Source: a virus
Taxonomy: Duplodnaviria; Heunggongvirae; Uroviricota; Caudoviricetes
Strand: one strand, 5' to 3'
Length of the DNA: 64,000 nt
Virus record (IMG/VR): IMGVR_UViG_3300033495_000700
Below, one piece after another: positions 1 to 64,000 of the stretch. Positions within the stretch are counted from its first letter, which is position 1, and every line of letters begins with the position of its first letter. The notes beneath the pieces were generated by a model. That model did not search any database and was not told the origin of the DNA. It saw nothing but the letters and a program-made list of their open reading frames with translations. The translations under genes and the position numbers were made by a program.

Positions 1-162
1 ATCTTCTGCTTGTTCCATTAGCCCACACATTTCTCGAACAATCAACTCGGCGAACTTTTCCTTGTCAAATTCCTGAGCGGTATGGTAACCGCGTTCACTA
101 TCATAAAAATTTACAGTGACAATAGTTGCCTGGTCGATCAGGTCTTTAATTCGTTCGTTCAT
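1..162 (-). CDS. HFGVE-family small protein paralog; the gene's 3' end (C-terminus of the protein) runs off the window's left edge
   Basis: Reverse complement of 121-162 reads MNERIKDLIDQATI... with the same N-terminal motif as the 451..705, 896..1123 and 11463..11684 paralogs. Its ATG at 162..160 overlaps the TGA of the next small ORF. Confidence 0.55.
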   Translation of the reverse strand, partial: MNERIKDLIDQATIVTVNFYDSERGYHTAQEFDKEKFAELIVREMCGLMEQAED

Positions 163-281
163 AAAAACCACTCCTTGTAAATCCAAGCCACAATACAAGC
201 AACATTGAACCATACAGCAAACAATACCATGTAGAGCAACACCTGAGCCCGGCGTCCTGCTTGTTCACCTTCGTTCATCAT
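159..281 (-). CDS. small hydrophobic (membrane) protein, 40 aa, not in ORF track
   Basis: ATG at 281..279 overlaps the TGA of the upstream gene (ATGA). Translation is MNEGEQAGRRAQVLLYMVLFAVWFNVACIVAWIYKEWFL*, and its TGA overlaps the ATG of the 1..162 gene. Confidence 0.35.
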   Translation of the reverse strand: MMNEGEQAGRRAQVLLYMVLFAVWFNVACIVAWIYKEWFL

Positions 282-454
282 TCAACTCCGAAATGTTTCT
301 TCGCGGCATTCCATCCATACTGAAACGCTTCCCATTCTAGTTCATCGTAACCATAAGCACCTGTCATAACACTGTGCGACCTTGAATCCGATGTGTCGTC
401 GAGGAACTTGTCAAACATATCTGATTGTTCTTCAGTGTCCCAATCTTTTTTCAT
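278..454 (-). CDS. HFGVE-family small protein paralog (58 aa), not in ORF track
   Basis: ATG at 454..452 overlaps the stop of the 451..705 gene. Translation is MKKDWDTEEQSDMFDKFLDDTSDSRSHSVMTGAYGYDELEWEAFQYGWNAAKKHFGVE*. The conserved 3' DNA motif ttcaactccgaaatgtt lies at 281-297. Confidence 0.5.
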   Translation of the reverse strand: MKKDWDTEEQSDMFDKFLDDTSDSRSHSVMTGAYGYDELEWEAFQYGWNAAKKHFGVE

Positions 455-705
455 TCTTCAACTCCGAAATGTTCTTTAATCCCGTCAATCATCTTTTCAC
501 AAGCACGGTCATAACCAATAACATAATGTGTATCAGTTGCTGGTTCACCCCTAACCTCAGAGGCAATGTCAATACATTCTCGAACAATCAACTCGGCGGT
601 ACGATTTTGGATGTCTTTGATCCTGTCGTAACCCAACGCTACCCAAGTCTCGGGCACCAGTTCGTCTAATACCTGTTCAGCAAGTTCTCGAATTCGTTCG
701 TTCAT
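451..705 (-). CDS. HFGVE-family small protein paralog (84 aa)
   Basis: Begins MNERIRELAEQ... and ends ...IKEHFGVEE. Conserved family termini and ATGA coupling at both ends. Confidence 0.65.
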   Translation of the reverse strand: MNERIRELAEQVLDELVPETWVALGYDRIKDIQNRTAELIVRECIDIASEVRGEPATDTHYVIGYDRACEKMIDGIKEHFGVEE

Positions 706-896
706 CTACGACTCCAAGCAATATACCCACCGTTGGTATCGCTCCATGGGCAATACTGTTCCCACAATGCTGTTGCAGCCGCAGGATCATCATGGCTTTT
801 CATCAACTGATCCAGCTTGGGTCGAGTAAAGCAACCAGCAGAACTGTGTGCAGAACTCCAGTCTTGTGTGTTCAATGCAGTTTCAAGTTTGTTCAT
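702..896 (-). CDS. hypothetical protein
   Basis: 64-aa ORF joined to its neighbours by start/stop overlap. Confidence 0.45.
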   Translation of the reverse strand: MNKLETALNTQDWSSAHSSAGCFTRPKLDQLMKSHDDPAAATALWEQYCPWSDTNGGYIAWSRR

Positions 897-1123
897 TATT
901 CAACTCCAAAATGTTTTTTAATTGCATCTGCTGTCAGATTAGTATTGGTCTTTATCTCCATTCCTGTCCTATTGTTGTTGGCAACTTCAAGACATTCTTT
1001 TACCATCAATTCAGCAAACTTTTCTGCCACAATCATATCAAAATTACGGTCAATGTCTTTGTTGTCATCTGTGTTGGCAAGTTTAGAAGCCTGTTTCAAA
1101 AGTTCTAGAATTCGTTGGTTCAC
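896..1123 (-). CDS. HFGVE-family small protein paralog (75 aa)
   Basis: Begins MNQRILELLKQ... and ends ...IKKHFGVE. The DNA motif ttcaactccaaaatgtt sits at its 3' end. Confidence 0.65.
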   Translation of the reverse strand: MNQRILELLKQASKLANTDDNKDIDRNFDMIVAEKFAELMVKECLEVANNNRTGMEIKTNTNLTADAIKKHFGVE

Positions 1124-1124
1124 G

Positions 1125-1328
1125 TTATCTACCTACCGCAATCATTCGAACCCGCAATGCATTCAAACTTGACTGTATAGTCATAAGTTCTGCCAACGCT
1201 TTGGTATAATGACCATTGGGATGTTTGTCATGACCCAGCTTGCGATCCACACCCAGTGCCATTTTAACTGAGGCAATGGCTGTATCAACTGCTTCAATTC
1301 GTGCTTCGAGTTTTTCTAAGTCTGTCAT
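1125..1328 (-). CDS. hypothetical protein
   Basis: 67-aa ORF, start/stop coupled to the neighbours. Confidence 0.45.
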   Translation of the reverse strand: MTDLEKLEARIEAVDTAIASVKMALGVDRKLGHDKHPNGHYTKALAELMTIQSSLNALRVRMIAVGR

Positions 1329-1837
1329 TATTCAACTCCTATTATACTGCGAGCGCGAGCCATCAATATGGCGTCACCGCGGGTTAATATTTGCAACAAC
1401 ATGCGTTTTTCTGCCAAATATACTTGGGCGAATGCAGGGTCGTGGGCCATGATGCTGCCACTGTTGGCAATCAAGTCAGCCAACTTTACAGTTTGTGCAG
1501 CAGCAGGTGCGCAGGCAATATGGTCACGATCCAGAGCCTTGCGAACAGCCCTGTTGCCGTGTTCAGGAGTGCTGACATCAGTCAACCATCCTACCAATTC
1601 TGCAACTTGGTGGCCAAATTCCACGTGGATATCCACAATGCTAACACCTGTGTCTTCTACGGTGTCGTGCAACCAAGCCGCAGCCAACATTTCATCAGTG
1701 TGTGGCACACTGGCAACAATGCCGGCAACTTCAGTAGGATGCACTATGTACGGTTCAAATGTATACTTTCGTACTTGTTTGACTGCAGCGTGAGCAGCAG
1801 TTGCAAATACTCGGGCTCGTTCTACCATGGTCATCAC
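1328..1837 (-). CDS. HD-domain metal-dependent phosphohydrolase, SpoT/RelA-type (p)ppGpp hydrolase-like
   Basis: [28 protein letters not shown] ... [14 protein letters not shown] matches the H...HDxxED signature of the HD superfamily. RBS and promoter lie upstream. Confidence 0.7.
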
Positions 1838-1863
1838 ATGCTCCTTTGTCGGTCTATGTTTGT

Positions 1864-1892
1864 ATTATAACAACAAGAGCAATACTGGTCAA
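1864..1892 (-). promoter_or_regulatory. sigma70-like early promoter (-35 TTGACC, 17-nt spacer, -10 TATAAT)
   Basis: Minus-strand reading ggTTGACCagtattgctcttgttgtTATAATaca, directly upstream of the 1328..1837 gene. Confidence 0.65.
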
Positions 1893-1972
1893 CCAACAGT
1901 GATAAATAAAAGTGTAGTTCGCGAGCCCTTAACCTCTCCAACTACTCTAACAGTTTATAAGGAACTATCAGC

Positions 1973-2632
1973 ATGAATATTTATTCAAGAAAAAATCACC
2001 CTTCGGGATTTTATGTATACGCATATATGCGAAAAGACGGTACGCCCTATTATATTGGTAAAGGAAAAGGTGATCGTCTTATTAAGGACCACAATGTTCC
2101 AATACCAAATAATCACCTAAATATAACCATTATTGAAGAACATTTAACTGACCTTGGTGCGTGTGCCATTGAGCGCAGACTTATTCGTTGGTATGGTCGA
2201 AAAGATAAAAATACCGGAATACTTCGAAATAGAACTGACGGCGGCGAAGGTGCATCTGGTGCTATTCAGTCTTTAGAAAACCGAAAAAAGAAAAGTGATG
2301 CTGCAAAGTTGCGTTGGAAAAATAACCCAATGACCGACGAAGTCAAAGATCGTATTAGGGCCAAACGAGCATTACAGATTACAACAGCCGAGACCAGAGA
2401 AAAAATGAGTAAATCACGTACTGGTAAAAAGAGGACAACAGAACAAATAGAAAACACCCGCCTTGTGCATCTAGGAAGTAAACGAAGCGAAGAAACCAAA
2501 CAGAAAATGCGGGACAGTAAGAAGAATCCAGTGCGAATCAAGTGTAAACATTGCGGATTAGAAGCAGTCACTGTTAATCATAATAGATGGCACGGCAACC
2601 GTTGTAAACAACGTATCAATGATGCCGTTTAA
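1973..2632 (+). CDS. GIY-YIG homing endonuclease (I-TevI-like) with NUMOD3-type C-terminal repeats
   Basis: [25 protein letters not shown] (GIY...YIG...R). Repeats [24 protein letters not shown] and [14 protein letters not shown]. It is a lone plus-strand gene among minus-strand genes. Confidence 0.85.
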
Positions 2633-3161
2633 TTTCTCTTTTTAAAGCACTTGCAACTACATCATCTAAACTTACTGCAATCATACCAGTAGCGTCCATA
2701 CCTACATCTTGCATTCGATATTTTTCCATACCAGTAGTTCCGCCGTGTAAATGTCCGTGAAGCATAACACTACCACGATGCATCTGATCCCACTCGAGAA
2801 ACGGATAGTGTGACATAACAATTTTAGTGCCGCCATAGTTGATATCCAGATACTTATGGATTTCTGTAAAACAGTTGCGAAACGCAGGATCTTGTAAAGT
2901 CTTGCGGTCGTGGTTGCCTTCAATCAGGATCTTGGATCCATTGCACCTCCGCATGTATTCTGCTGCTTTTTGAGCAGGCAAGAATGCCACATCGCCCAGG
3001 ATGTACACAGTGTCTTCTGGAGCAATCAAGTCGTTCCATTCTTTGACCATTTGCTCGTTCATGTATGTCACGTCATTGCGAAACCGCGCACGTGATTCAG
3101 GACAGAAACTCATGATGTTTTGGTGACCCAGATGCAAATCTGATGTTATCCATGTTTTCAT
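2616..3161 (-). CDS. calcineurin-like metallophosphoesterase (Ser/Thr phosphatase fold)
   Basis: [15 protein letters not shown] ... ILGDVAF ... EGNHD ... HGHLHGG motifs. Start taken at the internal ATG 3161, which has an aaggag RBS. Confidence 0.8.
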
Positions 3162-3162
3162 A

Positions 3163-3414
3163 TTATCTCCTTTTGGTTTGGCCAATACGACTGGCCTTGT
3201 TCCAGGTGTAATCCATCCCGTCGGGAGTCTTACCGTCAACCACAGCATCCACGCCCGGCTTGCCAACTTGAATGGGATCTTCAGCCACCATGGTAACAAA
3301 CACCATGCCTAACTTGCGAAATTCCTCGCTGTACTGCAAGGCTTCGGTCAACGTGTAGGCATTTTTTGCGTGACTCCAATCGGTCACTGGATCTGTGTAG
3401 TAGATTTTAAACAT
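3163..3414 (-). CDS. hypothetical protein
   Basis: ORF 3163..3450 is shortened to the ATG at 3414 because a promoter occupies 3421-3450. Confidence 0.4.
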   Translation of the reverse strand: MFKIYYTDPVTDWSHAKNAYTLTEALQYSEEFRKLGMVFVTMVAEDPIQVGKPGVDAVVDGKTPDGMDYTWNKASRIGQTKRR

Positions 3415-3420
3415 AGTGCT

Positions 3421-3450
3421 ATTATATAGTACATGCGATATTCTGGTCAA
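3421..3450 (-). promoter_or_regulatory. sigma70-like promoter (TTGACC, N18, TATAAT)
   Basis: Minus-strand reading cgcTTGACCagaatatcgcatgtactaTATAATagc. Confidence 0.45.
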
Positions 3451-3459
3451 GCGGAGTTG

Positions 3460-3834
3460 TTATATAAATCCATCATCTGGATAGGGTTCTACAGTCCACC
3501 CTATGGCAAACAAGTCTTGACGGATCTCATCGGTAATAAAACTCTCGCCCACATATGAATTATTATTATTGTCTGTCCCTATTATGCCCGAGCAGTACCA
3601 ATCCATGTAATCACCTTGCTGCCGAATATTGGCAATGATTCCACCAGCTGATCTCCAACTGCGAGACCAGTAGTGATCGGCAATCCTGGGCCAAACATCG
3701 TTTTTTTGGAACAGATTATTACACATGGCCGCATAGAAGTTCTGAGCGTATGTGTCGCTGTCAATTATCTTCTGTGCCATCCATTTGCTGGCTATAATGT
3801 CTCGCTCGAGATCATTTACTGGATCGTCTTTCAT
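3460..3834 (-). CDS. hypothetical protein
   Basis: 124-aa ORF. Confidence 0.45.
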   Translation of the reverse strand: MKDDPVNDLERDIIASKWMAQKIIDSDTYAQNFYAAMCNNLFQKNDVWPRIADHYWSRSWRSAGGIIANIRQQGDYMDWYCSGIIGTDNNNNSYVGESFITDEIRQDLFAIGWTVEPYPDDGFI

Positions 3835-4034
3835 TGCAGCATGCGTGGTTTGTCAAGGAGATTATGTTGTACGTGATCTGGAAGATCTTCCAAATCAACT
3901 TTTCTGCTTTGCGCAGCAAGTTCGTCAGGGGTCATGGATTCAAACATCTGTTCAAGTTCTGCTTTCAAAGCATCCAGTTCTTGCTGAGTGCCATCAAAGT
4001 CATCAAACGCCCCGGGTGCAAACTGTACTTTCAT
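3831..4034 (-). CDS. hypothetical acidic protein
   Basis: 67-aa ORF whose start overlaps the upstream stop. Confidence 0.45.
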   Translation of the reverse strand: MKVQFAPGAFDDFDGTQQELDALKAELEQMFESMTPDELAAQSRKVDLEDLPDHVQHNLLDKPRMLQ

Positions 4035-4068
4035 AATGTATCCTTGTGAAAAATGGTGGGATGTTTTG

Positions 4069-4141
4069 TTGGACCCTCCGGACTCGAACCGGAACCTTAC
4101 AAATTATGAGTTTGCGGCACTAACCATTATGCTAGAGTCCA
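4069..4141 (-). tRNA. tRNA-Met (anticodon CAU; could also be a lysidine-modified Ile2 type)
   Basis: Hand-folded from the reverse complement. 7-bp acceptor stem TGGACTC/GGGTCCA, D-stem GCAT/GTGC, anticodon stem GCAAA/TTTGT with loop CTCATAA, and a T-arm TCCGG-TTCGAGT-CCGGA. 73 nt; no CCA encoded. Confidence 0.75.
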
Positions 4142-4166
4142 ACAAAACACCCTTTCCTAAGTGTTT

Positions 4167-4195
4167 ATTATAGTTGATCTTTATTTAACCGTCAA
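4167..4195 (-). promoter_or_regulatory. sigma70-like promoter upstream of the tRNA (TTGACG, N17, TATAAT)
   Basis: Minus-strand reading cacTTGACGgttaaataaagatcaacTATAATaaacac. Confidence 0.6.
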
Positions 4196-4220
4196 GTGCT
4201 TTTTAACACTATTTCAGGTA

Positions 4221-5132
4221 TTATTCTTGCGGTGCAAAATTGGGTAGTAGAAATTCTTGTACTCTTGGCAACGTAAACAGCATGGGAGGCAGTTGATCCA
4301 CTGGAAACCGTTTCAAAATTGATTCTGGTTCCCAGGCCAAACTTTCACCTTCTTCAAATTTAAATCCTTGTGCAGCATGCCGTTGATGCCCCTGATTCGG
4401 TGCATGTGCATATGATCGGCTTTTGACTTGGATCCGGGCATTACCGCCCATCCAACTAAAATGCCACCCAAATTCATCAAATATTTCTCCTCCTATGGTG
4501 GGAGTGACTACCTCAGCTGGCACATGATAACTACAACGAATACGATGCGGGGTTGTTTTTTGTATTATAGATTTTTTACAAATACTCATGGCCGTACGCC
4601 AAACAAATGGCCAACCTGCTCGCGCATATGGTCGCAAGTCGGCTCTGCCGTACAGATTGATCAACGGCAACTTCACAACTGTATCAGGGTTATTCTTGGC
4701 AATGTTCAGAGCAAATTGAATATGATCAGGATTGATGATCTCATCACAATCACTCATCAAAATCCAGTCATTAAGATCAAATTTGTAAAGTACCTTCTGC
4801 AATGCATTGCGCTGAATTCGATCTCGTGCCACAGCTTGTATAGACACGATATCTGCACGGTCTTCAGGAAATTGTGCCTCAAAGTCATGTTGTTCCAACT
4901 GCAAATTAACATCGTCGGCCATGTGTACTTCAACCACTGTGATTTTTTCTGCAGGAAGTCCCAATTCAGCAATCAAATTTTTCAATTGATACTGCCTGGG
5001 TATAGCAGTGTGTGTCATATTGGATTCTGAAATCACAAAATGATCCACGTGATCTTTCAACAGATTAATTCTGAATTCTAACAATTCACGTTCGTTGAAG
5101 TAGGGAAAATAATCAATAAGTTGACCCGCCAT
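4221..5132 (-). CDS. glycosyltransferase family 17-like (bisecting GlcNAc-transferase fold)
   Basis: YFPYFNERELLEFRINLLKDHVDHFVISESNMT, MSDCDEIINPD and FSWMGG resemble the MGAT3/GT17 signature segments. Start at ATG 5132 with an AAGAAAGG RBS. Confidence 0.6.
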   Translation of the reverse strand: MAGQLIDYFPYFNERELLEFRINLLKDHVDHFVISESNMTHTAIPRQYQLKNLIAELGLPAEKITVVEVHMADDVNLQLEQHDFEAQFPEDRADIVSIQAVARDRIQRNALQKVLYKFDLNDWILMSDCDEIINPDHIQFALNIAKNNPDTVVKLPLINLYGRADLRPYARAGWPFVWRTAMSICKKSIIQKTTPHRIRCSYHVPAEVVTPTIGGEIFDEFGWHFSWMGGNARIQVKSRSYAHAPNQGHQRHAAQGFKFEEGESLAWEPESILKRFPVDQLPPMLFTLPRVQEFLLPNFAPQE

Positions 5133-5134
5133 AG

Positions 5135-5431
5135 TTACCTTTCTTGTTGTTTCAAAATCCACATGGTCAAATCTGGACCACCAATCAACACACATTGTTT
5201 TGTGTATTTAAGATACCCAGTGCCCGATCGATATCCAGACTGGGACATAAGTGGAATCACCCTTACCTGTCTTGGTGTGATCTTGATCACTTTACCTACC
5301 ATCATTGAGTTATGATGCGTGAATGCAACTGCATCTCCTTCCACAACTTCGCGACCCAGCAGATCGCAGTGCAATTCAATTTCAACTTGCATTCCAGATC
5401 TCCTGGTACCCTTCTTCCAACGACGGTTCAT
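5135..5431 (-). CDS. hypothetical protein
   Basis: 98-aa ORF; start uncertain. Confidence 0.35.
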   Translation of the reverse strand: MNRRWKKGTRRSGMQVEIELHCDLLGREVVEGDAVAFTHHNSMMVGKVIKITPRQVRVIPLMSQSGYRSGTGYLKYTKQCVLIGGPDLTMWILKQQER

Positions 5432-5846
5432 GCCACCCGTTGATCATGCCACGCATCACATGGTCGGGGATGCTCTTGCCAACTCGACTGGCCAACCGGC
5501 GAGCTAACTCAGTTGAATCAGGAGTACGAAACACCACGGCAATATGCTCGTAATTGGGCAGCATGTTGAACTTTTTCTTGCGGCTTTTGATTGTGGTACT
5601 GGTTTGATCCCAGATTATGGTATGCCCGTGCTCACGTGCAAATACCACCTGTTCTATCATTAAATCCACAGCCGTGGGCATGTAATCCTCGAACACTTGA
5701 TTGTAAGTTTTGCCTTGTGCTCTGGCATAGTGTTCTACAAACGCATCTGTAGACACTACAGTCAGCCCCAGTGCCCAATCTTGGTTCTTGATCCATGTGC
5801 TTTTGCCCGAACCTGGCACTCCCACTAAAACATACACTCTCGGCAT
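5382..5846 (-). CDS. polynucleotide 5'-kinase (T4 Pnk kinase-domain-like P-loop kinase)
   Basis: [22 protein letters not shown] compares well with T4 Pnk [21 protein letters not shown]. Start moved to ATG 5846. Confidence 0.7.
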   Translation of the reverse strand: [154 protein letters not shown]

Positions 5847-5955
5847 TATTTTTCTACCACTTGATATTGGCTCATTGGGTAGCGTTTTTGCAACCATTCC
5901 ACAAGTCCTGGCTCCCACGGCAATTCGATTGATCTGTTACGGTTGGTAATGTATT

Positions 5956-6174
5956 TCATTGTTCATGTCCTAGTGTTGCTGGACTGTGATCCAGCCAATC
6001 CCGATTGTCATCTGAATAAAAGAATGCATCAGGATCAGTTATTGTAACACACAAATCACTATGGGTCAAATCATAGTCTGTAAACACTGTGCCGTCGTAC
6101 ACACGAAAATAATAGTTACCATCAAAAGAACGTATCAAATGTCCTTCCACACCGTTGGCTAGCTTAGAGGTCAT
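5956..6174 (-). CDS. hypothetical protein
   Basis: 72-aa ORF. Confidence 0.4.
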   Translation of the reverse strand: MTSKLANGVEGHLIRSFDGNYYFRVYDGTVFTDYDLTHSDLCVTITDPDAFFYSDDNRDWLDHSPATLGHEQ

Positions 6175-6365
6175 TCTTCAACTCCAAAATGTTTTTTAAT
6201 TTCCTGCACAGTGAGATTGGCAGGATACTTGGTTTCGAGATCTATCATGATTTTGCAACATTCATTTATCAACAGTTTGGCAAATCTTTCCAGTTGCTGA
6301 CTGTTCACAGTGGGATAGTGGCTGCCTCCTGCTTGTAGGGCTAGTTCTTTAATTTGTTTGTTCAT
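6171..6365 (-). CDS. HFGVE-family small protein paralog (64 aa)
   Basis: Begins MNKQIKELALQ... and ends ...IKKHFGVEE. Confidence 0.65.
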   Translation of the reverse strand: MNKQIKELALQAGGSHYPTVNSQQLERFAKLLINECCKIMIDLETKYPANLTVQEIKKHFGVEE

Positions 6366-6721
6366 TCTTTGTGCCAGTTACCTTGCAAACAATGCAAGAA
6401 CTCATGTCCAGCCATACGCATGTCTACCATCTCAGGCAAGATCATAGTGCAACGATCCGGTGTGAACCATGTGCATGCCAACGCTCCACTGGGGAATCCA
6501 TCGAATCCAAACTTGTGACTTTGGGCATCACATGCAGCTTGAATCTCGGAAGCCTTGACATAACGTACCACCACTTGTGTTTTGTTGGTGATATTCTTTT
6601 TCATATCAAACACACGCCATGGAGAGTTGTCAAACTCCCACAGGGTCAGGCCGTGATCCAGGTGTTGGCTGCAACCAGCAGTCACGATCAATGCAACAGA
6701 TACCAAAAGAGTTTTAAACAT
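6362..6721 (-). CDS. putative lipoprotein with HExxH metallopeptidase-like motif
   Basis: N-terminus LLVSVALIVTAGC looks like a lipobox signal; HEFLH motif near the C-terminus. Confidence 0.45.
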   Translation of the reverse strand: MFKTLLVSVALIVTAGCSQHLDHGLTLWEFDNSPWRVFDMKKNITNKTQVVVRYVKASEIQAACDAQSHKFGFDGFPSGALACTWFTPDRCTMILPEMVDMRMAGHEFLHCLQGNWHKE

Positions 6722-6724
6722 AAA

Positions 6725-7741
6725 TCACTTCTCTCCCAGCAAATATTTGTTAGAGATTGTCTTGAACGACATTCCACCACGCACTTCCTTGAACACAATG
6801 CCTTCACGCTGGGTGTTGCCAAGTTTTGACTCACCTTCAGCCCATTGCAAGAGTTCATCAACTGAGCCTACACCTAGGTCTTTGTCAATCAACAGCACAG
6901 GAACATGCAGTAGACCCATACTATCAATCAAAGCACGACGGTACACCGGCTGCACATATTCACCAGTTTGAATATTGTAAACATCAAACACACGGAACTG
7001 GGGCTTGGACAGTTTGTAAATGTTGCCTTGGATTCCGGGACCAATCAACTCACCTTGAACGGCCCAGTTGCGTCTGCGTGTGGTGGAGTCGCGCATCTTT
7101 TGTTCAATCTGCTCTTGGCGAGCAACTTGCCAGAATGTGTTATCAGCAGTTTCTTTCAAGTCCAAGTTACGTGAGCATACACCGAACACACCATCAATCA
7201 AGTACACAGTCATTGAAGAGCCTTCCAGCTTTTCAGTAATCTCAAACTGAGTGCCAGCTTGTGCAGCAGCAAGGATTTCTCCAACAAGATTCTGCGCACG
7301 TTCCTGATCAGTCTTGGGAATCAGTGATGGGAAGTTGCCCTTGGCCATGCCAGCCAGCTGAGCATTCATTGGGCGTTCCCACTTGACGATACCAAGTGTT
7401 TCGGAAACGTCATCACCTTCCACAAAAGAATTAGTTTGTGGAATAACAGAGTCAAGATTCAGCAACAACCCTTGGCTCAGTTGACCACGTAGTTTTACTG
7501 TACGCAGACGTTCGCCGCGGATGCCTTCAAACTCTCGAGGCTCTTTGCCCTTGGATAGGAATGGTGCAAGCTCTGTAGGGATCCAAGAGTCAATCTCACA
7601 ATACACTGCTAGATTGCCCACTGAGAATTCGCCCTTTTTAACAACAACCTTCCATCCACCAATGCTAGCGCATTCGATAGCATCTGCACCCTCAATGGGA
7701 TTCAGTGCATCAATTTGTCGAATAGTGGCCATTTTACGCAT
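6725..7741 (-). CDS. ATP-dependent RNA ligase (T4 Rnl1-like)
   Basis: TEKLEGSSMTVY resembles the T4 Rnl1 motif I LTKEDGSLVSTY. EGIVFKEVRGGMSFKTISNKY resembles EGYVAVMKDGSHFKIKS. Confidence 0.6.
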   Translation of the reverse strand: MRKMATIRQIDALNPIEGADAIECASIGGWKVVVKKGEFSVGNLAVYCEIDSWIPTELAPFLSKGKEPREFEGIRGERLRTVKLRGQLSQGLLLNLDSVIPQTNSFVEGDDVSETLGIVKWERPMNAQLAGMAKGNFPSLIPKTDQERAQNLVGEILAAAQAGTQFEITEKLEGSSMTVYLIDGVFGVCSRNLDLKETADNTFWQVARQEQIEQKMRDSTTRRRNWAVQGELIGPGIQGNIYKLSKPQFRVFDVYNIQTGEYVQPVYRRALIDSMGLLHVPVLLIDKDLGVGSVDELLQWAEGESKLGNTQREGIVFKEVRGGMSFKTISNKYLLGEK

Positions 7742-7743
7742 TT

Positions 7744-7950
7744 TTATTTCCTTCCAATCTTTGATACCACATTGGCCTTGCTCACTTGCAATTGATAAAG
7801 GAACCTACGGTATGTGCGTAATGCTGCAATACTCATTGGATCTTCCTTGCCTTCTAGCTCAGCAATCTTTGCTTCTAGCTCTTGTTCTTTTGCACGGTGG
7901 CGCTCGATATCTGCATTGAGACCTTTTGCTTTGTTCCAAAAGTATTTCAT
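7744..7950 (-). CDS. hypothetical protein
   Basis: Start taken at ATG 7950 with an AGGAGAA RBS, because the promoter sits at 7984-8012. Confidence 0.45.
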   Translation of the reverse strand: MKYFWNKAKGLNADIERHRAKEQELEAKIAELEGKEDPMSIAALRTYRRFLYQLQVSKANVVSKIGRK

Positions 7951-7983
7951 ACCGTTCTCCTGTTTGTTACTGTGTATGGGTTT

Positions 7984-8012
7984 ATTATACAACCAAAACA
8001 ATAACCGGTCAA
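7984..8012 (-). promoter_or_regulatory. sigma70-like early promoter (TTGACC N17 TATAAT)
   Basis: Minus-strand reading ctggTTGACCggttattgttttggttgTATAATaaa. Confidence 0.65.
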
Positions 8013-8025
8013 CCAGTAGGGTTTT

Positions 8026-8544
8026 TCAGCTACCCGTGCTCAGCACCAGTGTGCGAGGATCTTCTGCATCCGGTGCAAAGCCTTCAATGAACACATGATG
8101 GTCATCACCGCTATCACGGATACAGGCATTGGCTGCGATCCATATAGCCGACCAAGTTGAGCCATTGATGCTACAGCTCACAGGATTCTTACCCCAATGA
8201 TTCTTGTAGACCATACGATCTGCACCTTCGTAAGGGTGACGATCAGAGAGATTGTCTGCTTCGTAAACACTCCATTCACTATTGTCCATGCCCAGTTGCC
8301 GACCCACATCACTGTAATGATTGGACTTGCGATCCATAGAGTCATTGTCCTCTTGGTAAGCACGATCAAGACCTCGACGAATTTCGCTGGCACCGTGAGC
8401 CAATCGTTTGTACAGTTCGGGATTGATCACTGGTTCAAGATGCCGAACAGCACTCTCAAGTTCACAAAGGCCGTTATGAATAGTCGTAAATTCTTCAGCG
8501 GTAAGAGTAGGATTGTGATACATTTTGGCTCCTGGATTATACAA
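8026..8544 (-). CDS. hypothetical protein
   Basis: 172-aa ORF. Confidence 0.45.
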   Translation of the reverse strand: MYNPGAKMYHNPTLTAEEFTTIHNGLCELESAVRHLEPVINPELYKRLAHGASEIRRGLDRAYQEDNDSMDRKSNHYSDVGRQLGMDNSEWSVYEADNLSDRHPYEGADRMVYKNHWGKNPVSCSINGSTWSAIWIAANACIRDSGDDHHVFIEGFAPDAEDPRTLVLSTGS

Positions 8545-8793
8545 TCAATTGTAGTCAGTATCGAGTTCGAATTGATCGTCGTAACGGGCCTCGCCGCCGG
8601 TGTCTCTGCACCACTGCTCGTACTCCACAGCATCCTCTTGCTCACGCCGACGCACAATAGCGTAGGCTTCAGTGTAGGAGGTGCCTTGGGCCATCAAGTC
8701 TACCATCTGTGCTTCAAACTCTTCCATGCTGTAGAACATAGTGTGCTCCTTAATAACTCTGGTGGCTGTGACCAATTCGGTATACTGCACCAC
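8545..8793 (-). CDS. hypothetical protein
   Basis: 82-aa ORF. Confidence 0.45.
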   Translation of the reverse strand: MVQYTELVTATRVIKEHTMFYSMEEFEAQMVDLMAQGTSYTEAYAIVRRREQEDAVEYEQWCRDTGGEARYDDQFELDTDYN

Positions 8794-8965
8794 CTGCCTC
8801 TATACCCAAATCTGCGCTTGCATACTCTGCGGTATAGAGCTCTGGAAGCATACACTCTGCAAACTCACCGTCCGAGTAATAACCGCTCTCAGTCATTACC
8901 AACTTGGCACCTGGCGGCAACTTGCTCAAAGCCTCGATCATTTGTTTTACTGTGATTGCTGTCAT
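8750..8965 (-). CDS. hypothetical protein
   Basis: 71-aa ORF downstream of the promoter at 9000. Confidence 0.4.
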   Translation of the reverse strand: MTAITVKQMIEALSKLPPGAKLVMTESGYYSDGEFAECMLPELYTAEYASADLGIEAGGAVYRIGHSHQSY

Positions 8966-8999
8966 ATTCTGCTCCTTGTGTGTTGCTGTCTATGTATGT

Positions 9000-9028
9000 A
9001 TTATAATGCCTTTTGGATAACCGGTCAA
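9000..9028 (-). promoter_or_regulatory. sigma70-like early promoter (TTGACC N17 TATAAT)
   Basis: Minus-strand reading aggTTGACCggttatccaaaaggcatTATAATaca. Confidence 0.65.
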
Positions 9029-9366
9029 CCTTTGATGTGCTTCCTAGCCCATTCAGCCACAGCGGCTTGGAACCCGTCTTTGTAGAAGTCAATATGAGGA
9101 GTCACGTAGTCGTAGAGACGATGCATTGATTCTCTAGCGGATTCGACATAGGCGGCCTTTTTAGCTTCGGACCACTTGGGGCCACCGGGCCAATAGACCA
9201 GCATGGCCGAGGCAGCTGCCATGTTCCAAACGTAGGCCTCTTTTGTTATCGTATCAACGATCTTAGAAAAGTCCGCCGACTTCTTAGGAACACCATGTTT
9301 GGTCAAAGCCAATTCTACAATCCTCTTCGCTTCGGCCTTTGCGGCCCTTTGAGATATGACTTTCAT
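9025..9366 (-). CDS. hypothetical protein
   Basis: 113-aa ORF. Confidence 0.45.
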   Translation of the reverse strand: MKVISQRAAKAEAKRIVELALTKHGVPKKSADFSKIVDTITKEAYVWNMAAASAMLVYWPGGPKWSEAKKAAYVESARESMHRLYDYVTPHIDFYKDGFQAAVAEWARKHIKG

Positions 9367-9402
9367 CTTCTACTCCTTGTTGCTAAGTATTGTATCAGCG
9401 TT

Positions 9403-9732
9403 TCACGCTCTTGTCAAGTGGTATTGGAACCCTTGTGCAGACTCTTTCTTAAAAATTCCTTCGTTAGCCCAGTCGCCTTCCAACAGCTTCAGCATCTTTG
9501 GATCTGTAATGAATGCACCGTGTTGCACCTTAACAGCAGCACTCTTTTTACCGTAGCCTACATCGTAAACTGTGCCGCTGATCACCATCTCCAACGCCAA
9601 CTTGATGCGATCCATACGGATCTGCTGTGCCTGTGAGTATAGCGTCTTGTTGGCATGGTTGCGCATACGACGGTCCTGCAGGGCAAAGAACTTGTTAGCG
9701 GCTTCTTTAGTGTCTAGCGTTACGGTGTGCAT
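9403..9732 (-). CDS. hypothetical protein
   Basis: 109-aa ORF. Confidence 0.45.
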   Translation of the reverse strand: MHTVTLDTKEAANKFFALQDRRMRNHANKTLYSQAQQIRMDRIKLALEMVISGTVYDVGYGKKSAAVKVQHGAFITDPKMLKLLEGDWANEGIFKKESAQGFQYHLTRA

Positions 9733-9757
9733 TGTGTCTCCTTGTTGCTATGTATGT

Positions 9758-9786
9758 ATTATACCGCCGTTTAGATAACCCGTCAA
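9758..9786 (-). promoter_or_regulatory. sigma70-like early promoter (TTGACG N17 TATAAT)
   Basis: Minus-strand reading ggTTGACGggttatctaaacggcggTATAATaca. Confidence 0.65.
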
Positions 9787-10019
9787 CCAATTGCTTTGTA
9801 TAACCCTACAAGTCCTATGGATAATGACACAAAATTCACCACAACTTGTGGCTTATTTCCCACACGAGCAGCCCAGATCAAGAACGCTATAGTGCCCACA
9901 GCAAACACCAAAATATTCCAGGGATACACCGCGGGACCTATTGCGTTGAGCACGTGCCCGGCAATGATTGCTACGGCACCCGCCCATTGAATTACTTCAT
10001 TTTTAAAATTAGATATCAT
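9783..10019 (-). CDS. small integral membrane protein
   Basis: 78 aa, mostly hydrophobic (AGAVAIIAGHVLNAIGPAVYPWNILVFAVGTIAFLIWAA). Confidence 0.45.
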   Translation of the reverse strand: MISNFKNEVIQWAGAVAIIAGHVLNAIGPAVYPWNILVFAVGTIAFLIWAARVGNKPQVVVNFVSLSIGLVGLYKAIG

Positions 10020-10046
10020 TGGCTTCTTTTGTGTCTATATGTGCTT

Positions 10047-10075
10047 ATTATACAAGGGTTTGGATTTCTGGTCAA
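10047..10075 (-). promoter_or_regulatory. sigma70-like early promoter (TTGACC N17 TATAAT)
   Basis: Minus-strand reading tggTTGACCagaaatccaaacccttgTATAATaag. Confidence 0.65.
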
Positions 10076-10082
10076 CCAAATA

Positions 10083-10122
10083 CCAAAAGAAAAGGGCCGT
10101 AAAGGCCCTTGTTCTTGTTTTT
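10083..10122. terminator. rho-independent terminator; palindromic stem usable on both strands
   Basis: The hairpin gggccgtaaaggccc is flanked by T/A runs on both sides. It lies just downstream of the stop of the 10129..10926 gene. Confidence 0.55.
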
Positions 10123-10128
10123 ATCCAA

Positions 10129-10926
10129 TCACTTGTTCATCATCAATGCTGTGAAGTTTGAAGGTACAACAATAGTTTGCACTTTACCGTTCTTGATACC
10201 TTCGGAGATGTTCAACATGGCCTGTGCTTCCATGAACTTGATAGAACTACCTGAATTGTTAGCCAATGCTGCCATACGACGACTTTCGGCTTCGGCAGTT
10301 TTGACCTCAACTTCTTTCTGTTTCAGTTCATTCTTGCTACGAACCAATGCGTTAGCACTTTCCACAACTGTGTCGCTTGGAACAACATTACGAATCAATA
10401 CCTGACTGATCATGATAGTACCGTCTAGTTTTTCTTCAGCAAGATTGCGAACAATTTCATCCTGAATGAACTTTTCCATTTCGCTACGCTTGTCAGCCAT
10501 GTCCAGTGCTTCGTACTTACGTGCTGCCTTGTAGATGGCATTACGAGCATTTTGCACAATGTAGTTGTACATCACATAAGTGTCTCCTTTGAACTCGGCG
10601 TGGAATGCTTTGTTCTTGGTTGAATACAGTTCTGCCACTTGTTGTGGGTTAATATTATACACAACCACAGCATCAAAATCTTTCATTGTGCTGTTGTCGG
10701 CTGCCACAGGAGTCATGTCATTCAGTGTGACATTAACATCCTTGACAGGGAAGGTCAAGACTTCGCCGATCAGGACCTGATTGAACGAACCAGGCAGCAA
10801 CTCACCAGGCTGTACCTGTTTATCAAAACCAACTCTCACACCCACCTCACCGGTTTCAATGCGAGTACATGCAGATGTTAGAGCAACTGCGGTCAGAACA
10901 AAACCAACTTTAACCAAACGATTCAT
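10129..10926 (-). CDS. SPFH/band-7 (prohibitin/HflK-like) domain lipoprotein
   Basis: N-terminus VLTAVALTSAC carries a lipobox. An SPFH-like core is followed by a coiled-coil tail. Confidence 0.7.
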   Translation of the reverse strand: MNRLVKVGFVLTAVALTSACTRIETGEVGVRVGFDKQVQPGELLPGSFNQVLIGEVLTFPVKDVNVTLNDMTPVAADNSTMKDFDAVVVYNINPQQVAELYSTKNKAFHAEFKGDTYVMYNYIVQNARNAIYKAARKYEALDMADKRSEMEKFIQDEIVRNLAEEKLDGTIMISQVLIRNVVPSDTVVESANALVRSKNELKQKEVEVKTAEAESRRMAALANNSGSSIKFMEAQAMLNISEGIKNGKVQTIVVPSNFTALMMNK

Positions 10927-11013
10927 TTAGATAACTCCTGTAGAAAAAAGATAAAAACACACAACGAAACCCAGTGCAAAATAAATTGGCCTTAGCCAAC
11001 TATCATTGATCAT
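10927..11013 (-). CDS. small hydrophobic peptide (28 aa), not in ORF track
   Basis: Translation MINDSWLRPIYFALGFVVCFYLFSTGVI*. Its TAA overlaps the ATG of the 10926 gene (TAAATG). Confidence 0.3.
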   Translation of the reverse strand: MINDSWLRPIYFALGFVVCFYLFSTGVI

Positions 11014-11020
11014 GATGATT

Positions 11021-11200
11021 CCTTTAAAATAAAACAACAACCAGAATCAACAGCACGATTGCCGTCAATCCACACATTGTACTATACGCAAGCAATTTAG
11101 TCAATGCCCATTTGTCCTTTCCGGTCAAATCTCTAAAACTTTTAATTCCAACATAGAAAATGCCAAATGCAATTAAAAATGCCAATATAATTTTAATCAT
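11021..11200 (-). CDS. small membrane protein (59 aa), not in ORF track
   Basis: ATG 11200..11198 overlaps the TGA of the 11197..11463 gene. Translation MIKIILAFLIAFGIFYVGIKSFRDLTGKDKWALTKLLAYSTMCGLTAIVLLILVVVLF*. Confidence 0.4.
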
Positions 11201-11463
11201 AGTTCAACTCCGAAATGATGTTTAATCAATGCTCTAACATACCAAGTATGCAAACCAGTTGTATGCTTATGTTCTTGAGGCACCCAAACTGTGTCTGATT
11301 CTTTGGCTTCAGCGTCTATCAACAGTTGTTTAAGTTCTTCAATGCCAAATCCTTTGAAGAATTTGAAGGCACCTTGATTTGGAAAATACTCGTAGGGGTT
11401 GTTAAACCCTGCTGAGGAGTAGCCACTATCATAAGGAATTTTAATACCGTCAAACGCACCCAT
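11197..11463 (-). CDS. HFGVE-family small protein paralog (88 aa; divergent N-terminus)
   Basis: Ends ...IKHHFGVEL. The 3' DNA motif ttcaactccgaaatgatg is present. Confidence 0.6.
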   Translation of the reverse strand: MGAFDGIKIPYDSGYSSAGFNNPYEYFPNQGAFKFFKGFGIEELKQLLIDAEAKESDTVWVPQEHKHTTGLHTWYVRALIKHHFGVEL

Positions 11464-11684
11464 TATTCTTTGACTCCGAAATGTTCTTCAACCTCAACAA
11501 AAATGTCATCAATGTCTCGTTCGGGGTCATGAGGATTCATTTCCTCAATAACGCTTAAACATTCTGCCACAATCAACTGGGCGAACTTTTTGACAAAGTC
11601 TTTAGTGTATGGAATCGTTATAGGATAGCCATCTGGACTTTGATGTGAAGCCTGTTCAGCAAGTTCTTTAATTCGTTCGTTCAT
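11463..11684 (-). CDS. HFGVE-family small protein paralog (73 aa)
   Basis: Begins MNERIKELAEQ... and ends ...VEEHFGVKE. Confidence 0.65.
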   Translation of the reverse strand: MNERIKELAEQASHQSPDGYPITIPYTKDFVKKFAQLIVAECLSVIEEMNPHDPERDIDDIFVEVEEHFGVKE

Positions 11685-11730
11685 ACCTGTACTCCTGTGT
11701 GTCTAGGTGTTTATTTACGGAATGATTTGA

Positions 11731-11976
11731 TCAAAAGTCATACGCATCGGCGAAGTCAACCATGTCTGGGGTGGCCCGACGCAAGAATTCTTTGCCTACC
11801 ACTGCCGGTTTTGGCCGCCAGACTATCCAATTGTTGATAGCCCATACTTTAACTTTGGAATTTACTGGATTTACCTTAGTAACTCGCCCTATAACTTGAT
11901 TGCCGGACCGGCTACGATAATATACCAACTCGTTCACTGCAATTTTAATTTTTTTCATTTTGGTCTCCAAGTTCAA
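11731..11976 (-). CDS. hypothetical protein
   Basis: 81-aa ORF with a promoter directly upstream. Confidence 0.45.
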   Translation of the reverse strand: MNLETKMKKIKIAVNELVYYRSRSGNQVIGRVTKVNPVNSKVKVWAINNWIVWRPKPAVVGKEFLRRATPDMVDFADAYDF

Positions 11977-11999
11977 TCAGCTCTTGATCTCATGTATGT

Positions 12000-12028
12000 A
12001 TTATACAAAAACGGTAATTTCTGGTCAA
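12000..12028 (-). promoter_or_regulatory. sigma70-like early promoter (TTGACC N17 TATAAT)
   Basis: Minus-strand reading cggTTGACCagaaattaccgtttttgTATAATaca. Confidence 0.65.
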
Positions 12029-12369
12029 CCGTTTTGCTTGACCCGCACATCAGTATTCAGCGAGGGTGTGTACTGAGCAATCAGTTGTCGTTCCAACTTA
12101 TGTGCAACTTCTTTTCCGCGAACAATGTCAACTATGGTTGCCACTATGTTATCAGCACCAGCAGCACGAATTGCTTGGTACAAATTCCAAAACTTGTCCT
12201 CAGTACGCGAGCGATAGATGTGCTTGTTTACACGGCTACGCAGGCTCATCAGCGTGGTACGCTGAGTCTTGGCAGTGATACCAATGTAAGTCTCAAACCC
12301 GATATGCAAAGCATACACGATATGAGTGCGATCAACACGCTTCTTACGGGTGGCTTTTTTTGCTTCCAT
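12025..12369 (-). CDS. stand-alone GIY-YIG nuclease-domain protein
   Basis: [24 protein letters not shown]...R...H...E follows the GIY/YIG/R/E motif order. Confidence 0.5.
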
Positions 12370-12375
12370 ACACGT

Positions 12376-12404
12376 ATTATACCCAGTCTAGCGATTCCGG
12401 TCAA
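12376..12404 (-). promoter_or_regulatory. sigma70-like early promoter (TTGACC N17 TATAAT)
   Basis: Minus-strand reading cagTTGACCggaatcgctagactgggTATAATacg. Confidence 0.65.
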
Positions 12405-12496
12405 CTGTTTTGCCCCCAAAAAAGTGAACTTTTTCTGTGGCTTTTTTACAACAAATTTAGTGTGAATATATAATATTATCTTTATATTATCAATTG

Positions 12497-12859
12497 TTAT
12501 TGAGTATAGTTTTCAAGAAACTGATTTAAATCTCCATACACATTGGCCAAAAATGCTTCTTTAGATCCGTAGAATTTGATGCTGGGATTTTTTCTATCTA
12601 TATTAAGATAATAGGGATCTTGTAATCGTTGATCCAACTGTACTAATAGTTTGGGACGTATTTGTTCAGGGCCAATATCAAAATTATAATGCTCAATATT
12701 CATTCGTTGCATGGCAATATAACCATGAGAGCTGAGACGCATACCTGCACCTTGACGAGAATTACGCCACCATGTTTGCATGGCCCAATCTAATCCGGGG
12801 CGCCGAGATTCAGGATACTGCCTGATCAGTGCTTCGGTAATGGCTTGCTTATTTCGCAT
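12497..12859 (-). CDS. hypothetical protein
   Basis: 120-aa ORF. Confidence 0.4.
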   Translation of the reverse strand: MRNKQAITEALIRQYPESRRPGLDWAMQTWWRNSRQGAGMRLSSHGYIAMQRMNIEHYNFDIGPEQIRPKLLVQLDQRLQDPYYLNIDRKNPSIKFYGSKEAFLANVYGDLNQFLENYTQ

Positions 12860-13145
12860 TGGGATATATCTTATCCCCTTGCTTGAGTAATACTACACAA
12901 AACTTGTCAGTGCGAAACTGAATGTTTAGTTTTCTAGCCAAGTTGATTGCGTGTCCTTTATTTGAAAAAGATACTTTTTTATACTTGGGACCAGGATACT
13001 GTGTGAGTAGATTTGAAGTCTTGAGATTGATTGGCTGATTATCAAAAAACACGGCATAGATACCATCAGCTTTTAAAATTTGCTCAGTTTTGTAGGTCTG
13101 CTTGTTAGTATTCTCTATCAACACTGATGGTTTTGGACGACTCAT
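12849..13145 (-). CDS. hypothetical protein
   Basis: 98-aa ORF. Confidence 0.4.
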   Translation of the reverse strand: MSRPKPSVLIENTNKQTYKTEQILKADGIYAVFFDNQPINLKTSNLLTQYPGPKYKKVSFSNKGHAINLARKLNIQFRTDKFCVVLLKQGDKIYPNAK

Positions 13146-13160
13146 TGATTATACTCCTAC

Positions 13161-13192
13161 ATTTATTTATGCATAAATGTAGGAGTATTTAG
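13161..13192. repeat. perfect 13-bp inverted repeat (hairpin) between genes
   Basis: ctcctacatttat ttatgc ataaatgtaggag. Confidence 0.6.
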
Positions 13193-13398
13193 AAGTCTCG
13201 ACTGCCCAATTCCACAGTGATAACTTCTTGTTTTTGTGCGTTCAGCAACTGCGTCTGCAGTTCTGTCATGGCCAACAACAGTTTGGTTATGTCAGCATGC
13301 AAGTGTTTGGCGTCACGAATTGGCATGATGAAGTCACGCTGTCCACGTGCTTCATGTGCCTTTACTGAATCAACAAATCGGTTAATATGTATGCTCAT
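13189..13398 (-). CDS. hypothetical protein
   Basis: 69-aa ORF. Confidence 0.4.
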   Translation of the reverse strand: MSIHINRFVDSVKAHEARGQRDFIMPIRDAKHLHADITKLLLAMTELQTQLLNAQKQEVITVELGSRDF

Positions 13399-13778
13399 TA
13401 GGAAAACTTATTAAAAGCGCCCTTCTTTTTCATGAATGGTTTCAAGTTTGGTGGTTGCCAGAAATTTGGCTTGAGTACCTTGCCATCTTCACGCTTGCGC
13501 ACTTTGCCAGTTTCCTTATCCACTTTACTGAAGTTTGATCGCATAACTTCTTTCCACGCACCTTCACCATCCGCACCCATACTATGAATAGCACCAATGG
13601 TAACAACTAAGATATCAATGAGTGCATCTAATGTTTCAATATCATCATTGGCATCTTTGAGTTCTTGATATTCTTCGTCAATCAAGTTCATATACATATC
13701 AAACTGTGCTTGGTCTCCCGTGACACTTTGATCACAGGCTTTCATAAATTTCTCCTGATTACGGAAGGGGTTTGACAT
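13398..13778 (-). CDS. MazG-like nucleotide pyrophosphohydrolase
   Basis: LIDEEYQELKDANDDIETLDALIDILVVTIGAIHSMG is typical of an all-alpha NTP-PPase. Start taken at ATG 13778. Confidence 0.55.
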   Translation of the reverse strand: MSNPFRNQEKFMKACDQSVTGDQAQFDMYMNLIDEEYQELKDANDDIETLDALIDILVVTIGAIHSMGADGEGAWKEVMRSNFSKVDKETGKVRKREDGKVLKPNFWQPPNLKPFMKKKGAFNKFS

Positions 13779-14217
13779 TGGCTTCTTCTTTGGTATAAAA
13801 TGGACCTTGATACGGATAACGTTCCAAGGTAATGAGTTTAGGGCTTTGTACAATGCACCAAGTTCTGCGTTGTTTGACCTGATACCAACCGGCTGCAAAC
13901 CACGAACGTGACTTGCGATTCTTGGTATACAACGGCAATTTGTGTTGCACATTCCAGATGGGATTGTATACTCGAGATCCTGCAGGATATCCTTGTACTT
14001 GATAATTGGCAGGTTCTTGATTGGGCTTGTTTCCTACTGCTGGAAATTCAATATCCACTTGTTTACGTATCATTGCAATGGTCTTAAATGGCATGACCTT
14101 GTTGTTGATCCGCACTGCAAAGCCATCTCCTGTGGCTTCAATATTGCCAACTTTTTTATTATCCTGCGTGAGTATGTAAAACTGATCCTTGACTACAGGT
14201 TTAGCTATGATGCTCAT
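13759..14217 (-). CDS. hypothetical protein
   Basis: 152-aa ORF. Confidence 0.4.
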   Translation of the reverse strand: MSIIAKPVVKDQFYILTQDNKKVGNIEATGDGFAVRINNKVMPFKTIAMIRKQVDIEFPAVGNKPNQEPANYQVQGYPAGSRVYNPIWNVQHKLPLYTKNRKSRSWFAAGWYQVKQRRTWCIVQSPKLITLERYPYQGPFYTKEEANVKPLP

Positions 14218-15211
14218 CTAGTGTTCCTTTATATGTTTGGTTGAGCCAACGAGCATATTGCTCTGCTGACTCAGATATCTTGTTGAGTTCGTACTTGCCG
14301 CAGAACTTCATAAATCTCACACCAACTTGACCAATGTCTTTGTGGCTGATCTGTTCACGTATTGCACCGTCTACTTTGGCTTTGATATCGTCTGGCTGTG
14401 CAGTCAAATCAACCAGCACACGATTGCGTTCGTAGTCATCTTTCACACGATGCTCAACACCTTCGTGGTCGGACCAACGTTGCAGCATGAGATTGTTCCA
14501 GGAATATCCTTTGTTGTTTCGATCTTCAAATGCTTCAGTCAAGCCAACTTTGTTTTTGCTACCTTTGGTTCGCACACCAGGATATGCACTAAAGACATTA
14601 TCACTAGTATCACCACGCATACATTTCTCAAACAGCAGCCATTCGGGATCAGGAATAGTCTTGTCTGTCTTGGTCTTTTTATCTTGCACACGACGACCCT
14701 TGGCATCAAATATGCCTGTTATGGTGTGAAGCTCGTCGGTAATGCCATTGTACTGGCTCACATTGGGTGCTAGCAATTGCACAAAATCTGTATCTGATGA
14801 AATCACATAGTGCTCGTCCTGAGGATGCAAGGCTATCCAGCGAGCAATCACGTCGTCTGCCTCAGCCTCAGCATGTCGAATAACGCTACAATTAGTACCA
14901 TCGGCCAGGTATTTGGTGAGGCTATCGTAGGTCTCCCAAAACAATTTATCTTCTTCTTGTTCTGTTTCCGACAGTGCAGCACGAGCCACGGCACGATTCT
15001 TCTTGTAGGGCGCATAAAAGTCTTTGCGCCATGAGCGACCTTCTAGTGCGAACACCACGTGGTCTGCTTGAAATTGTTTGTGTACTTTGTTCACACTGCT
15101 CATCACAATGTGTAAAGCATATCCTATTTTTTCCCATGCATCAGCAGCACGGAAAACAGAGTGACGAGCACGGAAAAAAGTATTAGCTGTATCAATCAAT
15201 AGATATCGCAT
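14201..15211 (-). CDS. rnh: RNase H / 5'-3' flap exonuclease (T4 rnh-like)
   Basis: EADDVIARWIA and the C-terminal RNRVLVDLTAQPDDIKAKV...FMKFCGKYELNKISE resemble T4 RNase H (EADDHIAVLVK; ENLVLIDFDYIPDNIASN...FVKAGLSKLTNSI). Confidence 0.7.
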   Translation of the reverse strand: MRYLLIDTANTFFRARHSVFRAADAWEKIGYALHIVMSSVNKVHKQFQADHVVFALEGRSWRKDFYAPYKKNRAVARAALSETEQEEDKLFWETYDSLTKYLADGTNCSVIRHAEAEADDVIARWIALHPQDEHYVISSDTDFVQLLAPNVSQYNGITDELHTITGIFDAKGRRVQDKKTKTDKTIPDPEWLLFEKCMRGDTSDNVFSAYPGVRTKGSKNKVGLTEAFEDRNNKGYSWNNLMLQRWSDHEGVEHRVKDDYERNRVLVDLTAQPDDIKAKVDGAIREQISHKDIGQVGVRFMKFCGKYELNKISESAEQYARWLNQTYKGTLDEHHS

Positions 15212-15316
15212 AGGGATCCAATATATTGTTTTCTATACAGTATTGTAACACAGACCAGGATTAAAAGCAATCTGGATTTTTACCAAAATGTCAAGATCTG
15301 TGTGACGCTGACAGTT

Positions 15317-15757
15317 TCACGATACTTCAGTGCGACCGTCACCGATGTCGGTGCTGCGAACCCACATGCCACTCTTGGCCATGGCTTCTTCTTGTTCCCA
15401 AGTTTCCATCACCACATGTCTACACACATTCTGGAACCACCGATCCACAATTTCAGCATCGGTGTCATCCTTCTTGATCATGTATCCGGCCTTGACCAGT
15501 CGTGCTACAAAAATCTCATTCCAGTCCAGTTCAAATGCACCTTGATGCAAGTTGTCTAGATCCACATCCATGCTGAGAATGTTCACATAAGGCAATTTGT
15601 TCTCAGTGGCCTGTTGTTTAGCTGTTTTGGGTTGTTCTTTGGGAGGTTGAACCGGAGTCTCTGGGCTTCGACGGGCTCGTGGCCTGGGTGCGGGCTCGGG
15701 CAGCTTGGGTTCTACAACAGGTTGGGGTTTCTTTCGAAACATATCAAAAAATGCCAT
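15317..15757 (-). CDS. hypothetical protein (Pro/Lys-rich N-terminal segment)
   Basis: 146-aa ORF. Confidence 0.4.
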   Translation of the reverse strand: MAFFDMFRKKPQPVVEPKLPEPAPRPRARRSPETPVQPPKEQPKTAKQQATENKLPYVNILSMDVDLDNLHQGAFELDWNEIFVARLVKAGYMIKKDDTDAEIVDRWFQNVCRHVVMETWEQEEAMAKSGMWVRSTDIGDGRTEVS

Positions 15758-15758
15758 G

Positions 15759-16226
15759 TTATTCCTCTTTTACTTCTATCCAGGTATAATCGCCCAGCCA
15801 CTGGACTTGAGCAATATATTGGTAATTTTTGGGAGCACTGCTGCTCCAGTCATTGGGTCCTGTTTTGGCCAGAATAGTTTTTTGTTTGTGGGTATCAAAT
15901 ACTAACCAATAGGTTTGACCATGATAAGTTTGAAATTGATATTCAGCAGAATGCACTGCATCTGTTATTTCTAGTCTACGTTTGATTTCTTGTGCTTGTG
16001 ATTCTAACACTCGAACCAAATCTGTGATGCGATTGTATTCTTGTTGAGCATGCATCCTGGCAACATTGATCATGATGTCCTTTTGTTTTTCAACAGGCAC
16101 AAGATCAAATTTAGGACTCAGCGTGGATGTGGCGTACGGCGTTAAATTTCTGTTGAGGAAATGTATTAGTGAACCAGTTGATTCACTGTCAAAACTGCTC
16201 ACACCGTTGGCTGAATTCTTTGTCAT
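15759..16226 (-). CDS. hypothetical protein
   Basis: 155-aa ORF. Confidence 0.4.
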   Translation of the reverse strand: MTKNSANGVSSFDSESTGSLIHFLNRNLTPYATSTLSPKFDLVPVEKQKDIMINVARMHAQQEYNRITDLVRVLESQAQEIKRRLEITDAVHSAEYQFQTYHGQTYWLVFDTHKQKTILAKTGPNDWSSSAPKNYQYIAQVQWLGDYTWIEVKEE

Positions 16227-16233
16227 TTTGCTA

Positions 16234-16476
16234 TTATCGTTTCAATTGCCACAACAAATAGTCAAATTTGCTTATGTAGTATACGTCAAGTACTGGGTCG
16301 CCCGGACCCATGATAAGTCTTGATCCTTTGTAACACCAAGTAAGCCATAGCCGAGTGCCAGATAAGTAACAAGTTCTTGGCCACACACAAAAATTCAAAC
16401 GCCAATTTCTTGCTTGATTTAGACCCCATTCTTGATATCTATACCGTTGCACGGTCACATCATCCAAAGGCATCAC
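16234..16476 (-). CDS. hypothetical protein
   Basis: 80-aa ORF. Confidence 0.35.
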   Translation of the reverse strand: MMPLDDVTVQRYRYQEWGLNQARNWRLNFCVWPRTCYLSGTRLWLTWCYKGSRLIMGPGDPVLDVYYISKFDYLLWQLKR

Positions 16477-17333
16477 GTGCCCCAGAGATTCTTGAAAAGC
16501 GGTACTTGAAGACGATCACTGTAACGTAGGCCTGCATTCATGGCCATCACAGCCACTGCTTTGTTGTTCAATGAGTAAACACTTTCTACACCGCCCACTG
16601 GCATCAAGTACACATGTCCTTTGAATCCTGCTTGACGATACACTGCAATTGCACGTTCGGCATCTGCAAAGTCTTGCTCAGTGGCAATAACAAATTTCAA
16701 GTATGTTGTACCAACAGATTCATACTCATGCACAATCTCTGGCTGGATGGCATCGTCCCAAGATTCGCCCGAGCAAGGAAGTTTAGCACTTACACTGAAC
16801 GTAATTTCTCGCTCTAATTTGTGATCTTGATTTTGCCACATACCCAAATATGTTCTAAACTCTGAACTCAATTTTTGAGTACCGTTGGTCTCAAATGTGA
16901 TTTCTTTCAACCCTGCCATGTTGGGATGATTCAACAAGTCAGGATAAGCACGTTGCCAACCCAACAATGGTTCTCCACCTGTGATTACCAGATGCTCATC
17001 CTGCCATTCGCCGTGCGGAATAATTTCCATAATACGATTCACAATTGCTTCGCTGGTCAACATGGGACTCAATTCCTTAAAGTCTGGATGCCAACTAGCA
17101 TAACTGTCGCATCCTGTGCTAACCAGCGGAAGTTCATTGTACTCTTTAAATGGATGCATGGCATGCATAACTGCAATTTCTTCTGCTTCCTTGCTGAGTT
17201 CACCACGTGGCATACCAAAGCCCTTGCAAGAAAAATTGCAGCCAAAAGTTCTCAAGAAGACGCTAGGTACCCCCATATATCTACCTTCCCCCTGTATAGA
17301 GTAGAAAAGTTCTGCTATCTTAATCTTTGACAT
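16473..17333 (-). CDS. queE: QueE-like radical-SAM 7-carboxy-7-deazaguanine synthase homolog (atypical Cys motif)
   Basis: AELFYSIQGEGRYMGVPSVFLRTFGCNFSC matches the QueE N-terminal signature (F.SIQGEG..G.P..F.R..GCN..C). The third Cys is not adjacent. Confidence 0.5.
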   Translation of the reverse strand: MSKIKIAELFYSIQGEGRYMGVPSVFLRTFGCNFSCKGFGMPRGELSKEAEEIAVMHAMHPFKEYNELPLVSTGCDSYASWHPDFKELSPMLTSEAIVNRIMEIIPHGEWQDEHLVITGGEPLLGWQRAYPDLLNHPNMAGLKEITFETNGTQKLSSEFRTYLGMWQNQDHKLEREITFSVSAKLPCSGESWDDAIQPEIVHEYESVGTTYLKFVIATEQDFADAERAIAVYRQAGFKGHVYLMPVGGVESVYSLNNKAVAVMAMNAGLRYSDRLQVPLFKNLWGT

Positions 17334-17404
17334 TTAAAACCTTTATTGTGTACTTGGTCATTATACATGAAATTGTGGATGTGTTGCAAAGGCAGTTTTG
17401 CCAC

Positions 17405-18376
17405 TCATAAAGATTTTTTATAAAGGTCTTGCCAGTGTGCAATCATTTCATCCATAAGAGCTTCGAACGAATAAACTGGCCGCCACCCTAATGTGTTTCT
17501 AATCTTGGTAGCATCTCCACGCAGATACGGTAATTCTTCTGGTCGCAAATATTTTTTGTTTTGAACCACATGTTGCGCATAGTTCAATCCTAGTTTTGCA
17601 AACACATAGTCACACATTTCTCTCACACTACGGGTCTCACCTGTGGCAACCACATAGTCGTCTGGACTAGAAGTTTGTGCAATCAAATGCATGGCTTGTA
17701 CATAGTCGGCGCTGTGACCCCAATCTCGATAACTGTCCATATTGCCAAGTTCAAGTGTGTTGGCTAACCCTAGACTAATTTCTACAGCACCTTTGACCAC
17801 TTTGTTGGTCACAAAGTTTGAACCACGTCTTGGACTTTCGTGATTGAACAGGATACCATTGCTGGCATGTAATTTGTAGGCATCTCTATAGTGCCTGACA
17901 ATATTATAACCAAATACCTTGCTACATCCATAAGGACTCACTGGACGCATGGCAGTGGTTTCTCTTTGATAATTGTCAGGATCCACTGAACTGCCGAACA
18001 TTTCGCTACTGCTGGCCTGATAAAATCTAGCCTCTGGACAAATATTTTTGTATGACTCTAACATATTCAACACACCAATACTGTTAACTTGTGCTGTGAA
18101 TTGTGGGATGTCACTACTGATACGCACATGTGATTGAGCACCAAGATTGTAAATCTCATCTGGGTTGAACATTCGTAATGCACGCTCTAAAGAACTTTGA
18201 TCGGTCAAATCACCGTACTCTAAATCCAATGGCAAATGAGCCACACGATTTCGTTGATGTTCTACAGTGCTGTTACGTCGAACAATGCCGGTGACTCTAT
18301 AACCCAGGTTTAGCAAATGTTCGGCCAGGTAACTTCCGTCTTGACCGGTAATGCCGGTGATAAATGCAGTTTTCAT
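17405..18376 (-). CDS. gmd: GDP-mannose 4,6-dehydratase
   Basis: MKTAFITGITGQDGSYLAEHLLNLGYRVTGIVRR is the classic Gmd N-terminus. Full-length extended SDR. Confidence 0.9.
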   Translation of the reverse strand: MKTAFITGITGQDGSYLAEHLLNLGYRVTGIVRRNSTVEHQRNRVAHLPLDLEYGDLTDQSSLERALRMFNPDEIYNLGAQSHVRISSDIPQFTAQVNSIGVLNMLESYKNICPEARFYQASSSEMFGSSVDPDNYQRETTAMRPVSPYGCSKVFGYNIVRHYRDAYKLHASNGILFNHESPRRGSNFVTNKVVKGAVEISLGLANTLELGNMDSYRDWGHSADYVQAMHLIAQTSSPDDYVVATGETRSVREMCDYVFAKLGLNYAQHVVQNKKYLRPEELPYLRGDATKIRNTLGWRPVYSFEALMDEMIAHWQDLYKKSL

Positions 18377-18954
18377 TTTGCGCTTTCTAATTTTAATAAT
18401 TCACTTTGGGTCATGTTGCTACAAAAATTAATAATCTTTTTGGCAACATATTCAGGATCTAGTTTTTGAGTTCTTGTGATACTGTTTGTCATGGCAGTGT
18501 CAACTGGGCCAAAATGTGCAATACCAATTTTAACATCTGTATTTTGAAAATATTCACTTGCACCTTGCCAAAGATTGTGTAATGCAGCCTTACTTGAAGA
18601 ATACAACATGTAATTTTTTCTGCCTGATTGATATGAACTAGAACCCAACATAACAATTTTAACTGATTTGGGTTGTTTTAAATAATGTTGCAAAATAGAC
18701 CAATTGGTACCAACATTGACATCAAATATATTTTTGTAACTGCCAGAGTTATCATCAAACACGCCTGCGCAATTTATGATCCAATCCGGATTGTGAGCAG
18801 TTAGATTATATGTTATTTGTTGTGCGCTGTCAATCTGCTCCAGTGCAATTTGATCTCTTGCAATTGGAATAACTCCATAGCCTGACAATTCAAGTTGTTT
18901 GCATACACAACTGCCAATGCCGCCATTACTACCAAATACCAAAACTTTTATCAT
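18373..18954 (-). CDS. short-chain dehydrogenase/reductase (sugar keto-reductase candidate)
   Basis: VLVFGSNGGIGSCV Rossmann motif and YSSSK catalytic YxxxK. Confidence 0.65.
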   Translation of the reverse strand: MIKVLVFGSNGGIGSCVCKQLELSGYGVIPIARDQIALEQIDSAQQITYNLTAHNPDWIINCAGVFDDNSGSYKNIFDVNVGTNWSILQHYLKQPKSVKIVMLGSSSYQSGRKNYMLYSSSKAALHNLWQGASEYFQNTDVKIGIAHFGPVDTAMTNSITRTQKLDPEYVAKKIINFCSNMTQSELLKLESAK

Positions 18955-19361
18955 TGGTGGTCAAATATGCTATTCACTCTGAATGTGTCTGCTTCATAAT
19001 CGGCACCACCACGTGGGCCTTCGGAAAATACAATAAATTCACTGTCTTGGTCTAGGTAACGTAATGCATGGATTTCGTTAGGCGGCGTACTCACCAAATC
19101 ACCAACTTCGGCTATGACCATTTGGCTAGGTTCTGTAGATCCAACAGGTTTATACCAATATTCCATCTTACCTTTGGTCATCAACATGTGTTGAGTGGAT
19201 TCTTTGTGGTAATGATTGCCACGCAAGGCCCGAGCTCGGCTTTGAACCACAGCAACATGATGTAATTGTGCATTAAAAAATACATCAGCAATGGTTCCGC
19301 GGTCATCTGTATGACGCTCTAAACCAGTATTATCTTGGTTAAAAATATTAATCTTCTTCAT
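18951..19361 (-). CDS. cupin-fold sugar isomerase/epimerase-like protein (WxcM/FdtA-like)
   Basis: The segment HYHKESTQHMLMTKGKMEYWY looks cupin-like. The gene sits in the sugar gene block. Confidence 0.45.
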   Translation of the reverse strand: MKKINIFNQDNTGLERHTDDRGTIADVFFNAQLHHVAVVQSRARALRGNHYHKESTQHMLMTKGKMEYWYKPVGSTEPSQMVIAEVGDLVSTPPNEIHALRYLDQDSEFIVFSEGPRGGADYEADTFRVNSIFDHQ

Positions 19362-20596
19362 TGTGAAATAAACCTTATGTTGGGGTTGATATTTATAAGT
19401 GCTTGCTTGAGCCCAGTACTAATGTTCCAGCTCAAAATTAGCGCATATGGATTTTTGTGTTGTGCAAATTCTTCATCTCCTCGTATAGGAATACGACTCA
19501 ATGGTGTGTATTTGCCTTGCTTGTGTGGAGAAGAATCAGTAACACAATGCAATGCGGTATGGTCTAGTCTATGCCAGTTCATCCAGGTATTTGCTTTGGC
19601 CGCTGCGCCCACTCCAATAATTACTGCACCAGGTTCTTGGCGTATGCGATAAAATTCTGCTAGCCAAGTATCTCGGCGTTGTATCATGTGTTGTTGCATG
19701 ATTTGATACCGTTCCACAGTAAACAATCCTTGCGCAGTTTCTTGTTCAATGGCTGTTTTAATCTTGTGAGGCTGGGTTTGTGACGTGCCTTTGCGAGCCA
19801 CCACACGTATAGAGCCACCGTGATAGTCTACCCAATCGTAATCCAGCATGGTCATGCCTGCTGAGGCTAGCAAGTGCCATGAACTCTTGACTGTAAAATA
19901 ACTCACATGTTCATGATAGATTTGATCAAACCTACCAGAATTTACCGTATCTCCCCAGTATGGCAATTCAAAAACAAATATACCATCATCGTCTAATAGA
20001 TTACACACACCACGTGCAAAGTTTACTGGATCATTGGCATGGTTAAAAACATTGTTTGCCAGGATCAGTTTGGCCGAGCCGTGGTACTGCTTGACCTGCT
20101 GTGATACTGAATAATCAAAAACAGCATTTAAACAAGGTTTGTTTTGTTCAGTAGCAATGTCACACATGTACTTGGAACTATCAATGCCCAATGTTGGTAG
20201 GCCCTGTGTTCTAAATTGACCAATCAAGTATCCATCATTACTGCCAATTTCTACTACTAATCCTTTGGGTTGATATTTTTGTGTAATTGATTTTGCATAT
20301 TGATCCCAGTGATCTCTAGCAAACTTTGAATTGCTTGATGTGTAACTGTAGCTGTACAGATTGTAGCGTTCTTCGGCGTCACTGATATAACCTAGTTGTA
20401 TTTGCCCAGTGTGGGCATTCATGTACACATTTAACGGAAATACTGGTTCTGACAGATGCAATTGATCTTTGCGCACAAAGGTATCTGCATACGGATGTTG
20501 TCCTAAATCTAAAATTTTAACCACTGGTTGATTACTAATTAAACATCGATCAATTGATCGACTTTGCATCATGCTCACGGCCATAATAGGGTCCAT
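19358..20596 (-). CDS. SAM-dependent sugar C-methyltransferase (TylC3/NovU-like)
   Basis: EIGSNDGYLIGQF methyltransferase motif I. C-terminal segment DGIFVFELPYWGDTV...YHEHVSYF resembles the C-methyltransferase C-terminal domain. Confidence 0.55.
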   Translation of the reverse strand: MDPIMAVSMMQSRSIDRCLISNQPVVKILDLGQHPYADTFVRKDQLHLSEPVFPLNVYMNAHTGQIQLGYISDAEERYNLYSYSYTSSNSKFARDHWDQYAKSITQKYQPKGLVVEIGSNDGYLIGQFRTQGLPTLGIDSSKYMCDIATEQNKPCLNAVFDYSVSQQVKQYHGSAKLILANNVFNHANDPVNFARGVCNLLDDDGIFVFELPYWGDTVNSGRFDQIYHEHVSYFTVKSSWHLLASAGMTMLDYDWVDYHGGSIRVVARKGTSQTQPHKIKTAIEQETAQGLFTVERYQIMQQHMIQRRDTWLAEFYRIRQEPGAVIIGVGAAAKANTWMNWHRLDHTALHCVTDSSPHKQGKYTPLSRIPIRGDEEFAQHKNPYALILSWNISTGLKQALININPNIRFISQ

Positions 20597-21023
20597 TCTT
20601 TATTTCAATAATTTTTGTATTTTCATCTTGCACGGTAAATGCATGGCCGCCTTGATACAGAGTGATACAATCTCCAGCACCAAGTTCAAACTCATTCACA
20701 ATAGTTTGATCAAGATCGTATAGTGCAACTCCAAGCCGGCCTTGCCAAATTATCCAAGATTCTTGTGTGCCTACTGTGACTCTTTCTGTGGGCACATGAT
20801 AATGCGGGGCCAGCACGCGACCTTGTGACATACACATGGCTGATACTTGTAAAATTTCATTATCACCACTGGCATTATAACGTGATTGTTGCATGCTGTT
20901 GATGTTAAACACCACTGCAAGAACTTGATCCGGATGTTGAACGCTATAAAATTTATTCTCTTGCAAGAATCCTCCGGGCACTTGCACTCTGTTCATCTTT
21001 TTTTTGGGACATGACTTGGCCAT
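20550..21023 (-). CDS. cupin-domain protein
   Basis: 157-aa ORF with cupin-like motifs PHYHVPTE...ITLYQGGHAF. Confidence 0.35.
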   Translation of the reverse strand: MAKSCPKKKMNRVQVPGGFLQENKFYSVQHPDQVLAVVFNINSMQQSRYNASGDNEILQVSAMCMSQGRVLAPHYHVPTERVTVGTQESWIIWQGRLGVALYDLDQTIVNEFELGAGDCITLYQGGHAFTVQDENTKIIEIKNGPYYGREHDAKSIN

Positions 21024-21843
21024 CTTTATTTAATTCTATCACAAATTGCTTCATCTGATTATTAACATCTAACTCAATCAATCGTTGCCAGGCATAATTT
21101 TTTCCGCTGTTGACCCCTTCCCACCAGGCAGTATCTAATCCAATTGACCGCATGTGGTCTGCAATAGTAACACAGTCTTGAAGGCGTTGAGCACTGATTT
21201 GGGGATTATGAAAGTCAACCGGGTTGGTTGGGTTACCTTCAAATCGTACCTTATGCTTGAGCGGATCTGTTGCATCCTCGGTCAACTCAACTTGATTATG
21301 AGTGACATAAACGTCAATCACCTGCATGATATCTAACAAAAATGCCATCTGACTTAGTTCGGCATCAACCATTTGATGCCGGCTAAGGTGATTTGTTACG
21401 TTATACCATGCTCTTGGCACTATAGGGAAAATACTGTAAGGATGGTCATTGTGTGTATGAACCTTCAACAGTTTGAATTGTCCTGTGTATTGTTCAATCG
21501 CTTGATCCCAGTCTTGGGTTGTCATCACAGCATCGTCATTCCACACAAATAACCAATCAGACTCAGTTGATTTTGCCATATGGTTATAGTATCGATTGAG
21601 TCCAGCGTAGCCCATACTTTTGAAAGATTGAGCCTGGTATGCCACACCACGGTTTTCCAATAACGGTTGGATTACTTTGGTAAAGTGATTCAACCCTGTT
21701 TCGTCATCATTATCAAATCCAAAGATCAGTTGTATGCGAGAAACATCGTGCGCTAAATCTATGATGCTAGTTATACTGGTAGTGAGTGCATCAGTTCGAC
21801 TACGGGTTGGCAGTAAAACTGCTATGCTATATTTGTTTGTCAT
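20953..21843 (-). CDS. GT-A fold (family 2-like) glycosyltransferase
   Basis: YSIAVLLPTRSR...FGFDNDDE (DxD). Confidence 0.5.
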   Translation of the reverse strand: MTNKYSIAVLLPTRSRTDALTTSITSIIDLAHDVSRIQLIFGFDNDDETGLNHFTKVIQPLLENRGVAYQAQSFKSMGYAGLNRYYNHMAKSTESDWLFVWNDDAVMTTQDWDQAIEQYTGQFKLLKVHTHNDHPYSIFPIVPRAWYNVTNHLSRHQMVDAELSQMAFLLDIMQVIDVYVTHNQVELTEDATDPLKHKVRFEGNPTNPVDFHNPQISAQRLQDCVTIADHMRSIGLDTAWWEGVNSGKNYAWQRLIELDVNNQMKQFVIELNKDGQVMSQKKDEQSASARRILARE

Positions 21844-21924
21844 TGGAAAATATTTATATGCGTATATTATGTGGATAGATTTATCAATCTATGACTTCAA
21901 TTTGATTCTGGACCCACACAGGGT

Positions 21925-22452
21925 TTATCCTTCGTAGATAGCACTATTACCAGCGTGTTCAAACACCTCTGCTGACTTTAGGCCAACTCCTGCACCTACT
22001 GGATATCGAGCTTCAAACACACGCCCATCCGGATGAGTCCAGCCTTGATTGCTTTTGTATGCTTGCAAGATTTCATTCATTGTGTTGTAAGCTAGCTCGG
22101 CAAACATTTCGCAACCCACACCATCCACAATGCGTAGATCAATAATGCCCTTGTTTTCAAAACCACCTTGAATCTTGGTTAGTTGTACAAATGTACCACG
22201 CTCCGGGTCGTCTTTGCCAATGATCAGTGTGTGATCAAACTGCCAGTCAGCCCATTCTTTAAATGCTTTGAGTCCACCAAAATCCATGACCCAATGACGA
22301 TCATCAAGTGTGTCAGATTCAAAGATCAATTTGATACCAATTGAGTATCCGTGCAACATTGAGCAGTGACTATGCACTGATCGCCATTGTCTAAAGCAGC
22401 AGCTGAGACCTCTGTCATTGCCGTAGGTTTTTGTTGAAAGATATTTTGCCAT
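21925..22452 (-). CDS. queD: 6-carboxytetrahydropterin synthase QueD / PTPS family
   Basis: CSMLHGYSIGIKLIFESDTLDDRHWVMDFGGLKAFKEWADWQFDHTLI compares with E. coli QueD [36 protein letters not shown]...LDHHYL. Confidence 0.65.
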   Translation of the reverse strand: MAKYLSTKTYGNDRGLSCCFRQWRSVHSHCSMLHGYSIGIKLIFESDTLDDRHWVMDFGGLKAFKEWADWQFDHTLIIGKDDPERGTFVQLTKIQGGFENKGIIDLRIVDGVGCEMFAELAYNTMNEILQAYKSNQGWTHPDGRVFEARYPVGAGVGLKSAEVFEHAGNSAIYEG

Positions 22453-22467
22453 TGTGTTCTCCTATGT

Positions 22468-22496
22468 TGATTATAGCACAGACGGCAGAGTTTGTA
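22468..22496 (-). promoter_or_regulatory. sigma70-like promoter (TTTACA N17 TATAAT) upstream of queD
   Basis: Minus-strand reading gcTTTACAaactctgccgtctgtgcTATAATcaacatAGGAGAacacaATG. Confidence 0.55.
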
Positions 22497-22530
22497 AAGC
22501 GGGAATGACGCCCAAGACCGCTGTGAATAT

Positions 22531-22974
22531 TTATACTGGTGGTTGGTAACCGGTGGCTTTATAGTCAGCTTGCCCAAATATAACTCCACGTACACCACCG
22601 ATAGGATTGGCAGTGTCACCTATTCGACGTGGAATCAAATGCACATGTGGATACATCACAGTTTGTCCAGCACTGGGGCCCATATTGATACCAATATTGA
22701 ATCCATCACATTTGCCGGTAGCTACCATGTCACGGCCATACCGCATGGCTGATTCCATACAGTCAATGATCACCGCATCAGTGTTGTGGTTGGGCACAAA
22801 CAACAAATGACCACGGGTCACTGGGTATCGATCTTCAAACACAGTGACATGAAAGTCACTTAGCTCTTGTATTTTTAGATCCCAAGGTGCCACGCCCGCA
22901 GCTTGAGCTTCATCTAATGTGTCGTAATGTATCATATTAGTTGCCATTCCTTGATTGTAGTTTAATGTTGTCAA
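22531..22974 (-). CDS. HIT-family (histidine triad) nucleotide hydrolase/transferase
   Basis: YPHVHLIPR matches the HxHxHxx triad motif. Confidence 0.7.
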   Translation of the reverse strand: MTTLNYNQGMATNMIHYDTLDEAQAAGVAPWDLKIQELSDFHVTVFEDRYPVTRGHLLFVPNHNTDAVIIDCMESAMRYGRDMVATGKCDGFNIGINMGPSAGQTVMYPHVHLIPRRIGDTANPIGGVRGVIFGQADYKATGYQPPV

Positions 22975-23725
22975 AGAATTCTTTCTTTGTTCCTGGGTCT
23001 GTTAAGAAAGCACCTTTGAGCACAGTGGTTTGTGTTAGACTATTATGAGCCATTACTCCTCTATTTTCTACACATCCGTGTGTCATTTCAATGTAGACAC
23101 CAACATTCTCACTATCAGTAGCCTTCATGATTTCTCTTGCGATGTCGTTGCATAGTTCTTCTTGTAGTGTTCCTCGTCGGGCACACCATTGTGCGATACG
23201 AGTATATTTAGAAAGACCAATGAGTTTATTAGCGGCAATGATACCGATGTAGGCAACCCCAGATACAGGCTGGTGATGATGAGAGCACATGGACCGTAGC
23301 TCACTGCGAACCACGAGCATGCCTTCGTAACGGTCGTTGCTATCATTGGGAAACGCTGTTGCGTCAGGTGCTGGTTCATATCGACCTTCCATGATTTCCT
23401 TATAGTACATCTTGGCCAAACGTTTTGCTGTGCCTTTGCTGTTGGGATCTGTTTCACGATCAATCAGCAAAGTGTCTAACACTTGCTCAAATGCTTGTGT
23501 TGCTTCGTTGATCAGATGTTCTTTATCAGTGTCATTAAGATAGTCACTGATGTTGTCGCCTGCCCAAAATCTCTTACCATCTGCTCGCATACGTTCGCGA
23601 ATCACTGTGCTTAGATACTTGCCCTGTGCTACGTCTTGTTTTTTAACATACAAGTTTTTTCCTTCCAACGAAACAAATTCTTCTGTTTGTGGATGTAAAA
23701 GTGGATCTGGTTGAAATTTTAGCAT
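22937..23725 (-). CDS. folE: GTP cyclohydrolase I
   Basis: CSHHHQPVSGVAYIGIIA...GLSKYTRIAQWCARRGTLQEEL...GVYIEMTHGCVENRGV matches the FolE motifs CEHH..PF, GLSK and H.CM..RGV. Confidence 0.85.
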   Translation of the reverse strand: MLKFQPDPLLHPQTEEFVSLEGKNLYVKKQDVAQGKYLSTVIRERMRADGKRFWAGDNISDYLNDTDKEHLINEATQAFEQVLDTLLIDRETDPNSKGTAKRLAKMYYKEIMEGRYEPAPDATAFPNDSNDRYEGMLVVRSELRSMCSHHHQPVSGVAYIGIIAANKLIGLSKYTRIAQWCARRGTLQEELCNDIAREIMKATDSENVGVYIEMTHGCVENRGVMAHNSLTQTTVLKGAFLTDPGTKKEFFDNIKLQSRNGN

Positions 23726-23943
23726 GATACTCTTTAATGGTTATGTTTTGTAAATCTGGATACTGTACAAACTTGAGACCCAGGTTTAGTCTTTTCAATT
23801 GCTGGCTCTGGGTAATATATTTAGGTCGCAACCAGCATTTTGGTATTTTATTTTCACTTGAAACACATTGTGTACATATCATAGTATAACATTGCTGTGC
23901 TGTATTTGTAAAGATTTAGTGTGGTCAAAACTCAAAAATTTTC

Positions 23944-24885
23944 TCAAACATACCAAGACCATGCATGTTGAATCATATCATCTAGTGTGTGTCGGCGCCA
24001 TGTTGGAACCAATTTATTAAACTTTGCGGCACTGGCAGTGAGCACAGCAGGATCGCCAGTTCGTCGAGGCTCCGGCAACACTGCTACATAACCTGCAATT
24101 GCAGCAGCCTGGGTTAGGATTTCTTTCACACTAGTGCCAGTGTCAGATCCCAGATTATAAACACCAGATGGCACAGCAGCATTCAACGCACACAAATGAG
24201 CATGAGCAATGTCTTCCACATGAACATAATCACGTATGCAAGTTCCGTCGGGCGTTTGGTAATCATTACCATACAAAGAAAACTGTTTGTTATCACGAGT
24301 GGCTTCTAGGATTCTAGCAATCACATGAGTAGCACCAGGTTCCTGTCCATGGCGTCCTAGACCATCTGCACCACATGCATTGAAGTAACGGAATGCCACA
24401 TAGTCAAGATTGTATGCACGATGATAGCTGGCCAATACTTGTTCAATCATGCGTTTGCTTTCCCCGTATGGGCTTATTGGCTCACATGGATCAACTTCTG
24501 AACATGAATCTAGTATTGGCTCGCCATATACAGATGCACTTGAACTAAAAATAAATCTAGTCTTGGGCAAGGCATTGGTCACAAGATCCAACAAATGTAT
24601 GGTCTTGATCACATTGTTGTGGTAGTAGTCTGACGGATGTTTAACGCTGGGCCCTACCAAACTGGTACCAGCACAATGAATGATGGCTGCAGGTTGTATC
24701 TGTATCACGTTTGTCTTGGCTTGATCGCTATCAAAGTCTGCCTGGACAAACTGATCAAACACATCTTTCAATCGTGCAGCACATGGCCTACGATCAATAC
24801 CAATTACCCTGTGCCCAGCATCTGACAATGCCAATGCAACTTGTCCACCAATATAGCCCGAGGCACCAGTTACCACCACATGCAT
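23944..24885 (-). CDS. galE: NAD-dependent sugar epimerase (UDP-glucose 4-epimerase GalE-like)
   Basis: MHVVVTGASGYIGGQV. C-terminal RRTGDPAVLTASAAKFNKLVPTWRRHTLDDMIQHAWSWY matches the GalE C-terminus. Start moved to ATG 24885. Confidence 0.75.
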   Translation of the reverse strand: MHVVVTGASGYIGGQVALALSDAGHRVIGIDRRPCAARLKDVFDQFVQADFDSDQAKTNVIQIQPAAIIHCAGTSLVGPSVKHPSDYYHNNVIKTIHLLDLVTNALPKTRFIFSSSASVYGEPILDSCSEVDPCEPISPYGESKRMIEQVLASYHRAYNLDYVAFRYFNACGADGLGRHGQEPGATHVIARILEATRDNKQFSLYGNDYQTPDGTCIRDYVHVEDIAHAHLCALNAAVPSGVYNLGSDTGTSVKEILTQAAAIAGYVAVLPEPRRTGDPAVLTASAAKFNKLVPTWRRHTLDDMIQHAWSWYV

Positions 24886-24886
24886 T

Positions 24887-26062
24887 TTAGAATTTTGCTT
24901 CTCTGGTGTGTTTTCTGTAATCCACGCCCATACGCAACATACTGTCGCCGTTGCCTTGAAGGATATCAATCACACGATCAATTGTACCGTCGTTGCGATT
25001 GCTAATTTGTCCCATGCGTGGATGTTGCCATGATAGTAGTATTTCCAACTTGTTTAGGGCATCTTCAATTGACCAAGGAACATAAAGTCTGGAATGGTCA
25101 TTACTAAAAGTTTCAGGGAAAGACCTATAAGCAGGGTATAGAACATTACACCCAAGAGCATCTGCTTCACTGACTGTGTTGGAAACCCAATCTTGAAGGG
25201 CACAATTAAACACAACACGACTATCATTAACAATATTATAGTAATCATTCTTTTCCAAGTCTTCATAGATCACAAGTTTGCCTGCTGCTTGCAAATCACG
25301 GGTACGTTGCATATAACTTTCGCTATTCGATTTCAACTTACCGCCACTGCAAACTGCAAACTCCACTGTGATATCAGGATGACGAGCATGCCATGCTTCA
25401 ATCAGATCCATGTAAAAGTCTGGTTGCTTTTCTTGATCCCAACGTGCTGAGAATACCACACGCAATTTACGCTCTTCCCAGCTCTTGATACTGGCAACTC
25501 GTGATTGCACTTCTGCTTTGCCAAATGCCAGGCCAGAGATATTGTAGATTGGGGCCTTCCAACCTGCAATTTTCATGTGCATTACCATTTCTTCATTAGT
25601 GGCCAATACACCATCTACGAATGAGTCCACCATGCGTTCGTAGTGGCCCATAAAGTCACTCATGCCCCAGACATGTACAAAATCATCAGGGTCAATACTC
25701 TGAGCAAGACAACGAACAAAGATCCGTGGACGCAATGACTCTGGGATCTGTTTAAGGATGTAAGGCAAAGATTCAATTCCTGGTTGAAACATATCTTCAA
25801 AGTAGATGATATCTTCATTGGAACATGCTCCGGCTTTCATCATGCGTATCAGATTCATCAGCTGGCTCATACCAAAGTATGTACGACCATGCGCATCTAG
25901 CACTTGACCAGTCACAATGGCTTGATCATTGCTGAGGGTGTCTCCAGGTACTACCACATAATCAATACCACGGCGATCAAACACCGCAGTATTCCAGTCT
26001 TGTAGTTGTAGAGTGTACCGTGCTTTATAGGGCTCTAGGCCCATGTAAAACAACTTTCTCAT
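24887..26062 (-). CDS. GT-B fold glycosyltransferase (group 1-like C-terminal domain)
   Basis: RVVFSARWDQEKQPDFYMDLIEAW...GKLVIYEDL...DSRVVFNCALQDWVSNTVSEADALGCNVLYPA fits the GT-B C-domain pattern. Confidence 0.45.
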   Translation of the reverse strand: MRKLFYMGLEPYKARYTLQLQDWNTAVFDRRGIDYVVVPGDTLSNDQAIVTGQVLDAHGRTYFGMSQLMNLIRMMKAGACSNEDIIYFEDMFQPGIESLPYILKQIPESLRPRIFVRCLAQSIDPDDFVHVWGMSDFMGHYERMVDSFVDGVLATNEEMVMHMKIAGWKAPIYNISGLAFGKAEVQSRVASIKSWEERKLRVVFSARWDQEKQPDFYMDLIEAWHARHPDITVEFAVCSGGKLKSNSESYMQRTRDLQAAGKLVIYEDLEKNDYYNIVNDSRVVFNCALQDWVSNTVSEADALGCNVLYPAYRSFPETFSNDHSRLYVPWSIEDALNKLEILLSWQHPRMGQISNRNDGTIDRVIDILQGNGDSMLRMGVDYRKHTREAKF

Positions 26063-26283
26063 GCTCGATAACCAGCCAATCGACGAGTGTCTTCATCCCA
26101 CATGTTCTTGGCCGGCTTGCCCTGGCTGTGTTTGTTAAATTGTTGGAACGCATAACTGCGGAAGTTATACAAGTCCGCCTCGTTGAACTTGTATCCGTAA
26201 TCCACACAGAACTCGCGATATCGGTCTAGATCCTCCAGAGTTTGTTCAGTACGGGGGTTGTTTTTGATTATGATTTTGGCCAT
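26059..26283 (-). CDS. hypothetical protein
   Basis: 74-aa ORF with stop/start overlap. Confidence 0.4.
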   Translation of the reverse strand: MAKIIIKNNPRTEQTLEDLDRYREFCVDYGYKFNEADLYNFRSYAFQQFNKHSQGKPAKNMWDEDTRRLAGYRA

Positions 26284-26292
26284 GATATTTCC

Positions 26293-26526
26293 TTATTTGT
26301 TATCTTCAATATAAACTAATGTGTTGTTGGGCATACCCAGAAAGGTGCCACAACCAACAACTTCACCTTGCTCATCAATCTGAACATCTCTACGCCCAAT
26401 ATTGATACTCAATACTTTGGTGCCGTCATCGTCTATGATTTCGGCCAATACTCCATCTTTTGCCAAATAAGGTTCACCAAAATTTTCATTGATGACCCCA
26501 CATAATTTTTCTAAAGAGAGACTCAT
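26293..26526 (-). CDS. hypothetical protein
   Basis: 77-aa ORF. Confidence 0.4.
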   Translation of the reverse strand: MSLSLEKLCGVINENFGEPYLAKDGVLAEIIDDDGTKVLSINIGRRDVQIDEQGEVVGCGTFLGMPNNTLVYIEDNK

Positions 26527-26665
26527 TTTGTTTCCTATGTTAAATAAATAATGATAGAAAGATAAGTTATGCCTAAGTTAACCAACCCTACCACTAATGA
26601 TACTTGTTTTTTGTGCGGATGTCAGGCAAAGTGTTCTATATCCATTGATGAACTGTACGAGAGCA

Positions 26666-27172
26666 TCAATATTTTACTGACTGTGCCGGGTAAGTTAGTT
26701 TAAATTTTATTAAACAACCATTCTCGCCATCTTCACTAACTTCAATCCATATTTCTTTGTCCGGATATCTGGCAGCGATCTGATCGTAAAGATCCTCTGC
26801 CATCATTTCACAACTTTTGTAGTCAAGTTGCAAGGTTCCGTCTTGATATAGATTCTCAAGCCAGCGTTTGAATTGAATGAACTCTATGGCTCTATCTGAA
26901 TGTTCGACATCAATCCACACCCTGAAATGAAAGATGTGACGGTGAGCAGTAGCAAGAAACGATACATCATATTCATCTCCAGTGGCCAATGCAGGATCTG
27001 TGGCAGCAGCTGGATATTTATGGATGCCTTCTTTGCGGAATGTGACCCAGATCTTGCGATCTGCACGAGAGCGAACTCGCTCTCGTTGTTCTAGCAATAA
27101 TTGTTCTCTTTGCATCATAACATTATTCCAAAGTAAAAAGATTGTGAAAAGTTGATCGAGACATGGCCTCAA
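26666..27172 (-). CDS. hypothetical protein (weak PTPS/QueD-like FxAxAHR motif)
   Basis: DVSFLATAHRHIFHFRVWIDVEH loosely recalls QueD FEAAHRL...HGH.Y.V.V. Not firm. Confidence 0.3.
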   Translation of the reverse strand: MRPCLDQLFTIFLLWNNVMMQREQLLLEQRERVRSRADRKIWVTFRKEGIHKYPAAATDPALATGDEYDVSFLATAHRHIFHFRVWIDVEHSDRAIEFIQFKRWLENLYQDGTLQLDYKSCEMMAEDLYDQIAARYPDKEIWIEVSEDGENGCLIKFKLTYPAQSVKY

Positions 27173-27680
27173 GTTTCTTCATGGCGCCATCTGTGAATCT
27201 AAACTGATATGATCTAGAACCATTGGCCTGTCGCTCAAAAAACCCATAGAAACCACCTGATATGTAATCACTCTCATTGCCTAGAATGATTTTTTGTCTA
27301 GCTGCTTCGTAGCATTTTTCAATTTTTTCTTGTATGTGAGATATTGAAAAATTATACACTTCTGCCGAGACTATGACTTGATCTTTGGTCTTGACTCGAT
27401 ATTGTCTCTGTAATTTGCCATAGATCACAGATTCTCTGTACGGAGTCAATTTAATATCCTCGGGAGTCATCCTACCAACTGTGTGTGCTGAAACAGCATC
27501 AAGATCTCTTGATTTGACTTCTGTTTCGATCTCCGGTATATCTGGCCCGGGCGCATTAGACATAGGATAGCCTTGCTCGCCAAGTTCCTTTTCAATATAT
27601 CGACCTGCTGCGCCACCAAAATTTGATGGGACCAATTTACCAACCATTTTCGCTTTGAGTTGAATAACTTTGGCTTTCAT
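27123..27680 (-). CDS. hypothetical protein
   Basis: 185-aa ORF inside the dpdA operon. Confidence 0.4.
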   Translation of the reverse strand: MKAKVIQLKAKMVGKLVPSNFGGAAGRYIEKELGEQGYPMSNAPGPDIPEIETEVKSRDLDAVSAHTVGRMTPEDIKLTPYRESVIYGKLQRQYRVKTKDQVIVSAEVYNFSISHIQEKIEKCYEAARQKIILGNESDYISGGFYGFFERQANGSRSYQFRFTDGAMKKLEAMSRSTFHNLFTLE

Positions 27681-28183
27681 AACAGTTCATCCTTGGTATA
27701 TTTAGACCAGTCAGTAAAGTGGTCACGATTTTGTAGTTCATGTATGCTGTGACACCAAACACCCGGGTTGGTGGCAGCAAAGTCCTTGTCGTCTATTTTG
27801 AGTGTGGCATTATAGCCCAACAGTTTGATATACGGCAGCTTGACCGAGATCATTGGAATAAAATTATGATCTTCTGTTAGGCTGGATTCCAACAGGCCTT
27901 CTACACAGTTGACATCAATATCAAGTGTACACAGATACCCTTTTTGCAAAAAGTACAAAATCATATTTTCCCACTGCGACCACTTTATGAAGTCGGTAGT
28001 GTTGATGTTTGGGAAACTTTGATTGGCACCAAAATAGATATGCTCACAGCCTTGTATATTGGCAACAATATCATCCACACTTTGCACACCAACCACAAAC
28101 AAGGTTTTCTTGCCCAATGCTGGAGTGTGTTCTACTTCAGTTCCATAAAAGAACTTGGCGTTCTCATGGCCTTCTCGATTCAT
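27677..28183 (-). CDS. hypothetical protein
   Basis: 168-aa ORF directly downstream of dpdA. Function unknown. Confidence 0.4.
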   Translation of the reverse strand: MNREGHENAKFFYGTEVEHTPALGKKTLFVVGVQSVDDIVANIQGCEHIYFGANQSFPNINTTDFIKWSQWENMILYFLQKGYLCTLDIDVNCVEGLLESSLTEDHNFIPMISVKLPYIKLLGYNATLKIDDKDFAATNPGVWCHSIHELQNRDHFTDWSKYTKDELL

Positions 28184-29742
28184 ATTTGATCCTGTTCAAG
28201 TTGTTGCAATGCATGTGAGTTTAACAGATCTTCGGGATCAGCGTCAACTTGTTCCACATCAAATAATGCCGAAAACTGTGTATTGGCATTCATGGCCTTC
28301 TTGCCTTTGAATCCACGTGTGCCAATGATATCCATCCAATATCTGCTGTATGATTCTATAATGGCTTCGGACTCTGCACGATCCGTGGTGGCAAATATAG
28401 CCTCCACAATATCTGCAAAGTGAGCATGATCACCGTTTTCGTTCCACATCATGTAAGGCCATGATCCAGAATCAAATGTACGATTGGCACGTTGTACAGC
28501 TTCCAGGTGCATCCACACATTATGGCCCATCAACAGTGCATATGAGAATGAATCCCAAGATGTCTTGCCTTCTTTACCAATCTTGTTTAGATCGCCGGGC
28601 TTGTAGATACACACATCCTTCATGGTCAATAATCGACTGATTGGGCTTTCATCAAAGTGATCAACCAATTTATCTGCTAGCACTGCTGTACCGTAAGGTC
28701 GTGTGTCTGTGCTGTATTTTTTATCATCAGCAATAGGGCTCATTCTATAACACCACTTTTCATTGTGCGCTAGATCAATGTGATGATACACTTGACCATT
28801 AGCGGTGGCCAGAAATGGACTTGCACAGTCAAAAGAAATAGTGAAATTGGGATTCACATACTTTCTAATGGCTCGCTGAATCACAGTAAGCAGTACCGCC
28901 CATTCCAGTTTTGATGTACCCAAGAAGTGCATCCAGTCGTGCTTGCCCTGTTGCAATAAATTATCATGCCGCAATGCTACCAAACGTTTGAGAACCAGAT
29001 GCACATCGCACATGTTCTGGCCACCCATACTCCAACCATCAAAATGTGTGGTAGGATACTTTGCAGGATCACAAAAGTCTTTCATTTCCTGATACCATTG
29101 TTCTGCTGAGGTGTGATTGTCACCTTGTAACACGTTCAAGAACCGGGCTCCACCGTTTTCTTTACCTTTGCGATGGGCCATGAAGTATTTGTTGTTGAAC
29201 TTGGTGGCATCCACAGCTTCTTGTAGTGTGGTAATTTGACAGGCTCGTGATGCTTTCTTGTCATGAATAACCCAGGTGGGAATATCCAAGATCATTCCGT
29301 AGTCACTCACACTATCCAACCAGGTCAGCACTGCTGAACGTTTCTTTTGAGCTTTGGCACAGCCTGAATTGGCACGCCAATCACCTTCCCACAAGCCCTT
29401 GGCAATCTGGAATCCTCCAGAGTCTCCTAGCATAAACGTGCCAGGTTCTCGATTGCGAACCATGTCTTCTGACCAGTCTTGCTTGGCAAGATCTAGATTA
29501 GCGTGCCCACCTGAATACAAACTCCAGCGATATGGAAACAATGCTTTTTGGCTGTTGAGCCAATTCATCATTTCCATATCTGTCAGCCCAGCTGGCATAC
29601 GTGCAGGATCCACATATGGCCCATTGCGTTGCTTGCCCACGAACGTGGCATAGAATCCTGAGATGGCCGGAAGGAAAACGGCGTATTGGCTTTGACCATC
29701 TGGACCAGTTTGCTTGGCTGTGAGATTGTCTTGATTGATCAC
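28180..29742 (-). CDS. dpdA: DpdA-like 7-deazaguanine DNA transglycosylase (tRNA-guanine transglycosylase superfamily)
   Basis: LGDSGGFQIAKGLWEGDW contains the TGT catalytic DSGGFQ motif. 520 aa. Sits with folE, queD and queE. Confidence 0.65.
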   Translation of the reverse strand: MINQDNLTAKQTGPDGQSQYAVFLPAISGFYATFVGKQRNGPYVDPARMPAGLTDMEMMNWLNSQKALFPYRWSLYSGGHANLDLAKQDWSEDMVRNREPGTFMLGDSGGFQIAKGLWEGDWRANSGCAKAQKKRSAVLTWLDSVSDYGMILDIPTWVIHDKKASRACQITTLQEAVDATKFNNKYFMAHRKGKENGGARFLNVLQGDNHTSAEQWYQEMKDFCDPAKYPTTHFDGWSMGGQNMCDVHLVLKRLVALRHDNLLQQGKHDWMHFLGTSKLEWAVLLTVIQRAIRKYVNPNFTISFDCASPFLATANGQVYHHIDLAHNEKWCYRMSPIADDKKYSTDTRPYGTAVLADKLVDHFDESPISRLLTMKDVCIYKPGDLNKIGKEGKTSWDSFSYALLMGHNVWMHLEAVQRANRTFDSGSWPYMMWNENGDHAHFADIVEAIFATTDRAESEAIIESYSRYWMDIIGTRGFKGKKAMNANTQFSALFDVEQVDADPEDLLNSHALQQLEQDQI

Positions 29743-30461
29743 TTGGTTTGTGCAGGTAAAATGTAGTTGTAAACTGCCATACCAGAATCCACTGTGATCT
29801 GCATACAGCCGTCATCACTGATCTTCATGGTCTTGTCTCCAACCAGGCCCAAAATACTGATCACTTGTGGAATAGGCCAAGACCAGGTGCGTTTGAGATT
29901 GCCAGTTACATCATGTTGAAACACAAAGTTACCGCTGTGTGTGGAATGATCTCCAAAGAAAAACTTCAGATGCTTGTCTTCAACTTTGACTTGAAAGTTA
30001 GTTTCTTCAGAGTTGGCCTGCCACTGCATTTTCAAACGCTGAATAGCTGCCACTGTGGGTTCAAAGGTGATATGCCAGTTTACACCTTTGAATTTCAAGG
30101 TCTTGAGTTTGTCATTCACAACTTCACTGGCCATGAACCTGTAGTTGTTGCGGAAGTCTCCTGTTTTGTTTTCAAAGTTGATGCCATCTGGTTCGCCAGT
30201 ACTTCTACGTGTGATAGTTAACTTGGCATCTTCACGATACTCTTGCAGGTTAATCAAAGTCTTGATTTTGCCAAGATTGGGCATACCAAACGTGCCAACA
30301 AAATCAGCAACAGGGTTGGCAAATTGTGCTTCCACAATAACTGAATTATCAGCAGCCAGGCCGTTTACTGTTGTGGCTGCATCTGTGCCGGTGACTTTGA
30401 TCAAGTCGATACAGCCAAGATCAAATGTGTGTTGCACTAGGTCTAAGAGATTGTCTTTCAT
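29739..30461 (-). CDS. sliding clamp (T4 gp45-like), tentative
   Basis: 240 aa. N-terminal pattern LLDLVQHTFDLGCIDLIKVTGTD...TVNG...ADF.GTFG resembles gp45 LLKNFATINSGIMLKSGQ...AVNG...YDLNGFLG. It lies next to the polymerase. Confidence 0.45.
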   Translation of the reverse strand: MKDNLLDLVQHTFDLGCIDLIKVTGTDAATTVNGLAADNSVIVEAQFANPVADFVGTFGMPNLGKIKTLINLQEYREDAKLTITRRSTGEPDGINFENKTGDFRNNYRFMASEVVNDKLKTLKFKGVNWHITFEPTVAAIQRLKMQWQANSEETNFQVKVEDKHLKFFFGDHSTHSGNFVFQHDVTGNLKRTWSWPIPQVISILGLVGDKTMKISDDGCMQITVDSGMAVYNYILPAQTK

Positions 30462-30582
30462 TTTTGGGTCCTTTTAAATAATATTCTCAATTGGTCTAAG
30501 TCTAAACCATTATAGTGTTGTATGACAAGAATGTCAACTACTTTTGGTGGAATTTGTTCTGCTGTCACTGAGTTACTCAGTG

Positions 30583-31569
30583 TCATTCAAACGAAAATAA
30601 GCTAGTAAATGTATTTGCTGTGTTTGTACTTGATTGCAAGTCCCAGGACAGCACACCCAATAGATTGTCAATCTTTTGGTCCACCACAGTGGCTTCCATG
30701 TTAGCATCATCAAACGGCAGTTCTTTAAACCAGGCTGGCAAATGATGCTCGTCTGTGGGATACCCAATACTGGTCCACCCTAGAGCATTGCTCTTGAGTT
30801 TGCATACAATGGTTTTCATACCATCCACAATCTGCATGGAGTAATTGTCTGAATTCATGCGTCGCAATGTGTTCCAGTTCAATGCAGCTCGAACATGTCC
30901 GGGCATGTTGGACTTGCCATTTTTTTCTTCTAAATTGCCATACTTGGTCAAGTTGTTCACACGCTTGGGTGAGCCTTTTTCCCAGCCCGGGCGTTCGGTA
31001 AATTTGTATTTGAATTCTCTGATACATTCCACAATTTCTTCTCTCTGTGTTCCTGTTAGTACCTTATTTAGAAGATCGCTAAGGAACTCTTGAATAACCA
31101 CCGGAGTATCACTGCGTTTTAGATCCAGACCCATGGCCTTTACCTTGCCCGGTCGGCCATTTACATCCACACGCTTGTTTTCTTTGTCAATGTACAGCAC
31201 AGCATAACGCTTCTTGGTAATAAACAAACCGGTACGTGCTACAATTTCTCGACCACCACGAATCACAGATCCCATGTCTCGTGGACAATGAAATGCCTGT
31301 TCCATGAATCCAGGAAAAGAATCATTCACTTGTTCGGCTATGGAGTTGTACAATGCAATACAAGTTTCTGCAGACCACTCCATTCTACCATCTTCAACTT
31401 CAGCTTGAACCATGGGCCACGCTGAAAAGTAACACGAATCTGTGTTATGTACTAAAATATCATTTGCAAAGAAGAACGGATCTTGTTTGTCAATGCTTAT
31501 ATCATACACATAGTCGTCAATTTCGCCAAGGCATTCGACGCTCTTTACTGTTGTTCTTTCAATATCCAC
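30583..31569 (-). CDS. 43: DNA polymerase (family B) C-terminal fragment, preceded by the C-terminal split-intein half (IntC)
   Basis: GTG start right after a TAA. Begins VDIERTTVKSVECLGEIDDYVYDISIDKQDPFFFANDILVHN|TDSCYF. The IntC resembles Npu DnaE IntC (VYDIGVERDHNFALKNGFIASN). The extein then supplies the TDS of motif C and the thumb domain. Confidence 0.8.
   Translation of the reverse strand: MDIERTTVKSVECLGEIDDYVYDISIDKQDPFFFANDILVHNTDSCYFSAWPMVQAEVEDGRMEWSAETCIALYNSIAEQVNDSFPGFMEQAFHCPRDMGSVIRGGREIVARTGLFITKKRYAVLYIDKENKRVDVNGRPGKVKAMGLDLKRSDTPVVIQEFLSDLLNKVLTGTQREEIVECIREFKYKFTERPGWEKGSPKRVNNLTKYGNLEEKNGKSNMPGHVRAALNWNTLRRMNSDNYSMQIVDGMKTIVCKLKSNALGWTSIGYPTDEHHLPAWFKELPFDDANMEATVVDQKIDNLLGVLSWDLQSSTNTANTFTSLFSFE
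31444..31569 (-). other. split intein C-terminal half (IntC, 42 aa) ending HN, with +1 Thr
   Basis: ...YVYDISIDKQDPFFFANDILVHN followed by TDS. Confidence 0.75.
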
Positions 31570-31767
31570 TGGATTACTTTCTTAATTATTTCATGCTTAT
31601 TTGCTTTGAACTCGGATTCCAATATTACCAACGTCTTGAATCCAAGGTCCTGAACAGTCTGTAATTTTAGCATATCTCGATGCCTGATTTCAGCCGCAGT
31701 TTTACCTCGCATGATTGCAGAATCCGCATATACTGCTGGGTTAGCATGCCAGTAATCACCGTTAAAT

Positions 31768-32295
31768 TCATGTAGATAGGCAAATTATCAAATCATTTGG
31801 CAGGATATCAACAGGCTTAACTTCAATCAGGAATCCGTCACGATCTACCATTACGCTGTGATCTTCTGTCACTGTAACCGACTTATCATTATGCAATGTT
31901 ATTTTGTACAGTTTCTTTTTAGTTTTATGTCGCATAACATAAGAAATCCTACTCAAAACTGGCGCATCGTCGAACGCATTAAAGCCGACTACTTTAGCAA
32001 ACGACTGAACGCCGTATTCTTTATCACCATTACGTTCGTGTTGCTGGCACTGATTATATAACTCTGCAATTGTGATCTGTTCCGAATCGGTACGAATCAG
32101 TGTATCTCCGGTTACACTGTCGCCATATATGATACTTTTACCACTGTGATCATACTCGCCTGTGATGCATTCATTCACATATGCATCCATGTGCTTGGCA
32201 ATACTGCGACCCACCAAGGTTGTTGACTGTCCAATACGCTTGTCAAAGAATCTGCAGCCGGGATTCAAGATGGCACCATACACATTTATGTTCAG
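31768..32295 (-). CDS. 43: DNA polymerase (family B) middle fragment (motif B to YGD) fused to the N-terminal split-intein half (IntN)
   Basis: (L)NINVYGAILNPGCRFFDKRIGQSTT...IIYGD then SVTGDTLIRTD...TVTEDHSVMVDRDGFLIEVKPVDILPNDLIICLST*. The extein aligns to T4 gp43 INSLYGALGNVWFRYYD...LYGD. The intein carries blocks A and B (TxxH). Confidence 0.8.
   Translation of the reverse strand: MNINVYGAILNPGCRFFDKRIGQSTTLVGRSIAKHMDAYVNECITGEYDHSGKSIIYGDSVTGDTLIRTDSEQITIAELYNQCQQHERNGDKEYGVQSFAKVVGFNAFDDAPVLSRISYVMRHKTKKKLYKITLHNDKSVTVTEDHSVMVDRDGFLIEVKPVDILPNDLIICLST
31771..32118 (-). other. split intein N-terminal half (IntN, ~116 aa, Ser1)
   Basis: It begins immediately after YGD and is followed by a stop and then a 198-nt spacer containing several in-frame stops. 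Confidence 0.7.
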
Positions 32296-33742
32296 CTAAC
32301 TTCGCTAAAGTTAGTTCGTTTAGATTTACTAAACCGCCTTATATTTCTATAAGGATCAGACTATATCACCATCCAATTATTGGATGCCCCCCGTTTCGAT
32401 TCGCTTGAATCTACGTCTTTCGACTAGTCGTTGAACCTTCATATTGCTATGCTTGGCTGCTGATTGTCTTCAACTTAATGGTCAGAGTTTCCAGCAATTA
32501 GAGGAGTTATTCAACTATTGTTACCAATAGAGGTCGCAGTATCTTTACGAATTTAAATTAATTTTCTTAACCAATTGGCGCTTATCCCAAAACACTATCT
32601 GTTTTTTGACTTCTTCTTGATTTTTGTGAAATATTTTATTGTCGGAAATAACAAGATCATTTCTTGCACAAAACTCCTTTAACTCAGCAGCAGTGCCTTT
32701 TTCTAGCAATGTATTGAGATCGTTAATATTCATCTATTCCTCTCTTGTTGAAAATTTGTCGGTTGTGCTCGTTTTGTACTTCTTTAGTCTCGAAAATAAT
32801 CTCCGGGGACCAATTGTCTGATGAAATTCTTACGATTTGAATTCCTTCTTCTAAGCATATCTGATGCTTACTGATATCATTTTTTATCGATGATTCTTTT
32901 CGATGCCAATATTCTCCATCAACTTCTACTAATAATAGCATGTCTGACAAGTAAAAGTCAAATTTTTTCTCCCTAACGGGATATTGAGTGACGTATCTAA
33001 TATTATTTTTGTTTAAAAATTGTTCAAATTGTATTTCTAAACTTGTAGTTTTTTTATTTGGGAATACTAATTTGTTTTCTTTTAAATATTCTTTTCTCCG
33101 AATACTCAAGTTGAGTCGATATTTTTCAAATTCGATCAAGTCATCTTTACGTCTTCTCCACGCCTGTTGTTGATTTAATGTTTTTTGTTGTTTTACATCT
33201 GGCAGTAAGACAAGTTTTTTACCTTTTTTTGCAATAGAAAGATTTCTTTTAGTTTCGTCAGTGTGTGTTACTCCAGGCTTCCCTATTCTGGATTCGTGAT
33301 AACACTTTTGGCATTGCATGCCGTTTAAAAAATTCCCCAAGTTCACTGTATAAGTCCCATGGTGTAAACATTTTACTTGTATTTGATCAGTTCTCGTTAA
33401 CACTTTATTTGGAAGAGCAACAATAGAATAATTGTTAGTTTCTGCTTGATATACTTCTTCTAAAGATATAATATTGTTAGTATTAATATGATTCCTACAT
33501 CTAACGTTATCTACATTGTCTCGAAATCTTTTGGTAATCGTTACTGTTTTGCTACAAATTTCGCACACAGGTATTGGATCACTCCTTAGGTATAGTTGTA
33601 TGGCTCCTGATAAATCAGAAATATTTTCTTTACCTCCGTAGTACTCTATTAATCGTTTAAACTGTCGGGGATACTTTTTCTTAAAATCATTAACAAAATT
33701 CATAATATTTCCTTTATATTATTTATCCTGTTACTTTTCAGA
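32296..33742 (-). mobile_element. 1.45-kb insertion in polB motif B; putative HEG-containing group I intron (a precise split gene is the alternative)
   Basis: Exon 1 ends ...SISQKN and exon 2 begins (L)NINVYG, together recreating the KxxxNSxYG region. The 3' part contains GACTA ... 70 nt ... TAGTC (a P7-like pair), a ccttataGAAAtataagg GNRA hairpin, two further hairpins and a terminal ...ttaG before the exon. A TAG stop sits just inside. Confidence 0.5.
32723..33703 (-). CDS. homing endonuclease with Vsr/DUF559-type (EVDG...H) nuclease domain
   Basis: C-terminal FDFYLSDMLLLVEVDGEYWHRKES...DISKHQICLEEGIQIVRI. The N-terminus is Cys-rich. It starts 40 nt after the stop of polB exon 1 with an AAAGGAAA RBS. 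Confidence 0.65.
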   Translation of the reverse strand: MNFVNDFKKKYPRQFKRLIEYYGGKENISDLSGAIQLYLRSDPIPVCEICSKTVTITKRFRDNVDNVRCRNHINTNNIISLEEVYQAETNNYSIVALPNKVLTRTDQIQVKCLHHGTYTVNLGNFLNGMQCQKCYHESRIGKPGVTHTDETKRNLSIAKKGKKLVLLPDVKQQKTLNQQQAWRRRKDDLIEFEKYRLNLSIRRKEYLKENKLVFPNKKTTSLEIQFEQFLNKNNIRYVTQYPVREKKFDFYLSDMLLLVEVDGEYWHRKESSIKNDISKHQICLEEGIQIVRISSDNWSPEIIFETKEVQNEHNRQIFNKRGIDEY

Positions 33743-35362
33743 TTAATTTTTTTGACTAATGGATAGTCTGTCAGGTATTGTGATACCGCTTGACAAGTCG
33801 TTCCATAGGTTTTTAGTTTTCTGCATGTCTAGACGTTCACTATACCAGCGTTTGAGCAAGCCTGGGATTACACCTTCTTTTTCGTAGGTGAATATGGTAC
33901 CATTGGCACTGAGGATCCATGGTCGATTAGAGTCAAACAGCATCTTCCAAATTTCAGCAGCTGAGTGAACAGTTTCCTCGCCATCCTGCCAGTCTATGGT
34001 GATCTCTGTGCCACGTTGCTGTTCCATCACAGCAGTGTATTCTAAGCTGGCAAACAATCCTTCCCATGCAGCAGCAAAGCTATCTCCGCCAGCTATTTTG
34101 TCTTGGATTAGCCGGTCAGTCAGTGTGGGTCTGAGTTGGCCGACAATGGTTTCTGGACCCATGTTAAGGGCCCGAATAGCACTGGGATAGAGCGAGTTGA
34201 TGTCGATGCTACCAATCCAGTCGTGGATCCCTTTTTTGGGATAAGCAACATAGGCACCTGCGGCTTGCGTGTCATCATCTGTGAGTCTTTCTTTACGGTT
34301 AGGAACTACCATACCACGTTCGTGAGCTTCAATAATAATTGCTTGCTCAGTCACAGCCACTGCACCCATTGTGGTCGGCAACAGCACGGTATTTTCATGT
34401 GCCAGGGTATTGGCCAAGCTCAAGAATTTAAGTTTCTTGTCCAGCTTGCCGATCAACATTGTGTCCTGGCGATTGTAATCAATAAAGATCTTGAAGTTCT
34501 GGTTGTACAACTGATCCAGTGTGCCTTCAAATGCAGTCTTACGACCAATTTCTTCGTATTCACCAATGGCGTCTAAGGCATAGCTGTGACGTTCTTCATA
34601 AGTGTATTTGCGATACAGTTGCATATAGTCCATATGCACTCGACCTACCAAGTCATAGGTTTGATTCTCTGCACCAAATCGTTCAAACATACGTGGCTTG
34701 GGAAACTGATTCCATAAGCACATACGTCTAGTGTCATCTTTGCTGAGAACTCTGGTGATTCGATTCACAGTGTAGGGAATGTCGTAACCTTCCGAGTTCC
34801 ATCCAGTGAGAATGTCTGCATCTTCAATAAGATCCAGAAATGTGTTCAACATGTCTGCTTCTTTTTCAAACATAAAGCAGTTGTCAAACTCTGCTGCAAT
34901 CTCTTTGGCAGTTTCCATGCTCATATGACGTGGAGGTACAGCCAGCGTCACAATTTGATCCAGCCAATCCATGTACACAGAGATAGCAGTGATTGGGTTG
35001 AACGGATCTGTCACAGGTGAGAAACCACGTTTGGGATCAAAGTCTACTTCAATGTCATAGAATGCTGTGTGCAGTTGAGGGCCGTCTTTGCCTTTGTAGT
35101 TTTCCTCTAAACAACGAAAGATAGGGTTAATATCACTTTCGTAGATTTTCTTGCTGGAGTGCATACGCACTTCCTTGCGAAACTCTTTGTTGTTGCGTGA
35201 GGAAAATCTACTCACTGGCGTGTCGTAGATGCTACGAAACTTGCCTTTGGGGTCGTCGTAGTAAAGAACGTAGTTGGCTGGATACTCTTGGTATACCCGT
35301 CGGCCATCTCGGCGTTCAACCACGTGAATTCGATCATGTGCTCGATCATATAAACAGTCCAC
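33743..35362 (-). CDS. 43: DNA polymerase (family B, T4 gp43-like) N-terminal fragment: 3'-5' exonuclease plus palm motif A
   Basis: FYDIEVD (Exo I), GWNSEGYDIPY (Exo II), YNRQDT (Exo III), SIDINSLYPSAI (motif A). Ends ...SISQKN*. Confidence 0.9.
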   Translation of the reverse strand: MDCLYDRAHDRIHVVERRDGRRVYQEYPANYVLYYDDPKGKFRSIYDTPVSRFSSRNNKEFRKEVRMHSSKKIYESDINPIFRCLEENYKGKDGPQLHTAFYDIEVDFDPKRGFSPVTDPFNPITAISVYMDWLDQIVTLAVPPRHMSMETAKEIAAEFDNCFMFEKEADMLNTFLDLIEDADILTGWNSEGYDIPYTVNRITRVLSKDDTRRMCLWNQFPKPRMFERFGAENQTYDLVGRVHMDYMQLYRKYTYEERHSYALDAIGEYEEIGRKTAFEGTLDQLYNQNFKIFIDYNRQDTMLIGKLDKKLKFLSLANTLAHENTVLLPTTMGAVAVTEQAIIIEAHERGMVVPNRKERLTDDDTQAAGAYVAYPKKGIHDWIGSIDINSLYPSAIRALNMGPETIVGQLRPTLTDRLIQDKIAGGDSFAAAWEGLFASLEYTAVMEQQRGTEITIDWQDGEETVHSAAEIWKMLFDSNRPWILSANGTIFTYEKEGVIPGLLKRWYSERLDMQKTKNLWNDLSSGITIPDRLSISQKN

Positions 35363-35419
35363 ATAACTAATGATAATTCTCCTTTTTATTACTTGTTGGG
35401 GTTAAGGTGTCTACTTAAC

Positions 35420-35710
35420 TCAATTAAGTATCATCCTTAGTAGTCCAATCGAATCAATTGATACTAGCAATATATAATTGGCAAGCATCCCAAAGCTGCG
35501 CCTAGTGTAGCTAGCCCAAGCGTACATAATACAGCCAAAGATCCAAATAGGATATAGCACAATAAGAGGAGGGATAGGTACAGTGAGGGCCATAGTGATT
35601 GAACATCCGACACTAATTGCCCAAGCCGCAATTTCCACAATAAAACGAACAGGTGAACTGGTGTAGTCATCGTGTATCCATCTGAAAATATCTTTAAATG
35701 CAGGGATCAA
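35420..35710 (-). CDS. small membrane protein
   Basis: 96 aa with at least two hydrophobic helices. Confidence 0.4.
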   Translation of the reverse strand: MIPAFKDIFRWIHDDYTSSPVRFIVEIAAWAISVGCSITMALTVPIPPLIVLYPIWIFGCIMYAWASYTRRSFGMLANYILLVSIDSIGLLRMILN

Positions 35711-35970
35711 AGAGTTCGACCCACAGTTTCCAAAATAGTTTCCAGCAATTCGTGATCTTGTTTGGCTTTACCAAACTCAGCTTTGTGTGCCAGTTTGATG
35801 GCTTTTTTCAGCACACTGGGTTTGATTTCCAATTCTTCAGCAATGGCCTTGATGGTATCATTGAGTCCGCCAGTGAGTGTTTCGATCTCCTGTGTGACCT
35901 GCATACCTTCCTGAATAATCTGAATCAGTTTGAGTTTTTGATCGCCGTTGAATGTTTTTTGATTGTTCAT
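35707..35970 (-). CDS. hypothetical protein
   Basis: 87-aa ORF with a promoter upstream. Confidence 0.45.
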   Translation of the reverse strand: MNNQKTFNGDQKLKLIQIIQEGMQVTQEIETLTGGLNDTIKAIAEELEIKPSVLKKAIKLAHKAEFGKAKQDHELLETILETVGRTL

Positions 35971-35991
35971 AGAGTTTTCCAGTAAAAATAC

Positions 35992-36020
35992 ATTATAGCA
36001 ACTGTGTTGACTATATGCAA
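35992..36020 (-). promoter_or_regulatory. sigma70-like promoter (TTGCAT N17 TGcTATAAT)
   Basis: Minus-strand reading acTTGCATatagtcaacacagttgcTATAATgta. Confidence 0.55.
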
Positions 36021-36035
36021 GTAGTTTTGGTTAAC

Positions 36036-39000
36036 TCATTGGCCGTTTAGCATTTGTGCTATCAATGCTTGGCGTTTCACACGGCTTTCGCTCATGGTAT
36101 TGGATCCAGTGTTGGGTTTTTTTGGTTGCTCGGCTTGTGGCACATTTTTGTAAACACGTTTGACAGGATCGTATACAGTTTTAAGTGGGCCCATGCCGGC
36201 TAGCTTTTTGACTCTGGACACCATGTCTTGATAGTCGGCGCCGTAGTCGGCTTCTTTTTCTCGAGGCTTGCCTTCCGCCATGTCTCGATTGATACTCTCA
36301 CCACCACCACCATCCCCGCTGCCACCAGGCTCGCCACTACCATAATAACCATAGCCTGGAAAGAAATATCTACCCAAGGATCTTGAAGTTTTTTTCTTTT
36401 TTCTTCTTGAACCCTCCGCCACACCTTTTTTATTCAACGCATCAATCGCGGCTTTTTTATGTTCGGGCGATGCTGTACTCATTGCAATATCTTTAATCAT
36501 CTTGGCAGTGCCAACCATGTCATCCGTGGGTTCAAAGTTTCCTAACCTCTTGTCATATTCTTTACGCTTGGCTGCAACTTGTTTGGCGTGAGCACTGGCC
36601 TCATTTATATCATTGAAATAATGACCAATGGCTGCATCTTCTGGGTCCACTGCAATCAGTCTATATGGAGCAATATTCCAACCACGGCCGTCTTTGTCTT
36701 CTATACGCACTCTGCGATCGTCGGGCTGACCACGCATGATAAACACTTCGCCGGAACTGTCCTGGCTGTCACGGACATAATCACCAGACTGAAGATTCAT
36801 GTATTCGTCGCGTGTACTTTCATCATCGTAACCGTCATTGCCTTCCGCCACACCTTGCTCTTTAACTTTCTTTCCTGTGTGTCTAGGAACATCACGCACT
36901 AGACTGTGTTTGCCATCATGGTGCCATCCTGGAAAATATTTGCCCGCTGACTGGAAAAAACGCTGATATATTGCTTCTTGTCTTTCTCCTGCACCCTGCA
37001 TGATAATTTCATCAATCTCTGTGTTGTATTCAGTGATGAATTTACGAACAGCATTGATTACAGTAGAATAGATTAAGAATTGGTTTTTATTTTTAGCAGT
37101 TAAATCAGTATTAATTTCATCGCCAAAACTATAGTCATCTTGTTCTTCTCTTACACCAAATGATACATTCACTGCGTTCCAGTTTTGTTTTTTACCAAAA
37201 GCCGGAGCACCTTTTACAGTGAAGTTTATTAAGTATGTGTCTTTACCAGACTTAAACTTCATAACTTTGTATGTAACTTGTTTACGGTCATTAGTGTTTA
37301 CAAAATCTTTTGGTTCTTTAACTTTGAGACTTGTGTTTGCTAATTCTTCTAAAGAGCCTTCCGCCACACCTTGCTCTCTAACCGGACCACCCCAACGAGC
37401 ATACAATCCATGCTGGGGTCCACCATCTTCAGGATGACGAGCACTGTAAATAGAAATGCCTTTTTGTATGGATTGCAATTCATTTTGATCAGCGTTGGCA
37501 CCCACTGGGAAACTTACATACACAAAGTCTGATTTTTTACCAATCTCTTGACCACCTGCCTTCAATAACAAACCGATTAGTCTTGCGGCGCTGTCGTCAT
37601 AGATTTCACGGCGATTGTTTCTCAGTGCCCATTCATCGCTAAACACAGATGTGAAGCCATTGATTGATACACCTGGCACCTGTGACAGTCTAAGCCATGA
37701 ACTACGAGCCTGTGGAGTTTGAGTTTCATCTGCCACAATGGTCATGCCTAACAATTTCATTGCTACACCGTAGAGATTTTGTCCCAGGCCTGTGCCGCGA
37801 TATTCATTATCAAGTCCAACGTTGGCAACTTGATAGCTGTTTTTGATAGGGAACCACGGTACCGAACGCAATGACAGGAAGCCTGCTTTTCTTAGTCCAT
37901 CATCAGGATGTTTTACATCAAATAGTTCAATGATGTAGTCAGCACCAGTCAAGAAAGAGCCTGCACGCCCAGCTTCACCGGCGGTGTAACCAAAACGCTG
38001 ACTGCCTGGCAGCATCTTGATCTTTGACAAAGTTTCTTTGCCGTAATTCTGACTTTTGGTGCTTAGTCCTTCTTTATCACCCGGGGTTCGTTGTATTTCT
38101 TGTATTTTTTCTTTGGTCTGATCCTGTGCGTCACTTTGTTGTTCACGCTTGTGCAATTCTTTACGTATCAATGCTTTGAATCTTGCTTCATTGCGATGTA
38201 AGACGCCTGGTCGTAACATTATTTTCAAGTGGTCGGTGTCGTAGTTGCTATAATCCGCCCCTCGAGTTGGTAGTTGATCAACAGAGCCTTCTGTCATACC
38301 TTGCTGTCTACGCTGTTTGCGAATAACAGCAATGGCCTGCAATACTGTTTTCTTAGTTAGTTTGCCTTCGCCTGCCATCAAGCGAATATCCTGCATAGTG
38401 ATACCGTCTTCAGTTGGAATCTTGATCTTTGCACCAGCTGACACAACTGGCTTTTTGTTATATTCTTTTTCGTATGCCTGTTGCTGCAACCAAGCATCTC
38501 TAGCAGCCGGACCATATTCGTCATCGTTTCTAGAGCCTTCCGCCACACCTTGCTTGTTCAACGCATCAATTGCGACTTTTTTATGTTCCGGAGAAGCATC
38601 GCTCATTGCAATATCTTTAATTAGTTTTGCAACACCAAACATTTGATCCGCTGGTTCAAAGTTGCCCAACCTCTTATCATATTCTTTACGGTTGGCAGCA
38701 ACTTCTTTGGCATGGGCTGATCGGGGTTCATTACTGCCGCCCGCCCAACCATACGCAGTGCGAAATTTCTTTACTTCTTCTAAATTAAAATAATGACCAA
38801 TGGCTGCATCGTCTGGATCAACCGCGACCAGCCTATATGGTGCAATATTCCAGCCTCGTCCATCTTTATCTTCTATTCTTACTCGACGATCGTCGGGCTG
38901 GCCACGCATGATAAACACTTCGCCGGAACTGTCTTGAGTATCACGGACATAATCGCCTGATTGGAGATTCATATATTCGTCGCGTGTACTTTCAGCATCG

Positions 39001-39821
39001 TACCCGTCATTGCCTTCCACCACACCTTCCCTTACTCCCTTTTCTTTACGCTTTGGTACTGGCTTTCCTGCCAAATCTTTATCGCCGATGTAGACACCAT
39101 TCTTGTCATGACTTGCTGGATTCTTTTCAAACGGCTTACCTTTGCGAGCTTCCCGATCTGCTTCTGCTTTCTTAACAGCATCAGCCCAGTAGCCTTCCGT
39201 TACATCTTGAGCAGCAGCTACAGCACTACGGCTTTCTGCCACACCTTCCTTACCTGAATTAGCGTGTGCCTTGGCAGCTTTTTCACTTGTAAAGATTTTA
39301 CGTGAACCAGCCTGATTAGTTGCAACATATGAGCCGTCTTTGGTTTTCTTTACCTCGCCTCTGTGATTACCACGTGCGTCCCGTGCGCTATCTGTAGTTG
39401 GATCCAAGCCTTCCGCCACACCTTGCTTATACAATGCTAGTCGCTTCTTCTCGTGAGTAATACTTTGTTGGATAGCATCTTGATCAGCATTGGGGCGATC
39501 TAGTTGTGCTTGTAATCTTTCTATAGCGGCTCGGATAGCATCTACATCCTTTTGATCACGCTTGCTCAAGCCCTCCGCTATACCTTGCTGCATATCTCGC
39601 TTGACTGCACGAGCAACATCTTGTGCCAGAGCACTGGGATTGCTATCTCCACCGTAGTTCAACACATCTACGATTGCTGCATGGATTGTACGTTGGTCGG
39701 CTCGGCGTGCCAAGTTGGGATATATCATTTCAAATTCAGCATATACTTGGTTTGCTAAATCTTCTTCATCGTAGCCTTCGACGATTGTGGGTTTGCGATT
39801 GAAAAGGTTGTCAATGATCAT
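36036..39821 (-). CDS. 1261-aa modular protein; candidate polyprotein of head-internal/ejected proteins with repeated QGVAEG linkers and a GNAT-like segment
   Basis: At least 9 copies of (Q/K)G(V/I)AEG. An internal ~170-aa duplication. YRGTGLGQNLYGVAMKLLG is GNAT motif-A-like. Gly-rich C-terminal region. Confidence 0.55.
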   Translation of the reverse strand: MIIDNLFNRKPTIVEGYDEEDLANQVYAEFEMIYPNLARRADQRTIHAAIVDVLNYGGDSNPSALAQDVARAVKRDMQQGIAEGLSKRDQKDVDAIRAAIERLQAQLDRPNADQDAIQQSITHEKKRLALYKQGVAEGLDPTTDSARDARGNHRGEVKKTKDGSYVATNQAGSRKIFTSEKAAKAHANSGKEGVAESRSAVAAAQDVTEGYWADAVKKAEADREARKGKPFEKNPASHDKNGVYIGDKDLAGKPVPKRKEKGVREGVVEGNDGYDAESTRDEYMNLQSGDYVRDTQDSSGEVFIMRGQPDDRRVRIEDKDGRGWNIAPYRLVAVDPDDAAIGHYFNLEEVKKFRTAYGWAGGSNEPRSAHAKEVAANRKEYDKRLGNFEPADQMFGVAKLIKDIAMSDASPEHKKVAIDALNKQGVAEGSRNDDEYGPAARDAWLQQQAYEKEYNKKPVVSAGAKIKIPTEDGITMQDIRLMAGEGKLTKKTVLQAIAVIRKQRRQQGMTEGSVDQLPTRGADYSNYDTDHLKIMLRPGVLHRNEARFKALIRKELHKREQQSDAQDQTKEKIQEIQRTPGDKEGLSTKSQNYGKETLSKIKMLPGSQRFGYTAGEAGRAGSFLTGADYIIELFDVKHPDDGLRKAGFLSLRSVPWFPIKNSYQVANVGLDNEYRGTGLGQNLYGVAMKLLGMTIVADETQTPQARSSWLRLSQVPGVSINGFTSVFSDEWALRNNRREIYDDSAARLIGLLLKAGGQEIGKKSDFVYVSFPVGANADQNELQSIQKGISIYSARHPEDGGPQHGLYARWGGPVREQGVAEGSLEELANTSLKVKEPKDFVNTNDRKQVTYKVMKFKSGKDTYLINFTVKGAPAFGKKQNWNAVNVSFGVREEQDDYSFGDEINTDLTAKNKNQFLIYSTVINAVRKFITEYNTEIDEIIMQGAGERQEAIYQRFFQSAGKYFPGWHHDGKHSLVRDVPRHTGKKVKEQGVAEGNDGYDDESTRDEYMNLQSGDYVRDSQDSSGEVFIMRGQPDDRRVRIEDKDGRGWNIAPYRLIAVDPEDAAIGHYFNDINEASAHAKQVAAKRKEYDKRLGNFEPTDDMVGTAKMIKDIAMSTASPEHKKAAIDALNKKGVAEGSRRKKKKTSRSLGRYFFPGYGYYGSGEPGGSGDGGGGESINRDMAEGKPREKEADYGADYQDMVSRVKKLAGMGPLKTVYDPVKRVYKNVPQAEQPKKPNTGSNTMSESRVKRQALIAQMLNGQ
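36415..36935 (-). repeat. intragenic duplication, copy 2 (~85-90% nucleotide identity to 38530..39050)
   Basis: Encodes GNDGYDDESTRDEYMNLQSGDYVRDSQDSSGEVFIMRGQPDDRRVRIEDKDGRGWNIAPYRLIAVDPEDAAIGHYFN...SAHAKQVAAKRKEYDKRLGNFEP...ASPEHKKAAIDALNKKGVAEGS. Confidence 0.7.
38530..39050 (-). repeat. intragenic duplication, copy 1
   Basis: Encodes GNDGYDAESTRDEYMNLQSGDYVRDTQDSSGEVFIMRGQPDDRRVRIEDKDGRGWNIAPYRLVAVDPDDAAIGHYFN...AHAKEVAANRKEYDKRLGNFEP...ASPEHKKVAIDALNKQGVAEGS. Confidence 0.7.
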
Positions 39822-39822
39822 A

Positions 39823-40488
39823 TTATGCTTCTTCTAAGTAGTCTTGGCTGGGATCTTGCGATAATGAACGACGATGTGCTTGAAACATCTCTACTGCTAT
39901 TTCAGCTTCATCTAAGTCTCTGAACCGGCTGGGCAATATACGGCCTTGATAGTGAATTTCAAACCCACGACGTTGATCTCCGTAACACTCTAGACATGAG
40001 CCATCTTCTAGTGTGATTGTTTTCACAGGGCCAGATTCGCCTACACTCACTGGGCTCATCATGGCAGTACCTGACATCATTGGCTCTTGAGATTCTTCTT
40101 GTGCGTTTTCTTCGTCATATTGGTCTTGATCGTCGGCCTTGGCAGGATTCTTGTCTTGAATTTCTTGCTTGGCTTTTTGTTCTAGTTTGTCTAGATATTG
40201 TGTAAGATCCTTCTTGACCTTGCTTAACATGTCCTCGTCAATCGCAGCCATGCGTTCTGCTAATGCACCACCAACCGGCTGAACCGAATCACCAACCATG
40301 TTTTTACCCAGGGGTTTCTTTTGATTGTTGCTGCCTAGCACTGGTGATACGTTTTCAGGCTTGAACAATGCAGGCAGTTGCGGTACTGACTGTTGTTGTT
40401 TGTTTAGCCCTTTTTTTACCGAGACAGGAGTAATGTCTGACTCAATCACGGCCAGGCGTTTTAGTATGTTTGCAATGTCATTGCTCAT
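39823..40488 (-). CDS. hypothetical acidic protein (scaffold-like composition)
   Basis: 221 aa with an E/D/Q-rich middle. Confidence 0.4.
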   Translation of the reverse strand: MSNDIANILKRLAVIESDITPVSVKKGLNKQQQSVPQLPALFKPENVSPVLGSNNQKKPLGKNMVGDSVQPVGGALAERMAAIDEDMLSKVKKDLTQYLDKLEQKAKQEIQDKNPAKADDQDQYDEENAQEESQEPMMSGTAMMSPVSVGESGPVKTITLEDGSCLECYGDQRRGFEIHYQGRILPSRFRDLDEAEIAVEMFQAHRRSLSQDPSQDYLEEA

Positions 40489-40925
40489 GCTCGTTCAACT
40501 TTCAAATAACTATTCAGTTGCCAACGATACTTGCCATGAGCACTGAGTCGTTCTGCAATAAAGTTAGCAATACCTTGTTCATTTTCTTCGTTGGCTACTG
40601 CAAAGCAAACATCCAGTAAATCTAACATTTGATTGTTGTTGGCGTACAATTCTTCCAACATCAATTGAGCACGTGGGATTTTGATTTGTCCGGCAATCTC
40701 TGTGAGTTCACTGTAACGCTCTAGACTTCCCGGAGCATATTCTCCCAGGTAGCGAATGTATTCTGCTGTGGGATCTAATGCAGAATACGCATCTTCGTAG
40801 ATTTTTTGAAAGAATTTGTGCAGTTGTCCAAAGTCCGACCCCTCCACATTCCAGTGAAACTGGTGTGCTTTTAAGTAATAGGCAAAATTAGTTGCCAGGA
40901 GTGTTTTTAAATTGTCCGCGAGCAT
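40485..40925 (-). CDS. hypothetical protein
   Basis: 146-aa ORF. Confidence 0.4.
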   Translation of the reverse strand: MLADNLKTLLATNFAYYLKAHQFHWNVEGSDFGQLHKFFQKIYEDAYSALDPTAEYIRYLGEYAPGSLERYSELTEIAGQIKIPRAQLMLEELYANNNQMLDLLDVCFAVANEENEQGIANFIAERLSAHGKYRWQLNSYLKVERA

Positions 40926-41100
40926 GCTTGTTCCTTTTGTATTCCTTAGGCGTATTAGGCGTTAGGTCCGTTGTGTATTTACCACTCAGCATAGAACCGC
41001 CTTGTCTTGTTTGCATACCCATTGGTTGAACTAACACTGCCATAGATCCAGTGCTGGAGCTGCCCACACTTGCATCTTCCATTATTTCATGTACTTTCAT
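40888..41100 (-). CDS. hypothetical protein
   Basis: 70-aa ORF. Confidence 0.35.
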   Translation of the reverse strand: MKVHEIMEDASVGSSSTGSMAVLVQPMGMQTRQGGSMLSGKYTTDLTPNTPKEYKRNKHARGQFKNTPGN

Positions 41101-41112
41101 TTTTTATCCTTG

Positions 41113-41409
41113 TTAATCAGCAGTAACTGCTCGGTGTACACGATGTCTTGACGCAGGACTTAAAAGATGATTGTCATCAGTTTCTGGTTCATATCCACCA
41201 TAACGACTTGGGTCAGCATGATGTTTAATTCCAGTTTTGAGTTTTAGTATCCTGCCCATTCGAACTTGAGTGTTGTCTGGTGGAGAATTTGGACCACTGT
41301 TAGCATTACCAGCTTCTTCAACGTCCTTTTCGCCCAAGAATCCCATGCCTTCGCGTGGGTGATCAAATAATTCGTATATCAACATGATAGCATGCCAGTC
41401 ACGGACCAA
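41113..41409 (-). CDS. hypothetical protein
   Basis: 98-aa ORF. Confidence 0.4.
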   Translation of the reverse strand: MVRDWHAIMLIYELFDHPREGMGFLGEKDVEEAGNANSGPNSPPDNTQVRMGRILKLKTGIKHHADPSRYGGYEPETDDNHLLSPASRHRVHRAVTAD

Positions 41410-41449
41410 TTGATTGTTGCAGTCATTGTCATATACTTTGTGAAATCTG

Positions 41450-42094
41450 TTATGCCGTTTGTGTGGCAGGAGCCAATGCTGCGGCTAGGGCCATGCGTCT
41501 TTGTCTATCTGCGCCTGAACTTCGTTCATAGAATTGATCTACAATGGCAGCAGCATCGTTGGAGGTTTTTGCACTTTTCAATCTTCGCCCGGCGTTTGCT
41601 TCTGTGTTGTTCAATTCCCACTGCACAAACTCCAATTGGTCTTGCAAGCTAGACCCTTGTAATGGTTTACGCATCTCTTTAGCAAAATCTTGTTGTCGTG
41701 ATCCGCGCCACTGTGCAATACCATATGCTTGCTCGCCGGGATTTAGTGCAGCAGGATTTAAATTTGGTGTTGATTCTGCTTGTAGGTTGGCCACTAGACC
41801 GGCAGCTTGTTCAGGCGACCATCCTTGTTGCATAAAGTAGTTTAGGGCAATTTTTGCATTGCCCGATGCGCCACCACCTGCGTTATTGGATGGTCTAGAC
41901 GCACCAGATCCAGGCAAACGTATACGAGATCCTGGCTGAATATCATTAGCATTAGCCAACTGTGGATTTTGCCACATGATGCCATCTACGGTGGTATCGT
42001 AGGACTTGGCTATGCCGGGCAAGGAATCTCCAGATCTCACGGTATAGATATTACTAGAGCTGATGGCTTCGGACAAGAACTCAAATAACTTCAT
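41450..42094 (-). CDS. LysM-domain peptidoglycan hydrolase (phage tail/ejected lysozyme-like), CTS-like N-terminus
   Basis: MKLFEFLSE N-terminus. LysM segment YTVRSGDSLPGIAKSYDTTVDGIMWQNP. C-terminal segment GLVANLQAESTPNLNPAALNPGEQAYGIAQW. Confidence 0.55.
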   Translation of the reverse strand: MKLFEFLSEAISSSNIYTVRSGDSLPGIAKSYDTTVDGIMWQNPQLANANDIQPGSRIRLPGSGASRPSNNAGGGASGNAKIALNYFMQQGWSPEQAAGLVANLQAESTPNLNPAALNPGEQAYGIAQWRGSRQQDFAKEMRKPLQGSSLQDQLEFVQWELNNTEANAGRRLKSAKTSNDAAAIVDQFYERSSGADRQRRMALAAALAPATQTA

Positions 42095-42095
42095 G

Positions 42096-43253
42096 TTATT
42101 CTTTTAGCATGTTTGATAAACGACGCATCAGATCTACACTTTCTGCAAATGTTCCAGGTGCGTTTCTGCTTTCAGCCGCTGGTGTATCTGATATTGTACC
42201 TGCTCCCGGGAACGGTGTCTTGCCAGGTAATGGTTTTGCAGGAGTAGCTGCCGCTCCTTTGCCAGCCAACGCAGCCTTTTCGGCTTGTAAGGTAGCAATG
42301 TACCTTGCATTTGGCGGCAATTTGGGATCTGAAGTTTTACTAAATCTAGCAATTTCTCGGTCATATTCTTGCGGCGTTTTGTATCTAGGCGGTTTTCCTG
42401 CAGGTAATGAAGCCTGGCCTGCCGCTGCTGTTGGAAAAAATTGCTTCATTGCTGCTTGTGTAGCCGGGCCCATAATACCGTCTGATTTAATCTTTGCACC
42501 GGCTGCAATTAGCTCATCCTGTAATGCTTTTATTTTAGGATCTGATCCTGCTTTAGGCGCTGCGGCACCTGTCGGCGCGGTCTGTGTACCAGCTTGTAGT
42601 CGTGCATCTGTTGGATTAGAGGCTGGTGCTGGTGCTGTTGCTGCCGGTGCTACCGGAGCACCATCTCTTTCAGCATCAGCCGCCGCTGAATTTGGTGCCG
42701 CCGCTGGTGCCGCTGGTGCTACCGGAGCACCATCTCTTTCAGCATCAGCCGCCGCTGAATTTGGTGCCGCCGCTATAGGGCCTGGGTTTAATGCTGTAGG
42801 CGGTGTCACTGGTGAAGTTGTAGCCGCCGCCGCCGACTGTTCTGCCGATGTCGTTGATGCCTGCGCACCTGCTCCCAGTTCAGCTTCAGCTCGTCGAACG
42901 GCTGCTATATTGGCAGCTAGTTGTGCCTGTGCGCTGGTAGGCGGTGGATTTACAGGCTGTCCAGCTCCAGCTTGGACAGGATTACGCGAACCATCTTGAA
43001 CAGGATTACCCGAACCATCTGTCACCGTTAAAGGCTTAATCGGTGCGCCTGCAGGTAAAGTTCCACCAGCTGCTGTTTTTCCTTTATTAGGTAATCTGTT
43101 AAGAATAAACTGATCACTCAGATCGGGTTGTTGGCCGTCTTTGGTTAGTGCTTGTTGATCCGTTGGTGTTAATGCTGCAAATCTAGCAGCGTCTGCGCCA
43201 GTGTATGGATTGGCAATTGGCGCAGCTTCTCTTAAAAATTCTATTGATCTCAT
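42096..43253 (-). CDS. Ala/Pro-rich protein with PG_binding_1 domain, CTS-like N-terminus
   Basis: Start taken at MRSIEFLREAAP (ATG 43253, AAAGGAACA RBS). Contains KIKALQDELIAAGAKIKSDGIMGPATQAAMKQF and a tandem 23-aa repeat. Confidence 0.55.
   Translation of the reverse strand: MRSIEFLREAAPIANPYTGADAARFAALTPTDQQALTKDGQQPDLSDQFILNRLPNKGKTAAGGTLPAGAPIKPLTVTDGSGNPVQDGSRNPVQAGAGQPVNPPPTSAQAQLAANIAAVRRAEAELGAGAQASTTSAEQSAAAATTSPVTPPTALNPGPIAAAPNSAAADAERDGAPVAPAAPAAAPNSAAADAERDGAPVAPAATAPAPASNPTDARLQAGTQTAPTGAAAPKAGSDPKIKALQDELIAAGAKIKSDGIMGPATQAAMKQFFPTAAAGQASLPAGKPPRYKTPQEYDREIARFSKTSDPKLPPNARYIATLQAEKAALAGKGAAATPAKPLPGKTPFPGAGTISDTPAAESRNAPGTFAESVDLMRRLSNMLKE
42649..42774 (-). repeat. tandem direct repeat (2 x ~57 nt, period 69 nt) inside the CDS
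   Basis: gctaccggagcaccatctctttcagcatcagccgccgctgaatttggtgccgccgct occurs twice. Confidence 0.7.
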
Positions 43254-43290
43254 GTGATGTTCCTTTATGGATGATCTACGTTTATTTATT

Positions 43291-43491
43291 CTATTTGCCC
43301 TGTGCTGCCAATCTTGCGCCATTGTTAAAACTGTTGCTGTGACTGGCAGCATTCTTGTTGCCACGAGCTTTTGACCACGCATACCCAGCTCTATGGCCAG
43401 AACAATCTTTGGTGCAAGGACTGCCTAGGAACGTAAGTTCATCTAGTGCTTGCTGCGGCTGTTTATTACGAGTAAATTCTCTTGCTCTCAT
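43291..43491 (-). CDS. small basic protein with CTS-like N-terminus (MRAREF)
   Basis: 66 aa. Confidence 0.45.
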   Translation of the reverse strand: MRAREFTRNKQPQQALDELTFLGSPCTKDCSGHRAGYAWSKARGNKNAASHSNSFNNGARLAAQGK

Positions 43492-43967
43492 TTGGCATCC
43501 CCAAAGATTGGCCCACTAACATACTGACCATTTTGACTCAATACACCATTGCGTAGATTCTTGATGATACCGTCGGTGATGTCTCTACGGCGAAAGTGTG
43601 GCAAAAAGATATGAACCTCTACTGGTCGATCACCTTGCTCGCCTAGTATAGCATACATTCTGTGACGTCCGTCATGATCACGTACCTTGGCTTCCAAACT
43701 AAAGTCATCATTTTCCCAAGATTCGGGCACAACCACAGTCAAGAATGGCGCACCAAACCCTGGATCGTTGATCTGTCGGCGTAGATTTTGTATGGTTTCT
43801 TTTTCGTCAGCAGCATCAGCGTCCAAGGGCAAGCTGAGTTTGAGAAATGTGCTGGGTCGCATGACTGTGCGTATACCAAAGTAATCTACATCAGCATTGT
43901 GCGGAACAGCACCCAGACCTTGTTGGTTGTCTATCTTTAGTTCAGTTATGAATTCGCTTGATCTCAT
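43488..43967 (-). CDS. hypothetical protein with CTS-like N-terminus (MRSSEFITE)
   Basis: 159 aa with start/stop overlaps. Confidence 0.5.
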   Translation of the reverse strand: MRSSEFITELKIDNQQGLGAVPHNADVDYFGIRTVMRPSTFLKLSLPLDADAADEKETIQNLRRQINDPGFGAPFLTVVVPESWENDDFSLEAKVRDHDGRHRMYAILGEQGDRPVEVHIFLPHFRRRDITDGIIKNLRNGVLSQNGQYVSGPIFGDAK

Positions 43968-44167
43968 GTGTCTATCCTATGCACATTGGTCACTATGCTG
44001 TCTTTGCCGTATTGAGCTTGCAGCAATAATCGTGCCATGGCAGGTGATTTGGCAAATATAGCCACGTCTATGCTGGTGGTATAAGAGGGATTTTTCACAC
44101 GCACAGACGCACTGTACACATGAAATCCAGGCAGTAGTTCTTCACAAAGGAATTCTGTTGCTCTCAT
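43964..44167 (-). CDS. small protein with CTS-like N-terminus (MRATEFLCEE)
   Basis: Start at ATG 44167 overlaps the TGA of the 44167..45840 gene. Confidence 0.45.
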   Translation of the reverse strand: MRATEFLCEELLPGFHVYSASVRVKNPSYTTSIDVAIFAKSPAMARLLLQAQYGKDSIVTNVHRIDT

Positions 44168-45840
44168 CAGCAGTTCCACTTTCTCAACGCTAATGCTTTG
44201 CGAGTGGGTTTGCCATTGGGTTTTTTCATTGGACCCTTGACTCCGCCCATTCTGGCACAGAATGATTTACGACGTTTGGCTGCTTTTGATCCTGGTTTGA
44301 GTTTGCTGGGCTTGGTGGTCACTGCCATCTGTAATTTTGAGCCAGGATTCTCTCTGCGATAGCTAGCAACACCTTTGGCATTGAGCCCGCCCTTTTTACT
44401 CTTGCCTGCGCTTCTACGCCAAGCTGCTGTTTCAAACAGTTCGTGATCGTCTACTGATTCAAAGTCTTCCCAAATTACATCAGCATCAACACCGTGTGCC
44501 TCAGCCAGTTCCATTACCATTTCTTCAATAAGATCAAACTGTTGATCAGAGTCAAGATCTTCTGTGATTGACTCCTTGGGCACACAGTCAGGGACCATTC
44601 TCCCTCCTTTGTTTTTCATACCAATTTGTTTGTGTGTGTCCCAGCAGGCTTCTTCTAAATCTATACTCTCGTCAGTTTTTTTGGTAGCATTTATATATTT
44701 TCTATACACTGCCGCTGCCTCAGATTTTCCTGCAGCCTTGGCACGTTGTTCCATTGCCACAGCGGCTTGGATCTTGTGTGCGTGACTACGACCACTATTA
44801 CGAATCTTTAACACACTGGCTCTGGCATCTCCTTCTGTGGCAAATTTCAAACCAGTAATAGTGCCGTTGGGATTTTCATCTGTGTACAAGTCGCTATGCT
44901 TTTTACTATTGGCAGATTGTCCTGCTTTTCTTGGGATACGTTTGTTTTCCGTTACATTTGGCTTGAAGGACTGTGAGTTGTCTTGAACCTTGGACTTGCG
45001 CTGTTTGCGATAGTAAGTATTAGCAGGGTCAGTGTCATGACTTTGATCTGGCCACCATTCAATTGTGAATATCTTTCCATTTTCAAAATCATCATGCATA
45101 CTCATGATTCTTTGTTCGTACTCGTCTCGACTAGGAGATGTTCGTCCTGCAACCACATCCATTACAAAGTTCAAAGTAACAGCATTGGCAGCAAGACTAG
45201 CGCATCTGGCACCAACCTCATTCTTAAGATGATCAATCAGTATGCTTTCACTGCAATCTGCCAACGCAGAACTCAGTCTATGAGGCACCCGTAGATCAAT
45301 GTAACTGTAGCAATAGTCATAGTGCGGAGACGGGCTGATATGCATCACATACTCGTCTTTTATTTCGATGCGTTTGAATCCATCAAGATCATGCCACATG
45401 GCAATATCCTTTGTGGCATCATGCGGATCACCAAAAGTCTTGGTCAAATGCCAAGCATACTGTGCCGGTACACGATTGCGCCATGAGCGCAACAGGTCTA
45501 AAATGTTAGGCTGGCTTTTTTCAGCATCAGTTGCGTCTTCGTTGGTATTCTTCACACAGTTAGGATATGTTTTGCCAAACATCTTTTTATTACCTTCTTT
45601 GTGATAGCCTTTCCAACATGCTTCATCTAAATTTTTATGATCCCTGTGTGTTTGACACATACCACAATCAGGGCATGTCATTTCTTCGTCAATACTTTCA
45701 TTGCGTTTTCTCTTGCCAGCACAATGAGCCTTTTGACTGAATCCCTTGGGGTGAGAGCAGTTGATACTACTTTTGTATTTTTGGCTCCACTTTTCATCCA
45801 AGTGACGCATATTTTCTGTGATAAATTCATGGCTTTTCAT
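44167..45840 (-). CDS. 557-aa basic protein with CTS-like N-terminus (MKSHEFITE) and repeated Cys modules
   Basis: EACWKGYHKEGNKKMFGKTYPNCV and EACWDTHKQIGMKNKGGRMVPDCV modules. K/R-rich. Confidence 0.5.
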   Translation of the reverse strand: MKSHEFITENMRHLDEKWSQKYKSSINCSHPKGFSQKAHCAGKRKRNESIDEEMTCPDCGMCQTHRDHKNLDEACWKGYHKEGNKKMFGKTYPNCVKNTNEDATDAEKSQPNILDLLRSWRNRVPAQYAWHLTKTFGDPHDATKDIAMWHDLDGFKRIEIKDEYVMHISPSPHYDYCYSYIDLRVPHRLSSALADCSESILIDHLKNEVGARCASLAANAVTLNFVMDVVAGRTSPSRDEYEQRIMSMHDDFENGKIFTIEWWPDQSHDTDPANTYYRKQRKSKVQDNSQSFKPNVTENKRIPRKAGQSANSKKHSDLYTDENPNGTITGLKFATEGDARASVLKIRNSGRSHAHKIQAAVAMEQRAKAAGKSEAAAVYRKYINATKKTDESIDLEEACWDTHKQIGMKNKGGRMVPDCVPKESITEDLDSDQQFDLIEEMVMELAEAHGVDADVIWEDFESVDDHELFETAAWRRSAGKSKKGGLNAKGVASYRRENPGSKLQMAVTTKPSKLKPGSKAAKRRKSFCARMGGVKGPMKKPNGKPTRKALALRKWNC

Positions 45841-46544
45841 TTGTTCACCTTGCTCATTGTGTTTTTTGTAGTCTTGCCCTGCACCGCAGTGGTGCGAGCA
45901 GGATCGGGTGCAGAATCAGTACTGGCTGCTGGTATATACTGATTGATTGATCTGCGAGTGAGATCACCCAACACACCATCCACATCCAGATTGGCACCAA
46001 ACTTGGTATTCAGCATGTGTTGCAGTCGCCGCACCAGGGCAGATGGTAGACCGTTGCTTTCGGTCACAGCACTTTCGCTCTTGTTGCCGTAGTTGGCAGC
46101 ACCTTTCTTACGACATTGCACCAGGCGGCCCGAAGCATAGGCTGAAGGCCATACTTTAGCCGACGCCTTGACCTTGTAGTAACAAGCATCTTTCTTTTCC
46201 GCAATCATGTGTATGGGATACATGGCTTGGCCACAATGCGGGCATGATTCATGATTTTCGTTGGTCTTTTTTTTGGTGGCCACATTGATAGCAGCACCCT
46301 GACGATTGGCATTGGGATCTTCGCGGCGTTTTCTTGATGCAGCTGACGCTCGTCCTTTTTTGCCCAGAGCATGAGCCTTGGCCTGCGGCAAACACTTGGG
46401 CTTGCCTTCTGATTCAGAGCCACGAGCACAATCACCTCGGATCTTGCCGTCGGGACCAAATCTCACCCATTTTTGTTTGAACCAGTCTCGTAGATTTTCT
46501 TCCAACTGCTGCTGGTGTTCTGTGATAAATTCATGCGATTTCAT
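45837..46544 (-). CDS. 235-aa basic protein with CTS-like N-terminus (MKSHEFITE) and Cys module
   Basis: CPHCGQAMYP...DACYYKVKASAKVWPSAYASGRLVQCRKKG. Confidence 0.5.
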   Translation of the reverse strand: MKSHEFITEHQQQLEENLRDWFKQKWVRFGPDGKIRGDCARGSESEGKPKCLPQAKAHALGKKGRASAASRKRREDPNANRQGAAINVATKKKTNENHESCPHCGQAMYPIHMIAEKKDACYYKVKASAKVWPSAYASGRLVQCRKKGAANYGNKSESAVTESNGLPSALVRRLQHMLNTKFGANLDVDGVLGDLTRRSINQYIPAASTDSAPDPARTTAVQGKTTKNTMSKVNK

Positions 46545-46991
46545 TTACATCACCTTCTTTCCACGATCTTTTTCAGTGATAGGCCCGCCCACTACCCAGG
46601 CCGCACATGTTCTTGTGCCAGCACACTTGAAATGTAAAAAGTTACAATACCCTAGATCTGAAAGATTTATTGTGGCAGCAGCATCTATGTGGGACTCGCT
46701 ACCTCGGATGCCAGACTCAATGCACTTCCGCATGCTGTTGCTGGCATCAAATGCAGCACAGTTGCCGCACATCATGGTTTTTACTATTTTTTCTGGCACA
46801 GCCCAACGACCAGCTGCACCTCGCCAGTAATCCCCTGGCTCTAAAGGATTTGCTGGACCATAGTGATAATCATCTATAGCTGCTTGACGATTTTTGAGAT
46901 TTAGCTCAATGTCGTGAGTGACCACTGGGCACCCTTTTTCCATTGCTTCAACAAGTCTGATAAAACTTTTCATATGCTTATTTAACTCCAA
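46545..46991 (-). CDS. Cys-rich hypothetical protein (degenerate CTS-like MKSFIRLVE)
   Basis: 148 aa with several Cys (CGNCAAFD, CNFLHFKCAGTRTC). Confidence 0.45.
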   Translation of the reverse strand: MELNKHMKSFIRLVEAMEKGCPVVTHDIELNLKNRQAAIDDYHYGPANPLEPGDYWRGAAGRWAVPEKIVKTMMCGNCAAFDASNSMRKCIESGIRGSESHIDAAATINLSDLGYCNFLHFKCAGTRTCAAWVVGGPITEKDRGKKVM

Positions 46992-47511
46992 TTTGTAATA
47001 GACTTGTGTAGTCTGTTTCAGGATCCTGTGCAGACCGTTGGCCTTGGTACAGAATTACACTGAGATCATAATCACCAAAATTGTGATCAACATCATTCCT
47101 GCTTTGTAATGCCACCATGACGCCTGCAGGTATGTGATCGAACCAACCTTGATTTTCTATGTCATGACAACTGGTATTGATCACTAGTCCATCTTGATCC
47201 AGCTGTTGGTAGTTTAACCGATTGGCATCCTTGGCCATGTATTCAGTGTTAGCAATATTCAACATGTGACCCATGCGTTTTGCTGCACGGGTCCTATCAA
47301 CATTTCTATCTACATTCACAATGTGATTGCACTGTATCCGGCTCTTGGCCAACAGTATGCTCATGTTTCCATACCAGGAGCCCAGGATGTAAATTGTGCT
47401 GAACTGATCTTGAATTTTTCCAAGTTCGTGCAGCAACCACAGTTTGTTCAAGACCAGGTCTCGACTAAAACTACCAGAGATTGTGGATGGACTGAATTCT
47501 AATAGTTTCAT
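46978..47511 (-). CDS. hypothetical protein with CTS-like N-terminus (MKLLEF); weak methyltransferase-like motif
   Basis: ILGSWYGNMSILLAK...IVNVDRN. Confidence 0.4.
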   Translation of the reverse strand: MKLLEFSPSTISGSFSRDLVLNKLWLLHELGKIQDQFSTIYILGSWYGNMSILLAKSRIQCNHIVNVDRNVDRTRAAKRMGHMLNIANTEYMAKDANRLNYQQLDQDGLVINTSCHDIENQGWFDHIPAGVMVALQSRNDVDHNFGDYDLSVILYQGQRSAQDPETDYTSLLQIGVK

Positions 47512-48602
47512 TTGTTTTTTGCTCGTCCGGCTTTCATATTGGCCAACCAGTGTGACATGCGTTGTTTTTCACCAGAACTGTTCTTGGCAGTTTTTCTCAA
47601 ACTACTCACACTGGCTTTGGTATTTACGCCCACACGTTTGGCCAAGCCCTTGCGGCCAGGATTTTTGCCGTCGGCAAAGTTTTCATTGACTGAGGGCTCA
47701 CTGGGGGTTATAGGTTTTGCAACAGGTTGCTTGGCTTTGTACATAGCCTCCCATTTGTCTGAAATAGCATTTTTTAATTCCAGTGTGGATTTATAATTAT
47801 TGTCTTGCATGTACTTAATTATCCAAACAGCACTGGCACGGTCTCCCGAATCGGGCTTGCGAGCGTTGCTTAGATCCACACTGAGATTTTGATCTTCCGA
47901 TGGGTTGCCATAGTACCGCATGCTTTTTAAAGCACGTTTTGCTCGGTCACTTAGATGTGATTCGTCGCTCTTGGTAATTAACTCAATCCAGGGTTTCACA
48001 AAGTCTGTGGGCTTGCGAGAAGATCCAGCTGGCTGTGGACCACGCAATACATCACGAGCTTGGCCAGGTGTTTGTGCTCGACGTTTGTCCAACAGTCGCC
48101 ATGCTGCTTCGTCTGTGTAGAAAAACACAGGTAAACCTTGTTGTTTGGCCGTGACCAATATCTGTCTTGTTTCGGGACTGCGATATTCATCTTGTTTTTT
48201 CAGCAACACATGCACTTCAGTCACAGGAGTAATTGGAATAGTGGGCTCTTTACTGAACACACGGTCTTCCGCTTCTCTAGTTCTCGTGCCATTGCTGTGC
48301 AACCATGCACCATCCCAGTAGTCAATGGGTTTCACAATGTATCTAGAGTTAAACCAGTCACCGTCGAGTTTGAACATCACCCCACCTGATCCCACAAAAC
48401 GATGATAATCACCAGTTATGGTTCGTGTTAGACTAAGAAAGTATGGATGTCCAGCAGGTGCATAATTTTCTTCGGATCTGTTACCAATCACGCTGGCCAA
48501 TTCAAAGTTACCAGATTGCAGGATCTTTAGCCCGGCTCTGACACTGGTATAATGAAACAATACCGCAGTGGCTCGTTCAATTAAAAATTCATTAGATCTC
48601 AT
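47508..48602 (-). CDS. hypothetical protein with CTS-like N-terminus (MRSNEFLIE); paralog of the 49000..49623 product
   Basis: Start at ATG 48602 overlaps the TGA of the GNAT gene. Shared N-region LFHYTSVRAGLKIL versus LYHATSIPSMLGMW. Confidence 0.5.
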   Translation of the reverse strand: MRSNEFLIERATAVLFHYTSVRAGLKILQSGNFELASVIGNRSEENYAPAGHPYFLSLTRTITGDYHRFVGSGGVMFKLDGDWFNSRYIVKPIDYWDGAWLHSNGTRTREAEDRVFSKEPTIPITPVTEVHVLLKKQDEYRSPETRQILVTAKQQGLPVFFYTDEAAWRLLDKRRAQTPGQARDVLRGPQPAGSSRKPTDFVKPWIELITKSDESHLSDRAKRALKSMRYYGNPSEDQNLSVDLSNARKPDSGDRASAVWIIKYMQDNNYKSTLELKNAISDKWEAMYKAKQPVAKPITPSEPSVNENFADGKNPGRKGLAKRVGVNTKASVSSLRKTAKNSSGEKQRMSHWLANMKAGRAKNK

Positions 48603-49003
48603 TTTGGGTCCCACTTCATACTTTTGCTGCCCTTGATGGTTGGAGTAAAGCCTTGTGTTCGATAGAACTTGATCAATTTACTTTGACTCACTTGTCCTTT
48701 GTCCCAAGGGAACAGGGTCAAGCTGATGCCATCTTCTCTGGCCATGGCTTGTAGTTCTTGCATGGCACGAGATCCAACCCCTTGACGTAGAGGATATGCT
48801 TGAATCCATTTGACTTCAACTGCACCGCGTTTGCTAAAGCTAGGAGTTAATTCAAACATGGCAAATTGTTGATCATCGCCTTCGCCCCAGATCATAACGT
48901 GATTGTTCTGCATGGTGTAGGGATACTTTGCATAGACTTTTTCAATCCAGGCCTGAGCTGCATCATTTTTGTTTTCTTCAATTAAAAATTCATTGGCTCT
49001 CAT
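48599..49003 (-). CDS. GNAT-family N-acetyltransferase with CTS-like N-terminus (MRANEFLIE)
   Basis: AYPLRQGVGSRAMQELQAMAREDGISLTL matches GNAT motif A. Confidence 0.6.
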   Translation of the reverse strand: MRANEFLIEENKNDAAQAWIEKVYAKYPYTMQNNHVMIWGEGDDQQFAMFELTPSFSKRGAVEVKWIQAYPLRQGVGSRAMQELQAMAREDGISLTLFPWDKGQVSQSKLIKFYRTQGFTPTIKGSKSMKWDPK

Positions 49004-49623
49004 CTGTTGTCATCCCTTGACCGATCATATAGTGGATGATCGGGTCCATACTGTTCTCGTGACCTAATAGGTACATTATATTGTTTCTGTTGATTACCTA
49101 GCTCTTTTTTGACTTCTGTACGTGGATCACGTAGCAATGCATCCCATGTTGTTTGCATTTTGGGATTTTTGAACCAATTGTTTTGCATCAATTCATCATG
49201 AACTCGATCGCCTTTCTTGGGCAACCATATTTCAATCCTTTTTACATATTTTCTAAATGGATCCAACCCACCTTTGATTAGTGTTTCAAATCTGTCAGTA
49301 TCATGCATGTCACTGCGGCGTTGAAATTCATCACTAGAACTTTCTGGCGGTTCACCTTTGAACCAATCTGTACTGGGCATTCTTCTGCGCCCTATGTCTC
49401 TACGCAGCAGGTCTTGATCCAGGGTGAATATCACTCCGCCGCTGGAGCCATATGTGCTTATGTTTTTCAAATACCCCAAAGCATAGTTATAGTTTCTGGT
49501 GGTGCTGACATTGCCACCAAACCCCAATTTGTCATTATGCCACATGCCCAACATACTGGGTATACTAGTAGCATGATACAAGTCAGCTTCTTGATATTCA
49601 TTTAGAAATTCATTTGCTCTCAT
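49000..49623 (-). CDS. hypothetical protein with CTS-like N-terminus (MRANEFLNE)
   Basis: Start at ATG 49623 with a GAGGAT RBS. Confidence 0.5.
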   Translation of the reverse strand: MRANEFLNEYQEADLYHATSIPSMLGMWHNDKLGFGGNVSTTRNYNYALGYLKNISTYGSSGGVIFTLDQDLLRRDIGRRRMPSTDWFKGEPPESSSDEFQRRSDMHDTDRFETLIKGGLDPFRKYVKRIEIWLPKKGDRVHDELMQNNWFKNPKMQTTWDALLRDPRTEVKKELGNQQKQYNVPIRSREQYGPDHPLYDRSRDDNR

Positions 49624-49853
49624 CCGAGATCCTCGGTAATTGCAAACCACGGATCAATGATAACTAATGTGCCATCTTTACGTTGCATAACATTTTCTGT
49701 ATGCAAGTCCCAGCCTATTTTATTTATTTTTCCCGTATGGTACAGCAATGTCATTAATGTGAACAACACGCCGTATTCTGCTTGGTCCCGGTCATCTAAA
49801 TTATCAATACGGTTGAATATTTCTTCAACAGGTATATCGCCAGTGAAGCCTTC
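49620..49853 (-). other. in-frame open continuation after the TAG of the 1753-aa gene, encoding the kinase catalytic loop
   Basis: Same frame as the upstream gene: *EGFTGDIPVEEIFNRIDNLDDRDQAEYGVLFTLMTLLYHTGKINKIGWDLHTENVMQRKDGTLVIIDPWFAITEDLG*. It carries an HxDLHxxNV-like motif and an IID motif, and ends in an ATGA overlap with the next gene. Confidence 0.45.
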
Positions 49854-52800
49854 CTATGTTGCTTCATCTTGAATAATTTGCAAAGCCTGATTCCAGTTCA
49901 TGCGTTGAGTTGATAACGAACTCAGTATCCAGACCATGGCTTCTTCAAAACTGTTATTTTCAATTGGATACAATCGTTCCATATTGATCATGGTGTATTC
50001 TTTATCTAATACATCAAATTTACTAACTGAATTAAATCTAGGCAAATTTTTTATATCATTGTGTGCTGCAGAGAACTCGTAGAACCTATTAAACACTCGT
50101 TCAGATTGTGTGCTTGGATCTTCCGGCATTAATATTTTAATGACATTTTGTTCGTGTTTTGCATATACATTTGCGTCGGCGCCTGATCCTAATTTTTTAT
50201 AGCCGAGAGATTTAAACTGTTTGTCTATTTCTTTAGCAGTATCAGTACCGTACTCGGCCTCCGCCACAGCTGGTTTAATTCTGCTGAATTCGTATCTAAC
50301 CAGGGTGCCAGTGTCTGCACGGAGCGCCCTATATCCCCAGTCTCGGGCATAACGCTGAACCAGTCGGTCATATAGTTTAGCACGACTCTCACTGTTTTGA
50401 CCAGGCTCAACTTCTTTGCTGGCCGAGAAAAATAACTTTTGTGGTTTGTTTTTCTTAATAAATTTTTGGATAGCTGTCAATACAGTGGCAAATATTCGTT
50501 GAGCATCACCGTCGCCGGTTACTTCTTGACTGTTGTTTCTGTAAAACTCAACTCCCCATGTGTCATTTTCATCATCCTCTCGATTGAACATGATGCTTAA
50601 ATTTGTGCCATCAGGTAGTTTGGCCAACATATCAACATCACCATATTCACTTTTTTCAGATTTGGTTTTGTAAGGTTGGTCAAAGGCTTCCACCATGGCC
50701 CCTGGCAGGAAACTGGCTGCTATGTCTCTGCAACTGTTGAAGATGTCGGCATTGTCAGTGACCTGTAGATTGAATGGATAGTCTGTGACAGGATGCTGTG
50801 TGGGGTCTTGCCACCCAGCATAACATTTTTCAATGCCATAGTCAGTTAACAAATCAGTACAACTCTCACCATGCCGCTCATCCATGTCATGCACACACGG
50901 GCTCAGGGTAGTGACCATGATAGCATTGGACCCAATACGACCGTGACGTTTGAGATGATTATCTATGGCCACTCGTTCAGCATGGCGACGTGTTCCGTCG
51001 GGGCCTGGCAAGTTGATACCATAGGTGTGATTGTTTTTGTTGTCAATCAAACAAGCAGCCACACGTCCATACTTGTTTGGATCTGACTCATGTCCACGAT
51101 GTATCATGCTGATGCACTTTTCCAGCACCGTATCTAGTTTACCTAGTTTTGTAATCTCTCGGCTCTCGCCCAGGTCCTCACGTAATCGTTGTTCTAGCAC
51201 TGTGATGTTTTCTGACACTGATTGAGCACGTGGTCTTACTGAGAAGTTACTGGCATCCACTTCTGGATTTGCCTGCATTGCAGTGGCCACCCATTCTTGA
51301 CCCTTACGCCAGGCTTCTGCTTGATTTGCTGCCTGTATCACAAATACTGATTGGTTGGAAGATCTATTGTATACTTCCCACTGTGTTTGTGCCAATGGGA
51401 TATCTAACTCAACCTCTTCTACTCCTGGAATTGGGGTGGATGTGTATTGGCTTTGGCTTGCTGCCTCACCCATTTCTGGTACTACTGTTACTCCGGCCTG
51501 CATACGCCCAGGATTACTACGCATCCAGTTTATGGCCACACGGTTAGCATCACTCTGCACATTGCCCACACCTGAGAAACGATGTATTTCTTGACCGTCT
51601 GGATCTAAGATCAACCAGTTGCCGGTGAATGTTTGCTGGCCTTGCTCTGGACGAGTTAATGTTTGTGGTGCAAAGTTCTGAGCCACATCGGGTTCAATAT
51701 CAATGATGCCACCTTGTGCTGCATCGGCTTGTTGAGTTCGTACGCCATACAATTCAGGAGCTTCACGACGTTGATCAATAACTGAGCGAGCTTCTACTCC
51801 AGCAGCCATGCGGTTGGTCTGAGCCAGCTCTGCCACACTTAACCCATCACTTCTTCTAAACACTTCCCAAGGTCCTGGACCGGTCGGTGTTAGCGTGTTG
51901 CGGTCAACAGGCGGTGCAGCAGGTTCAATCTCTTGAGCAATTAACTCTAATCCAGAGCCCGAGTTTCTTGCATTGTAGTCCTGGATCCAGGCCTCAGCCC
52001 CAGCCTGGTAGCTAAATCTTCTAGGCCCGGCATTGCCTATAGTTACATAACGATCAAGTGGTGGCACCCACACTCCCCAGTTGCCGGTTGTTGTACTGCC
52101 TTGTTCTGTTGGTGTAATACTTTGGAATTTAGAGTCATATGCTCGGATTGGAGTGGCAGTCAAGTCCGTGGCGTAGTCCCATTCAGGAAATTCTTTCTTG
52201 CCTGCTGCAATGGCTTGTGCTGGATTGGTGGCCACCACCTCCACAGATCCGCTGTAGCCTGGGCGACCCACACGCCACACGTATTTTTCACCACCTGTGG
52301 GGTCTTTGGCAACTTTACGTTCTAGTTGTGCTTGTTTAATAAAACTCTTCAATGCTGCCTTGGGCAATTCGCCAGCTGAATACTTTGCAAATATTGCCAA
52401 GGGATCTGTTTCACCCTCGGGTGCCAACATCTTGTACAGCTTCTTGAGATACTCTTGTCTATATGCTTCAGGATTCAATGCAGCACTCATGGCCACGGTG
52501 AAACGCAACAAGGTGTTTTCAATCTTTTCAAAGTTCTCATCTAACCAATCTCCACCGGGGCTACGGAACTCAATATGCCCATCCTTGGTATTGATACTGG
52601 TATACTTGTCTGTGCTTCCTGAATGTATGGCCTTGGTGGCCAGCTGATTCATGCCAGATTTCATTGTGTCTAGAATTTGTTTAGCATTGGCAGGAGTGAT
52701 TTTTCCCTTGATCTTACTGATTGCAGATTTTGCATATTGGTTAGTGGATCTTCCAAAATTGTCCAACACATATTCGTCACCCATCAGCAGGGCTAATTTC

Positions 52801-55115
52801 ACATAGTCCAACTGATCTATACTGTAATTGGGCACTGAAATATTGATGTGCAAGCCAGTTGATTGGTTGGTATAAACACCCATGCGTCCAGCCCAGGCCT
52901 TGACAGCATTTAAATCTTTAAGCAGTTCATCTATGGGCATGGGAGGTGATACAAACTCCAGTCCTTCGTCGCCGTCGTCGTTGCCTTCCAAACTGCCGTC
53001 GGGTTCTACTATATAAAACTGATTTTTTGGTCCAGGTCTTTCTCCAGACTGATGATATCTTGTGTTGACCCGCACTTCACGACCCACAGCCTGACTGAAT
53101 TCGTCAGCTACCATCTGTGTGTCGACACTGTCGTTGCCCTCGTTAGGGTTACTCCAATGCGGCCATTGAATATCGTATTCGTCTTCAACGTTGCTCATAA
53201 GTCCAAGACCTTCAGCCCTCAACCAGTCGCTTTCGTCGTAATCGCCGTATTTTTCTTCACGATACTCATCCAGAGCTGATTGATAATAGTCATTGTTGGG
53301 ATCACTATACACCTCTCTCACAAACTCTTCAAGTAGCTCGTTTCGTTCATCTCCAGTTAACTCGGTGGGATTCCATTCATCATCGTTTAGATTGTTCTGA
53401 ACCCAATCACGAACAAAAACTTCACCGTCACTATCCCAGTCTTTGTCTATCTTTACCGTGAGCCATTCCTGGAAATCATTCTCCATTTTTTCACGCAATT
53501 CTCTAACATCTCTGCGACTGTTCATGTCACCGTCATTAAAAAACGCCACAGCATCATCAATGCTGCTGCAGCGTGTATCAAAGTCATAGTCTGCTTCTAA
53601 TTCATCATTGCTTTGGTCGCTGTCGATGCCTGGCACAATCATTTCAAATTCCATACCAGCAATGGCACCAGTCTTGGCTGCTTCCTTGCGCAGACTCTTC
53701 CCGCCCATGTTGATTTCAAACAGATCCTTCTCTTTGAACTCGCGCAGCAGCTTGTTTAATCCAGCTGTGAGCACGGCCGGATGACCTTGTGAATCTGTTT
53801 TTAATCCCAGTTTGTTGGCTTCTTTGCCCACCGCACCGGGACGCACATCCCGAGTCAAGGCCATCACAAACCTTGGGTCCCGAGCCTGTGCCTTTGTGGG
53901 GATATAACCAGATGCTTCTTCCAGTGTGACACCATCAAACATCTCAGGTTGTTCTTCGGCCCAATCTCTCATGATACGGCCGGCCATGGCGTTGGCTTGG
54001 TCTTCCCAGGGGCTACCAGTTTTGCCAGCATCTATGGGCAGAGGATTTGTTTCATCCTGCTGACGATGTGTCATTTCATGAGCCATTGTGCGAAGTATAT
54101 CCAACACATGGCGACCTGCGGTGGCCAAAATCAATGTGTTGGTGTCTGAATCATATTGCCCAAAACTACCATTCTCTTGACTCCAGTCGGGTGTGGTTTC
54201 CAAACGCAATTTGGGTGGATTCTCTAATTCAAGTTTATCCACACAACTGGTATAGAATCGATGTAGAATCTTTTTCAAGTGATCAGTATCCACACTTTCG
54301 TCCACTTGTTCAGATTCAGTACCAGCAGAATGATCTTGACCAGCATATGCAGTGCCCGGATACCAGTAATCACGCATGCCGTAATTGACTTTCTTTCTGG
54401 CCGCAGGTTTACGATGTAAACTTAACTCACGATCTTGTATTGCTGTCTTGGCATCTTTTAATTCACCAATGCAACCCATGTTTCTCAACAGTTTGAACAC
54501 AATGTTTTCACAACCAAACTCGCCAGTTTTCTCTAGGCCAGTTTTGCGCATTGTTTTGATCTTGTCCCACAGTTGATTAACAGCATCTGCATTGCCGGAC
54601 TTGATAGCCGAATGTATTCTAGCATCAAGATCAGCTGTTTTGTGTTGTACACAAGAGTCATCTATGCGAGCACGACGTTGCTGTGGAACTTGTACCCAGT
54701 CACCATTCTTCACGCTGTAGATGCCTTGACTCACATGCTTTTGATCACTAGGCTGCACATACAGTTCTACTGGTACACCGGCGATCTTTATATTGTGAGT
54801 ATCATTAAATTCGTATTTTTTTGCATTGAACAGTTCTTGATACACCGGATCGGCAGGCATGTCCACCACAAGATGTAGATCAATGTCTGAGTTTTTTGTA
54901 TATGAATAAGCCGCATTAGATCCAGACACTGTGATATCTTTTACTTTGAGATCATCTACTCCTAAGAATTCTTGAAAAAACTCTGCTATTGAGAGCAATT
55001 TTTCTTTAACCTCAGGCAACAAGTGTTCGTCTCTGCCCCACAAACTGGGGTTAAGACGTTGATGGAATTTTACAGCATCCGCGAGATTATAGTTATCAAG
55101 ATCATGAAATTTCAT
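49854..55115 (-). CDS. 1753-aa multidomain virion/effector-like protein (nucleotidyltransferase, HExxH, cytidine-deaminase-like, protein-kinase-like)
   Basis: N-terminal GSNAAYSYTKNSDIDLHLVVD (Pol-beta-type NTase). TMAHEMTHRQQDE (HExxH). RHAERVAIDN...LSPCVHDMDERHGESC (CDA-fold H-A-E...PC..C). C-terminal LGSGADANVYAKHEQNVIKIL (kinase Gly loop plus Lys). Ends at TAG 49854. Confidence 0.7.
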   Translation of the reverse strand: MKFHDLDNYNLADAVKFHQRLNPSLWGRDEHLLPEVKEKLLSIAEFFQEFLGVDDLKVKDITVSGSNAAYSYTKNSDIDLHLVVDMPADPVYQELFNAKKYEFNDTHNIKIAGVPVELYVQPSDQKHVSQGIYSVKNGDWVQVPQQRRARIDDSCVQHKTADLDARIHSAIKSGNADAVNQLWDKIKTMRKTGLEKTGEFGCENIVFKLLRNMGCIGELKDAKTAIQDRELSLHRKPAARKKVNYGMRDYWYPGTAYAGQDHSAGTESEQVDESVDTDHLKKILHRFYTSCVDKLELENPPKLRLETTPDWSQENGSFGQYDSDTNTLILATAGRHVLDILRTMAHEMTHRQQDETNPLPIDAGKTGSPWEDQANAMAGRIMRDWAEEQPEMFDGVTLEEASGYIPTKAQARDPRFVMALTRDVRPGAVGKEANKLGLKTDSQGHPAVLTAGLNKLLREFKEKDLFEINMGGKSLRKEAAKTGAIAGMEFEMIVPGIDSDQSNDELEADYDFDTRCSSIDDAVAFFNDGDMNSRRDVRELREKMENDFQEWLTVKIDKDWDSDGEVFVRDWVQNNLNDDEWNPTELTGDERNELLEEFVREVYSDPNNDYYQSALDEYREEKYGDYDESDWLRAEGLGLMSNVEDEYDIQWPHWSNPNEGNDSVDTQMVADEFSQAVGREVRVNTRYHQSGERPGPKNQFYIVEPDGSLEGNDDGDEGLEFVSPPMPIDELLKDLNAVKAWAGRMGVYTNQSTGLHINISVPNYSIDQLDYVKLALLMGDEYVLDNFGRSTNQYAKSAISKIKGKITPANAKQILDTMKSGMNQLATKAIHSGSTDKYTSINTKDGHIEFRSPGGDWLDENFEKIENTLLRFTVAMSAALNPEAYRQEYLKKLYKMLAPEGETDPLAIFAKYSAGELPKAALKSFIKQAQLERKVAKDPTGGEKYVWRVGRPGYSGSVEVVATNPAQAIAAGKKEFPEWDYATDLTATPIRAYDSKFQSITPTEQGSTTTGNWGVWVPPLDRYVTIGNAGPRRFSYQAGAEAWIQDYNARNSGSGLELIAQEIEPAAPPVDRNTLTPTGPGPWEVFRRSDGLSVAELAQTNRMAAGVEARSVIDQRREAPELYGVRTQQADAAQGGIIDIEPDVAQNFAPQTLTRPEQGQQTFTGNWLILDPDGQEIHRFSGVGNVQSDANRVAINWMRSNPGRMQAGVTVVPEMGEAASQSQYTSTPIPGVEEVELDIPLAQTQWEVYNRSSNQSVFVIQAANQAEAWRKGQEWVATAMQANPEVDASNFSVRPRAQSVSENITVLEQRLREDLGESREITKLGKLDTVLEKCISMIHRGHESDPNKYGRVAACLIDNKNNHTYGINLPGPDGTRRHAERVAIDNHLKRHGRIGSNAIMVTTLSPCVHDMDERHGESCTDLLTDYGIEKCYAGWQDPTQHPVTDYPFNLQVTDNADIFNSCRDIAASFLPGAMVEAFDQPYKTKSEKSEYGDVDMLAKLPDGTNLSIMFNREDDENDTWGVEFYRNNSQEVTGDGDAQRIFATVLTAIQKFIKKNKPQKLFFSASKEVEPGQNSESRAKLYDRLVQRYARDWGYRALRADTGTLVRYEFSRIKPAVAEAEYGTDTAKEIDKQFKSLGYKKLGSGADANVYAKHEQNVIKILMPEDPSTQSERVFNRFYEFSAAHNDIKNLPRFNSVSKFDVLDKEYTMINMERLYPIENNSFEEAMVWILSSLSTQRMNWNQALQIIQDEAT

Positions 55116-55131
55116 GATCTATTTATCGTTA

Positions 55132-56103
55132 TCAAGCAGTAGTGGTTTCCTCTGGCACCTGCTGGTTGGTGGCAATCACAGTGATTTCCTCTGGCATCGG
55201 CTGGTTGGTGGCAAACACCGTGGCTTCGACTGGTGTTGCGGCGGCTGCTAAATCACTTGCTGTGGGCTGTGGTTCAATCACAATCTGTGTTTGATTAGCT
55301 TGATTGGCTTGATTGGTCAGGGCAATTTGATGCAGATCAGCATACAGCTTGTCCTGTGTTTGATAATCAAACACATAGGTTCCGGTGTGTTTCAACAACA
55401 CACGTTTGTCTACAAATACTTTTCCGCCGATATCACGCCAGTTTTCACAGAATGTCCAGTCTTCACTGTAGTAACGATTTTCACGTACCGCAGTGTCAAA
55501 GTATGTTTTCATGTAAGGATTCAATGCTGGATCTAGCCCAATGTCATTGATAAACGGCTTCACAGCAGGATGTGCATTGAGTTTTTCAAACACATCACGT
55601 TTGATCAACAAGAAACCAGTGCCGGTCTTGGTGACTTCAATCAAGCCGGATGGATCATTTTGATCCGCATCAGGAATACCATTAACACACCATTTGACTG
55701 GCAGTGATTTCATTGGATACAACCCGCCTACAACATCTTTATCATGGTTCAACATGACCAGCAAGTGCCACGGTTCCCAACCAATGTCAGCATCAACAAA
55801 CATCAAGTGTGTTGATCCTTCTGTGTTTAAGAATTTGGCAGTGAGAGTATTTCTAGCACGACTAATCAATGATTCATTGGTCATTGTTTCCACGGTCCAG
55901 TCAAGGCCCAATTGGCGTGCTATATTGGCCCACTTGATATAGCTCATGAATGTGCTTTCAGTCAGTTGCCCACCGTAGCATGGCATACACAGATGAACTC
56001 TTGTGGTCTTTAGATAATCAAGGTTGACTTGAATACTTTGTTGACCAGTTGTTTGGTCCACTGGGGATGCGTTTTGGTAAGGTAATTGTTGTTGGTCTGC
56101 CAT
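55132..56103 (-). CDS. GT-A fold glycosyltransferase (DxD) with a repetitive C-terminal tail
   Basis: HLMFVDADIGWEP (DxD). Tail ...TNQANQANQTQ... and PMPEEITVIATNQQVPEETT. Confidence 0.45.
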   Translation of the reverse strand: MADQQQLPYQNASPVDQTTGQQSIQVNLDYLKTTRVHLCMPCYGGQLTESTFMSYIKWANIARQLGLDWTVETMTNESLISRARNTLTAKFLNTEGSTHLMFVDADIGWEPWHLLVMLNHDKDVVGGLYPMKSLPVKWCVNGIPDADQNDPSGLIEVTKTGTGFLLIKRDVFEKLNAHPAVKPFINDIGLDPALNPYMKTYFDTAVRENRYYSEDWTFCENWRDIGGKVFVDKRVLLKHTGTYVFDYQTQDKLYADLHQIALTNQANQANQTQIVIEPQPTASDLAAAATPVEATVFATNQPMPEEITVIATNQQVPEETTTA

Positions 56104-56159
56104 AAGGCCCTTTCAATGTTGTAGAATATTTAACGGAGTATAGCAGGCAGGTAGAATTT

Positions 56160-56852
56160 CTACGACCTGGCTTCGTCCAAATAATCTTCAACAATGGGCT
56201 GATTGTACTTGCTTTGATAACTGGCCCGCATGCCGCCTTGGCTCATTTGACGTGTGACTTGTTCTGCAACTGCTGTGCCCATAACAGTATCCAACATCCG
56301 GACCACATTTTTTGCCAACTGAGGATTGCTTTGTGTTGCGGGATAAAGGCTCATGACTAATGCAGTTCGTTGGCGTTCCGTCAAGTCAGGCCATGCTGTG
56401 CGTATTTGTGTAGCCGATGTCATACCTGGACCAAACTTCACAACGGGCAAGTAGGTCATGTATGCGTGTTGAGTCATGGGCGCCATACGGTCACTGATGG
56501 GTTGCAGATATGACGGTGTACCGTCACGTTTCACACCACCCGGCTGCGGAGGCTTCGTGGCGTCTTTTTCACTGCGAGCAAAGATCAACTGAGTATCGGC
56601 AGGATTGTAATTTTTTGTTATTTCTTCTGCACGAAATGGACTCTTGACTTGATAGAAGTCTCCAGGAGAAACTCCGGCCAACTGTGCTAGTTTTTCTTTT
56701 AGTTTAAACGGGAATGGCCGATTTGAAGTGTCGTTGGTTGCAGCCACTTTGACATCAGCATTGGGAAATGCTCGTTGAGCAGATTTATACAGTGCTAAAT
56801 GGCCGGGGTGAAAAGGGTGTGCGCCCATTGGTAATACTACTAAAGTTTTCAT
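56160..56852 (-). CDS. HxGH-motif nucleotidyltransferase (cytidylyltransferase-like / NMNAT-like)
   Basis: KTLVVLPMGAHPFHPGHLALY matches the (T/H)xGH signature. Start taken at ATG 56852. Confidence 0.5.
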   Translation of the reverse strand: MKTLVVLPMGAHPFHPGHLALYKSAQRAFPNADVKVAATNDTSNRPFPFKLKEKLAQLAGVSPGDFYQVKSPFRAEEITKNYNPADTQLIFARSEKDATKPPQPGGVKRDGTPSYLQPISDRMAPMTQHAYMTYLPVVKFGPGMTSATQIRTAWPDLTERQRTALVMSLYPATQSNPQLAKNVVRMLDTVMGTAVAEQVTRQMSQGGMRASYQSKYNQPIVEDYLDEARS

Positions 56853-56923
56853 GCATATATTTATAAATAAAGGTGTAGTTCGCAATACTGCAAATATCTA
56901 ACTACTATACAAGTGGCAGGAAT

Positions 56924-57301
56924 TCAATAGGCAGCTTGCACAGTTTCAATCACACCGTCGCGAAAGTTGGTGATCACTGCTCGCAACCAAGTGAAATTGC
57001 CTACCACGGCTTGTATGTAAGTATCTGTAATGGTGCTGGAATCAGCTGAACTACCATCGCCATATGCCGCTATGTCAAACCAACGTGATTCGGCAGGGTC
57101 ATTGTCCAGTGTGGCCTGGATTGAAACTTCACCTTGTACACCACGAAATACCCAACGTAGTGTTTGAATACCTCCACGCCCAAGATAGTAGTTGGCGGCC
57201 TTTTGTGGGTCACCTATAAAGTCCTCACTAGAACCGTCATAGTTGCCCGATGGCACACCATACTCTGTATAGGGCACGAGCGTGACGGTGGTAATGGCCA
57301 T
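56924..57301 (-). CDS. hypothetical protein
   Basis: 125-aa ORF. Confidence 0.4.
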   Translation of the reverse strand: MAITTVTLVPYTEYGVPSGNYDGSSEDFIGDPQKAANYYLGRGGIQTLRWVFRGVQGEVSIQATLDNDPAESRWFDIAAYGDGSSADSSTITDTYIQAVVGNFTWLRAVITNFRDGVIETVQAAY

Positions 57302-57466
57302 TATGCTCGTTCCACTTCAACAACAATTCCGCTGCCCACCAGTTCTTCAGCAACTGATGCAAGTGCAGACAGCACATCGTCGGTGGCCACTGTATCTGGA
57401 GTGGTATTATCTTTGACCAATTTTGATAGCTTGATCACAACTATTTCTTCGAATATTTTTGCCATG
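57302..57466 (-). CDS. small acidic protein (54 aa), not in ORF track
   Basis: Translation MAKIFEEIVVIKLSKLVKDNTTPDTVATDDVLSALASVAEELVGSGIVVEVERA*. Confidence 0.3.
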
Positions 57467-57472
57467 CTGTAT

Positions 57473-58168
57473 TTATGGTCGTTTTTGCACTTGTACAGTT
57501 TTGCGAGTCAGCCCCGGGCATACTATTGCCAACATGGTAAGATGTTTGAGATCATGGTGTTCTACAAAATAATGCTCTCGGCTCCATGCCGAATACGGAG
57601 ATGCTTTACCCCATCCAAGACCTTGTGTGATAGTAGTATCAGTAAACCATCTTTCAGTAACAGGACTGGCCACAAGATCCGGAGTCTGATGGCTGATCCA
57701 GTTCCACACTGCTTGTTTTTTATCTCTAGATAATCTCTTTTCCTTGAGATAAGTTCTATATGGATATTTGGGTTGATTGATCAACATGATCACATCCTTA
57801 GGATACGCCAGCACTGCTTGTTTAGCACTGGATTCTGTTGGATAATTTCTAAACAGCGTATCGACATCTTTGATGTCATTGGTGTAAATATGAAAAGTAT
57901 TGTACCCATATGTGCGGTGAATAAATTTACTATCCAGAGTTTCTAATACATCCACCGCATGCAGTATGTTTTGTTTGGTCAAATCTGATGTCAATTGGGA
58001 CCCAATTGACGACTTATATTGATCACGTTTACGTATACGTTCCAGGATCATTGGGCGAGAAAGACTACTCAACAACCAAGCATCATCAATATGTAGACTT
58101 ACCACATATTCATACTTGCCAAAATAAAGTGATCCGCGTGGTTCACACTGCCATTGAGGTAGTAACAT
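57473..58168 (-). CDS. hypothetical protein
   Basis: 231-aa ORF. Confidence 0.4.
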   Translation of the reverse strand: MLLPQWQCEPRGSLYFGKYEYVVSLHIDDAWLLSSLSRPMILERIRKRDQYKSSIGSQLTSDLTKQNILHAVDVLETLDSKFIHRTYGYNTFHIYTNDIKDVDTLFRNYPTESSAKQAVLAYPKDVIMLINQPKYPYRTYLKEKRLSRDKKQAVWNWISHQTPDLVASPVTERWFTDTTITQGLGWGKASPYSAWSREHYFVEHHDLKHLTMLAIVCPGLTRKTVQVQKRP

Positions 58169-59339
58169 GCTGTGGTGCCTTTAGTTCAAATACAATTTTA
58201 TCCGCCTGCAATTCTACATTCAATGCACAATCAGTCAGCTGTTCAAACAAGATTCGTCTGCTTAATGGTACACGAATCAATTCATCAATTTTGCGATTCA
58301 ACGGACGAGCACCCATCTTGCTGTCGTAGCCTTGTTCTGCCAACAATTCAATCACAGGCTCCGAGAAAAACAATCGGATATTCTTTTCTGCCACACTAGA
58401 TTTCAGTTGGTCCAAGAACTTCACAACAATCTTCTTGATAGCCAGTGTATCCAACTTGGTAAACTTGCAAATTTTGTCAATACGATTACGTAGCTCTGGG
58501 CGGAAGAACTCTTTCATTGCACGATCTTCTTCGCCAGATTTCTCTAAGTCAGTACTGAATCCAATGTTGTTGTTTTCATTGTCTCTGGCACCCAGGTTAG
58601 ATGTCATGATAATAATGGTGTTTTTGCAGTCTACTCGTTTGCCATTTGCACCTGTCACATGTCCTTCATCCAGCATCTGCAGCAGGATATTGGTAACATC
58701 TGAATGTGCTTTTTCAATTTCATCAAACAAGATCACAGAGAATGGATGTTTACTTAGGTCACTGATAAGTTTTCCGCCGCCTACATTACCATCTTCAAAT
58801 CCCACATATCCTGGAGGTGCACCGATCAAACTGCTGACAGAAAACTTCTCTTGGAACTCACTCATGTCATAGCGTAACAAGTGCATGTCCAAATTTTCAC
58901 TCAATAGCTTGGCTAATTCTGTATTGTGATGAATAATACCGTTTGATGTTTGATACAAGTGGGTCGGAGAATCTACACTTAAATCATAGAATACTGTGTC
59001 GTTGATAGATTCAATGTTGGTCACTTGAATTTTTTCGCCATTGGCTGTGATGATGCATTCTCCAATGATAAGTTCATTTAGAAAAACACAAGTTGTTCCA
59101 CCGTCAATTGAAATTCGATGGTTCCTAGCAGCTTTGACTATGCTACCGTTACTAAAAGTAATTTGTAGTCCGATATCATTTTTAGTGACAGCAGCATTGA
59201 TTCTGACCCAGTTGTTTTTTTCATCTTTGATTTTTAATTCAGAATTAAGGAATTGTTCTTGTTCCGGAATAAAATTAAGTTTTTCGTATTGCTCAAGTAT
59301 GGCAAAGAGTTTGCCAATTGGTAATGTTTGTTCGATCAT
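58143..59339 (-). CDS. ClpA/ClpB-like ATPase C-terminal fragment: large split-intein C-half (139 aa) followed by the rest of AAA+ D2
   Basis: ...VFYDLSVDSPTHLYQTSNGIIHHN|TELAKLLSENL...GAPPGYVGFEDGN...ILFDEIEKAH...LLQMLDEGHVTG...IIIMTSNLGA. The extein resumes exactly at the T of GPTGxGKT. TAGGAGA RBS. Confidence 0.8.
   Translation of the reverse strand: MIEQTLPIGKLFAILEQYEKLNFIPEQEQFLNSELKIKDEKNNWVRINAAVTKNDIGLQITFSNGSIVKAARNHRISIDGGTTCVFLNELIIGECIITANGEKIQVTNIESINDTVFYDLSVDSPTHLYQTSNGIIHHNTELAKLLSENLDMHLLRYDMSEFQEKFSVSSLIGAPPGYVGFEDGNVGGGKLISDLSKHPFSVILFDEIEKAHSDVTNILLQMLDEGHVTGANGKRVDCKNTIIIMTSNLGARDNENNNIGFSTDLEKSGEEDRAMKEFFRPELRNRIDKICKFTKLDTLAIKKIVVKFLDQLKSSVAEKNIRLFFSEPVIELLAEQGYDSKMGARPLNRKIDELIRVPLSRRILFEQLTDCALNVELQADKIVFELKAPQHVTTSMAV
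58923..59339 (-). other. atypical split intein, large C-terminal half (IntC, 139 aa) ending HHN|T
   Basis: Blocks F/G VFYDLSVDSPTHLYQTSNGIIHHN. Preceded by a 113-nt spacer with a hairpin. Confidence 0.7.
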
Positions 59340-59452
59340 CTGAGTCTCCTATTAGGTAAAGTATCTACGTATGTATTATGCTGGGTGGATTGTGTTTGAA
59401 ATGTACTCGTCGGAAGTAATAAGCACTCGTCAAGTGCTTATTGAACATCTAG

Positions 59453-61021
59453 CTAGATTAGGTTATATTCTTTAGCAAACTTATACATATCGTTGGTCAT
59501 CTGTACAGTTACTTCTTGGTCGTGGGCTAAACATTTACCTGTGCCAGTTGGGCCCAGGAACAAGAAACTTGCCATGGGCTTGCCTTGTGTACCAATTCCA
59601 GAGAAGTTGATGTACACACGTTCCAGTACTGAGTCCACGGCTTGTTCTTGTCCATAGAGCTTTTGTTTGATGTTGCTTTCTAGATCCACAATCTTCAAAC
59701 TGCGTTCATTTTGCAGTCTGTCAGTGGGCACGCCAGTTACCCGTGCCACTTGTTCTTCAATCATGCTTTTGTTCACAGTGACTAGACCTGCATCTTTAAC
59801 ACGTTCTCTAGCACAGGCAGCATCCAGCAAGTCAATGCTTTTGTCTGGATTCTTCTTGTCATGAATATATCGAGCAGCAAGATCCACAGCAGCAGTCATG
59901 GCTTCTGTGTCAATCAGCACATTGTGGAATGTTTCCAAGCGTGGGCTTAGTCCAATTAGAATTTTTTCTGTGGTGTCACGATCTGGTTCATCAATGCTGA
60001 GACGATAGAATCGACGCATGAGTGCTCGATCTTTCTCAAATGATTCGTAGTATTCTTCCCAAGTTGTGCTGGCAATAACTTTCAAATGGCCTTTGGTAAT
60101 TGCTGGTTTCAGCATGTTGGCAAAGTCCAAGCTACCAGAACTACCTGCTCCTGCACCTTTCATGGTGTGTGCTTCGTCCACAAACAAGATACACTTTTTC
60201 TTGGCTTCCAGTGCAGAGATCACTGCCTTGAACTTTTCTTCAAAGTCGCCGCGATATTTAGATCCTGCTACCAAACTGCCAATTTCCAGACTCCATATTT
60301 CGTGATCTTTGAGGAACTCAGGCACACGATTTTGTGCAATTTCCTGTGCAAGGCCTTCAATGATAGCAGTTTTGCCCACACCAGGATCACCCACCATGAG
60401 TACATTGGCTTTGAAACGACGTGCCAGCACAGCAATCATTTCGTCTAATTCTTTTGAACGACCAATCAACGGCTCCAGTTGGTCAGCAGAGGCCATTGCA
60501 CTTAGACTGGTACAATATTCTTCCAACACTTCAGTAGCTTGTTGATGATTCATACCTGCGGCTGCTCGTTCTGACTTGTAGTTCCTGGTCCAAAAATCCA
60601 CAAATTCAGCTTTGTGTACGCCGTATTTCAACAAGAAGTAGTGTGCATTGCTGTTGGTCTCACCCATGATGGCCAAGTACAAGTCAATGGTCACAACTTG
60701 TCTACGTCCTGTAAACAACACCTGAGTCAGCGCACGATTAAACACTCGTTCCAATGCAGCGGTCTTGCGTGGAGTTAAATCTTCTCCAGCGCGAATCAGA
60801 CTTTGTAGGCTGTCCAGATAGCCACACAGTTCAGTTTCCAACATGGCCACGTCACAGCCATATTTGGCTAGAGTTTTTCTAAATGAATCATGTCTTACTA
60901 GACTCAACAGTAAATGTTCTGTTAGAACATACTCATGATGCCAGGTACGTGCAATCTGCACCGCACCTTCAATGATGGCGTCAATTTCGGGATTGTCTTG
61001 AATTTGGTTTGAATTGCTCAT
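59453..61021 (-). CDS. ClpA-like ATPase N-terminal fragment (N domain, AAA+ D1, start of D2 through the P-loop GPTGTGK) plus short split-intein N-half
   Basis: VLMVGDPGVGKTAIIEGLAQ (D1 Walker A), ILFVDEAH (Walker B), FLFLGPTGTGK then CLAHDQEVTVQMTNDMYKFAKEYNLI*. Confidence 0.8.
   Translation of the reverse strand: MSNSNQIQDNPEIDAIIEGAVQIARTWHHEYVLTEHLLLSLVRHDSFRKTLAKYGCDVAMLETELCGYLDSLQSLIRAGEDLTPRKTAALERVFNRALTQVLFTGRRQVVTIDLYLAIMGETNSNAHYFLLKYGVHKAEFVDFWTRNYKSERAAAGMNHQQATEVLEEYCTSLSAMASADQLEPLIGRSKELDEMIAVLARRFKANVLMVGDPGVGKTAIIEGLAQEIAQNRVPEFLKDHEIWSLEIGSLVAGSKYRGDFEEKFKAVISALEAKKKCILFVDEAHTMKGAGAGSSGSLDFANMLKPAITKGHLKVIASTTWEEYYESFEKDRALMRRFYRLSIDEPDRDTTEKILIGLSPRLETFHNVLIDTEAMTAAVDLAARYIHDKKNPDKSIDLLDAACARERVKDAGLVTVNKSMIEEQVARVTGVPTDRLQNERSLKIVDLESNIKQKLYGQEQAVDSVLERVYINFSGIGTQGKPMASFLFLGPTGTGKCLAHDQEVTVQMTNDMYKFAKEYNLI
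59456..59533 (-). other. atypical split intein, short N-terminal half (IntN, 26 aa, Cys1)
   Basis: CLAHDQEVTV... lies directly after the Walker A Lys. Compare 25-aa IntN fragments of AceL/GOS TerL-type atypical split inteins. Confidence 0.65.
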
Positions 61022-61069
61022 GTGGATAGTATACTATAGATCTCTCTAGGAGATCAACCTTTCACATAC

Positions 61070-61852
61070 TTATTCGGCAGATTCCTGCTGTATAGCAGCC
61101 ATTAATTCTGGAGAGATCCTGGCAGGCAATCTGGCCTGCACTCGTACCAACATATCTCCCAGTTGTCCATTTCGATCAGGTAATCCACGACCTCTGGCAC
61201 GCAACATACTGTTGGGATTTGTGTTGGGTGGTATACTGAGTTCAATTCGATTGCCACGTATGTCCAACATGGGCACATCGCCTCCAGTTATCAATCGCCA
61301 AACACACACAGTGATTTGGGTATGTGCATTGTTGTCCACTCGTTGCCATGTTCGATCTGGATGTACACGGAATGTGATCACAATATCCTGCCCATTGGGA
61401 CCAATATTGGGGTATTGCACATTGTCCCCATCTGCGATGCCGTTGGGTATGGTGATTTCAATATTGTGTGTGCCTGTATTTGTGCCAAGAGAAACCACTC
61501 TAGACCCCGGGGCAGCCACATCTTGTATGGTTATCCACAAGGTCATTCTGGCATGACCACGCTGAGGCTGCTGCTGAAATTTGGTTCCAAACATGTTGAA
61601 GATTTCGTTGAAATCAAAGTTATGATGAAATCCCCCACCTCCAAATGAATGTTGTGGCTGCGGGTTATTATAAGCTGCACGTTTTTGTTCGTCGCCCAGA
61701 GTTTCGTAAGCCGCTTGAATCTCTTGAAATTTTGTTGTGTCACCACCTGCTCTATCGGGGTGGTGCTGCGACGCTAGTTTTCTAAACGCACGTTTTATTT
61801 CATCAGCGGAGGCTGTGCGGGCCACGCCCAGGGTAGCATAGTGATCAGTCAT
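61070..61852 (-). CDS. DnaJ-family co-chaperone (J domain with HPD)
   Basis: DHYATLGVARTASADEIKRAFRKLASQHHPDRAGGD...FQEIQAAYETLGDEQKRAAYN. Confidence 0.85.
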   Translation of the reverse strand: MTDHYATLGVARTASADEIKRAFRKLASQHHPDRAGGDTTKFQEIQAAYETLGDEQKRAAYNNPQPQHSFGGGGFHHNFDFNEIFNMFGTKFQQQPQRGHARMTLWITIQDVAAPGSRVVSLGTNTGTHNIEITIPNGIADGDNVQYPNIGPNGQDIVITFRVHPDRTWQRVDNNAHTQITVCVWRLITGGDVPMLDIRGNRIELSIPPNTNPNSMLRARGRGLPDRNGQLGDMLVRVQARLPARISPELMAAIQQESAE

Positions 61853-61880
61853 TGTGTGTAGTTATACACTCAGCACAGGA

Positions 61881-62090
61881 TCATTTCTTTTCAGGAACCC
61901 GAGTACCTTCTAGTTTTTCATGTTTCTTCATGTTTTTGCAATTTTGTTTTACTTTGCCTTTGTCATCCTTGACTGGCGTTCCACTGCGGTCTTTAACATC
62001 CACGCAAACCCTTACGGTTTCTTTGGCCGCTTCGGCAATTGCAAATTGACTACTCAGAGCCAGTGACAGTGCGATCAACAGTTTTTCCAT
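61881..62090 (-). CDS. small secreted protein (signal peptide)
   Basis: MEKLLIALSLALSSQFAIAEA signal-like N-terminus. K-rich. Confidence 0.4.
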   Translation of the reverse strand: MEKLLIALSLALSSQFAIAEAAKETVRVCVDVKDRSGTPVKDDKGKVKQNCKNMKKHEKLEGTRVPEKK

Positions 62091-62164
62091 GTTACTTTCC
62101 TACCTTTTGATTTGGTTGTTTTAGCTTTTCTTCGTGAATGCTGATGTGTGTGTGGGCCATGATA

Positions 62165-62731
62165 TTATCTTTCTGGGAATGGTGGAATTATCGGAGCTGA
62201 TTTGCCGCCCCATCCAGTGACAACTTCTGCAGGGCCAGCCGCTGGTGTCCCAAATCCTGTATTTCCGCCAAAACTCGAGAACGAAGGTGCGCCTCCAAAG
62301 CTGCTTCCGCTGCCCAGGGATTGTGACCCCCAGGACTGATTAACAGCGGTTGATGTTGGTGCACCAAACATACCAGGGTTGGACTGTGCCACTGGTGCAG
62401 GCGGCATGTATGTTGTTCCTGCATTGGTGGGTAAAGAAATTCCTCCATTATTGGCTCCTCCAAGTTTTTCTTGTGTACGACCGTAAGCTGCAATGCCTAA
62501 CACCGCACCCATGGCAATGTGATATAGTCCGGCACCTTGTAGAGTCAACGGCTGCCATTGTGTTTGTACACTGCCATGAAATAAACTCTGTGTCAAGCTC
62601 CAAAGAATTGGTGCTAACACAAAATCAAATATACAGGTAATCATATATGTCCACCCCATCATCGGACGCCATTTGGAGTTCATCCAATCTTCGTTTTTCT
62701 TTACACTCTCGCTTTTAACTTCTTTTGCCAT
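62165..62731 (-). CDS. membrane protein, holin candidate, with Gly/Ser/Phe-rich C-terminal tail
   Basis: N-terminal TM segments (WTYMITCIFDFVLAPILWSL; AMGAVLGIAAYG). Tail SFGGAPSFSSFGGNTGFGTP. Immediately upstream of the endolysin. Confidence 0.4.
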   Translation of the reverse strand: MAKEVKSESVKKNEDWMNSKWRPMMGWTYMITCIFDFVLAPILWSLTQSLFHGSVQTQWQPLTLQGAGLYHIAMGAVLGIAAYGRTQEKLGGANNGGISLPTNAGTTYMPPAPVAQSNPGMFGAPTSTAVNQSWGSQSLGSGSSFGGAPSFSSFGGNTGFGTPAAGPAEVVTGWGGKSAPIIPPFPER

Positions 62732-62732
62732 A

Positions 62733-63353
62733 TTATACTCCCATCACATGCAATGCATGTTCATAATGGCGGATACGATCTTCTATTCCAATAAATCCAC
62801 CATTTATTGCTCTGGTGAGCCCTTTTATATCTCCTGCGTCGGCAAATCTATTCAAGTTGTTGGTTTCCCAAAACCAGCAAGCCGATTGTGCTGCACCTTC
62901 AAATGTGGCCAAATATTCACTGGCCTCTTCTACTGGAATCTCCAAACTACCAGCAAAGAATGTGTAGTTGTCACGACCTGTTAGTTGTATTAATCCACGA
63001 CCGCAGAAACGATATCCATCGCCACTGGCCTCGTCACCGTTGCCCATGCGATTAGCATATACTCTGTTGGCAATTTTTTCAGGTTTATTTGCATAAGCTG
63101 CTGCAATGGCATCATCGGCAAAATACTTGGCAAACGTTTTTCTTAGGCTAGCAGCACGATAGTTAAGATTTTCTTTGACAAAAACAAAATTGCCTGACTC
63201 ATGTGCGCATTGGGCAATAAAAGCAGAAACCCTGGCAGGTGTGTTGATATCATAATCAGGCAACAGTTGATCAATGGCTTCGTACCATTGATCAATGTAC
63301 GGATTTTTAACCATCTGTTTTAGTTGACTTAGTGACAATATTGAATTGCTCAT
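62733..63353 (-). CDS. endolysin, glycoside hydrolase family 19 (chitinase-like lysozyme)
   Basis: AFIAQCAHESGNF...GRGLIQLTGRDNY GH19 catalytic motifs. Confidence 0.8.
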   Translation of the reverse strand: MSNSILSLSQLKQMVKNPYIDQWYEAIDQLLPDYDINTPARVSAFIAQCAHESGNFVFVKENLNYRAASLRKTFAKYFADDAIAAAYANKPEKIANRVYANRMGNGDEASGDGYRFCGRGLIQLTGRDNYTFFAGSLEIPVEEASEYLATFEGAAQSACWFWETNNLNRFADAGDIKGLTRAINGGFIGIEDRIRHYEHALHVMGV

Positions 63354-63613
63354 TTTATGTTATCCCATATTTTCTTTTGTTTCACATACCATTCTTGCCA
63401 AGCTGAGTTCTTGGCTGAACATTCGTGATATGTTGTGTAGTTTTCCGTCACTGTTTTTACAAAATCTACTATGCTGACCTGTTCTCCAGAAATGATTTTT
63501 AGATCAGCACAGCGTTCCATTAACACTTCTGGTGCTGCTGGAAACTCAGCAACAACTGGCACCGATGTGCAAGCCGACAACCACATGATCAATGAGATTA
63601 CAATATATTTCAT
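63350..63613 (-). CDS. o-spanin (outer-membrane lipoprotein, Rz1-like)
   Basis: MKYIVISLIMWLSAC lipobox. 87 aa, overlaps the endolysin start. Confidence 0.6.
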   Translation of the reverse strand: MKYIVISLIMWLSACTSVPVVAEFPAAPEVLMERCADLKIISGEQVSIVDFVKTVTENYTTYHECSAKNSAWQEWYVKQKKIWDNIK

Positions 63614-63987
63614 TTGTTTTTGTCAATGGGTTGATTTAGTGCTGCCGCATTGTGCGTGTTGATAATGACTGCAGGTATAGGACAATTTTCCACATATTTA
63701 ATTACCTCTTGATTGCGAATCACTTCTCTGTCTATGTAGCTCACAATGTCCTGGCCTTTCTCGCGTATGATTTTGGTGTTGGTTACCAGCTTGGTTACCA
63801 CTTGCGTATTGGTTTCTGCACTGAGTTTTTGTGCTGCTGCTACTTTTTTTTCTGCTTCACGCACACGTTCTCGCCAGGCTATTTCTGTTGAATATCCACC
63901 TTTGAAATAAACACCCGTGGTCAACAGCACTATGCCCGCGATCTGCACAGGTATTCTATAGGTGTTTACAAACGGAATAAACTTCAC
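63610..63987 (-). CDS. i-spanin (Rz-like; N-terminal TM plus coiled coil)
   Basis: N-terminal TM segment IAGIVLLTTGVYF, then a charged helical region. Overlaps the o-spanin start. Confidence 0.55.
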   Translation of the reverse strand: MKFIPFVNTYRIPVQIAGIVLLTTGVYFKGGYSTEIAWRERVREAEKKVAAAQKLSAETNTQVVTKLVTNTKIIREKGQDIVSYIDREVIRNQEVIKYVENCPIPAVIINTHNAAALNQPIDKNK

Positions 63988-64000
63988 AAAAAAGCCGGCC

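Follow-up and report, generated by a model that had tools for sequence, protein, structure and literature searches.

A predicted split intein in motif C of a gp43-like phage DNA polymerase, with the remains of a Vsr-like homing endonuclease gene between its halves

The window analysed here is a 64,000-nt stretch of DNA from a Caudoviricetes virus (IMG/VR record IMGVR_UViG_3300033495_000700). Between positions 30583 and 35362 it carries, with all parts on the minus strand, a family B DNA polymerase (PolB) coded by three cistrons: gp43A (539 aa), gp43B-1 (a 117-aa extein followed by a 116-aa intein N-half, IntN) and gp43B-2 (a 42-aa intein C-half, IntC, followed by a 286-aa extein). The features of the locus, in 5' to 3' order on that strand, are as follows.

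33743..35362, minus strand: gp43A-like cistron of 539 aa with its own stop; exonuclease domain and motif A (DINSLYPS)
32723..33703, minus strand: free-standing homing-endonuclease-like gene of 326 aa between 43A and 43B; Pfam MTES_1575, E = 3.4e-8
32547..32733, minus strand: 43B exon 1 (MNINDL...KKINLNS and base 1 of a Leu codon), with the first half of motif B
32283..32546, minus strand: group I intron of 264 nt with inferred boundaries, in motif B between KKINLNS and LYGA
32119..32282, minus strand: 43B exon 2, N-extein part, (L)YGAILNPGCRFFDKR...GKSIIYGD; its last residue is the first Asp of motif C
31768..32118, minus strand: intein N-half of 116 aa and a TGA stop; Pfam PF14890
31545..31769, minus strand: 3' end left over from a Vsr-like homing endonuclease gene (HEG), last 74 codons and stop; EFNGDYWHANP...VIQWILKEQQ
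31444..31569, minus strand: intein C-half of 42 aa with a GTG start; Pfam PF14890
30583..31443, minus strand: C-extein of 286 aa and a stop; TDSCYF (with the second motif C Asp), the rest of the palm, and the thumb

Searched at near-identity against 50,697 phage records, the DNA of the 5.1-kb locus returned only trivial matches of 40-50 nt. The best relatives at the protein level are PA5oct-like Pseudomonas phages, at approximately 50% identity, and there is no close cultured relative. In PHROG and Pfam scans the neighbouring genes gave families of unknown function or nothing; a first impression that proteins of a 7-deazaguanine pathway are encoded at 26666-29742 was dropped, as these scans gave it no support. 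No further inteins or related HEGs were found elsewhere in the window by tblastn.

The gp43A-like cistron matches the Pfam families DNA_pol_B_exo1 (E = 1.7e-20) and DNA_pol_B (E = 2.9e-10); in relatives such as P0003 and P0008 there is no break at its end, and the frame continues through. The HEG-like gene that follows it, for which the Pfam matches to DUF2726, Vsr, DUF559 and NUMOD3 are weaker than that to MTES_1575, occurs at the 43A/43B break in the window strain only, among 87 related loci. Exon 1 of 43B aligns to the start of P0001, a 403-aa intron-less homologue. The intron matches Rfam RF00028 at 32556..32337 (82.1 bits, E = 2.2e-20), and its removal (...AAT TCG T/TG TAT GGT) gives KKINLNSLYGAILN, which is identical in intron-less homologues. 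Exon 2 is 96-98% identical to its counterpart in the related loci L014 and L015, and the C-extein is 97% and 96% identical to theirs, respectively. Both this intron and the second HEG had been missed in an earlier note on the polymerase gene, which was made from the letters of the DNA and a list of its open reading frames.

Exon 2 runs directly into IntN. The open reading frame at 32283..31768 (the frame is open back to 32295) reads VYGAILN...GKSIIYGD/SVTGDTLIRTD...DLIICLST and ends at a TGA (31770..31768), beyond which a gap of 198 nt (31767..31570) holds eight more stops in the IntN frame. The next frame, at 31569..30583, starts with GTG and reads VDIERTTVKSVECLGEIDDYVYDISIDKQDPFFFANDILVHN/TDSCYFSAWP..., continuing into the 286-aa C-extein. 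The succession reported in the earlier note, that is, IntN and a stop, a 198-nt spacer with in-frame stops, and a GTG-initiated IntC frame leading into TDSCYF and the thumb, is thus all seen on the minus strand. Because the intein is split at YGD/TDS, the aspartates of motif C lie on different polypeptides, as the note had also recognized: the first ends the N-extein (YGD) and the second is in the TDSCYF of the C-extein.

Both halves align to the intein profile PF14890 (Intein_splicing), IntN over positions 5-94 of 155 (E = 2.8e-9; 37.4 bits against a cut-off of 35.8) and IntC over positions 117-155 of 155 (E = 1.6e-4), the 22 bits of the latter lying, for this half alone, below the curated whole-domain cut-off. 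When fused, they match the PDB entry 9HTH, the Aes123 PolB1 intein, over 157 residues (2-158; E = 3.2e-21), and in the same database also match PI-PkoII (E = 6e-9), gp41-1 and NrdJ-1. This alignment, a check suggested in the earlier note, goes far beyond chance. A single-sequence AlphaFold2 model of the fused halves reached a pLDDT of 40.7 and was unusable; the HINT fold of the intein is presumed from its likeness in sequence to inteins of solved structure.

IntN has Ser1, the NX motif R63-H64 and a block B with T84-E-D-H87, and IntC has the block F Asp (D23) in VYDIS, the block G pair H41-N42 and a Thr as +1 residue. Ser1 and Thr+1 imply oxyester chemistry, and R63-H64 corresponds to the NX motif of Ser1 inteins (PMC10189870). 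Ser1, R63-H64, TEDH, VYD and HN+T are conserved in relatives: 47 related metagenome ORFs begin at the same IntC position, with an IntC ending HN/TDS, and in 45 of these it has exactly 42 residues (consensus MDi.RT.vKs..CLGE.ddYVYDiSi..QDPfFFaNDILvHN). Removing the element joins IIYGD to TDSCYF and yields YGDTDSCYF, as in the intein-less P0001 and L015 (an intein-less YGDTDS is found in 70 of the top 120 homologues), and the window exteins, at 117 and 286 aa, add up to 403 aa, the length of P0001. The sequence accordingly shows the marks of a class 1 intein (a splicing-domain match over both ends, the nucleophiles, TxxH, His-Asn and restoration of the host protein), those of a naturally split intein (separate ORFs, a stop after IntN, a start before IntC, and the canonical break site) and those of the pol-c site, or position III, of PolB (YxD/TD, here YGD/TDS).

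We put at roughly 0.85 the probability that the locus encodes a naturally split class 1 Ser1/Thr+1 intein at YGD/TDS of a gp43-like PolB, and that the HEG which split it has since been largely deleted. The split intein itself had been proposed in the earlier note, and it agrees with the intein blocks, with the conservation of the start position and with purifying selection, as well as with homology to a relative that trans-splices. In the proposed mechanism the group I intron would self-splice, after which gp43B-1 and gp43B-2 would be made as separate chains; IntN and IntC would then associate, and an N-O acyl shift at Ser1, transesterification onto Thr+1 and cyclisation of Asn42 would ligate ...IIYGD to TDSCYF..., giving a 403-aa gp43B that would act together with gp43A. 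The predicted tryptic peptide across the splice junction is SIIYGDTDSCYFSAWPMVQAEVEDGR, and its counterpart without splicing would be ...SIIYGDSVTGDTLIR.

Alternatively, the intein halves could serve only as high-affinity docking domains that hold the polymerase in a non-covalent complex with no peptide ligation. The same polymerase is already inferred to function as two chains, gp43A and gp43B, and a fragmented phage ribonucleotide reductase (the split NrdA of Aeh1) assembles non-covalently through interaction domains derived from a mobile element (PMC3045599). We nevertheless consider docking alone improbable, given that all the catalytic residues needed only for splicing (Ser1, H64, T84/H87, D23 and H41-N42 of IntC, and Thr+1) are kept in the window and in the 47 homologues, that the active site would probably be disturbed by a 158-aa HINT domain placed between the aspartates of motif C, and that the homologous Aes123 PolB1 intein does splice (PMC11923092).

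Selection was measured as raw pN and pS, without distance correction, because distance-corrected dN/dS failed for most pairs, their synonymous sites being saturated. Between split alleles pN is 0.07-0.21 and pS is 0.7-0.9, and in both intein halves pN is far below pS (pN/pS against the related locus L094 is 0.15 for IntN and 0.05 for IntC). Purifying selection on the exteins is very strong (pN = 0.015, pS = 0.45-0.70, against L014). These values speak against a decaying pseudogene, in which HEG invasion and later deletion would have killed the polymerase and another polymerase would replicate the genome. Such decay would fit the three selfish insertions in the gene and the weak start signal of IntC, but every reading frame is intact, IntN after the deletion is exactly 116 aa long with a new in-frame stop, and dozens of diverged lineages share the organization; we regard it as very unlikely.

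The earlier note described the spacer by its length of 198 nt and its in-frame stops, and these stand. The spacer is not anonymous, however, but what a deletion has left of the 3' end of a Vsr-like HEG. The remnant matches Pfam MTES_1575 over profile positions 51-95 of 96 (E = 4.4e-4), and its C-terminal identity is 82% to the 317-aa HEG of L094, 68% to that of L010 and 34% to the VSR-like HEG of Aes508. It includes a 55-aa ORF with an ATG start (31712..31545), and its stop (31547..31545) lies beyond the start of the IntC ORF (GTG at 31569), an overlap of 25 nt. Intact HEGs of 316-317 aa lie at the same place in L010, L014, L023, L027, L049 and L094, where they likewise overlap the IntC ORF by 25 nt; the intact HEG of L095 has this overlap too. 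Of approximately 317 codons, the last 74 or so are kept in the window and the N-terminal 243 or so are gone; by analogy with Vsr/DUF559-type nucleases, the lost part before EFNGDYWH presumably carried the first catalytic Asp. The deletion junction reads ACA/TGAATTTAAC. Against L094 the remnant has a pN/pS of 0.24-0.27, a value spanned by pairs of intact HEGs, and it has lost one conserved Trp (VVWE to VILE).

The window is matched at 100% identity over 3.0-6.0 kb, the split included, by three independent Logan assemblies (SRR9159693, SRR28106061 and SRR28106113), which give the same gene calls (171, 55 and 328 aa); the split arrangement is not the artefact of a single assembly, a concern that the earlier note had raised. 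We give next to no credence to the idea that the intein is really contiguous, with stops that are artefacts of sequencing or assembly, or with a 198-nt stretch that is taken out as an intron or by translational bypass: IntN and IntC do share a frame, since 198 nt makes 66 codons, and a real group I intron lies 500 nt upstream, but the three assemblies agree, the spacer has no Rfam match at E up to 1 and is homologous codon for codon, in another frame, to the HEG 3' end, the split relatives (with an intact HEG, other remnants or almost no spacer) always have an IntC start codon, and the sole contiguous allele has none at that position.

That contiguous allele, the mini-intein of L040, is 73% identical to the window intein, lacks the stop and has ATA where split alleles carry the start codon. 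A contiguous mini-intein is also found at the same YGD/TDS site in gp179 of Salicola phage SCTP-2 (MF360958), at 32% identity. Both have the site and blocks of the window intein with no internal stop or start, and the position of the break in the window aligns with their linker of 5-10 residues, between blocks B and F. Within the clade, alleles are contiguous (L040), HEG-fractured (the six loci with HEGs of 316-317 aa) or nearly HEG-free (L016), and the 5' part of the HEG has been deleted independently at least three times (in the window, in L011-13 and in L035), each time sparing approximately 70-78 codons at the 3' end. Each stage of intein splitting is represented in this clade of uncultured phages by living alleles of one element. 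Compared with L094, the window has close IntN (89% aa identity, pS = 0.35) and distant exteins (72-78% aa identity, pS = 0.7-0.8), whereas compared with L014 its exteins are 96-97% identical and IntN just 69%, and L015, with exteins 96-98% identical, has no intein; this indicates that the intein element is mobile. Its history probably began with a mini-intein broken by an invading free-standing Vsr-like HEG, after which the composite intein/HEG element would have moved among polymerase alleles. In the window lineage a deletion of approximately 760 nt would have taken the first 243 or so HEG codons, its junction giving rise to the present TGA stop of IntN, and the HEG 3' end, bearing the translation start region of IntC, would have stayed.

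To the author of the earlier note, no split intein in PolB motif C was known. This was mistaken: one is known at the same site in Nanoarchaeum equitans, and in Aeromonas phages such inteins lie two residues downstream. The Aes123 PolB1 split intein of a T4-like Aeromonas phage has been crystallised (9HTH) and shown to trans-splice (PMC11923092; also PMC10189870, PMC13014065), and a split PolB intein is annotated in GenBank records of T4-like Aeromonas phages (JN377894, JN377905). The gp43 proteins of Aes508, Aes516 and AS-gz (JN377894, JN377905 and MF479730) resemble that of the window in being T4-like PolBs with a Ser1 intein in motif C that is split at the canonical position, into halves of approximately 116-120 and 40 aa (116 and 42 aa in the window). 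In these phages, too, the gene is divided into gp43A and gp43B with a HEG, and a group I intron interrupts motif B. The intein halves of Aes508 are separated by a free-standing Vsr-like HEG; in Aes516 this HEG is deleted save for a 3' remnant of 27 codons, compared with 74 in the window. The Aeromonas HEG at the 43A/B break is of the GIY-YIG type, different from that of the window, and the Aeromonas intron is inserted after LYGA, three codons downstream of its counterpart in the window. The three non-catalytic cysteines of the window intein are a further difference. The two inteins are 37% identical (E = 8e-28), and in Aes508 and Aes516 the insertion is YIDTD/SVVGD...VHN/SVYL, with Ser at +1, rather than the YGD/SVTGD...VHN/TDSCYF of the window, with Thr at +1. 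The window intein would thus be a homologous intein in a neighbouring site and not an allele of Aes123 PolB1.

The bipartite intein of N. equitans PolB (NEQ068/NEQ528) lies at position III, or pol-c, at D/TD of motif C (PMC549080; PMC2677866; PMC10189870). The pol-c site is defined as YGD/TDS in Mimivirus and YID/TDG in archaea, and the Neq site coincides with it (PMC549080). The Neq Pol intein has been called the first naturally split cysteine-less intein and is active at 50-70 °C (PMC10189870); its protein trans-splicing is credited to Choi et al. 2006, as cited in PMC2677866. Like the window intein, it is a naturally split Ser1 intein at the same motif C site; unlike it, it is archaeal and thermophilic, with halves at unlinked loci and no trace of an endonuclease. 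It gave no match to the window intein in a PDB search at E up to 1, and the best PDB match of the latter is Aes123, at the neighbouring DTD/S site rather than at pol-c.

The fractured genes of Dassa et al. 2009 (gp41-1 to gp41-9, NrdA, NrdJ-1, IMPDH-1 and DnaE; PMC2677866) are likewise phage replication genes in which intein halves flank a free-standing Vsr-like HEG, and in which the IntC cistron begins within the 3' end of that HEG; PolB is not in this set. In the window, too, a HEG 3' end overlaps the IntC cistron and supplies its start, but no intact free-standing HEG lies between IntN and IntC. As only a remnant is left, the locus represents the derived state of step III of their model (HEG loss, as at locus gp41-7) and not a canonical fractured gene, although it keeps a 74-codon remnant rather than none.

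The IntC cistron starts at a GTG that is preceded, 6 nt upstream, only by a degenerate Shine-Dalgarno sequence, TAAGAAAGT. Most relatives have AAGGT or AAGGA and an ATG here; L094 has the same weak Shine-Dalgarno sequence with ATG, and L049 also has GTG. A scan for promoters and terminators over 30400-35600 gave 18 promoter-like sites, where 14.7 ± 3.8 were expected, and no terminator on the minus strand between the cistrons; as the promoter-like sites are not enriched, the scan is uninformative on the transcription of the C-terminal cistron. A tentative reading, which we think less likely than its opposite, joins two proposals: that the spared 3' part of the HEG is selected as an expression cassette for IntC and the thumb, and that the homologous Ser1 inteins of this clade have shifted their site by two residues (YGD/TDS against YGDTD/S). 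If this were true, the spared segment would be a ribosome loading site or a means of translational coupling, and perhaps a promoter too.

The window is a new example of a known arrangement, one already proven biochemically in related phages and in an archaeon. Split inteins with Ser or Thr nucleophiles that work at ambient temperature are wanted as tools in protein engineering and have been described as very rare (PMC10189870, PMC13014065). Dozens of natural Ser1/Thr+1 variants with a 42-aa IntC are available in this clade, although their practical value is modest, and in the window intein three non-catalytic cysteines remain. The related loci also form a natural series against which the gene-breaking model of Dassa et al. 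2009 can be held, and with it the question of what HEG decay must spare; here too the value is modest. For phage biology, this would be a further instance of an essential replication enzyme that has to be joined post-translationally, here from a gene that is also split into two subunits and subject to RNA splicing.

The gp43-like family B DNA polymerase (PolB) locus lies on the minus strand and is laid out as follows; IntN and IntC are the N-half (116 aa) and C-half (42 aa) of a split intein, and slashes mark junctions.

35362..33743, minus: 539-aa ORF with the PolB exonuclease domain and motif A
33703..32723, minus: 326-aa ORF
32733..32545, minus: 62-aa ORF with the C-terminal end KKINLNS, then a stop
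Between the 62-aa ORF and the IntN-bearing ORF, minus: non-coding stretch of ~260 nt
32283..31768, minus: ORF reading VYGAILNPGCRFFDKR...GKSIIYGD, then SVTGDTLIRTD...VTVTEDHSVMVDRDGFLIEVKPVDILPNDLIICLST (IntN) and a stop
31767..31570, minus: 198-nt interval with eight stops in the frame of the IntN-bearing ORF
31569..30583, minus: ORF starting with GTG and reading VDIERTTVKSVECLGEIDDYVYDISIDKQDPFFFANDILVHN (IntC), then TDSCYFSAWP..., 286 further residues

Given this layout, every sequence statement of the earlier note (the ORFs, the stops, the GTG and the YGD/TDS junction) is correct, and its observation of a split intein in motif C is confirmed. Both ends of the Pfam Intein_splicing profile (155 positions) were aligned: positions 5-94 in the IntN-bearing ORF (E 2.8e-9, above the curated cut-off) and positions 117-155 at the extreme start of the IntC ORF (E 1.6e-4). 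When the halves were joined in silico and compared with PDB, the best match was 9HTH, the Aes123 PolB1 split intein (residues 2-158, E 3.2e-21); PI-PkoII, Pho RadA, gp41-1 and NrdJ-1 were among the other inteins matched. All the catalytic residues of a class 1 intein are present (Ser1, T84-E-D-H87 in block B, the Asp of VYDIS in block F, the terminal His-Asn and Thr at +1), and R63-H64 of IntN is the 'NX' histidine motif reported to be specific to Ser1 inteins (PMC10189870). Of the 120 best homologues, 70 read YGDTDSCYF, the sequence left when the intein is taken out. Two homologous polymerases carry an uninterrupted element at the same place: gp179 of Salicola phage SCTP-2 (IIYGD/SVTHDTII...ILLKN/TDSSYF) and metagenome locus L040, in whose contiguous intein (73% identical) a linker of 5 residues joins the halves and ATA (Ile) occupies the start-codon position of the split alleles. 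Assembly of motif C by trans-splicing is well supported by this homology and is putative for the present protein. Mature gp43B, one of the two polymerase subunits, is predicted to have 117 + 286 = 403 aa, the same length as an intron-less, intein-less homologue (P0001).

Two alternative explanations, a dead polymerase gene and an assembly error, are both strongly argued against. The first is countered by pN values far below pS in the intein halves and exteins: synonymous sites are saturated between split alleles (pS 0.7-0.9), with pN of 0.17-0.21 for IntN and 0.07-0.11 for IntC, and pN/pS against L094, the locus with the closest intein, is 0.15 for IntN and 0.05 for IntC. Constraint is tighter still on the exteins (against L014, pN 0.015 and pS 0.45-0.70). 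The assembly artefact about which the earlier note was concerned is countered by independent Logan assemblies of three different runs, which match the window at 100% identity over 3.0-6.0 kb and agree with it in gene calls, and by conservation of the IntC start: when the C-terminal ORF was compared with its 120 best homologues, 47 of them opened with an IntC ending HN/TDS, and in 45 of these 47 it has exactly 42 residues and the same start position.

The functional reading is weakest in its expression signals, for which this conserved start position compensates in part. The earlier note had asked for a start signal of the IntC ORF; the ORF starts with GTG, and the Shine-Dalgarno sequence six nt upstream, TAAGAAAGT, is weak and common to L094; most other alleles have AAGGT or AAGGA there. 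The start codon is GTG in the window and L049 and ATG in L094, the window's GTG having arisen by a CAA to CAG substitution, synonymous in the frame of the endonuclease remnant described below. A scan for consensus promoters and terminators gave no informative signal.

The earlier note had described the 198-nt interval as a spacer with in-frame stops; the stops are there, but the interval is reinterpreted as the 3' end of a Vsr-like homing endonuclease gene (HEG). The third frame, followed across the 198 nt and 25 nt into the IntC ORF, reads EFNGDYWHANPAVYADSAIMRGKTAAEIRHRDMLKLQTVQDLGFKTLVILESEFKANKHEIIKKVIQWILKEQQ and a stop, and aligns with the C-terminal half of the Vsr/DUF559-like nuclease profile MTES_1575 of Pfam. 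Exactly at this place, L010, L014, L023, L027, L049 and L094 have an intact HEG of 316-317 aa that ends 25 nt inside the IntC ORF (the L095 call starts at a later ATG and has 283 aa, and the L096 gene is truncated by the end of its contig). Identity of the remnant is 82% to the C-terminal 74 residues of the L094 HEG and 34% to the VSR-like enzyme of Aeromonas phage Aes508. Mapped against L094, the deletion begins at base two of the IntN stop codon and extends to HEG codon ~243; the TGA that now ends IntN, at a length of 116 aa, was created at its junction, ACA/TGAATTTAAC.

Remnants of other extents occur in related loci. In L011-L013 the remnant begins ~4 codons before that of the window; in L035 it begins ~5 codons after, and the last three IntN codons are HEG sequence in another frame; ~12 HEG codons remain in L016, and 27, fused to IntN, in Aes516. 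These differences show that the deletions were independent, and the 3' end bearing the IntC start was kept in every one. The locus follows the 'fractured gene' pathway described by Dassa et al. 2009 (PMC2677866), with the window at step III, endonuclease loss. In L011-L013 (ENA BUCK21-1 scaffolds, ~5635-5790) a run of N falls precisely at the boundary of IntN stop and HEG remnant, and in L011 and L012 the end of IntN is duplicated on both sides of this run; coexisting HEG-plus and HEG-minus variants could have confused the assembler.

The element and its exteins differ in their closest relatives. Against L094, IntN, IntC and the remnant are 89%, 95% and 82% identical in amino acids (pS 0.32-0.39), whereas the flanking exteins are distant (72-78%, pS 0.68-0.80). 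Against L014, which has an intact HEG, the exteins are 96-97% and IntN 69% identical, and the exteins of the intein-less L015 are 96-98% identical. Presence of intein and HEG is thus polymorphic in near-identical polymerase backgrounds, and the discordance shows that the element was transferred between polymerase alleles, as a homing element would be expected to be.

The polymerase is interrupted at two further points, both in the window strain only among 87 fetched loci, and many relatives are uninterrupted at both. A group I intron (Rfam RF00028, 32556..32337, minus, 82 bits, E 2e-20) interrupts motif B between KKINLNS and LYGA; removal of the inferred intron, 32546..32283 (minus), joins ...AAT TCG T / TG TAT GGT... 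to give KKINLNSLYGAILN, which matches intron-less homologues. The 326-aa ORF (32723-33703, minus) encodes a free-standing nuclease that is Vsr/MTES_1575-like, has a NUMOD3 motif and shares no sequence relationship with the HEG of the intein; lying between the 539-aa and 62-aa ORFs, it divides the polymerase gene into a gp43A-like and a gp43B-like cistron. With intron, split intein and subunit break, the polymerase is predicted to require RNA splicing, protein trans-splicing and association of two subunits. Immediately downstream of the polymerase (26666-30461, minus) are five consecutive ORFs of 168, 185, 168, 520 and 240 aa, which had no Pfam match at E up to 0.001 and PHROG matches only of unknown function; this block also lies 3' of the polymerase in related metagenome loci, the 240-aa ORF being called in L007-L010 and L095.

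The split intein in PolB motif C is already known, and the window adds another member. The earlier note knew of no described case; this claim fails because of precedents in Nanoarchaeum equitans and Aeromonas phages. In N. equitans (NEQ068/NEQ528), PolB is split by a bipartite intein at 'position III / pol-c', that is YGD/TDS (PMC549080); it has been called the first naturally split cysteine-less intein (PMC10189870), and its trans-splicing is credited to Choi et al. 2006 in PMC2677866. GenBank annotation of Aeromonas phages Aes508, Aes516 and AS-gz gives the same layout as in the window: gp43A, HEG, gp43B-1 with group I intron and N-intein, VSR-like HEG (lacking in Aes516) and gp43B-2 with C-intein, the Aes508 intron lying in the same motif B three codons downstream. 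The Aes123 PolB1 split intein has been crystallised as 9HTH, and its trans-splicing has been characterised (PMC11923092; also PMC13014065). Unannotated equivalents were found in PA5oct-like Pseudomonas phages, Klebsiella phage KP13-7 and Campylobacter phage CP21.

The window intein is nevertheless a different allele from that of the Aes phages (37% identical), two residues upstream. Comparison of window 31444-32118, L001-L006 and proteins P0042 and P0043 places homologous Ser1 inteins (37-38% identity) at two points of motif C: YGD/TDS with Thr at +1, common to the window, KP13-7, SCTP-2 and 47 metagenome ORFs, and YGDTD/S with Ser at +1, in Aes508/516, PA5oct, CP21, PolB16 and the metagenome ORFs P0042 and P0043 (PMC10189870 among the sources). 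Both sites are occupied within the window's own polymerase clade. The window's locus and its relatives supply naturally occurring mesophilic split inteins of the Ser1/Thr+1 kind, and the related loci illustrate the gene-breaking model in an unusually full series of natural alleles.

Follow-up and report, generated by a model that had tools for sequence, protein, structure and literature searches.

A split phage DNA polymerase gene with a free-standing EDxHD endonuclease gene and a predicted ORF-less group I intron in motif B

A polymerase gene in several pieces

The window analysed here is a 64,000-nucleotide stretch of DNA from a PA5oct-like jumbo phage (IMG/VR record IMGVR_UViG_3300033495_000700) in which the DNA polymerase gene polB is encoded on the minus strand, as are all features described below. 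An earlier note on this DNA had proposed that polB is interrupted inside motif B by one 1.45-kb element, a candidate group I intron carrying a homing endonuclease gene (HEG), with a precise split gene of the 43A/43B type as its alternative. Comparison with related loci indicates that the two alternatives are true together, polB being both a split gene and a gene with an intron: there is a group I intron in motif B, but the element is not one 1.45-kb intron, and polB reads as a patchwork of distinct selfish elements. The gene is divided at the tip of the fingers domain, which yields two predicted products, PolB-A of 539 aa and PolB-B of 403 aa after maturation.

The polB-A cistron (33743..35362, an ORF call of 539 aa plus stop) encodes the N-terminal and exonuclease domains together with palm motif A (DINSLYPS) and the first helix of the fingers (RWYSERLDMQK), and ends in a C-terminal tail reading ...SSGITIPDRLSISQKN before the stop codon. 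It matches the Pfam families DNA_pol_B_exo1 (1.7e-20) and DNA_pol_B, is 49% identical to the PolB of PA5oct, and has counterparts of 529-551 aa in 12 related loci and also in locus L015. Downstream, polB-B opens with an exon 1 of 187 nt (32547..32733), which comprises 62 codons beginning with its own ATG and the first base of a Leu codon; a GAGG lies 5 nt 5' of the ATG, and the exon overlaps the HEG stop by 11 nt. Its product is the 'head' at the tip of the fingers plus the first half of motif B (...FWDKRQLVKKINLNS), so that the true motif B lysine segment (...VKKINLNS) is coded by this small ORF. Among the 12 loci selected through the HEG, the ORF is called at 62 aa in 11 and at 75 aa in L012, and its C-terminus is WDKRQLVKKINLN(S/A) in all 12; it matches residues 562-629 of PA5oct PolB (BLASTP, E 2e-7), and stand-alone PolB-B proteins (402-405 aa) begin at the same point. 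On these matches the 62-aa 'intron ORF' is PolB coding sequence, the predicted exon 1 of a separate cistron.

The N-extein part of polB-B exon 2 (32119..32282) reads (L)YGAILNPGCRFFDKRIGQSTTL...IIYGD and spans the C-terminal half of motif B to motif C. The predicted mature polB-B product matches the protein P0022, likewise 403 aa, at 88% identity and 100% coverage. Since polB-A has its own stop and polB-B its own ATG with GAGG upstream, both cistrons have starts and stops of their own, and the split-gene alternative of the earlier note applies as well. By analogy with 43A and 43B of Aeromonas phage 25, we infer that PolB-A and PolB-B would assemble non-covalently via the tail of PolB-A (about 25 aa) and the head of PolB-B (about 45 aa), extra segments confined to split polymerases.

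At motif C, polB is interrupted a second time, and independently of the first, by a split intein. Its N-terminal half (31768..32118; Pfam Intein_splicing) has 116 aa, starts with Ser1, contains block B TEDH and then meets a stop codon; it is 37% identical to the PA5oct/MIJ3 N-intein (E 4e-27). The C-terminal half (42 aa, 31444..31569, ending ...ILVHN) begins an ORF (30583..31569; Pfam Intein_splicing and DNA_pol_B) that continues through the C-extein (31443..30586, TDSCYFSAWP... to the PolB end) to the stop. Between the halves, a 55-aa ORF (31545..31712) appears to be the truncated remnant of a second EDxHD-type endonuclease gene: it matches the C-terminal part of Pfam MTES_1575 (E 4e-4) and the C-terminus of a full-length 321-aa ORF at the same position in locus L005 (E 2e-10), itself a distant relative of the HEG upstream of the intron. 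Excision is predicted to leave IIYGD-TDSCYFSAWP, the same sequence as in intein-less homologues, and the split intein would thereby ligate the C-terminal piece of the polymerase. The split PolB intein of Pseudomonas phages MIJ3 and PA5oct has been described (PMC6892783); it is homologous to that of the window, where the insertion point lies two codons from the PA5oct site. Like the 'fractured genes' of Dassa et al. (2009, PMC2677866), the split intein has a Vsr-like endonuclease gene between its halves, reduced in the window to a remnant.

The intron in motif B

By Rfam match, RNAalifold and pair counts, the element in motif B is an IA2-like group I intron of 264 nt with no ORF (32283..32546), whose 5' splice site follows U32547 and whose terminal G is 32283. 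The intron suspected in the earlier note is borne out by a minus-strand match to Rfam RF00028 (Intron_gpI) at 32337..32556, which covers the full-length model at 82.1 bits (E 2e-19; gathering score 50 bits). Unguided RNAalifold on 11 homologues recovered P1-P9.2, with compensatory changes in 36 of the 73 predicted pairs. In the curated structure, which is the RNAalifold result plus P7 and P10 (75 pairs), 97.9% of cells are paired in the 11 homologues, against 31-44% with slid partners, and 36 of 75 pairs, one of them in P1, show a compensatory change, against 3-8 in the slid controls; none of 500 shuffles reached as high a count.

The helices comprise P1 (32546-32550 with the IGS, 32534-32538), P2 (32515-32530), P3 (32501-32506 with 32387-32392), P4 (32491-32496 with 32458-32463), P6/P6a (32435-32457), P7 (32425-32429 with 32359-32363), P7.1 (32415-32424), P7.2 (32398-32411), P8 (32370-32386), P9 (32337-32354), P9.1 (32318-32334), P9.2 (32294-32316) and P10 (32539-32542 with 32278-32281). 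Several had been seen from the letters alone: the GACTA...TAGTC pair of the earlier note is P7, its GAAA-loop hairpin is P9, and its other two hairpins correspond to P9.1 and P9.2. Compared with the Rfam model the intron has 29 extra nt, which fold into two hairpins, P7.1 and P7.2; these are subgroup IA markers and have compensatory changes in 3 of 3 pairs of one and 4 of 5 of the other.

The exact splice sites come from P1 and P10. In P1, UCGU/A (the slash marking the splice site) pairs with UGCGA of the IGS; there are only 4 exon pairs, the U·G splice-site pair is present in all 11 sequences, and the pair next to it changes from U-A to G-C in L012, alongside a Ser-to-Ala change in the exon. 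The 3' splice site is defined by the short P10 together with the terminal G; P10, weak in several homologues, changes from G-C to A-U in three sequences. Splicing is predicted to run AAT TCG U/...AAAUG/UG UAU and to join ...AAATTCGT to TGTATGGTGCC, reuniting the motif B Leu codon that the intron splits as U/UG (KINLNS-L-YG). The resulting KINLNS-L-YGAILN is identical in uninterrupted relatives, and contiguous PolBs read ...EEYWDKRQLVKKINLNSLYGAILN...IIYGDTDSCYFSAWP. In every locus the reading frame runs on through the junction and the exons are strongly constrained by purifying selection, and the ribozyme probably self-splices after transcription, restoring motif B.

This places the boundaries elsewhere than the earlier note did. 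It had given the intron 1447 nt, with a 5' site 1.2 kb too far upstream and a 3' site 13 nt short; G32296, which it saw directly before the exon, is not the terminal G, and the 3' 430 nt that it took as non-coding include the 187 nt of polB exon 1. It missed P1 because the IGS pairs with the end of the 62-aa exon and not with the end of the 539-aa ORF.

The endonuclease gene and its relation to the intron

The gap between polB-A and polB-B (the A/B gap) holds a HEG of 326 aa (32723..33703) that belongs to the EDxHD / I-Bth0305I (Vsr-like) family. It begins 39 nt after the polB-A stop and has a ribosome-binding site of its own, and 176 nt separate its end from the intron's 5' splice site; it lies entirely upstream of that site (32547/32546), with the 187-nt polB exon in between. 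There is no second ribozyme at E<=1 in 32200-33850, and no ribozyme flanks the HEG. Because of this, and because only 39 nt separate it from polB-A upstream and it overlaps polB-B downstream, the HEG is best described, as far as sequence can tell, as free-standing and outside the intron. The Vsr/DUF559-like ORF that the earlier note had recognized and linked to the intron is therefore kept, but not its place within the intron.

The catalytic domain spans approximately residues 220-300, with a phmmer match to PDB 3r3p over residues 220-298 (E 2.7e-4). The HEG also matches PHROG 559 (E 5e-23), and its Pfam matches, to MTES_1575 (33.9 bits, cut-off 38.2), Vsr and DUF559, all lie below the curated cut-offs. 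Residues E223, D249, E260, D262, H267 and D276 are invariant in 21 homologues, and D249 and H267 align with D196 and H213, both mutated to Ala in 3r3p. The N-terminal half is Cys/His-rich, in conserved clusters, with one NUMOD3 match at 16 bits, below the cut-off of 20.4. A T4-type late promoter upstream of the HEG, considered from a (C/G)ATAAATA motif, was dropped, the motif being not clearly enriched: in the window CATAAATA was found 3 times against 3.1 expected, and TATAAATA, marginally enriched, 5 times against 2.1. Sigma-70 and terminator scans gave scores at background.

How closely are the HEG and the intron linked? The intron occupies the same site in all 18 loci examined that carry this HEG, and this HEG was found in none of 82 intron-less loci, in a sample biased by its construction, one locus set having been picked via the HEG and the other via uninterrupted polB-B; the control is one-sided, consisting of uninterrupted polB-B only, as the ranking favours contiguous matches. 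The HEG proteins of the 18 intron-bearing loci have diverged to as little as 45% identity. In relatives the A/B gap can contain other nuclease genes, some of them in antisense orientation, and the distinct nuclease genes seen there number at least four. In L144 and L146 the intron sits at the same site next to an unrelated HNH-type HEG, and L151 has a related intron beside an antisense EDxHD-like ORF; the intron is therefore not tied to this one HEG. L015 has a gap nuclease and no intron. An intron-pattern scan returned mostly related IA2 introns in other genes, and a near-identity DNA search of deposited phages found nothing past the conserved ribozyme core.

Beside the HEG lies a degenerate, out-of-frame copy of intron-less motif B DNA (33718..33762), recognized as a peptide-level match. 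Translated in the +1 frame with respect to polB-A, it gives PLVKKINLKSNRINN; it covers the polB-A stop and the spacer that leads to the HEG. Among 9,000-17,000 six-frame windows it ranks as the second-best match to QLVKKINLNSLYGAI in 8 of the 11 loci. The likeness is clear only at the peptide level; in an ungapped nucleotide 51-mer test the copy rose above the shuffle null only in L009. It may descend either from an intron-less site or from a site whose intron was deleted. It persists in loci whose HEG proteins are only about 45% identical, and it could be a working element, for instance an operator for HEG autorepression, or the footprint of an invasion that carried the HEG from a motif B target into the gap. 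Autorepression through an operator has been shown for I-TevI.

We consider it likely that the locus combines a split polB, a free-standing EDxHD HEG and an ORF-less IA2 intron, and we infer splicing of the intron, assembly of the two PolB pieces and homing of the HEG with the intron. For the last of these, collaborative (trans) homing is the most likely mode: in co-infecting relatives the HEG would cut motif B DNA that lacks the intron, at the intron's insertion site or close to it, the intron would disrupt the HEG site in its own genome and so give immunity, and double-strand-break repair would co-convert HEG, exon 1 and intron together. The window has what a collaborative pair consists of, an ORF-less 264-nt intron with a free-standing HEG nearby in the same genome.

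The same anatomy could also house a HEG that carries out 'intronless homing' near its own insertion point, the intron being a co-converted hitchhiker or an older resident. Phage HEGs of the free-standing type mostly cleave no more than a few hundred bp from where they are inserted (PMC2988022), the gap with its four different nuclease genes in relatives resembles a general landing pad, and both the gap nuclease of L015, which has no intron, and the introns beside other HEGs fit this reading. We nevertheless hold it to be unlikely, as the association of HEG and intron is perfect in the 18 loci despite the divergence of the HEG proteins, and the motif B copy at the HEG 5' flank in all of them fits motif B as a present or past target. 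The corresponding HEG of Aeromonas phage 25, compared below, reportedly (in work by Petrov from 2010) targets the intron-less 43B site. The flanks of the I-TevII ORF likewise resemble its target (PMC3984707).

It is very improbable that the ribozyme is a decaying, non-splicing relic, with motif B divided between two polypeptides or the gene dead. P1 and P10 are short, and the 55-aa remnant to which the intein-site HEG has been reduced indicates that selfish elements do decay at this locus. However, the catalytic-core helices are all intact, with pairing kept through 94 double-change cells across homologues; there is no variation in the U·G pair, the terminal G or P7; the exons remain selected and in frame; and a 62-aa peptide ending inside motif B could not give a working polymerase active site.

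Least probable of all is a single mobile intron of about 1.45 kb (32296..33742/5) with the HEG in a peripheral loop, joining ...SISQKN to LNINVYGAILN, as the earlier note had it. Its observations at the ends are accurate, in that the ORF 33743..35362 ends ...LSISQKN before its stop and TAG directly precedes CTG AAC ATA AAT GTG TAT GGT; the join is in frame and yields a K-x3-(I)(N)-x-YG string, a stop lies directly past the junction on each side, and the HEG is upstream of the ribozyme core in a family in which P1-loop HEGs are known (PMC2677866). The comparative data nonetheless already refute it, for 9 of the 11 distinct relatives have a stop in frame ahead of the QK codons, the variation in the 'LNIN' residues is incompatible with the conserved motif B Asn and Ser, contiguous homologues read KINLNSLYGAILN and not QKNLNINVYG, the invariant ...WDKRQLVKKINLNS ORF is left unexplained, P1 and P10 covariation favours the other splice sites, and a G·U-anchored search over 1450 nt for a P1 at its 5' site gave weak candidates of 2-4 exon pairs, none with comparative support. 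The QKN/LNINVYG 'junction' appears instead to stem from the motif B copy upstream of the HEG.

Known counterparts and the evolution of the locus

Taking the split gene, free-standing HEG and ORF-less intron as the preferred reading, the arrangement itself is already known from Aeromonas phage 25. According to the reviews that cite Petrov, Ratnayaka & Karam 2010 (PMC2988022, PMC2993671), gene 43 of that phage consists of 43A, a free-standing seg-like HEG, and 43B with the HEG-less IA2 intron 25.g43B; they report that 43A and 43B purify together, with polymerase activity, and that the intron is expected to rely on the free-standing HEG. In the record compared here (NC_008208) the order is that of the window: a polB N-fragment, a HEG, and a C-fragment that carries, within its first ~190 nt, a small IA2 intron without an ORF. 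The split likewise falls in the fingers tip, with the motif B lysine ~55 residues past the B-fragment Met; the HEG stop overlaps the B start; and a Leu codon is split U/UG after an exon end NCGU, with an IGS of GCG(A/C). The two loci differ in the HEG, which is GIY-YIG (seg-like) in phage 25 and EDxHD/Vsr-like in the window, and in the intron site, which in the window lies 12 nt (4 codons) upstream of that of phage 25. The introns are ~70% identical over the core and measure 264 nt in the window against 347 nt. The window, moreover, comes from a PA5oct-like jumbo phage and not from the Straboviridae, and it adds the motif C split intein and, next to the HEG, the vestigial copy of motif B.

Collaborative or trans homing has been described for the cyanophage S-PM2 psbA intron and the free-standing F-CphI (Zeng 2009; Bonocora & Shub 2009; reviewed in PMC3984707), and a further case is T4 mobE with the nrdB intron (PMC2790892; reviewed in PMC3984707). 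These systems differ from the window in their HEG families and in position: the window HEG lies inside a split of the same gene, whereas theirs lie beside an intact gene. The prototype of the EDxHD homing endonuclease family is I-Bth0305I (PMC3239194; PDB 3r3p). With it and with the Hef-type phage endonucleases, the window HEG shares a Vsr-like catalytic domain in which E, D, H and D are conserved; like I-Bth0305I, it appears bipartite, with a putative N-terminal DNA-binding region and a C-terminal nuclease, and is associated with a phage group I intron in a DNA-metabolism gene. I-Bth0305I, by contrast, is coded inside its recA intron and has two NUMOD2/HTH repeats, whereas the window HEG is free-standing, with Cys/His motifs and a weak NUMOD3 match.

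Closely related IA2 introns with the same 4-nt guide occupy three NCGU/ sites within ~31 nt of motif B DNA, at -19 nt in L151, 0 in the window and +12 nt in phage 25, a spread that suggests reverse-splicing hops. At least four different nuclease genes may have taken turns in the A/B gap. Metagenomic relatives vary accordingly in composition, with the gap HEG swapped or absent and the intron present, absent or shifted, and the intein may be missing, contiguous, or split, in the last case with either a full HEG or a remnant. It is possible, though doubtful, that this locus family is a natural series that captures the origin of mobile introns, with its relic, shifted introns and swapped HEGs; if so, the 'collaborative homing' route to composite mobile introns would become directly testable.

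For annotation, the locus is a trap: gene callers break the polymerase up into four or five unrelated ORFs, one of which is a 'hypothetical' protein of 62 aa, and the HEG is easily mis-filed as intron-encoded. The predicted pieces nevertheless rebuild the mature enzyme exactly, as PolB-A and PolB-B. The short split intein and the EDxHD nuclease may serve as tools, and the range of states among relatives offers a test bed for models of how mobile introns and split inteins arise and decay. The locus is a second, independent arrangement of the phage 25 type, found in a phage lineage far removed from that of phage 25 and with a HEG from another endonuclease family, and it therefore supports the view that a free-standing HEG and a HEG-less intron form a recurrent, stable partnership at conserved polymerase motifs.

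Layout of the split polymerase gene

The N-terminal part of polB is an ORF of 539 aa (33743..35362, minus strand) ending in ...LSISQKN and a stop. The Vsr-like ORF that the earlier note had described, a 326-aa homing endonuclease gene (HEG; 32723..33703, minus strand), is present and begins 39 nt past that stop, and near 32295 the polB reading resumes as LNINVYGAILN. What lies between? The 326-aa ORF has 20 metagenomic homologues (39-71% identity), and all 12 loci fetched from among them share one gene order: the polB N-part, the HEG, an overlapping small ORF, ~250-270 nt of non-coding DNA and the remainder of polB. The small ORF is 62 aa long in 11 of these loci and 75 aa in L012, and its C-terminus is invariant across them, ...FWDKRQLVKKINLN(S/A) before the stop. 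These residues make up the first, N-terminal half of motif B in PolB, a motif that reads YWDKAQLVRKIGLNS-LYGGLLN in phage PA5oct, and the entire 62 aa aligned to PA5oct PolB residues 562-629 (E 2e-7), which marks the small ORF, judged by its sequence, as a polB exon and not an intron ORF.

The HEG stop overlaps the ATG of the second cistron, polB-B, by 11 nt, and GAGG stands 5 nt upstream of this ATG. The 39 nt that separate the HEG start from the polB-A stop, and this overlap at the other end, leave too little space for a ribozyme around the HEG. The HEG is a free-standing gene and polB a split one, and the terminal stop of polB-A and the separate start of polB-B bear out the split-gene alternative of the earlier note. 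Just upstream of polB, a 1261-aa ORF (36036..39821, minus strand) carries two long internal repeats, nearly identical to each other (...EGNDGYD(A/D)ESTRDEYMNLQSGDYVRD(T/S)QDSSGEVFIMRGQPDDRRVRIEDKDGRGWNIAPYRL...) and many GVAEG motifs.

The group I intron and its junctions

An Rfam scan of the entire window at gathering thresholds returned Intron_gpI once (32337..32556, minus strand; 82.1 bits against a cut-off of 50, E 2e-19), plus one tRNA and nothing else, and a permissive Rfam scan of 32200-33850 found no second ribozyme. The tRNA gene lies at 4069..4141 (minus strand, 59 bits). The 5' splice site falls after U32547 (AAU UCG U^AAAG, carets marking junctions) and the 3' site after G32283 (...AUAAAUG^UG UAU GGU), and the intron therefore spans 32283..32546 (minus strand), without an ORF; the split codon, U+UG, encodes Leu, and the spliced product reads KINLNS-L-YGAILN. 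The earlier proposal of an intron with a Vsr-type HEG in polB motif B is thus partly supported: its observation is partly confirmed and both elements exist, but the HEG lies outside the intron, which measures 264 nt and not 1.45 kb.

Given 11 distinct homologues, each extended by 12 nt of exon on either side, unguided RNAalifold recovers P1, P2, P3, P4, P5, P6/6a, P7.1, P7.2, P8, P9, P9.1 and P9.2; the GACTA/TAGTC pair and the GAAA hairpin picked out beforehand are P7 and P9. Once P7 and P10 are added, 97.9% of cells are paired, against 31-44% with partners slid by 1-3 columns, two-sided changes occur in 36 of 75 pairs, against 3-8 in the slid controls, and none of 500 shuffles attains any observed pairing measure. 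P1 pairs UCGU^A with UGCGA and keeps its U·G pair in all sequences; in L012 an exon end of GCGU (Ser to Ala) faces an internal guide (IGS) of GCGC, and at P10 three sequences combine a G-to-A change in exon 2 with a matching C-to-U change. The P7.1 and P7.2 hairpins, marks of subgroup IA, arise from 29 nt inserted between P7 and P3'. Annotated group I introns in Staphylococcus and Bacillus phages share as much as ~80% identity with the core. We consider the group I intron real and well supported.

Splicing, together with excision of an intein (YGD^...VHN^TDS), predicts a PolB-B of 403 aa. The database PolB-B protein P0022 has 403 aa and is 88% identical at 100% query coverage, other stand-alone PolB-B proteins have 402-405 aa and the same starting Met, and many unsplit, contiguous PolBs carry ...EEYWDKRQLVKKINLNSLYGAILN...IIYGDTDSCYFSAWP; both predicted ligation junctions therefore exist naturally uninterrupted.

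The junction QKN^LNINVYG, proposed earlier for a single intron enclosing the HEG, fails. An in-frame stop precedes the QK codons in 9 of 11 distinct relatives (L005 ...STS*KN, L009 RLK*SQK and L013 RLQ*IVKK are examples), LNIN varies (NNR, EYN, PNIN) where motif B needs a conserved Asn and Ser, and no adequate P1 was found for that 5' site. The apparently rebuilt motif B came from a degenerate, out-of-frame copy of motif B DNA in its intron-less form, (Q/P/K)LVKKINL(N/K)S..., which precedes the HEG start by 40-70 nt (33718..33762, minus strand, following the polB-A tail; same position in L002-L013). This copy is the second-best motif B match in 8 of 11 loci, behind motif A only (9,000-17,000 six-frame windows), with nucleotide-level significance in L009 only, and it persists even where the HEG proteins of the loci have diverged to ~45% identity. 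It may be left over from the site that the HEG first targeted, or may serve as a binding site.

The endonuclease, its neighbors and probable homing

The C-terminal domain of the HEG protein matches I-Bth0305I (PDB 3r3p, E 2.7e-4), its D249 and H267 aligning with D196 and H213, the two residues mutated in the crystal construct (D196A and H213A; PMC3239194). E223, D249, E260, D262, H267 and D276 do not vary among 21 homologues. Pfam matches (MTES_1575, Vsr, DUF559, NUMOD3) all fall under curated cut-offs and PHROG 559 matches at E 5e-23; we file the protein as a predicted EDxHD-family homing endonuclease.

The gap between polB-A and polB-B behaves as an insertion hotspot. Related phages carry there, on one strand or the other, no fewer than four distinct nuclease genes: the EDxHD HEG, an antisense EDxHD-like ORF (L151, about 5000..6200), an HNH-type HEG (L144, 1684..2661, and L146; PHROG 655, E 4e-23) and an antisense zinc-ribbon endonuclease (L014, 1..477, and L015, 3779..4471; PHROG 559/681), the last beside an intron-less polB-B. 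In unsplit relatives the fingers tip is short, with ~16-19 residues between two fingers helices, and split forms add an A tail (...SGITIPDRL) and a B head of ~45 aa. PA5oct PolB (L001, 2995..5406) is contiguous across the split with tail and head fused in one chain, unlike the unsplit close relatives of the window, which have neither; it could have preceded the split form, or have arisen from it by re-fusion.

Anatomy, fold, junctions and endonuclease family are established from the sequence; how might these parts work together? Self-splicing by the ribozyme would restore motif B, and PolB-A and PolB-B may associate, by analogy with the 43A and 43B proteins of Aeromonas phage 25 (PMC2988022). 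In co-infecting relatives that lack the intron, the HEG would cut motif B DNA; the intron would shield its own genome, and repair would co-convert HEG, exon 1 and intron together. We infer that HEG and intron engage in collaborative or trans homing, a described mode (PMC3984707). The co-occurrence of the two supports this: the intron sits at the same site in 18 of 18 fetched loci with the HEG, and the HEG is present in none of 82 intron-less loci, in a biased sample (12 HEG loci were picked via the HEG and six via the intron core). So does the relic resembling motif B beside the HEG, which recalls how the I-TevII ORF is flanked by sequence like its target (PMC3984707). The chief competing explanation is ordinary intronless homing, in which the intron rides along as a co-converted passenger, and a caveat on collaborative homing is that the same intron is also found beside other HEGs.

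Phage 25, intron sites and the split intein

The annotation of phage 25 (NC_008208) lists 43A, a homing endonuclease and a 43B 'split by group IA2 intron', which Rfam finds at 64 bits. The sole join restoring KILINSLYGALGNNFF, GGU GCG U^...AUG^UG GGU, gives an intron of 347 nt (L016, 20094..20440, minus strand). As in the window, a Leu codon is split U^UG after NCGU, and the introns are ~70% identical over the core, but the phage 25 site lies 12 nt downstream and its HEG is of the GIY-YIG type. A related intron in L151 (4116..4392, minus strand) has the same IGS and follows ...ACUCGU^, 19 nt upstream of the window's site. Sharing a short guide (GCGA or GCGC), these related IA2 introns thus sit at three NCGU^ sites within ~31 nt of motif B DNA, a pattern compatible with guide-directed relocation.

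At its motif C this polB is further interrupted by a split intein (30583..32118, minus strand), of a kind described in this PolB clade for MIJ3 and PA5oct (PMC6892783); the 'fractured gene' arrangement was described by Dassa et al. (PMC2677866). The N-half (31771..32118, minus strand) has 116 aa and then a stop, and the C-half (31444..31569, minus strand) has 42 aa and is fused with the C-extein; once excised, the intein would leave IIYGD-TDSCYF, the same sequence as in intein-less relatives. The intein is absent from L002, L006, L008 and L010, a contiguous mini-intein in L012, split with a full ~320-aa ORF in L005, L009 and L013, and split with a remnant in the window. That remnant, a 55-aa ORF (31545..31712, minus strand) between the halves, aligns with the last part of the L005 ORF of 321 aa (E 2e-10) and is the C-terminus of a second EDxHD-type endonuclease gene; the intein-site HEG is decayed and the A/B-gap HEG intact. 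Homologous inteins (37% identity, residue 1 to residue 1) occupy two insertion points 6 nt apart, YGD^[S...HN]^TDSCYF in the window (junctions in 32110..32125 and 31440..31450, minus strand), L007 and L011, and YGDTD^[S...HN]^SCYF in PA5oct, L005, L012, L013, L144 and L146; the shift therefore changes the +1 nucleophile from Thr to Ser.

The phage 25 arrangement thus recurs as a variant, an intron and a free-standing EDxHD HEG in the split polB of an uncultured PA5oct-like jumbo phage, a distant phage that also bears a split intein in the same gene. The value of the locus lies mainly in its correct annotation and in natural variants for the formation and decay of mobile introns and split inteins.

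Follow-up and report, generated by a model that had tools for sequence, protein, structure and literature searches.

We consider it somewhat probable that the 1261-aa open reading frame (ORF) at positions 36036 to 39821 of the window, i.e. the whole 64,000-nt stretch of phage DNA that was analysed, codes for a cargo polyprotein in a jumbo myovirus related to PA5oct, and that the short joints recurring along it are both gp21-type cut sites and crossover sites. The polyprotein would start with a short leader (MIIDNLFNRKPTIVE) and continue with about 14 cassettes, each of which would be a self-standing small protein or domain elsewhere, linked by hydrophobic-x-Glu sites mostly of the extended form (K/E)-Q-G-V-A-E|G. 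It would enter the prohead in the manner of a T4 internal protein, where cleavage behind every such Glu by a head protease of the gp21 type (S77) would release a set of small proteins, to be injected together with the DNA. The same 18-20 nt of the joint (RAG CAA GGT GTG GCG GAA GGC) would serve as in-frame crossover points through which joint-bounded cassettes move between genes and between phages, become duplicated and change their order; exchange at the joints would keep the joint DNA uniform and leave each phage's polyprotein with a different assortment. Exchange of cassettes between phages with breakpoints at the joints is shown, as are the gene family, the conservation of the joint in DNA, joints at the module borders and the existence of modules as stand-alone genes; what we infer is that the protein is packaged into the capsid and cleaved, which protease cuts it, and that the products are injected.

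The original prediction of a 1261-aa ORF with a repeated (Q/K)G(V/I)AEG segment was confirmed: we found six exact copies of G[VI]AEG (first G at aa 80, 134, 425, 818, 990 and 1133), as compared to 0.008 expected per protein after shuffling. About five further copies are degenerate (GVAES at 193, DVTEG at 206, GVREGVVEG at 262-270, GMTEG at 508 and DMAEG at 1180-1184), and therefore the number of "at least 9" linkers is valid only if these are counted. In a six-frame translation of the 64-kb window GVAEG is confined to this ORF. The identical protein (P0001) is present on two metagenome contigs. The features of the ORF and its surroundings are as follows:

36036..39821, minus strand: whole ORF, 1261 aa, leader plus about 14 cassettes between joints
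39777..39821, minus strand: N-terminal leader MIIDNLFNRKPTIVE|G, aa 1-15, with the TIVE|G site at the place of a QGVAE|G joint
39570..39587, minus strand: joint 1, QGIAEG, aa 79-84, CAAGGTATAGCGGAGGGC
39408..39425, minus strand: joint 2, QGVAEG, aa 133-138, exact consensus 18-mer CAAGGTGTGGCGGAAGGC
39192..39248, minus strand: double joint, EGVAES (aa 192-197), 13-aa spacer SRSAVAAAQDVTE and QDVTEG (aa 205-210)
39012..39029, minus strand: joint EGVVEG, aa 265-270, preceded by GVREG, opening duplicate copy 1
38538..39014, minus strand: duplicate copy 1, aa 270-428, with sub-cassette a (to ..HYFN), a 16-aa insert and sub-cassette b (SAHAKE...)
38535..38552, minus strand: joint QGVAEG, aa 424-429, exact 18-mer
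38286..38303, minus strand: joint QGMTEG, aa 507-512, 18-mer with 3 mismatches
38094..38108, minus strand: non-GVAE site KIQE|I, aa 572-576, N-border of the GNAT-like cassette
37359..38096, minus strand: GNAT-like cassette, aa 576-821, motif A YRGTGLGQNLY
37356..37373, minus strand: joint QGVAEG, aa 817-822, exact 18-mer
36843..37358, minus strand: cassette aa 822-993, weak DUF6934 match (E 0.0069, below Pfam's cut-off)
36840..36857, minus strand: joint QGVAEG, aa 989-994, exact 18-mer, opening duplicate copy 2
36414..36842, minus strand: duplicate copy 2, aa 994-1136, with DINE|A between sub-cassettes a and b
36411..36428, minus strand: joint KGVAEG, aa 1132-1137
36273..36413, minus strand: Lys-rich, Gly-rich cassette, aa 1137-1183, ending in DMAE|G
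36039..36272, minus strand: C-terminal cassette, aa 1184-1261, containing ..DMVSRVKKLAGMGPLKTVYDP..
41450..49650, minus strand: neighbouring genes with N-termini like the T4 capsid-targeting sequence (context, outside the ORF)

Several of these parts recur in other proteins. The module that follows the leader (GYDxE[ED]LANxVYAEFE...) comes behind QGVAE|G in P0006, P0007, P0010, P0021 and P0044, while the leader class itself is found in homologues as MIIDQLFTRPxFE and MIVENLFKPKPTVVE. The border equivalent to DINE|A reads FNSVAE|A in P0011 and FNSMAE|A in P0005, and the spacer of the double joint recurs as E|SRSAVAAAQGITE|A on contig L024, in the gene with joints that adjoins the capsid gene. 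P0002 and P0003 share the Lys/Gly-rich cassette, there ending in INRGVAE|G, and P0010 and P0017 share the C-terminal one, which is similar to the C-terminal end (..IKRLAGL) of the scaffold protein encoded on contigs L011 and L024. The C-terminus had been described as Gly-rich; the Gly-rich segment lies at aa ~1155-1176 within the Lys/Gly-rich cassette with one further cassette behind it, and is therefore internal.

Two blocks had been called near-identical duplicates. The duplication is real (79% amino acid identity between aa 271-429 and 995-1137), but its likeness was overstated, as the DNA is only 84% identical over aligned columns and carries a 16-aa indel. Over the first 76 codons we counted 48 identities, 24 synonymous and 4 non-synonymous differences. 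The duplication is old, with purifying selection on both copies.

The claim of a GNAT block stood only at the level of the family, whereas the block of the target itself gave zero Pfam matches at E<=1. A weak Acetyltransf_1 match was found for 22 of 31 homologues (best E 1.1e-4), the target contains the GNAT motif A (R/Q-x-x-G-x-G/A) as RGTGLG, and the AlphaFold model of the module has a mean pLDDT of 83.8 with the first 9 residues disordered. In a comparison of the model with the PDB the best 50 matches listed were all GNAT acetyltransferases, with E about 1e-4 and probabilities of 0.95-1.00 at low TM-scores of 0.2-0.43. Supported by the family, aa 576-821 are predicted to form a globular GNAT-like fold. 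It is the one recognisable catalytic fold overall; the other modules have no Pfam match above the cut-off, and peptidase, MuF or ParB-like domains were not found in the target (Pfam, E<=1).

The GNAT-like cassette is present in 37 clusters, mostly as stand-alone proteins of 235-248 aa that stop where the next joint of the target starts. Its N-border is always hydrophobic-x-E|IQR, located behind a short leader (MRIQE|IQRT, MKIKDILAE|IQRT, MRAQEFTSAINE|IQRR) or behind another domain or cassette (..TKINE|IQRR, ..MLPE|IQRS, ..SDLQE|IQRT). Sub-cassette a of the duplicate was found in proteins of 107-1570 aa from about 85 clusters, anywhere along the chain, and its stand-alone forms have borders of the same kind, e.g. 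MKIREILAE|NSHDEY.. and MRLREFAE|S...

We assembled a family of 120 homologues of 694-1921 aa from metagenomic jumbo-phage contigs, which share with the query only 5-26% of it at high identity. No published description of this gene family was found, and the GenBank phage collection yielded no homologue in cultured phages. G[VIM]AE occurs 492 times in the 113,455 aa of these homologues, between unrelated, reshuffled modules, with the consensus K-[EK]-Q-G-V-A-E-[GA]. A structural repeat (beta-helix, collagen-like repeat, fibre), named earlier as what would overturn the polyprotein, has the recurrence of the motif in its favor and nothing more. We reject it as practically excluded, since the spacing is irregular, from 13 to ~310 aa in the target and 49-241 aa (5th-95th percentile) in the family, and the module sequences are, one duplication apart, mutually unrelated; both a regular period and related units are absent, and for one module the predicted structure is a globular GNAT-like domain with a disordered start.

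The joint is also conserved at the nucleotide level (CAAGGTGTGGCGGAAGGC), including the rare codon GCG. In an unbiased degenerate scan for in-frame EQGVAEG sites, 59 of 79 carried the exact GGTGTGGCGGAA. The Ala codon was GCG at 85% of these sites, compared to 7% of Ala codons in joint-bearing ORFs, and the upstream Glu was GAG at 73%, compared to ~20% in comparable ORFs. Sequence information drops to background at either edge of the joint, and the 14-mer core occurs 297 times, of which 289 are in this one reading frame of long ORFs. This codon uniformity exceeds the need of a protease site and could instead reflect a function at the nucleic acid level. The joint might then be primarily a recombinase or nuclease target, an RNA-processing or a ribosome-pausing site with the peptide as by-product, as would suit the 88-93% conservation of synonymous positions, the preference for GCG and GAG, the sharp edges and the Shine-Dalgarno-like AGGTG with an in-frame GTG inside the joint. 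We regard this as very unlikely. Among 584 joint-like 18-mers mismatches affect the Glu codon in 0.2-0.9% and the second base of the Val codon in 0.7%, and P1' is the most variable position; variation at third codon positions is still 2-50 times that at the Glu and Val-second positions, which argues that selection acts on the peptide. Borders other than the 18-mer (KIQE|I, DINE|A, TIVE|G) stand in equivalent places, the Shine-Dalgarno-like bases have no start codon at a usable distance, and no recombinase was consistently adjacent in the loci read. A point against our main reading is that orthologous joints showed no excess of synonymous conservation over their flanks (only 15 pairs).

For cassette exchange we took pairs of different contigs and their DNA matches with >=90% identity over >=120 nt. 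Of the 298 internal ends of these matches 48% were located <=10 nt from a joint centre, compared to 1.0% at random. Both ends were at joints in 20 cases of cassettes of 150 nt or more. The 14 cassettes inspected were 91-100% identical over up to 414 nt, with flanks at random-level identity. The genes of P0012 and P0021 (250- and 269-kb contigs) occupy the same position between ClpB/DnaJ genes and Dps-like (ferritin-family) and polB genes and carry different cassettes, which makes the locus hyperplastic.

Leader-like N-termini were found in 86 of 173 joint-bearing ORFs, compared to 157 of 1048 others (odds ratio 5.6, p 4e-22), and in some small complete ORFs the leader runs straight into the motif (MRATEFIIEGVAEG, MRINEILVEQGVAEG, MKTLREYINLIESAEQGVAEG, MNSKDFLHEGIAED). 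Within MKTYQEFIAE|A, the capsid-targeting sequence of T4, targeting depends on residues 4 and 7 and processing on residues 8 and 10 (PMC9026906); the T4 N-termini we read were L-T-E|A in gp23, I-A-E|A in gp22 and L-I-E|A in gp67. Sparing of the Glu and the hydrophobic P3 in the joint fits cleavage after Glu at such a gp21-type site. Neighbouring genes in the window start with MKLFEFLSE, MRSSEFITE, MKSHEFITE (twice), MRSNEFLIE, MRANEFLIE and MRANEFLNE and carry LysM with lysozyme, DUF6321 and GNAT domains. Compared to the leaders of its neighbours (MKSHEFITE, MRANEFLIE), that of the target is longer (15 aa) and has less likeness to T4, with its site positionally equivalent to a joint. A neighbouring 1753-aa ORF is multidomain, has no GVAE joints and matches DUF6934, the family weakly matched by the target cassette aa 822-993; a HEMTH (HExxH-like) string was also noted in it.

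The target could alternatively be an uncleaved "polyvalent" effector, a single 140-kDa chain with the joints as flexible linkers and recombination seams. Polyvalent proteins are multidomain and sometimes packaged unprocessed, e.g. the N4 virion RNA polymerase (Iyer et al. 2017), the 1753-aa neighbour is such a multidomain protein, and exchange at joints is the part actually shown. We hold this to be unlikely: a mere linker needs neither an invariant Glu nor a hydrophobic P3, the hydrophobic-x-Glu border is also found behind the leaders of stand-alone forms, where there is nothing to link, and modules of 13-60 aa are improbable domains of a single enzyme.

A polyprotein with gp21-type sites, as originally predicted, is partly supported: it is favored by the stand-alone modules, the leaders, the constraint on P1 and P3 and the gp21 homologues of related contigs, but not by the window, in which homologues of gp20, gp21, gp23 and gp17 were not found. 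The search for a prohead protease was positive outside it: T4 gp21 homologues (34-37% identity) are located with portal, scaffold and capsid genes on contigs L011, L024 and L116, and on L011 and L024 a joint-bearing gene comes after the capsid gene. The contigs are related by sequence to Pseudomonas phage PA5oct, which also encodes a gp21-type protease; the capsid protein of L024 is 65.6% and the DNA polymerase of the window 49% identical to that of PA5oct. GVAE is absent from the capsid protein of L011 and L024, in which a generic L-K-E|N is the sole candidate site. In 131 kb examined of PA5oct, the closest cultured relative, neither polyproteins nor an expansion of leader genes were found. 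The joints might instead be cut by a different peptidase of the phage or by a protease of the host, either in the cytoplasm or once the protein is injected. This would agree with the absence of a head protease gene from the window, the location of the target among replication and auxiliary genes outside any head module, the self-processing proposed for polyvalent proteins via their own metallopeptidase domains (Iyer et al. 2017) and the HEMTH string of the neighbour. Such cutting is distinctly improbable in our view, as the site pattern is the T4 gp21 rule, the leaders resemble the T4 capsid-targeting sequence, gp21 homologues and the gene order on L011 and L024 place the protease in the lineage, and the target has no detectable peptidase domain.

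If our reading is correct, large phages would assemble, and quickly recombine, a stock of injected proteins in which one leader delivers many cargos and one short sequence ensures both release and in-frame exchange. That the 18-20-nt element codes for a head-protease site and at once serves as recombination crossover, an undescribed in-frame cassette system of jumbo phages, is an evenly balanced proposition. In such a system injected cargo could be combined, duplicated and traded as polyprotein modules and then freed by proteolysis, comparable to exon shuffling without introns. The joint would be a clear case of coding sequence constrained at synonymous sites by a role in recombination. The sequence rule (leader plus QGVAEG joints) would be a simple means of finding hundreds of candidate injected proteins in metagenomes, mostly of unknown function and plausible anti-defence factors, and suggests a natural design for loading several proteins per phage capsid.

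In polyproteins of RNA viruses, too, the functional proteins are set apart by repeats of a short sequence that a protease recognises (potyvirus NIa, picornavirus 3C sites), but these belong to a different realm with a different protease, a fixed gene order and no known cassette exchange at the sites. The internal proteins of T4 are injected cargo acting against host defences (PMC9026906, PMC3012670, PMC12373910). IPI, IPII and IPIII are processed by gp21, a protease type encoded in related contigs here, and have a short N-terminal leader ending in hydrophobic-x-Glu followed by diverse, fast-evolving cargo. Each of these T4 genes codes for a single cargo and each protein has a single site, Ile-Ala-Glu, whereas here one leader precedes up to ~14 cargos in series, the extended site, Val-Ala-Glu, is repeated between them, and packaging is putative. 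Ejection and inner-body proteins of the jumbo phages phiKZ, 201phi2-1 and SPN3US are cut by gp175 or gp245. A protease related to gp21 cleaves many of the proteins inside these heads after Glu, in some cases at more than one position of a protein (PMC7411985, PMC10052503), but multiple sites lie in discarded propeptides, not between concatenated independent cargos, and a nucleotide-conserved joint or cassette exchange is not reported for them. Polyvalent proteins of phages, plasmids and conjugative elements, with 2 to 15 distinct effector domains in one polypeptide, are proposed to travel into the host with the DNA; like the target they are large, extensively shuffled mosaics with GNAT among the domains (Iyer, Burroughs, Anand, de Souza, Aravind 2017). 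Their processing is ascribed to their own metallopeptidases and a repeated joint is undescribed (the word "linker" is absent from the paper), in contrast to the small modules of mostly unknown fold and the one conserved peptide and DNA joint found here. PeSL promoter/stem-loop cassettes, proposed crossover points for module exchange in T4-type genomes (PMC2839356, PMC4122927), are likewise short conserved DNA motifs beside variable genes in hyperplastic regions. They are intergenic and regulatory and move whole genes, whereas the motif described here lies within an ORF in a single frame and moves pieces of proteins.

The original prediction described a long reading frame interrupted by recurring linkers, and this description was borne out: the ORF at 36036..39821 on the minus strand encodes 1261 aa and contains six exact G[VI]AEG motifs (first G at aa 80, 134, 425, 818, 990 and 1133), compared to an expectation of 0.008 per protein when the target protein is shuffled. 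In a six-frame translation of the 64-kb window GVAEG is confined to this ORF. Of the at least nine linkers (hereafter joints) originally claimed, six are thus exact, and the remainder are degenerate copies, namely GVAES (193), DVTEG (206), GVREGVVEG (262-270), GMTEG (508) and DMAEG (1180-1184). The internal duplication is likewise real, with 79% amino-acid identity between aa 271-429 and 995-1137, but the copies are not near-identical in DNA as had been stated, being 84% identical with a 16-aa indel. A comparison of their first 76 codons shows 48 identical, 24 with synonymous and 4 with non-synonymous differences; since most differences are synonymous, the copies are old and both under purifying selection. 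Neither megablast nor tblastn matched the target to any of 50,697 GenBank phage records, Pfam gave only sub-threshold matches to the whole protein, and PHROGs returned families of unknown function and a single weak 'head protein' match (E 7.7e-4). The T4 late-promoter motif TATAAATA is absent near the gene.

A protein search with the target yielded 140 matches. The 120 listed have lengths of 694-1921 aa, and each aligns to just 5-26% of the query, with 40-90% identity. Candidates were gathered via shared 5-residue words, which favors motif-bearing proteins, and the reported scores reflect module homology. Reading the sequences, we found these 120 homologues to be chains of unrelated modules with the same joint between them, with 492 occurrences of G[VIM]AE in 113,455 residues and the consensus K-[EK]-Q-G-V-A-E-[GA]. 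The module behind the target leader (GYDEEDLANQVYAEFE...) comes after QGVAE|G in five homologues (P0006, P0007, P0010, P0021 and P0044; the bar marks the proposed cut after Glu), and TIVE|G of the target therefore corresponds to a joint position. A structural repeat is excluded by the spacing of the joints and the diversity of the modules.

Single modules also occur as independent proteins. The GNAT-like block, searched alone, gave 37 clusters of mostly stand-alone proteins of 235-248 aa, which start with MRIQE|IQRT.., MKIKDILAE|IQRT.. or MRAQEFTSAINE|IQRR... Behind another domain the border reads ..TKINE|IQRR, ..MLPE|IQRS or ..QVKE|IIQRT, in the target ..KEKIQE|IQRT and in the homologues P0002 and P0003 ..DLQE|IQRT; the stand-alone forms end with ..GLYARWGGK, where the target runs on with ..ARWGGPVREQGVAEG. 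The predicted GNAT assignment of the block holds at family level, as 22 of 31 family members have weak Acetyltransf_1 matches and the best 50 PDB matches to an AlphaFold model (mean pLDDT 83.8, residues 1-9 disordered) are all GNAT enzymes, at low TM-scores. The duplicated unit consists of two cassettes, the first of which is found in about 85 clusters (clustering at 50% identity) at any position within proteins of 107-1570 aa, and also in short proteins right behind a leader (e.g. MKIREILAE|NSHDEY.., MRLREFAE|STDQ..). The last target cassette (36039..36272, minus strand; ..DMVSRVKKLAGMGPLKTVYDP..) resembles the scaffold C-terminus ..IKRLAGL of two related IMG/VR loci (L011 790..1890; L024 5430..6518), and the homologue P0022 ends with ..ELRRLAGLK. 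Judged from this likeness, such an end might bind the shell or core; it was dropped as a general targeting signal, because it is present in only 4 of the 120 homologues.

Many of the small complete ORFs in related contigs comprise a leader followed by a joint (MRATEFIIEGVAEG, MRINEILVEQGVAEG, MKTLREYINLIESAEQGVAEG, MKMHEIDENINQGVAEG, MNSKDFLHEGIAED). Of the joint-bearing ORFs with 150 aa or more, 86 of 173 have leader-like N-termini, versus 157 of 1048 other ORFs (odds ratio 5.6, p 4e-22). The window carries a cluster of leader-bearing genes:

41450..49650, minus strand: at least 8 leader-bearing genes, with the N-termini MKSHEFITE, MRSSEFITE, MRSNEFLIE, MRANEFLIE, MRANEFLNE and MKLFEFLSE

The cluster includes a LysM and lysozyme protein, a DUF6321 protein and a small GNAT, and its products are candidate packaged or injected proteins. 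The N-termini of the cluster resemble the capsid-targeting sequence of T4, MKTYQEFIAE|A. Residues 4 and 7 of the T4 sequence act in targeting, residues 8 and 10 in processing (PMC9026906). Many leaders are followed by a second recurrent element, E-[ST]-x-[ST]-[AS]-G-[SA]-[VI]-A-[ST]-V-x-x-P-[ML]-G (e.g. MKVHEIMEDASVGSSSTGSMAVLVQPMG), located at 40888..41100 (minus strand) and in L003, L008, L015, L059, L111 and other related loci; it resembles ENASAGSTVSGNIATLNRV at the N-terminus of the capsid protein of this lineage and AAGQTSGAVTQ of T4 gp23. Just upstream of the target, a 221-aa gene (39823..40488, minus strand) starts with MSNDIANILKRLAVIE|S.., overlaps the target start (TAAT ATG) and has ..QQQSVPQLPALFKP.. 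in common with joint-bearing proteins of the loci L034 and L080. This gene and the target are probably of one cargo class and in one operon.

For the substitution pattern of the joint we used 584 in-frame 18-mers with at most 4 mismatches to the consensus. The Glu codon is near-invariant, with 0.2-0.9% mismatches in its first two bases, and so is the middle base of the Val codon (0.7%), while Gly (P4) and Ala (P2) show about 5-7% changes and P1' varies most within the joint (G, A, D, E, V, S, N). The corresponding T4 sites read L-T-E|A (gp23), I-A-E|A (gp22) and L-I-E|A (gp67). At the level of sequence the joint follows the rule of the T4 prohead protease gp21, cleavage after Glu with a hydrophobic P3, and is a candidate site. 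The gp21-like protease implied by the original prediction was not found in the 64-kb window, from which head genes are absent; three IMG/VR loci with joints encode homologues of T4 gp21 (34-37% identity), next to the genes for portal, scaffold and capsid. The order in two of these, L011 and L024, is capsid gene, endonuclease gene (presumably of GIY-YIG type) and joint-bearing gene; GVAE is absent from the capsid protein of the related loci. A polyprotein cut by the head protease, as originally proposed, is unproven and is favored by the substitution pattern, the leaders, the stand-alone modules and the gp21 homologues of related loci. A multidomain protein that stays uncleaved, or one cleaved by a protease other than that of the head, fits fewer observations.

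The joint is also conserved as DNA. The 18-mer CAAGGTGTGGCGGAAGGC is identical at four target joints, Ala is encoded by GCG at 7 of 8 target joints versus 9% of Ala codons in the long ORFs of the window, and matches to the 18-mer are present in at least 120 IMG/VR contigs. As a guard against ascertainment bias, a degenerate scan fixed only the amino acids E-Q-G-V-A-E-G: 59 of the 79 in-frame sites were exactly GGTGTGGCGGAA, with GGT in 92%, GTG in 90%, GCG in 85% and GAG for the upstream Glu in 73%, against a background of 45%, 21%, 7% and about 20% in joint-bearing ORFs of the seed-selected loci. In a logo built from 469 unique instances, the conserved block spans about 17-20 nt, with information dropping to background on either edge; of 297 copies of the 14-mer core, 289 are in the joint frame of long ORFs. 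Synonymous conservation at orthologous joints was not in excess of that in the flanks, among 15 pairs only. The in-frame GTG was rejected as an internal translation start, since the Shine-Dalgarno-like bases lie only 1 nt away. A scan of 596 Gb of bacterial genomes gave only 56 stretches with the 18-mer, nearly all of them single matches and many in high-GC genomes such as those of actinomycetes, and pointed to no host.

Inter-contig DNA matches (≥90% identity, ≥120 nt) with ends internal to both sequences were used to analyze exchange. Of 298 such ends 48% are at most 10 nt from a joint center, compared to 1.0% of random positions in the same loci, and cassettes of at least 150 nt with joints at both ends were found in 20 cases. 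The 14 cassettes inspected measure 164-414 nt and are 91-100% identical, whereas the adjoining 80 nt show random-level identity (0.09-0.36) on both sides; L021 and L153 have a 199-nt segment in common at 100% identity. Protein-homology ends fall within 5 aa of a joint in 15-19% of cases versus 4.8% at random. Match ends at joints together with random-level flanks show that cassettes move without loss of frame, the joint being the seam. Chimeric assembly at the repeats was dismissed as an explanation, because these are shorter than usual assembly k-mers and an identical protein occurs on two contigs. These sequence comparisons demonstrate that joints conserved in their nucleotides bound exchanged cassettes, which the original prediction had overlooked. 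A primarily nucleic-acid signal, to which the uniform codons might be ascribed, fits fewer observations, and cassette turnover can explain this uniformity.

The family-B DNA polymerase adjoining the target is 49% identical to its counterpart in the Pseudomonas jumbo phage PA5oct; with the Atu_ph07 and Phosso enzymes it shares 45-47% identity. The window therefore comes from a not yet cultured phage related to these jumbo myoviruses. The capsid proteins of L024 and PA5oct share 65.6% identity, so that the gp21-bearing loci and the window are of one lineage. Two homologues on 250- and 269-kb contigs (P0012, P0021) share the genomic position of the target, with ClpB/DnaJ genes on one side and Dps-like (ferritin-family) and polB genes on the other, and differ in their cassettes; the position is a hyperplastic locus. 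PA5oct, the nearest cultured phage, is of little direct help and failed as an experimentally anchored proxy: no polyproteins were found in the 131 kb read, and fibre-like virion proteins are located upstream of polB instead. Its gp150, a small head protein starting MKINDIITE|G and detected in virions by mass spectrometry, is the single such leader-bearing protein in the 91 kb that a leader scan covered. Between target and polB lies an 87-aa ORF (35707..35970, minus strand) with 45% identity to PA5oct gp310, a functionally uncharacterized protein that mass spectrometry detected in virions of that phage. The polymerase (30583..35362, minus strand) is in pieces as in PA5oct, gp311 matching 35365-33794 and 32286-31777 and gp313 matching 31581-30589; within the gap, a low-GC stretch (0.354) contains a 326-aa ORF (32723..33703), whose product has a restriction-endonuclease-like domain (MTES_1575/Vsr). 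The ClpB-like ATPase (58143..61021, minus strand) consists of two ORFs with an apparent intein in Walker A of the second ATPase domain: 59453..61021 ends with ..GPTGTGK|CLAHDQEVTV.. and a stop, and 58143..59339 reads ..SNGIIHHN|TELAKLLSE.. followed by AAA_2 and ClpB_D2-small domains (bars here at the insertion borders). The outer parts joined give GPTGTGKTELAK, and the insertion could be a naturally split or disrupted intein. A 1753-aa ORF (49854..55115, minus strand) starting MKFHDLDNYNLADAV has nucleotidyltransferase, Amidoligase_2, dCMP/cytidine deaminase and DUF6934 domains and a HEMTH string, with GVAE joints absent; it looks like a polyvalent protein of classical type beside the joint-type target.

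Taken together, the original observation is confirmed and its polyprotein interpretation strengthened but unproven. We found no literature report on the motif, on prohead protease, polyprotein and jumbo phage combined, or on the combined leader, cargo and joint variant, and polyproteins are unmentioned in a 2026 jumbo-phage review and in the PA5oct paper. The most economical reading is that the target merges two known ideas, the capsid-targeted and gp21-processed internal proteins of T4 and the polyvalent effectors of Iyer et al. The leader would deliver the cargo string into the prohead, the head protease would free the cargos at the joints, and the joint DNA would serve as a universal in-frame crossover point. 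For short conserved sequences behind modular shuffling, the promoter/stem-loop cassettes (PeSL) of T4-type genomes provide an intergenic precedent (PMC2839356, PMC4122927).
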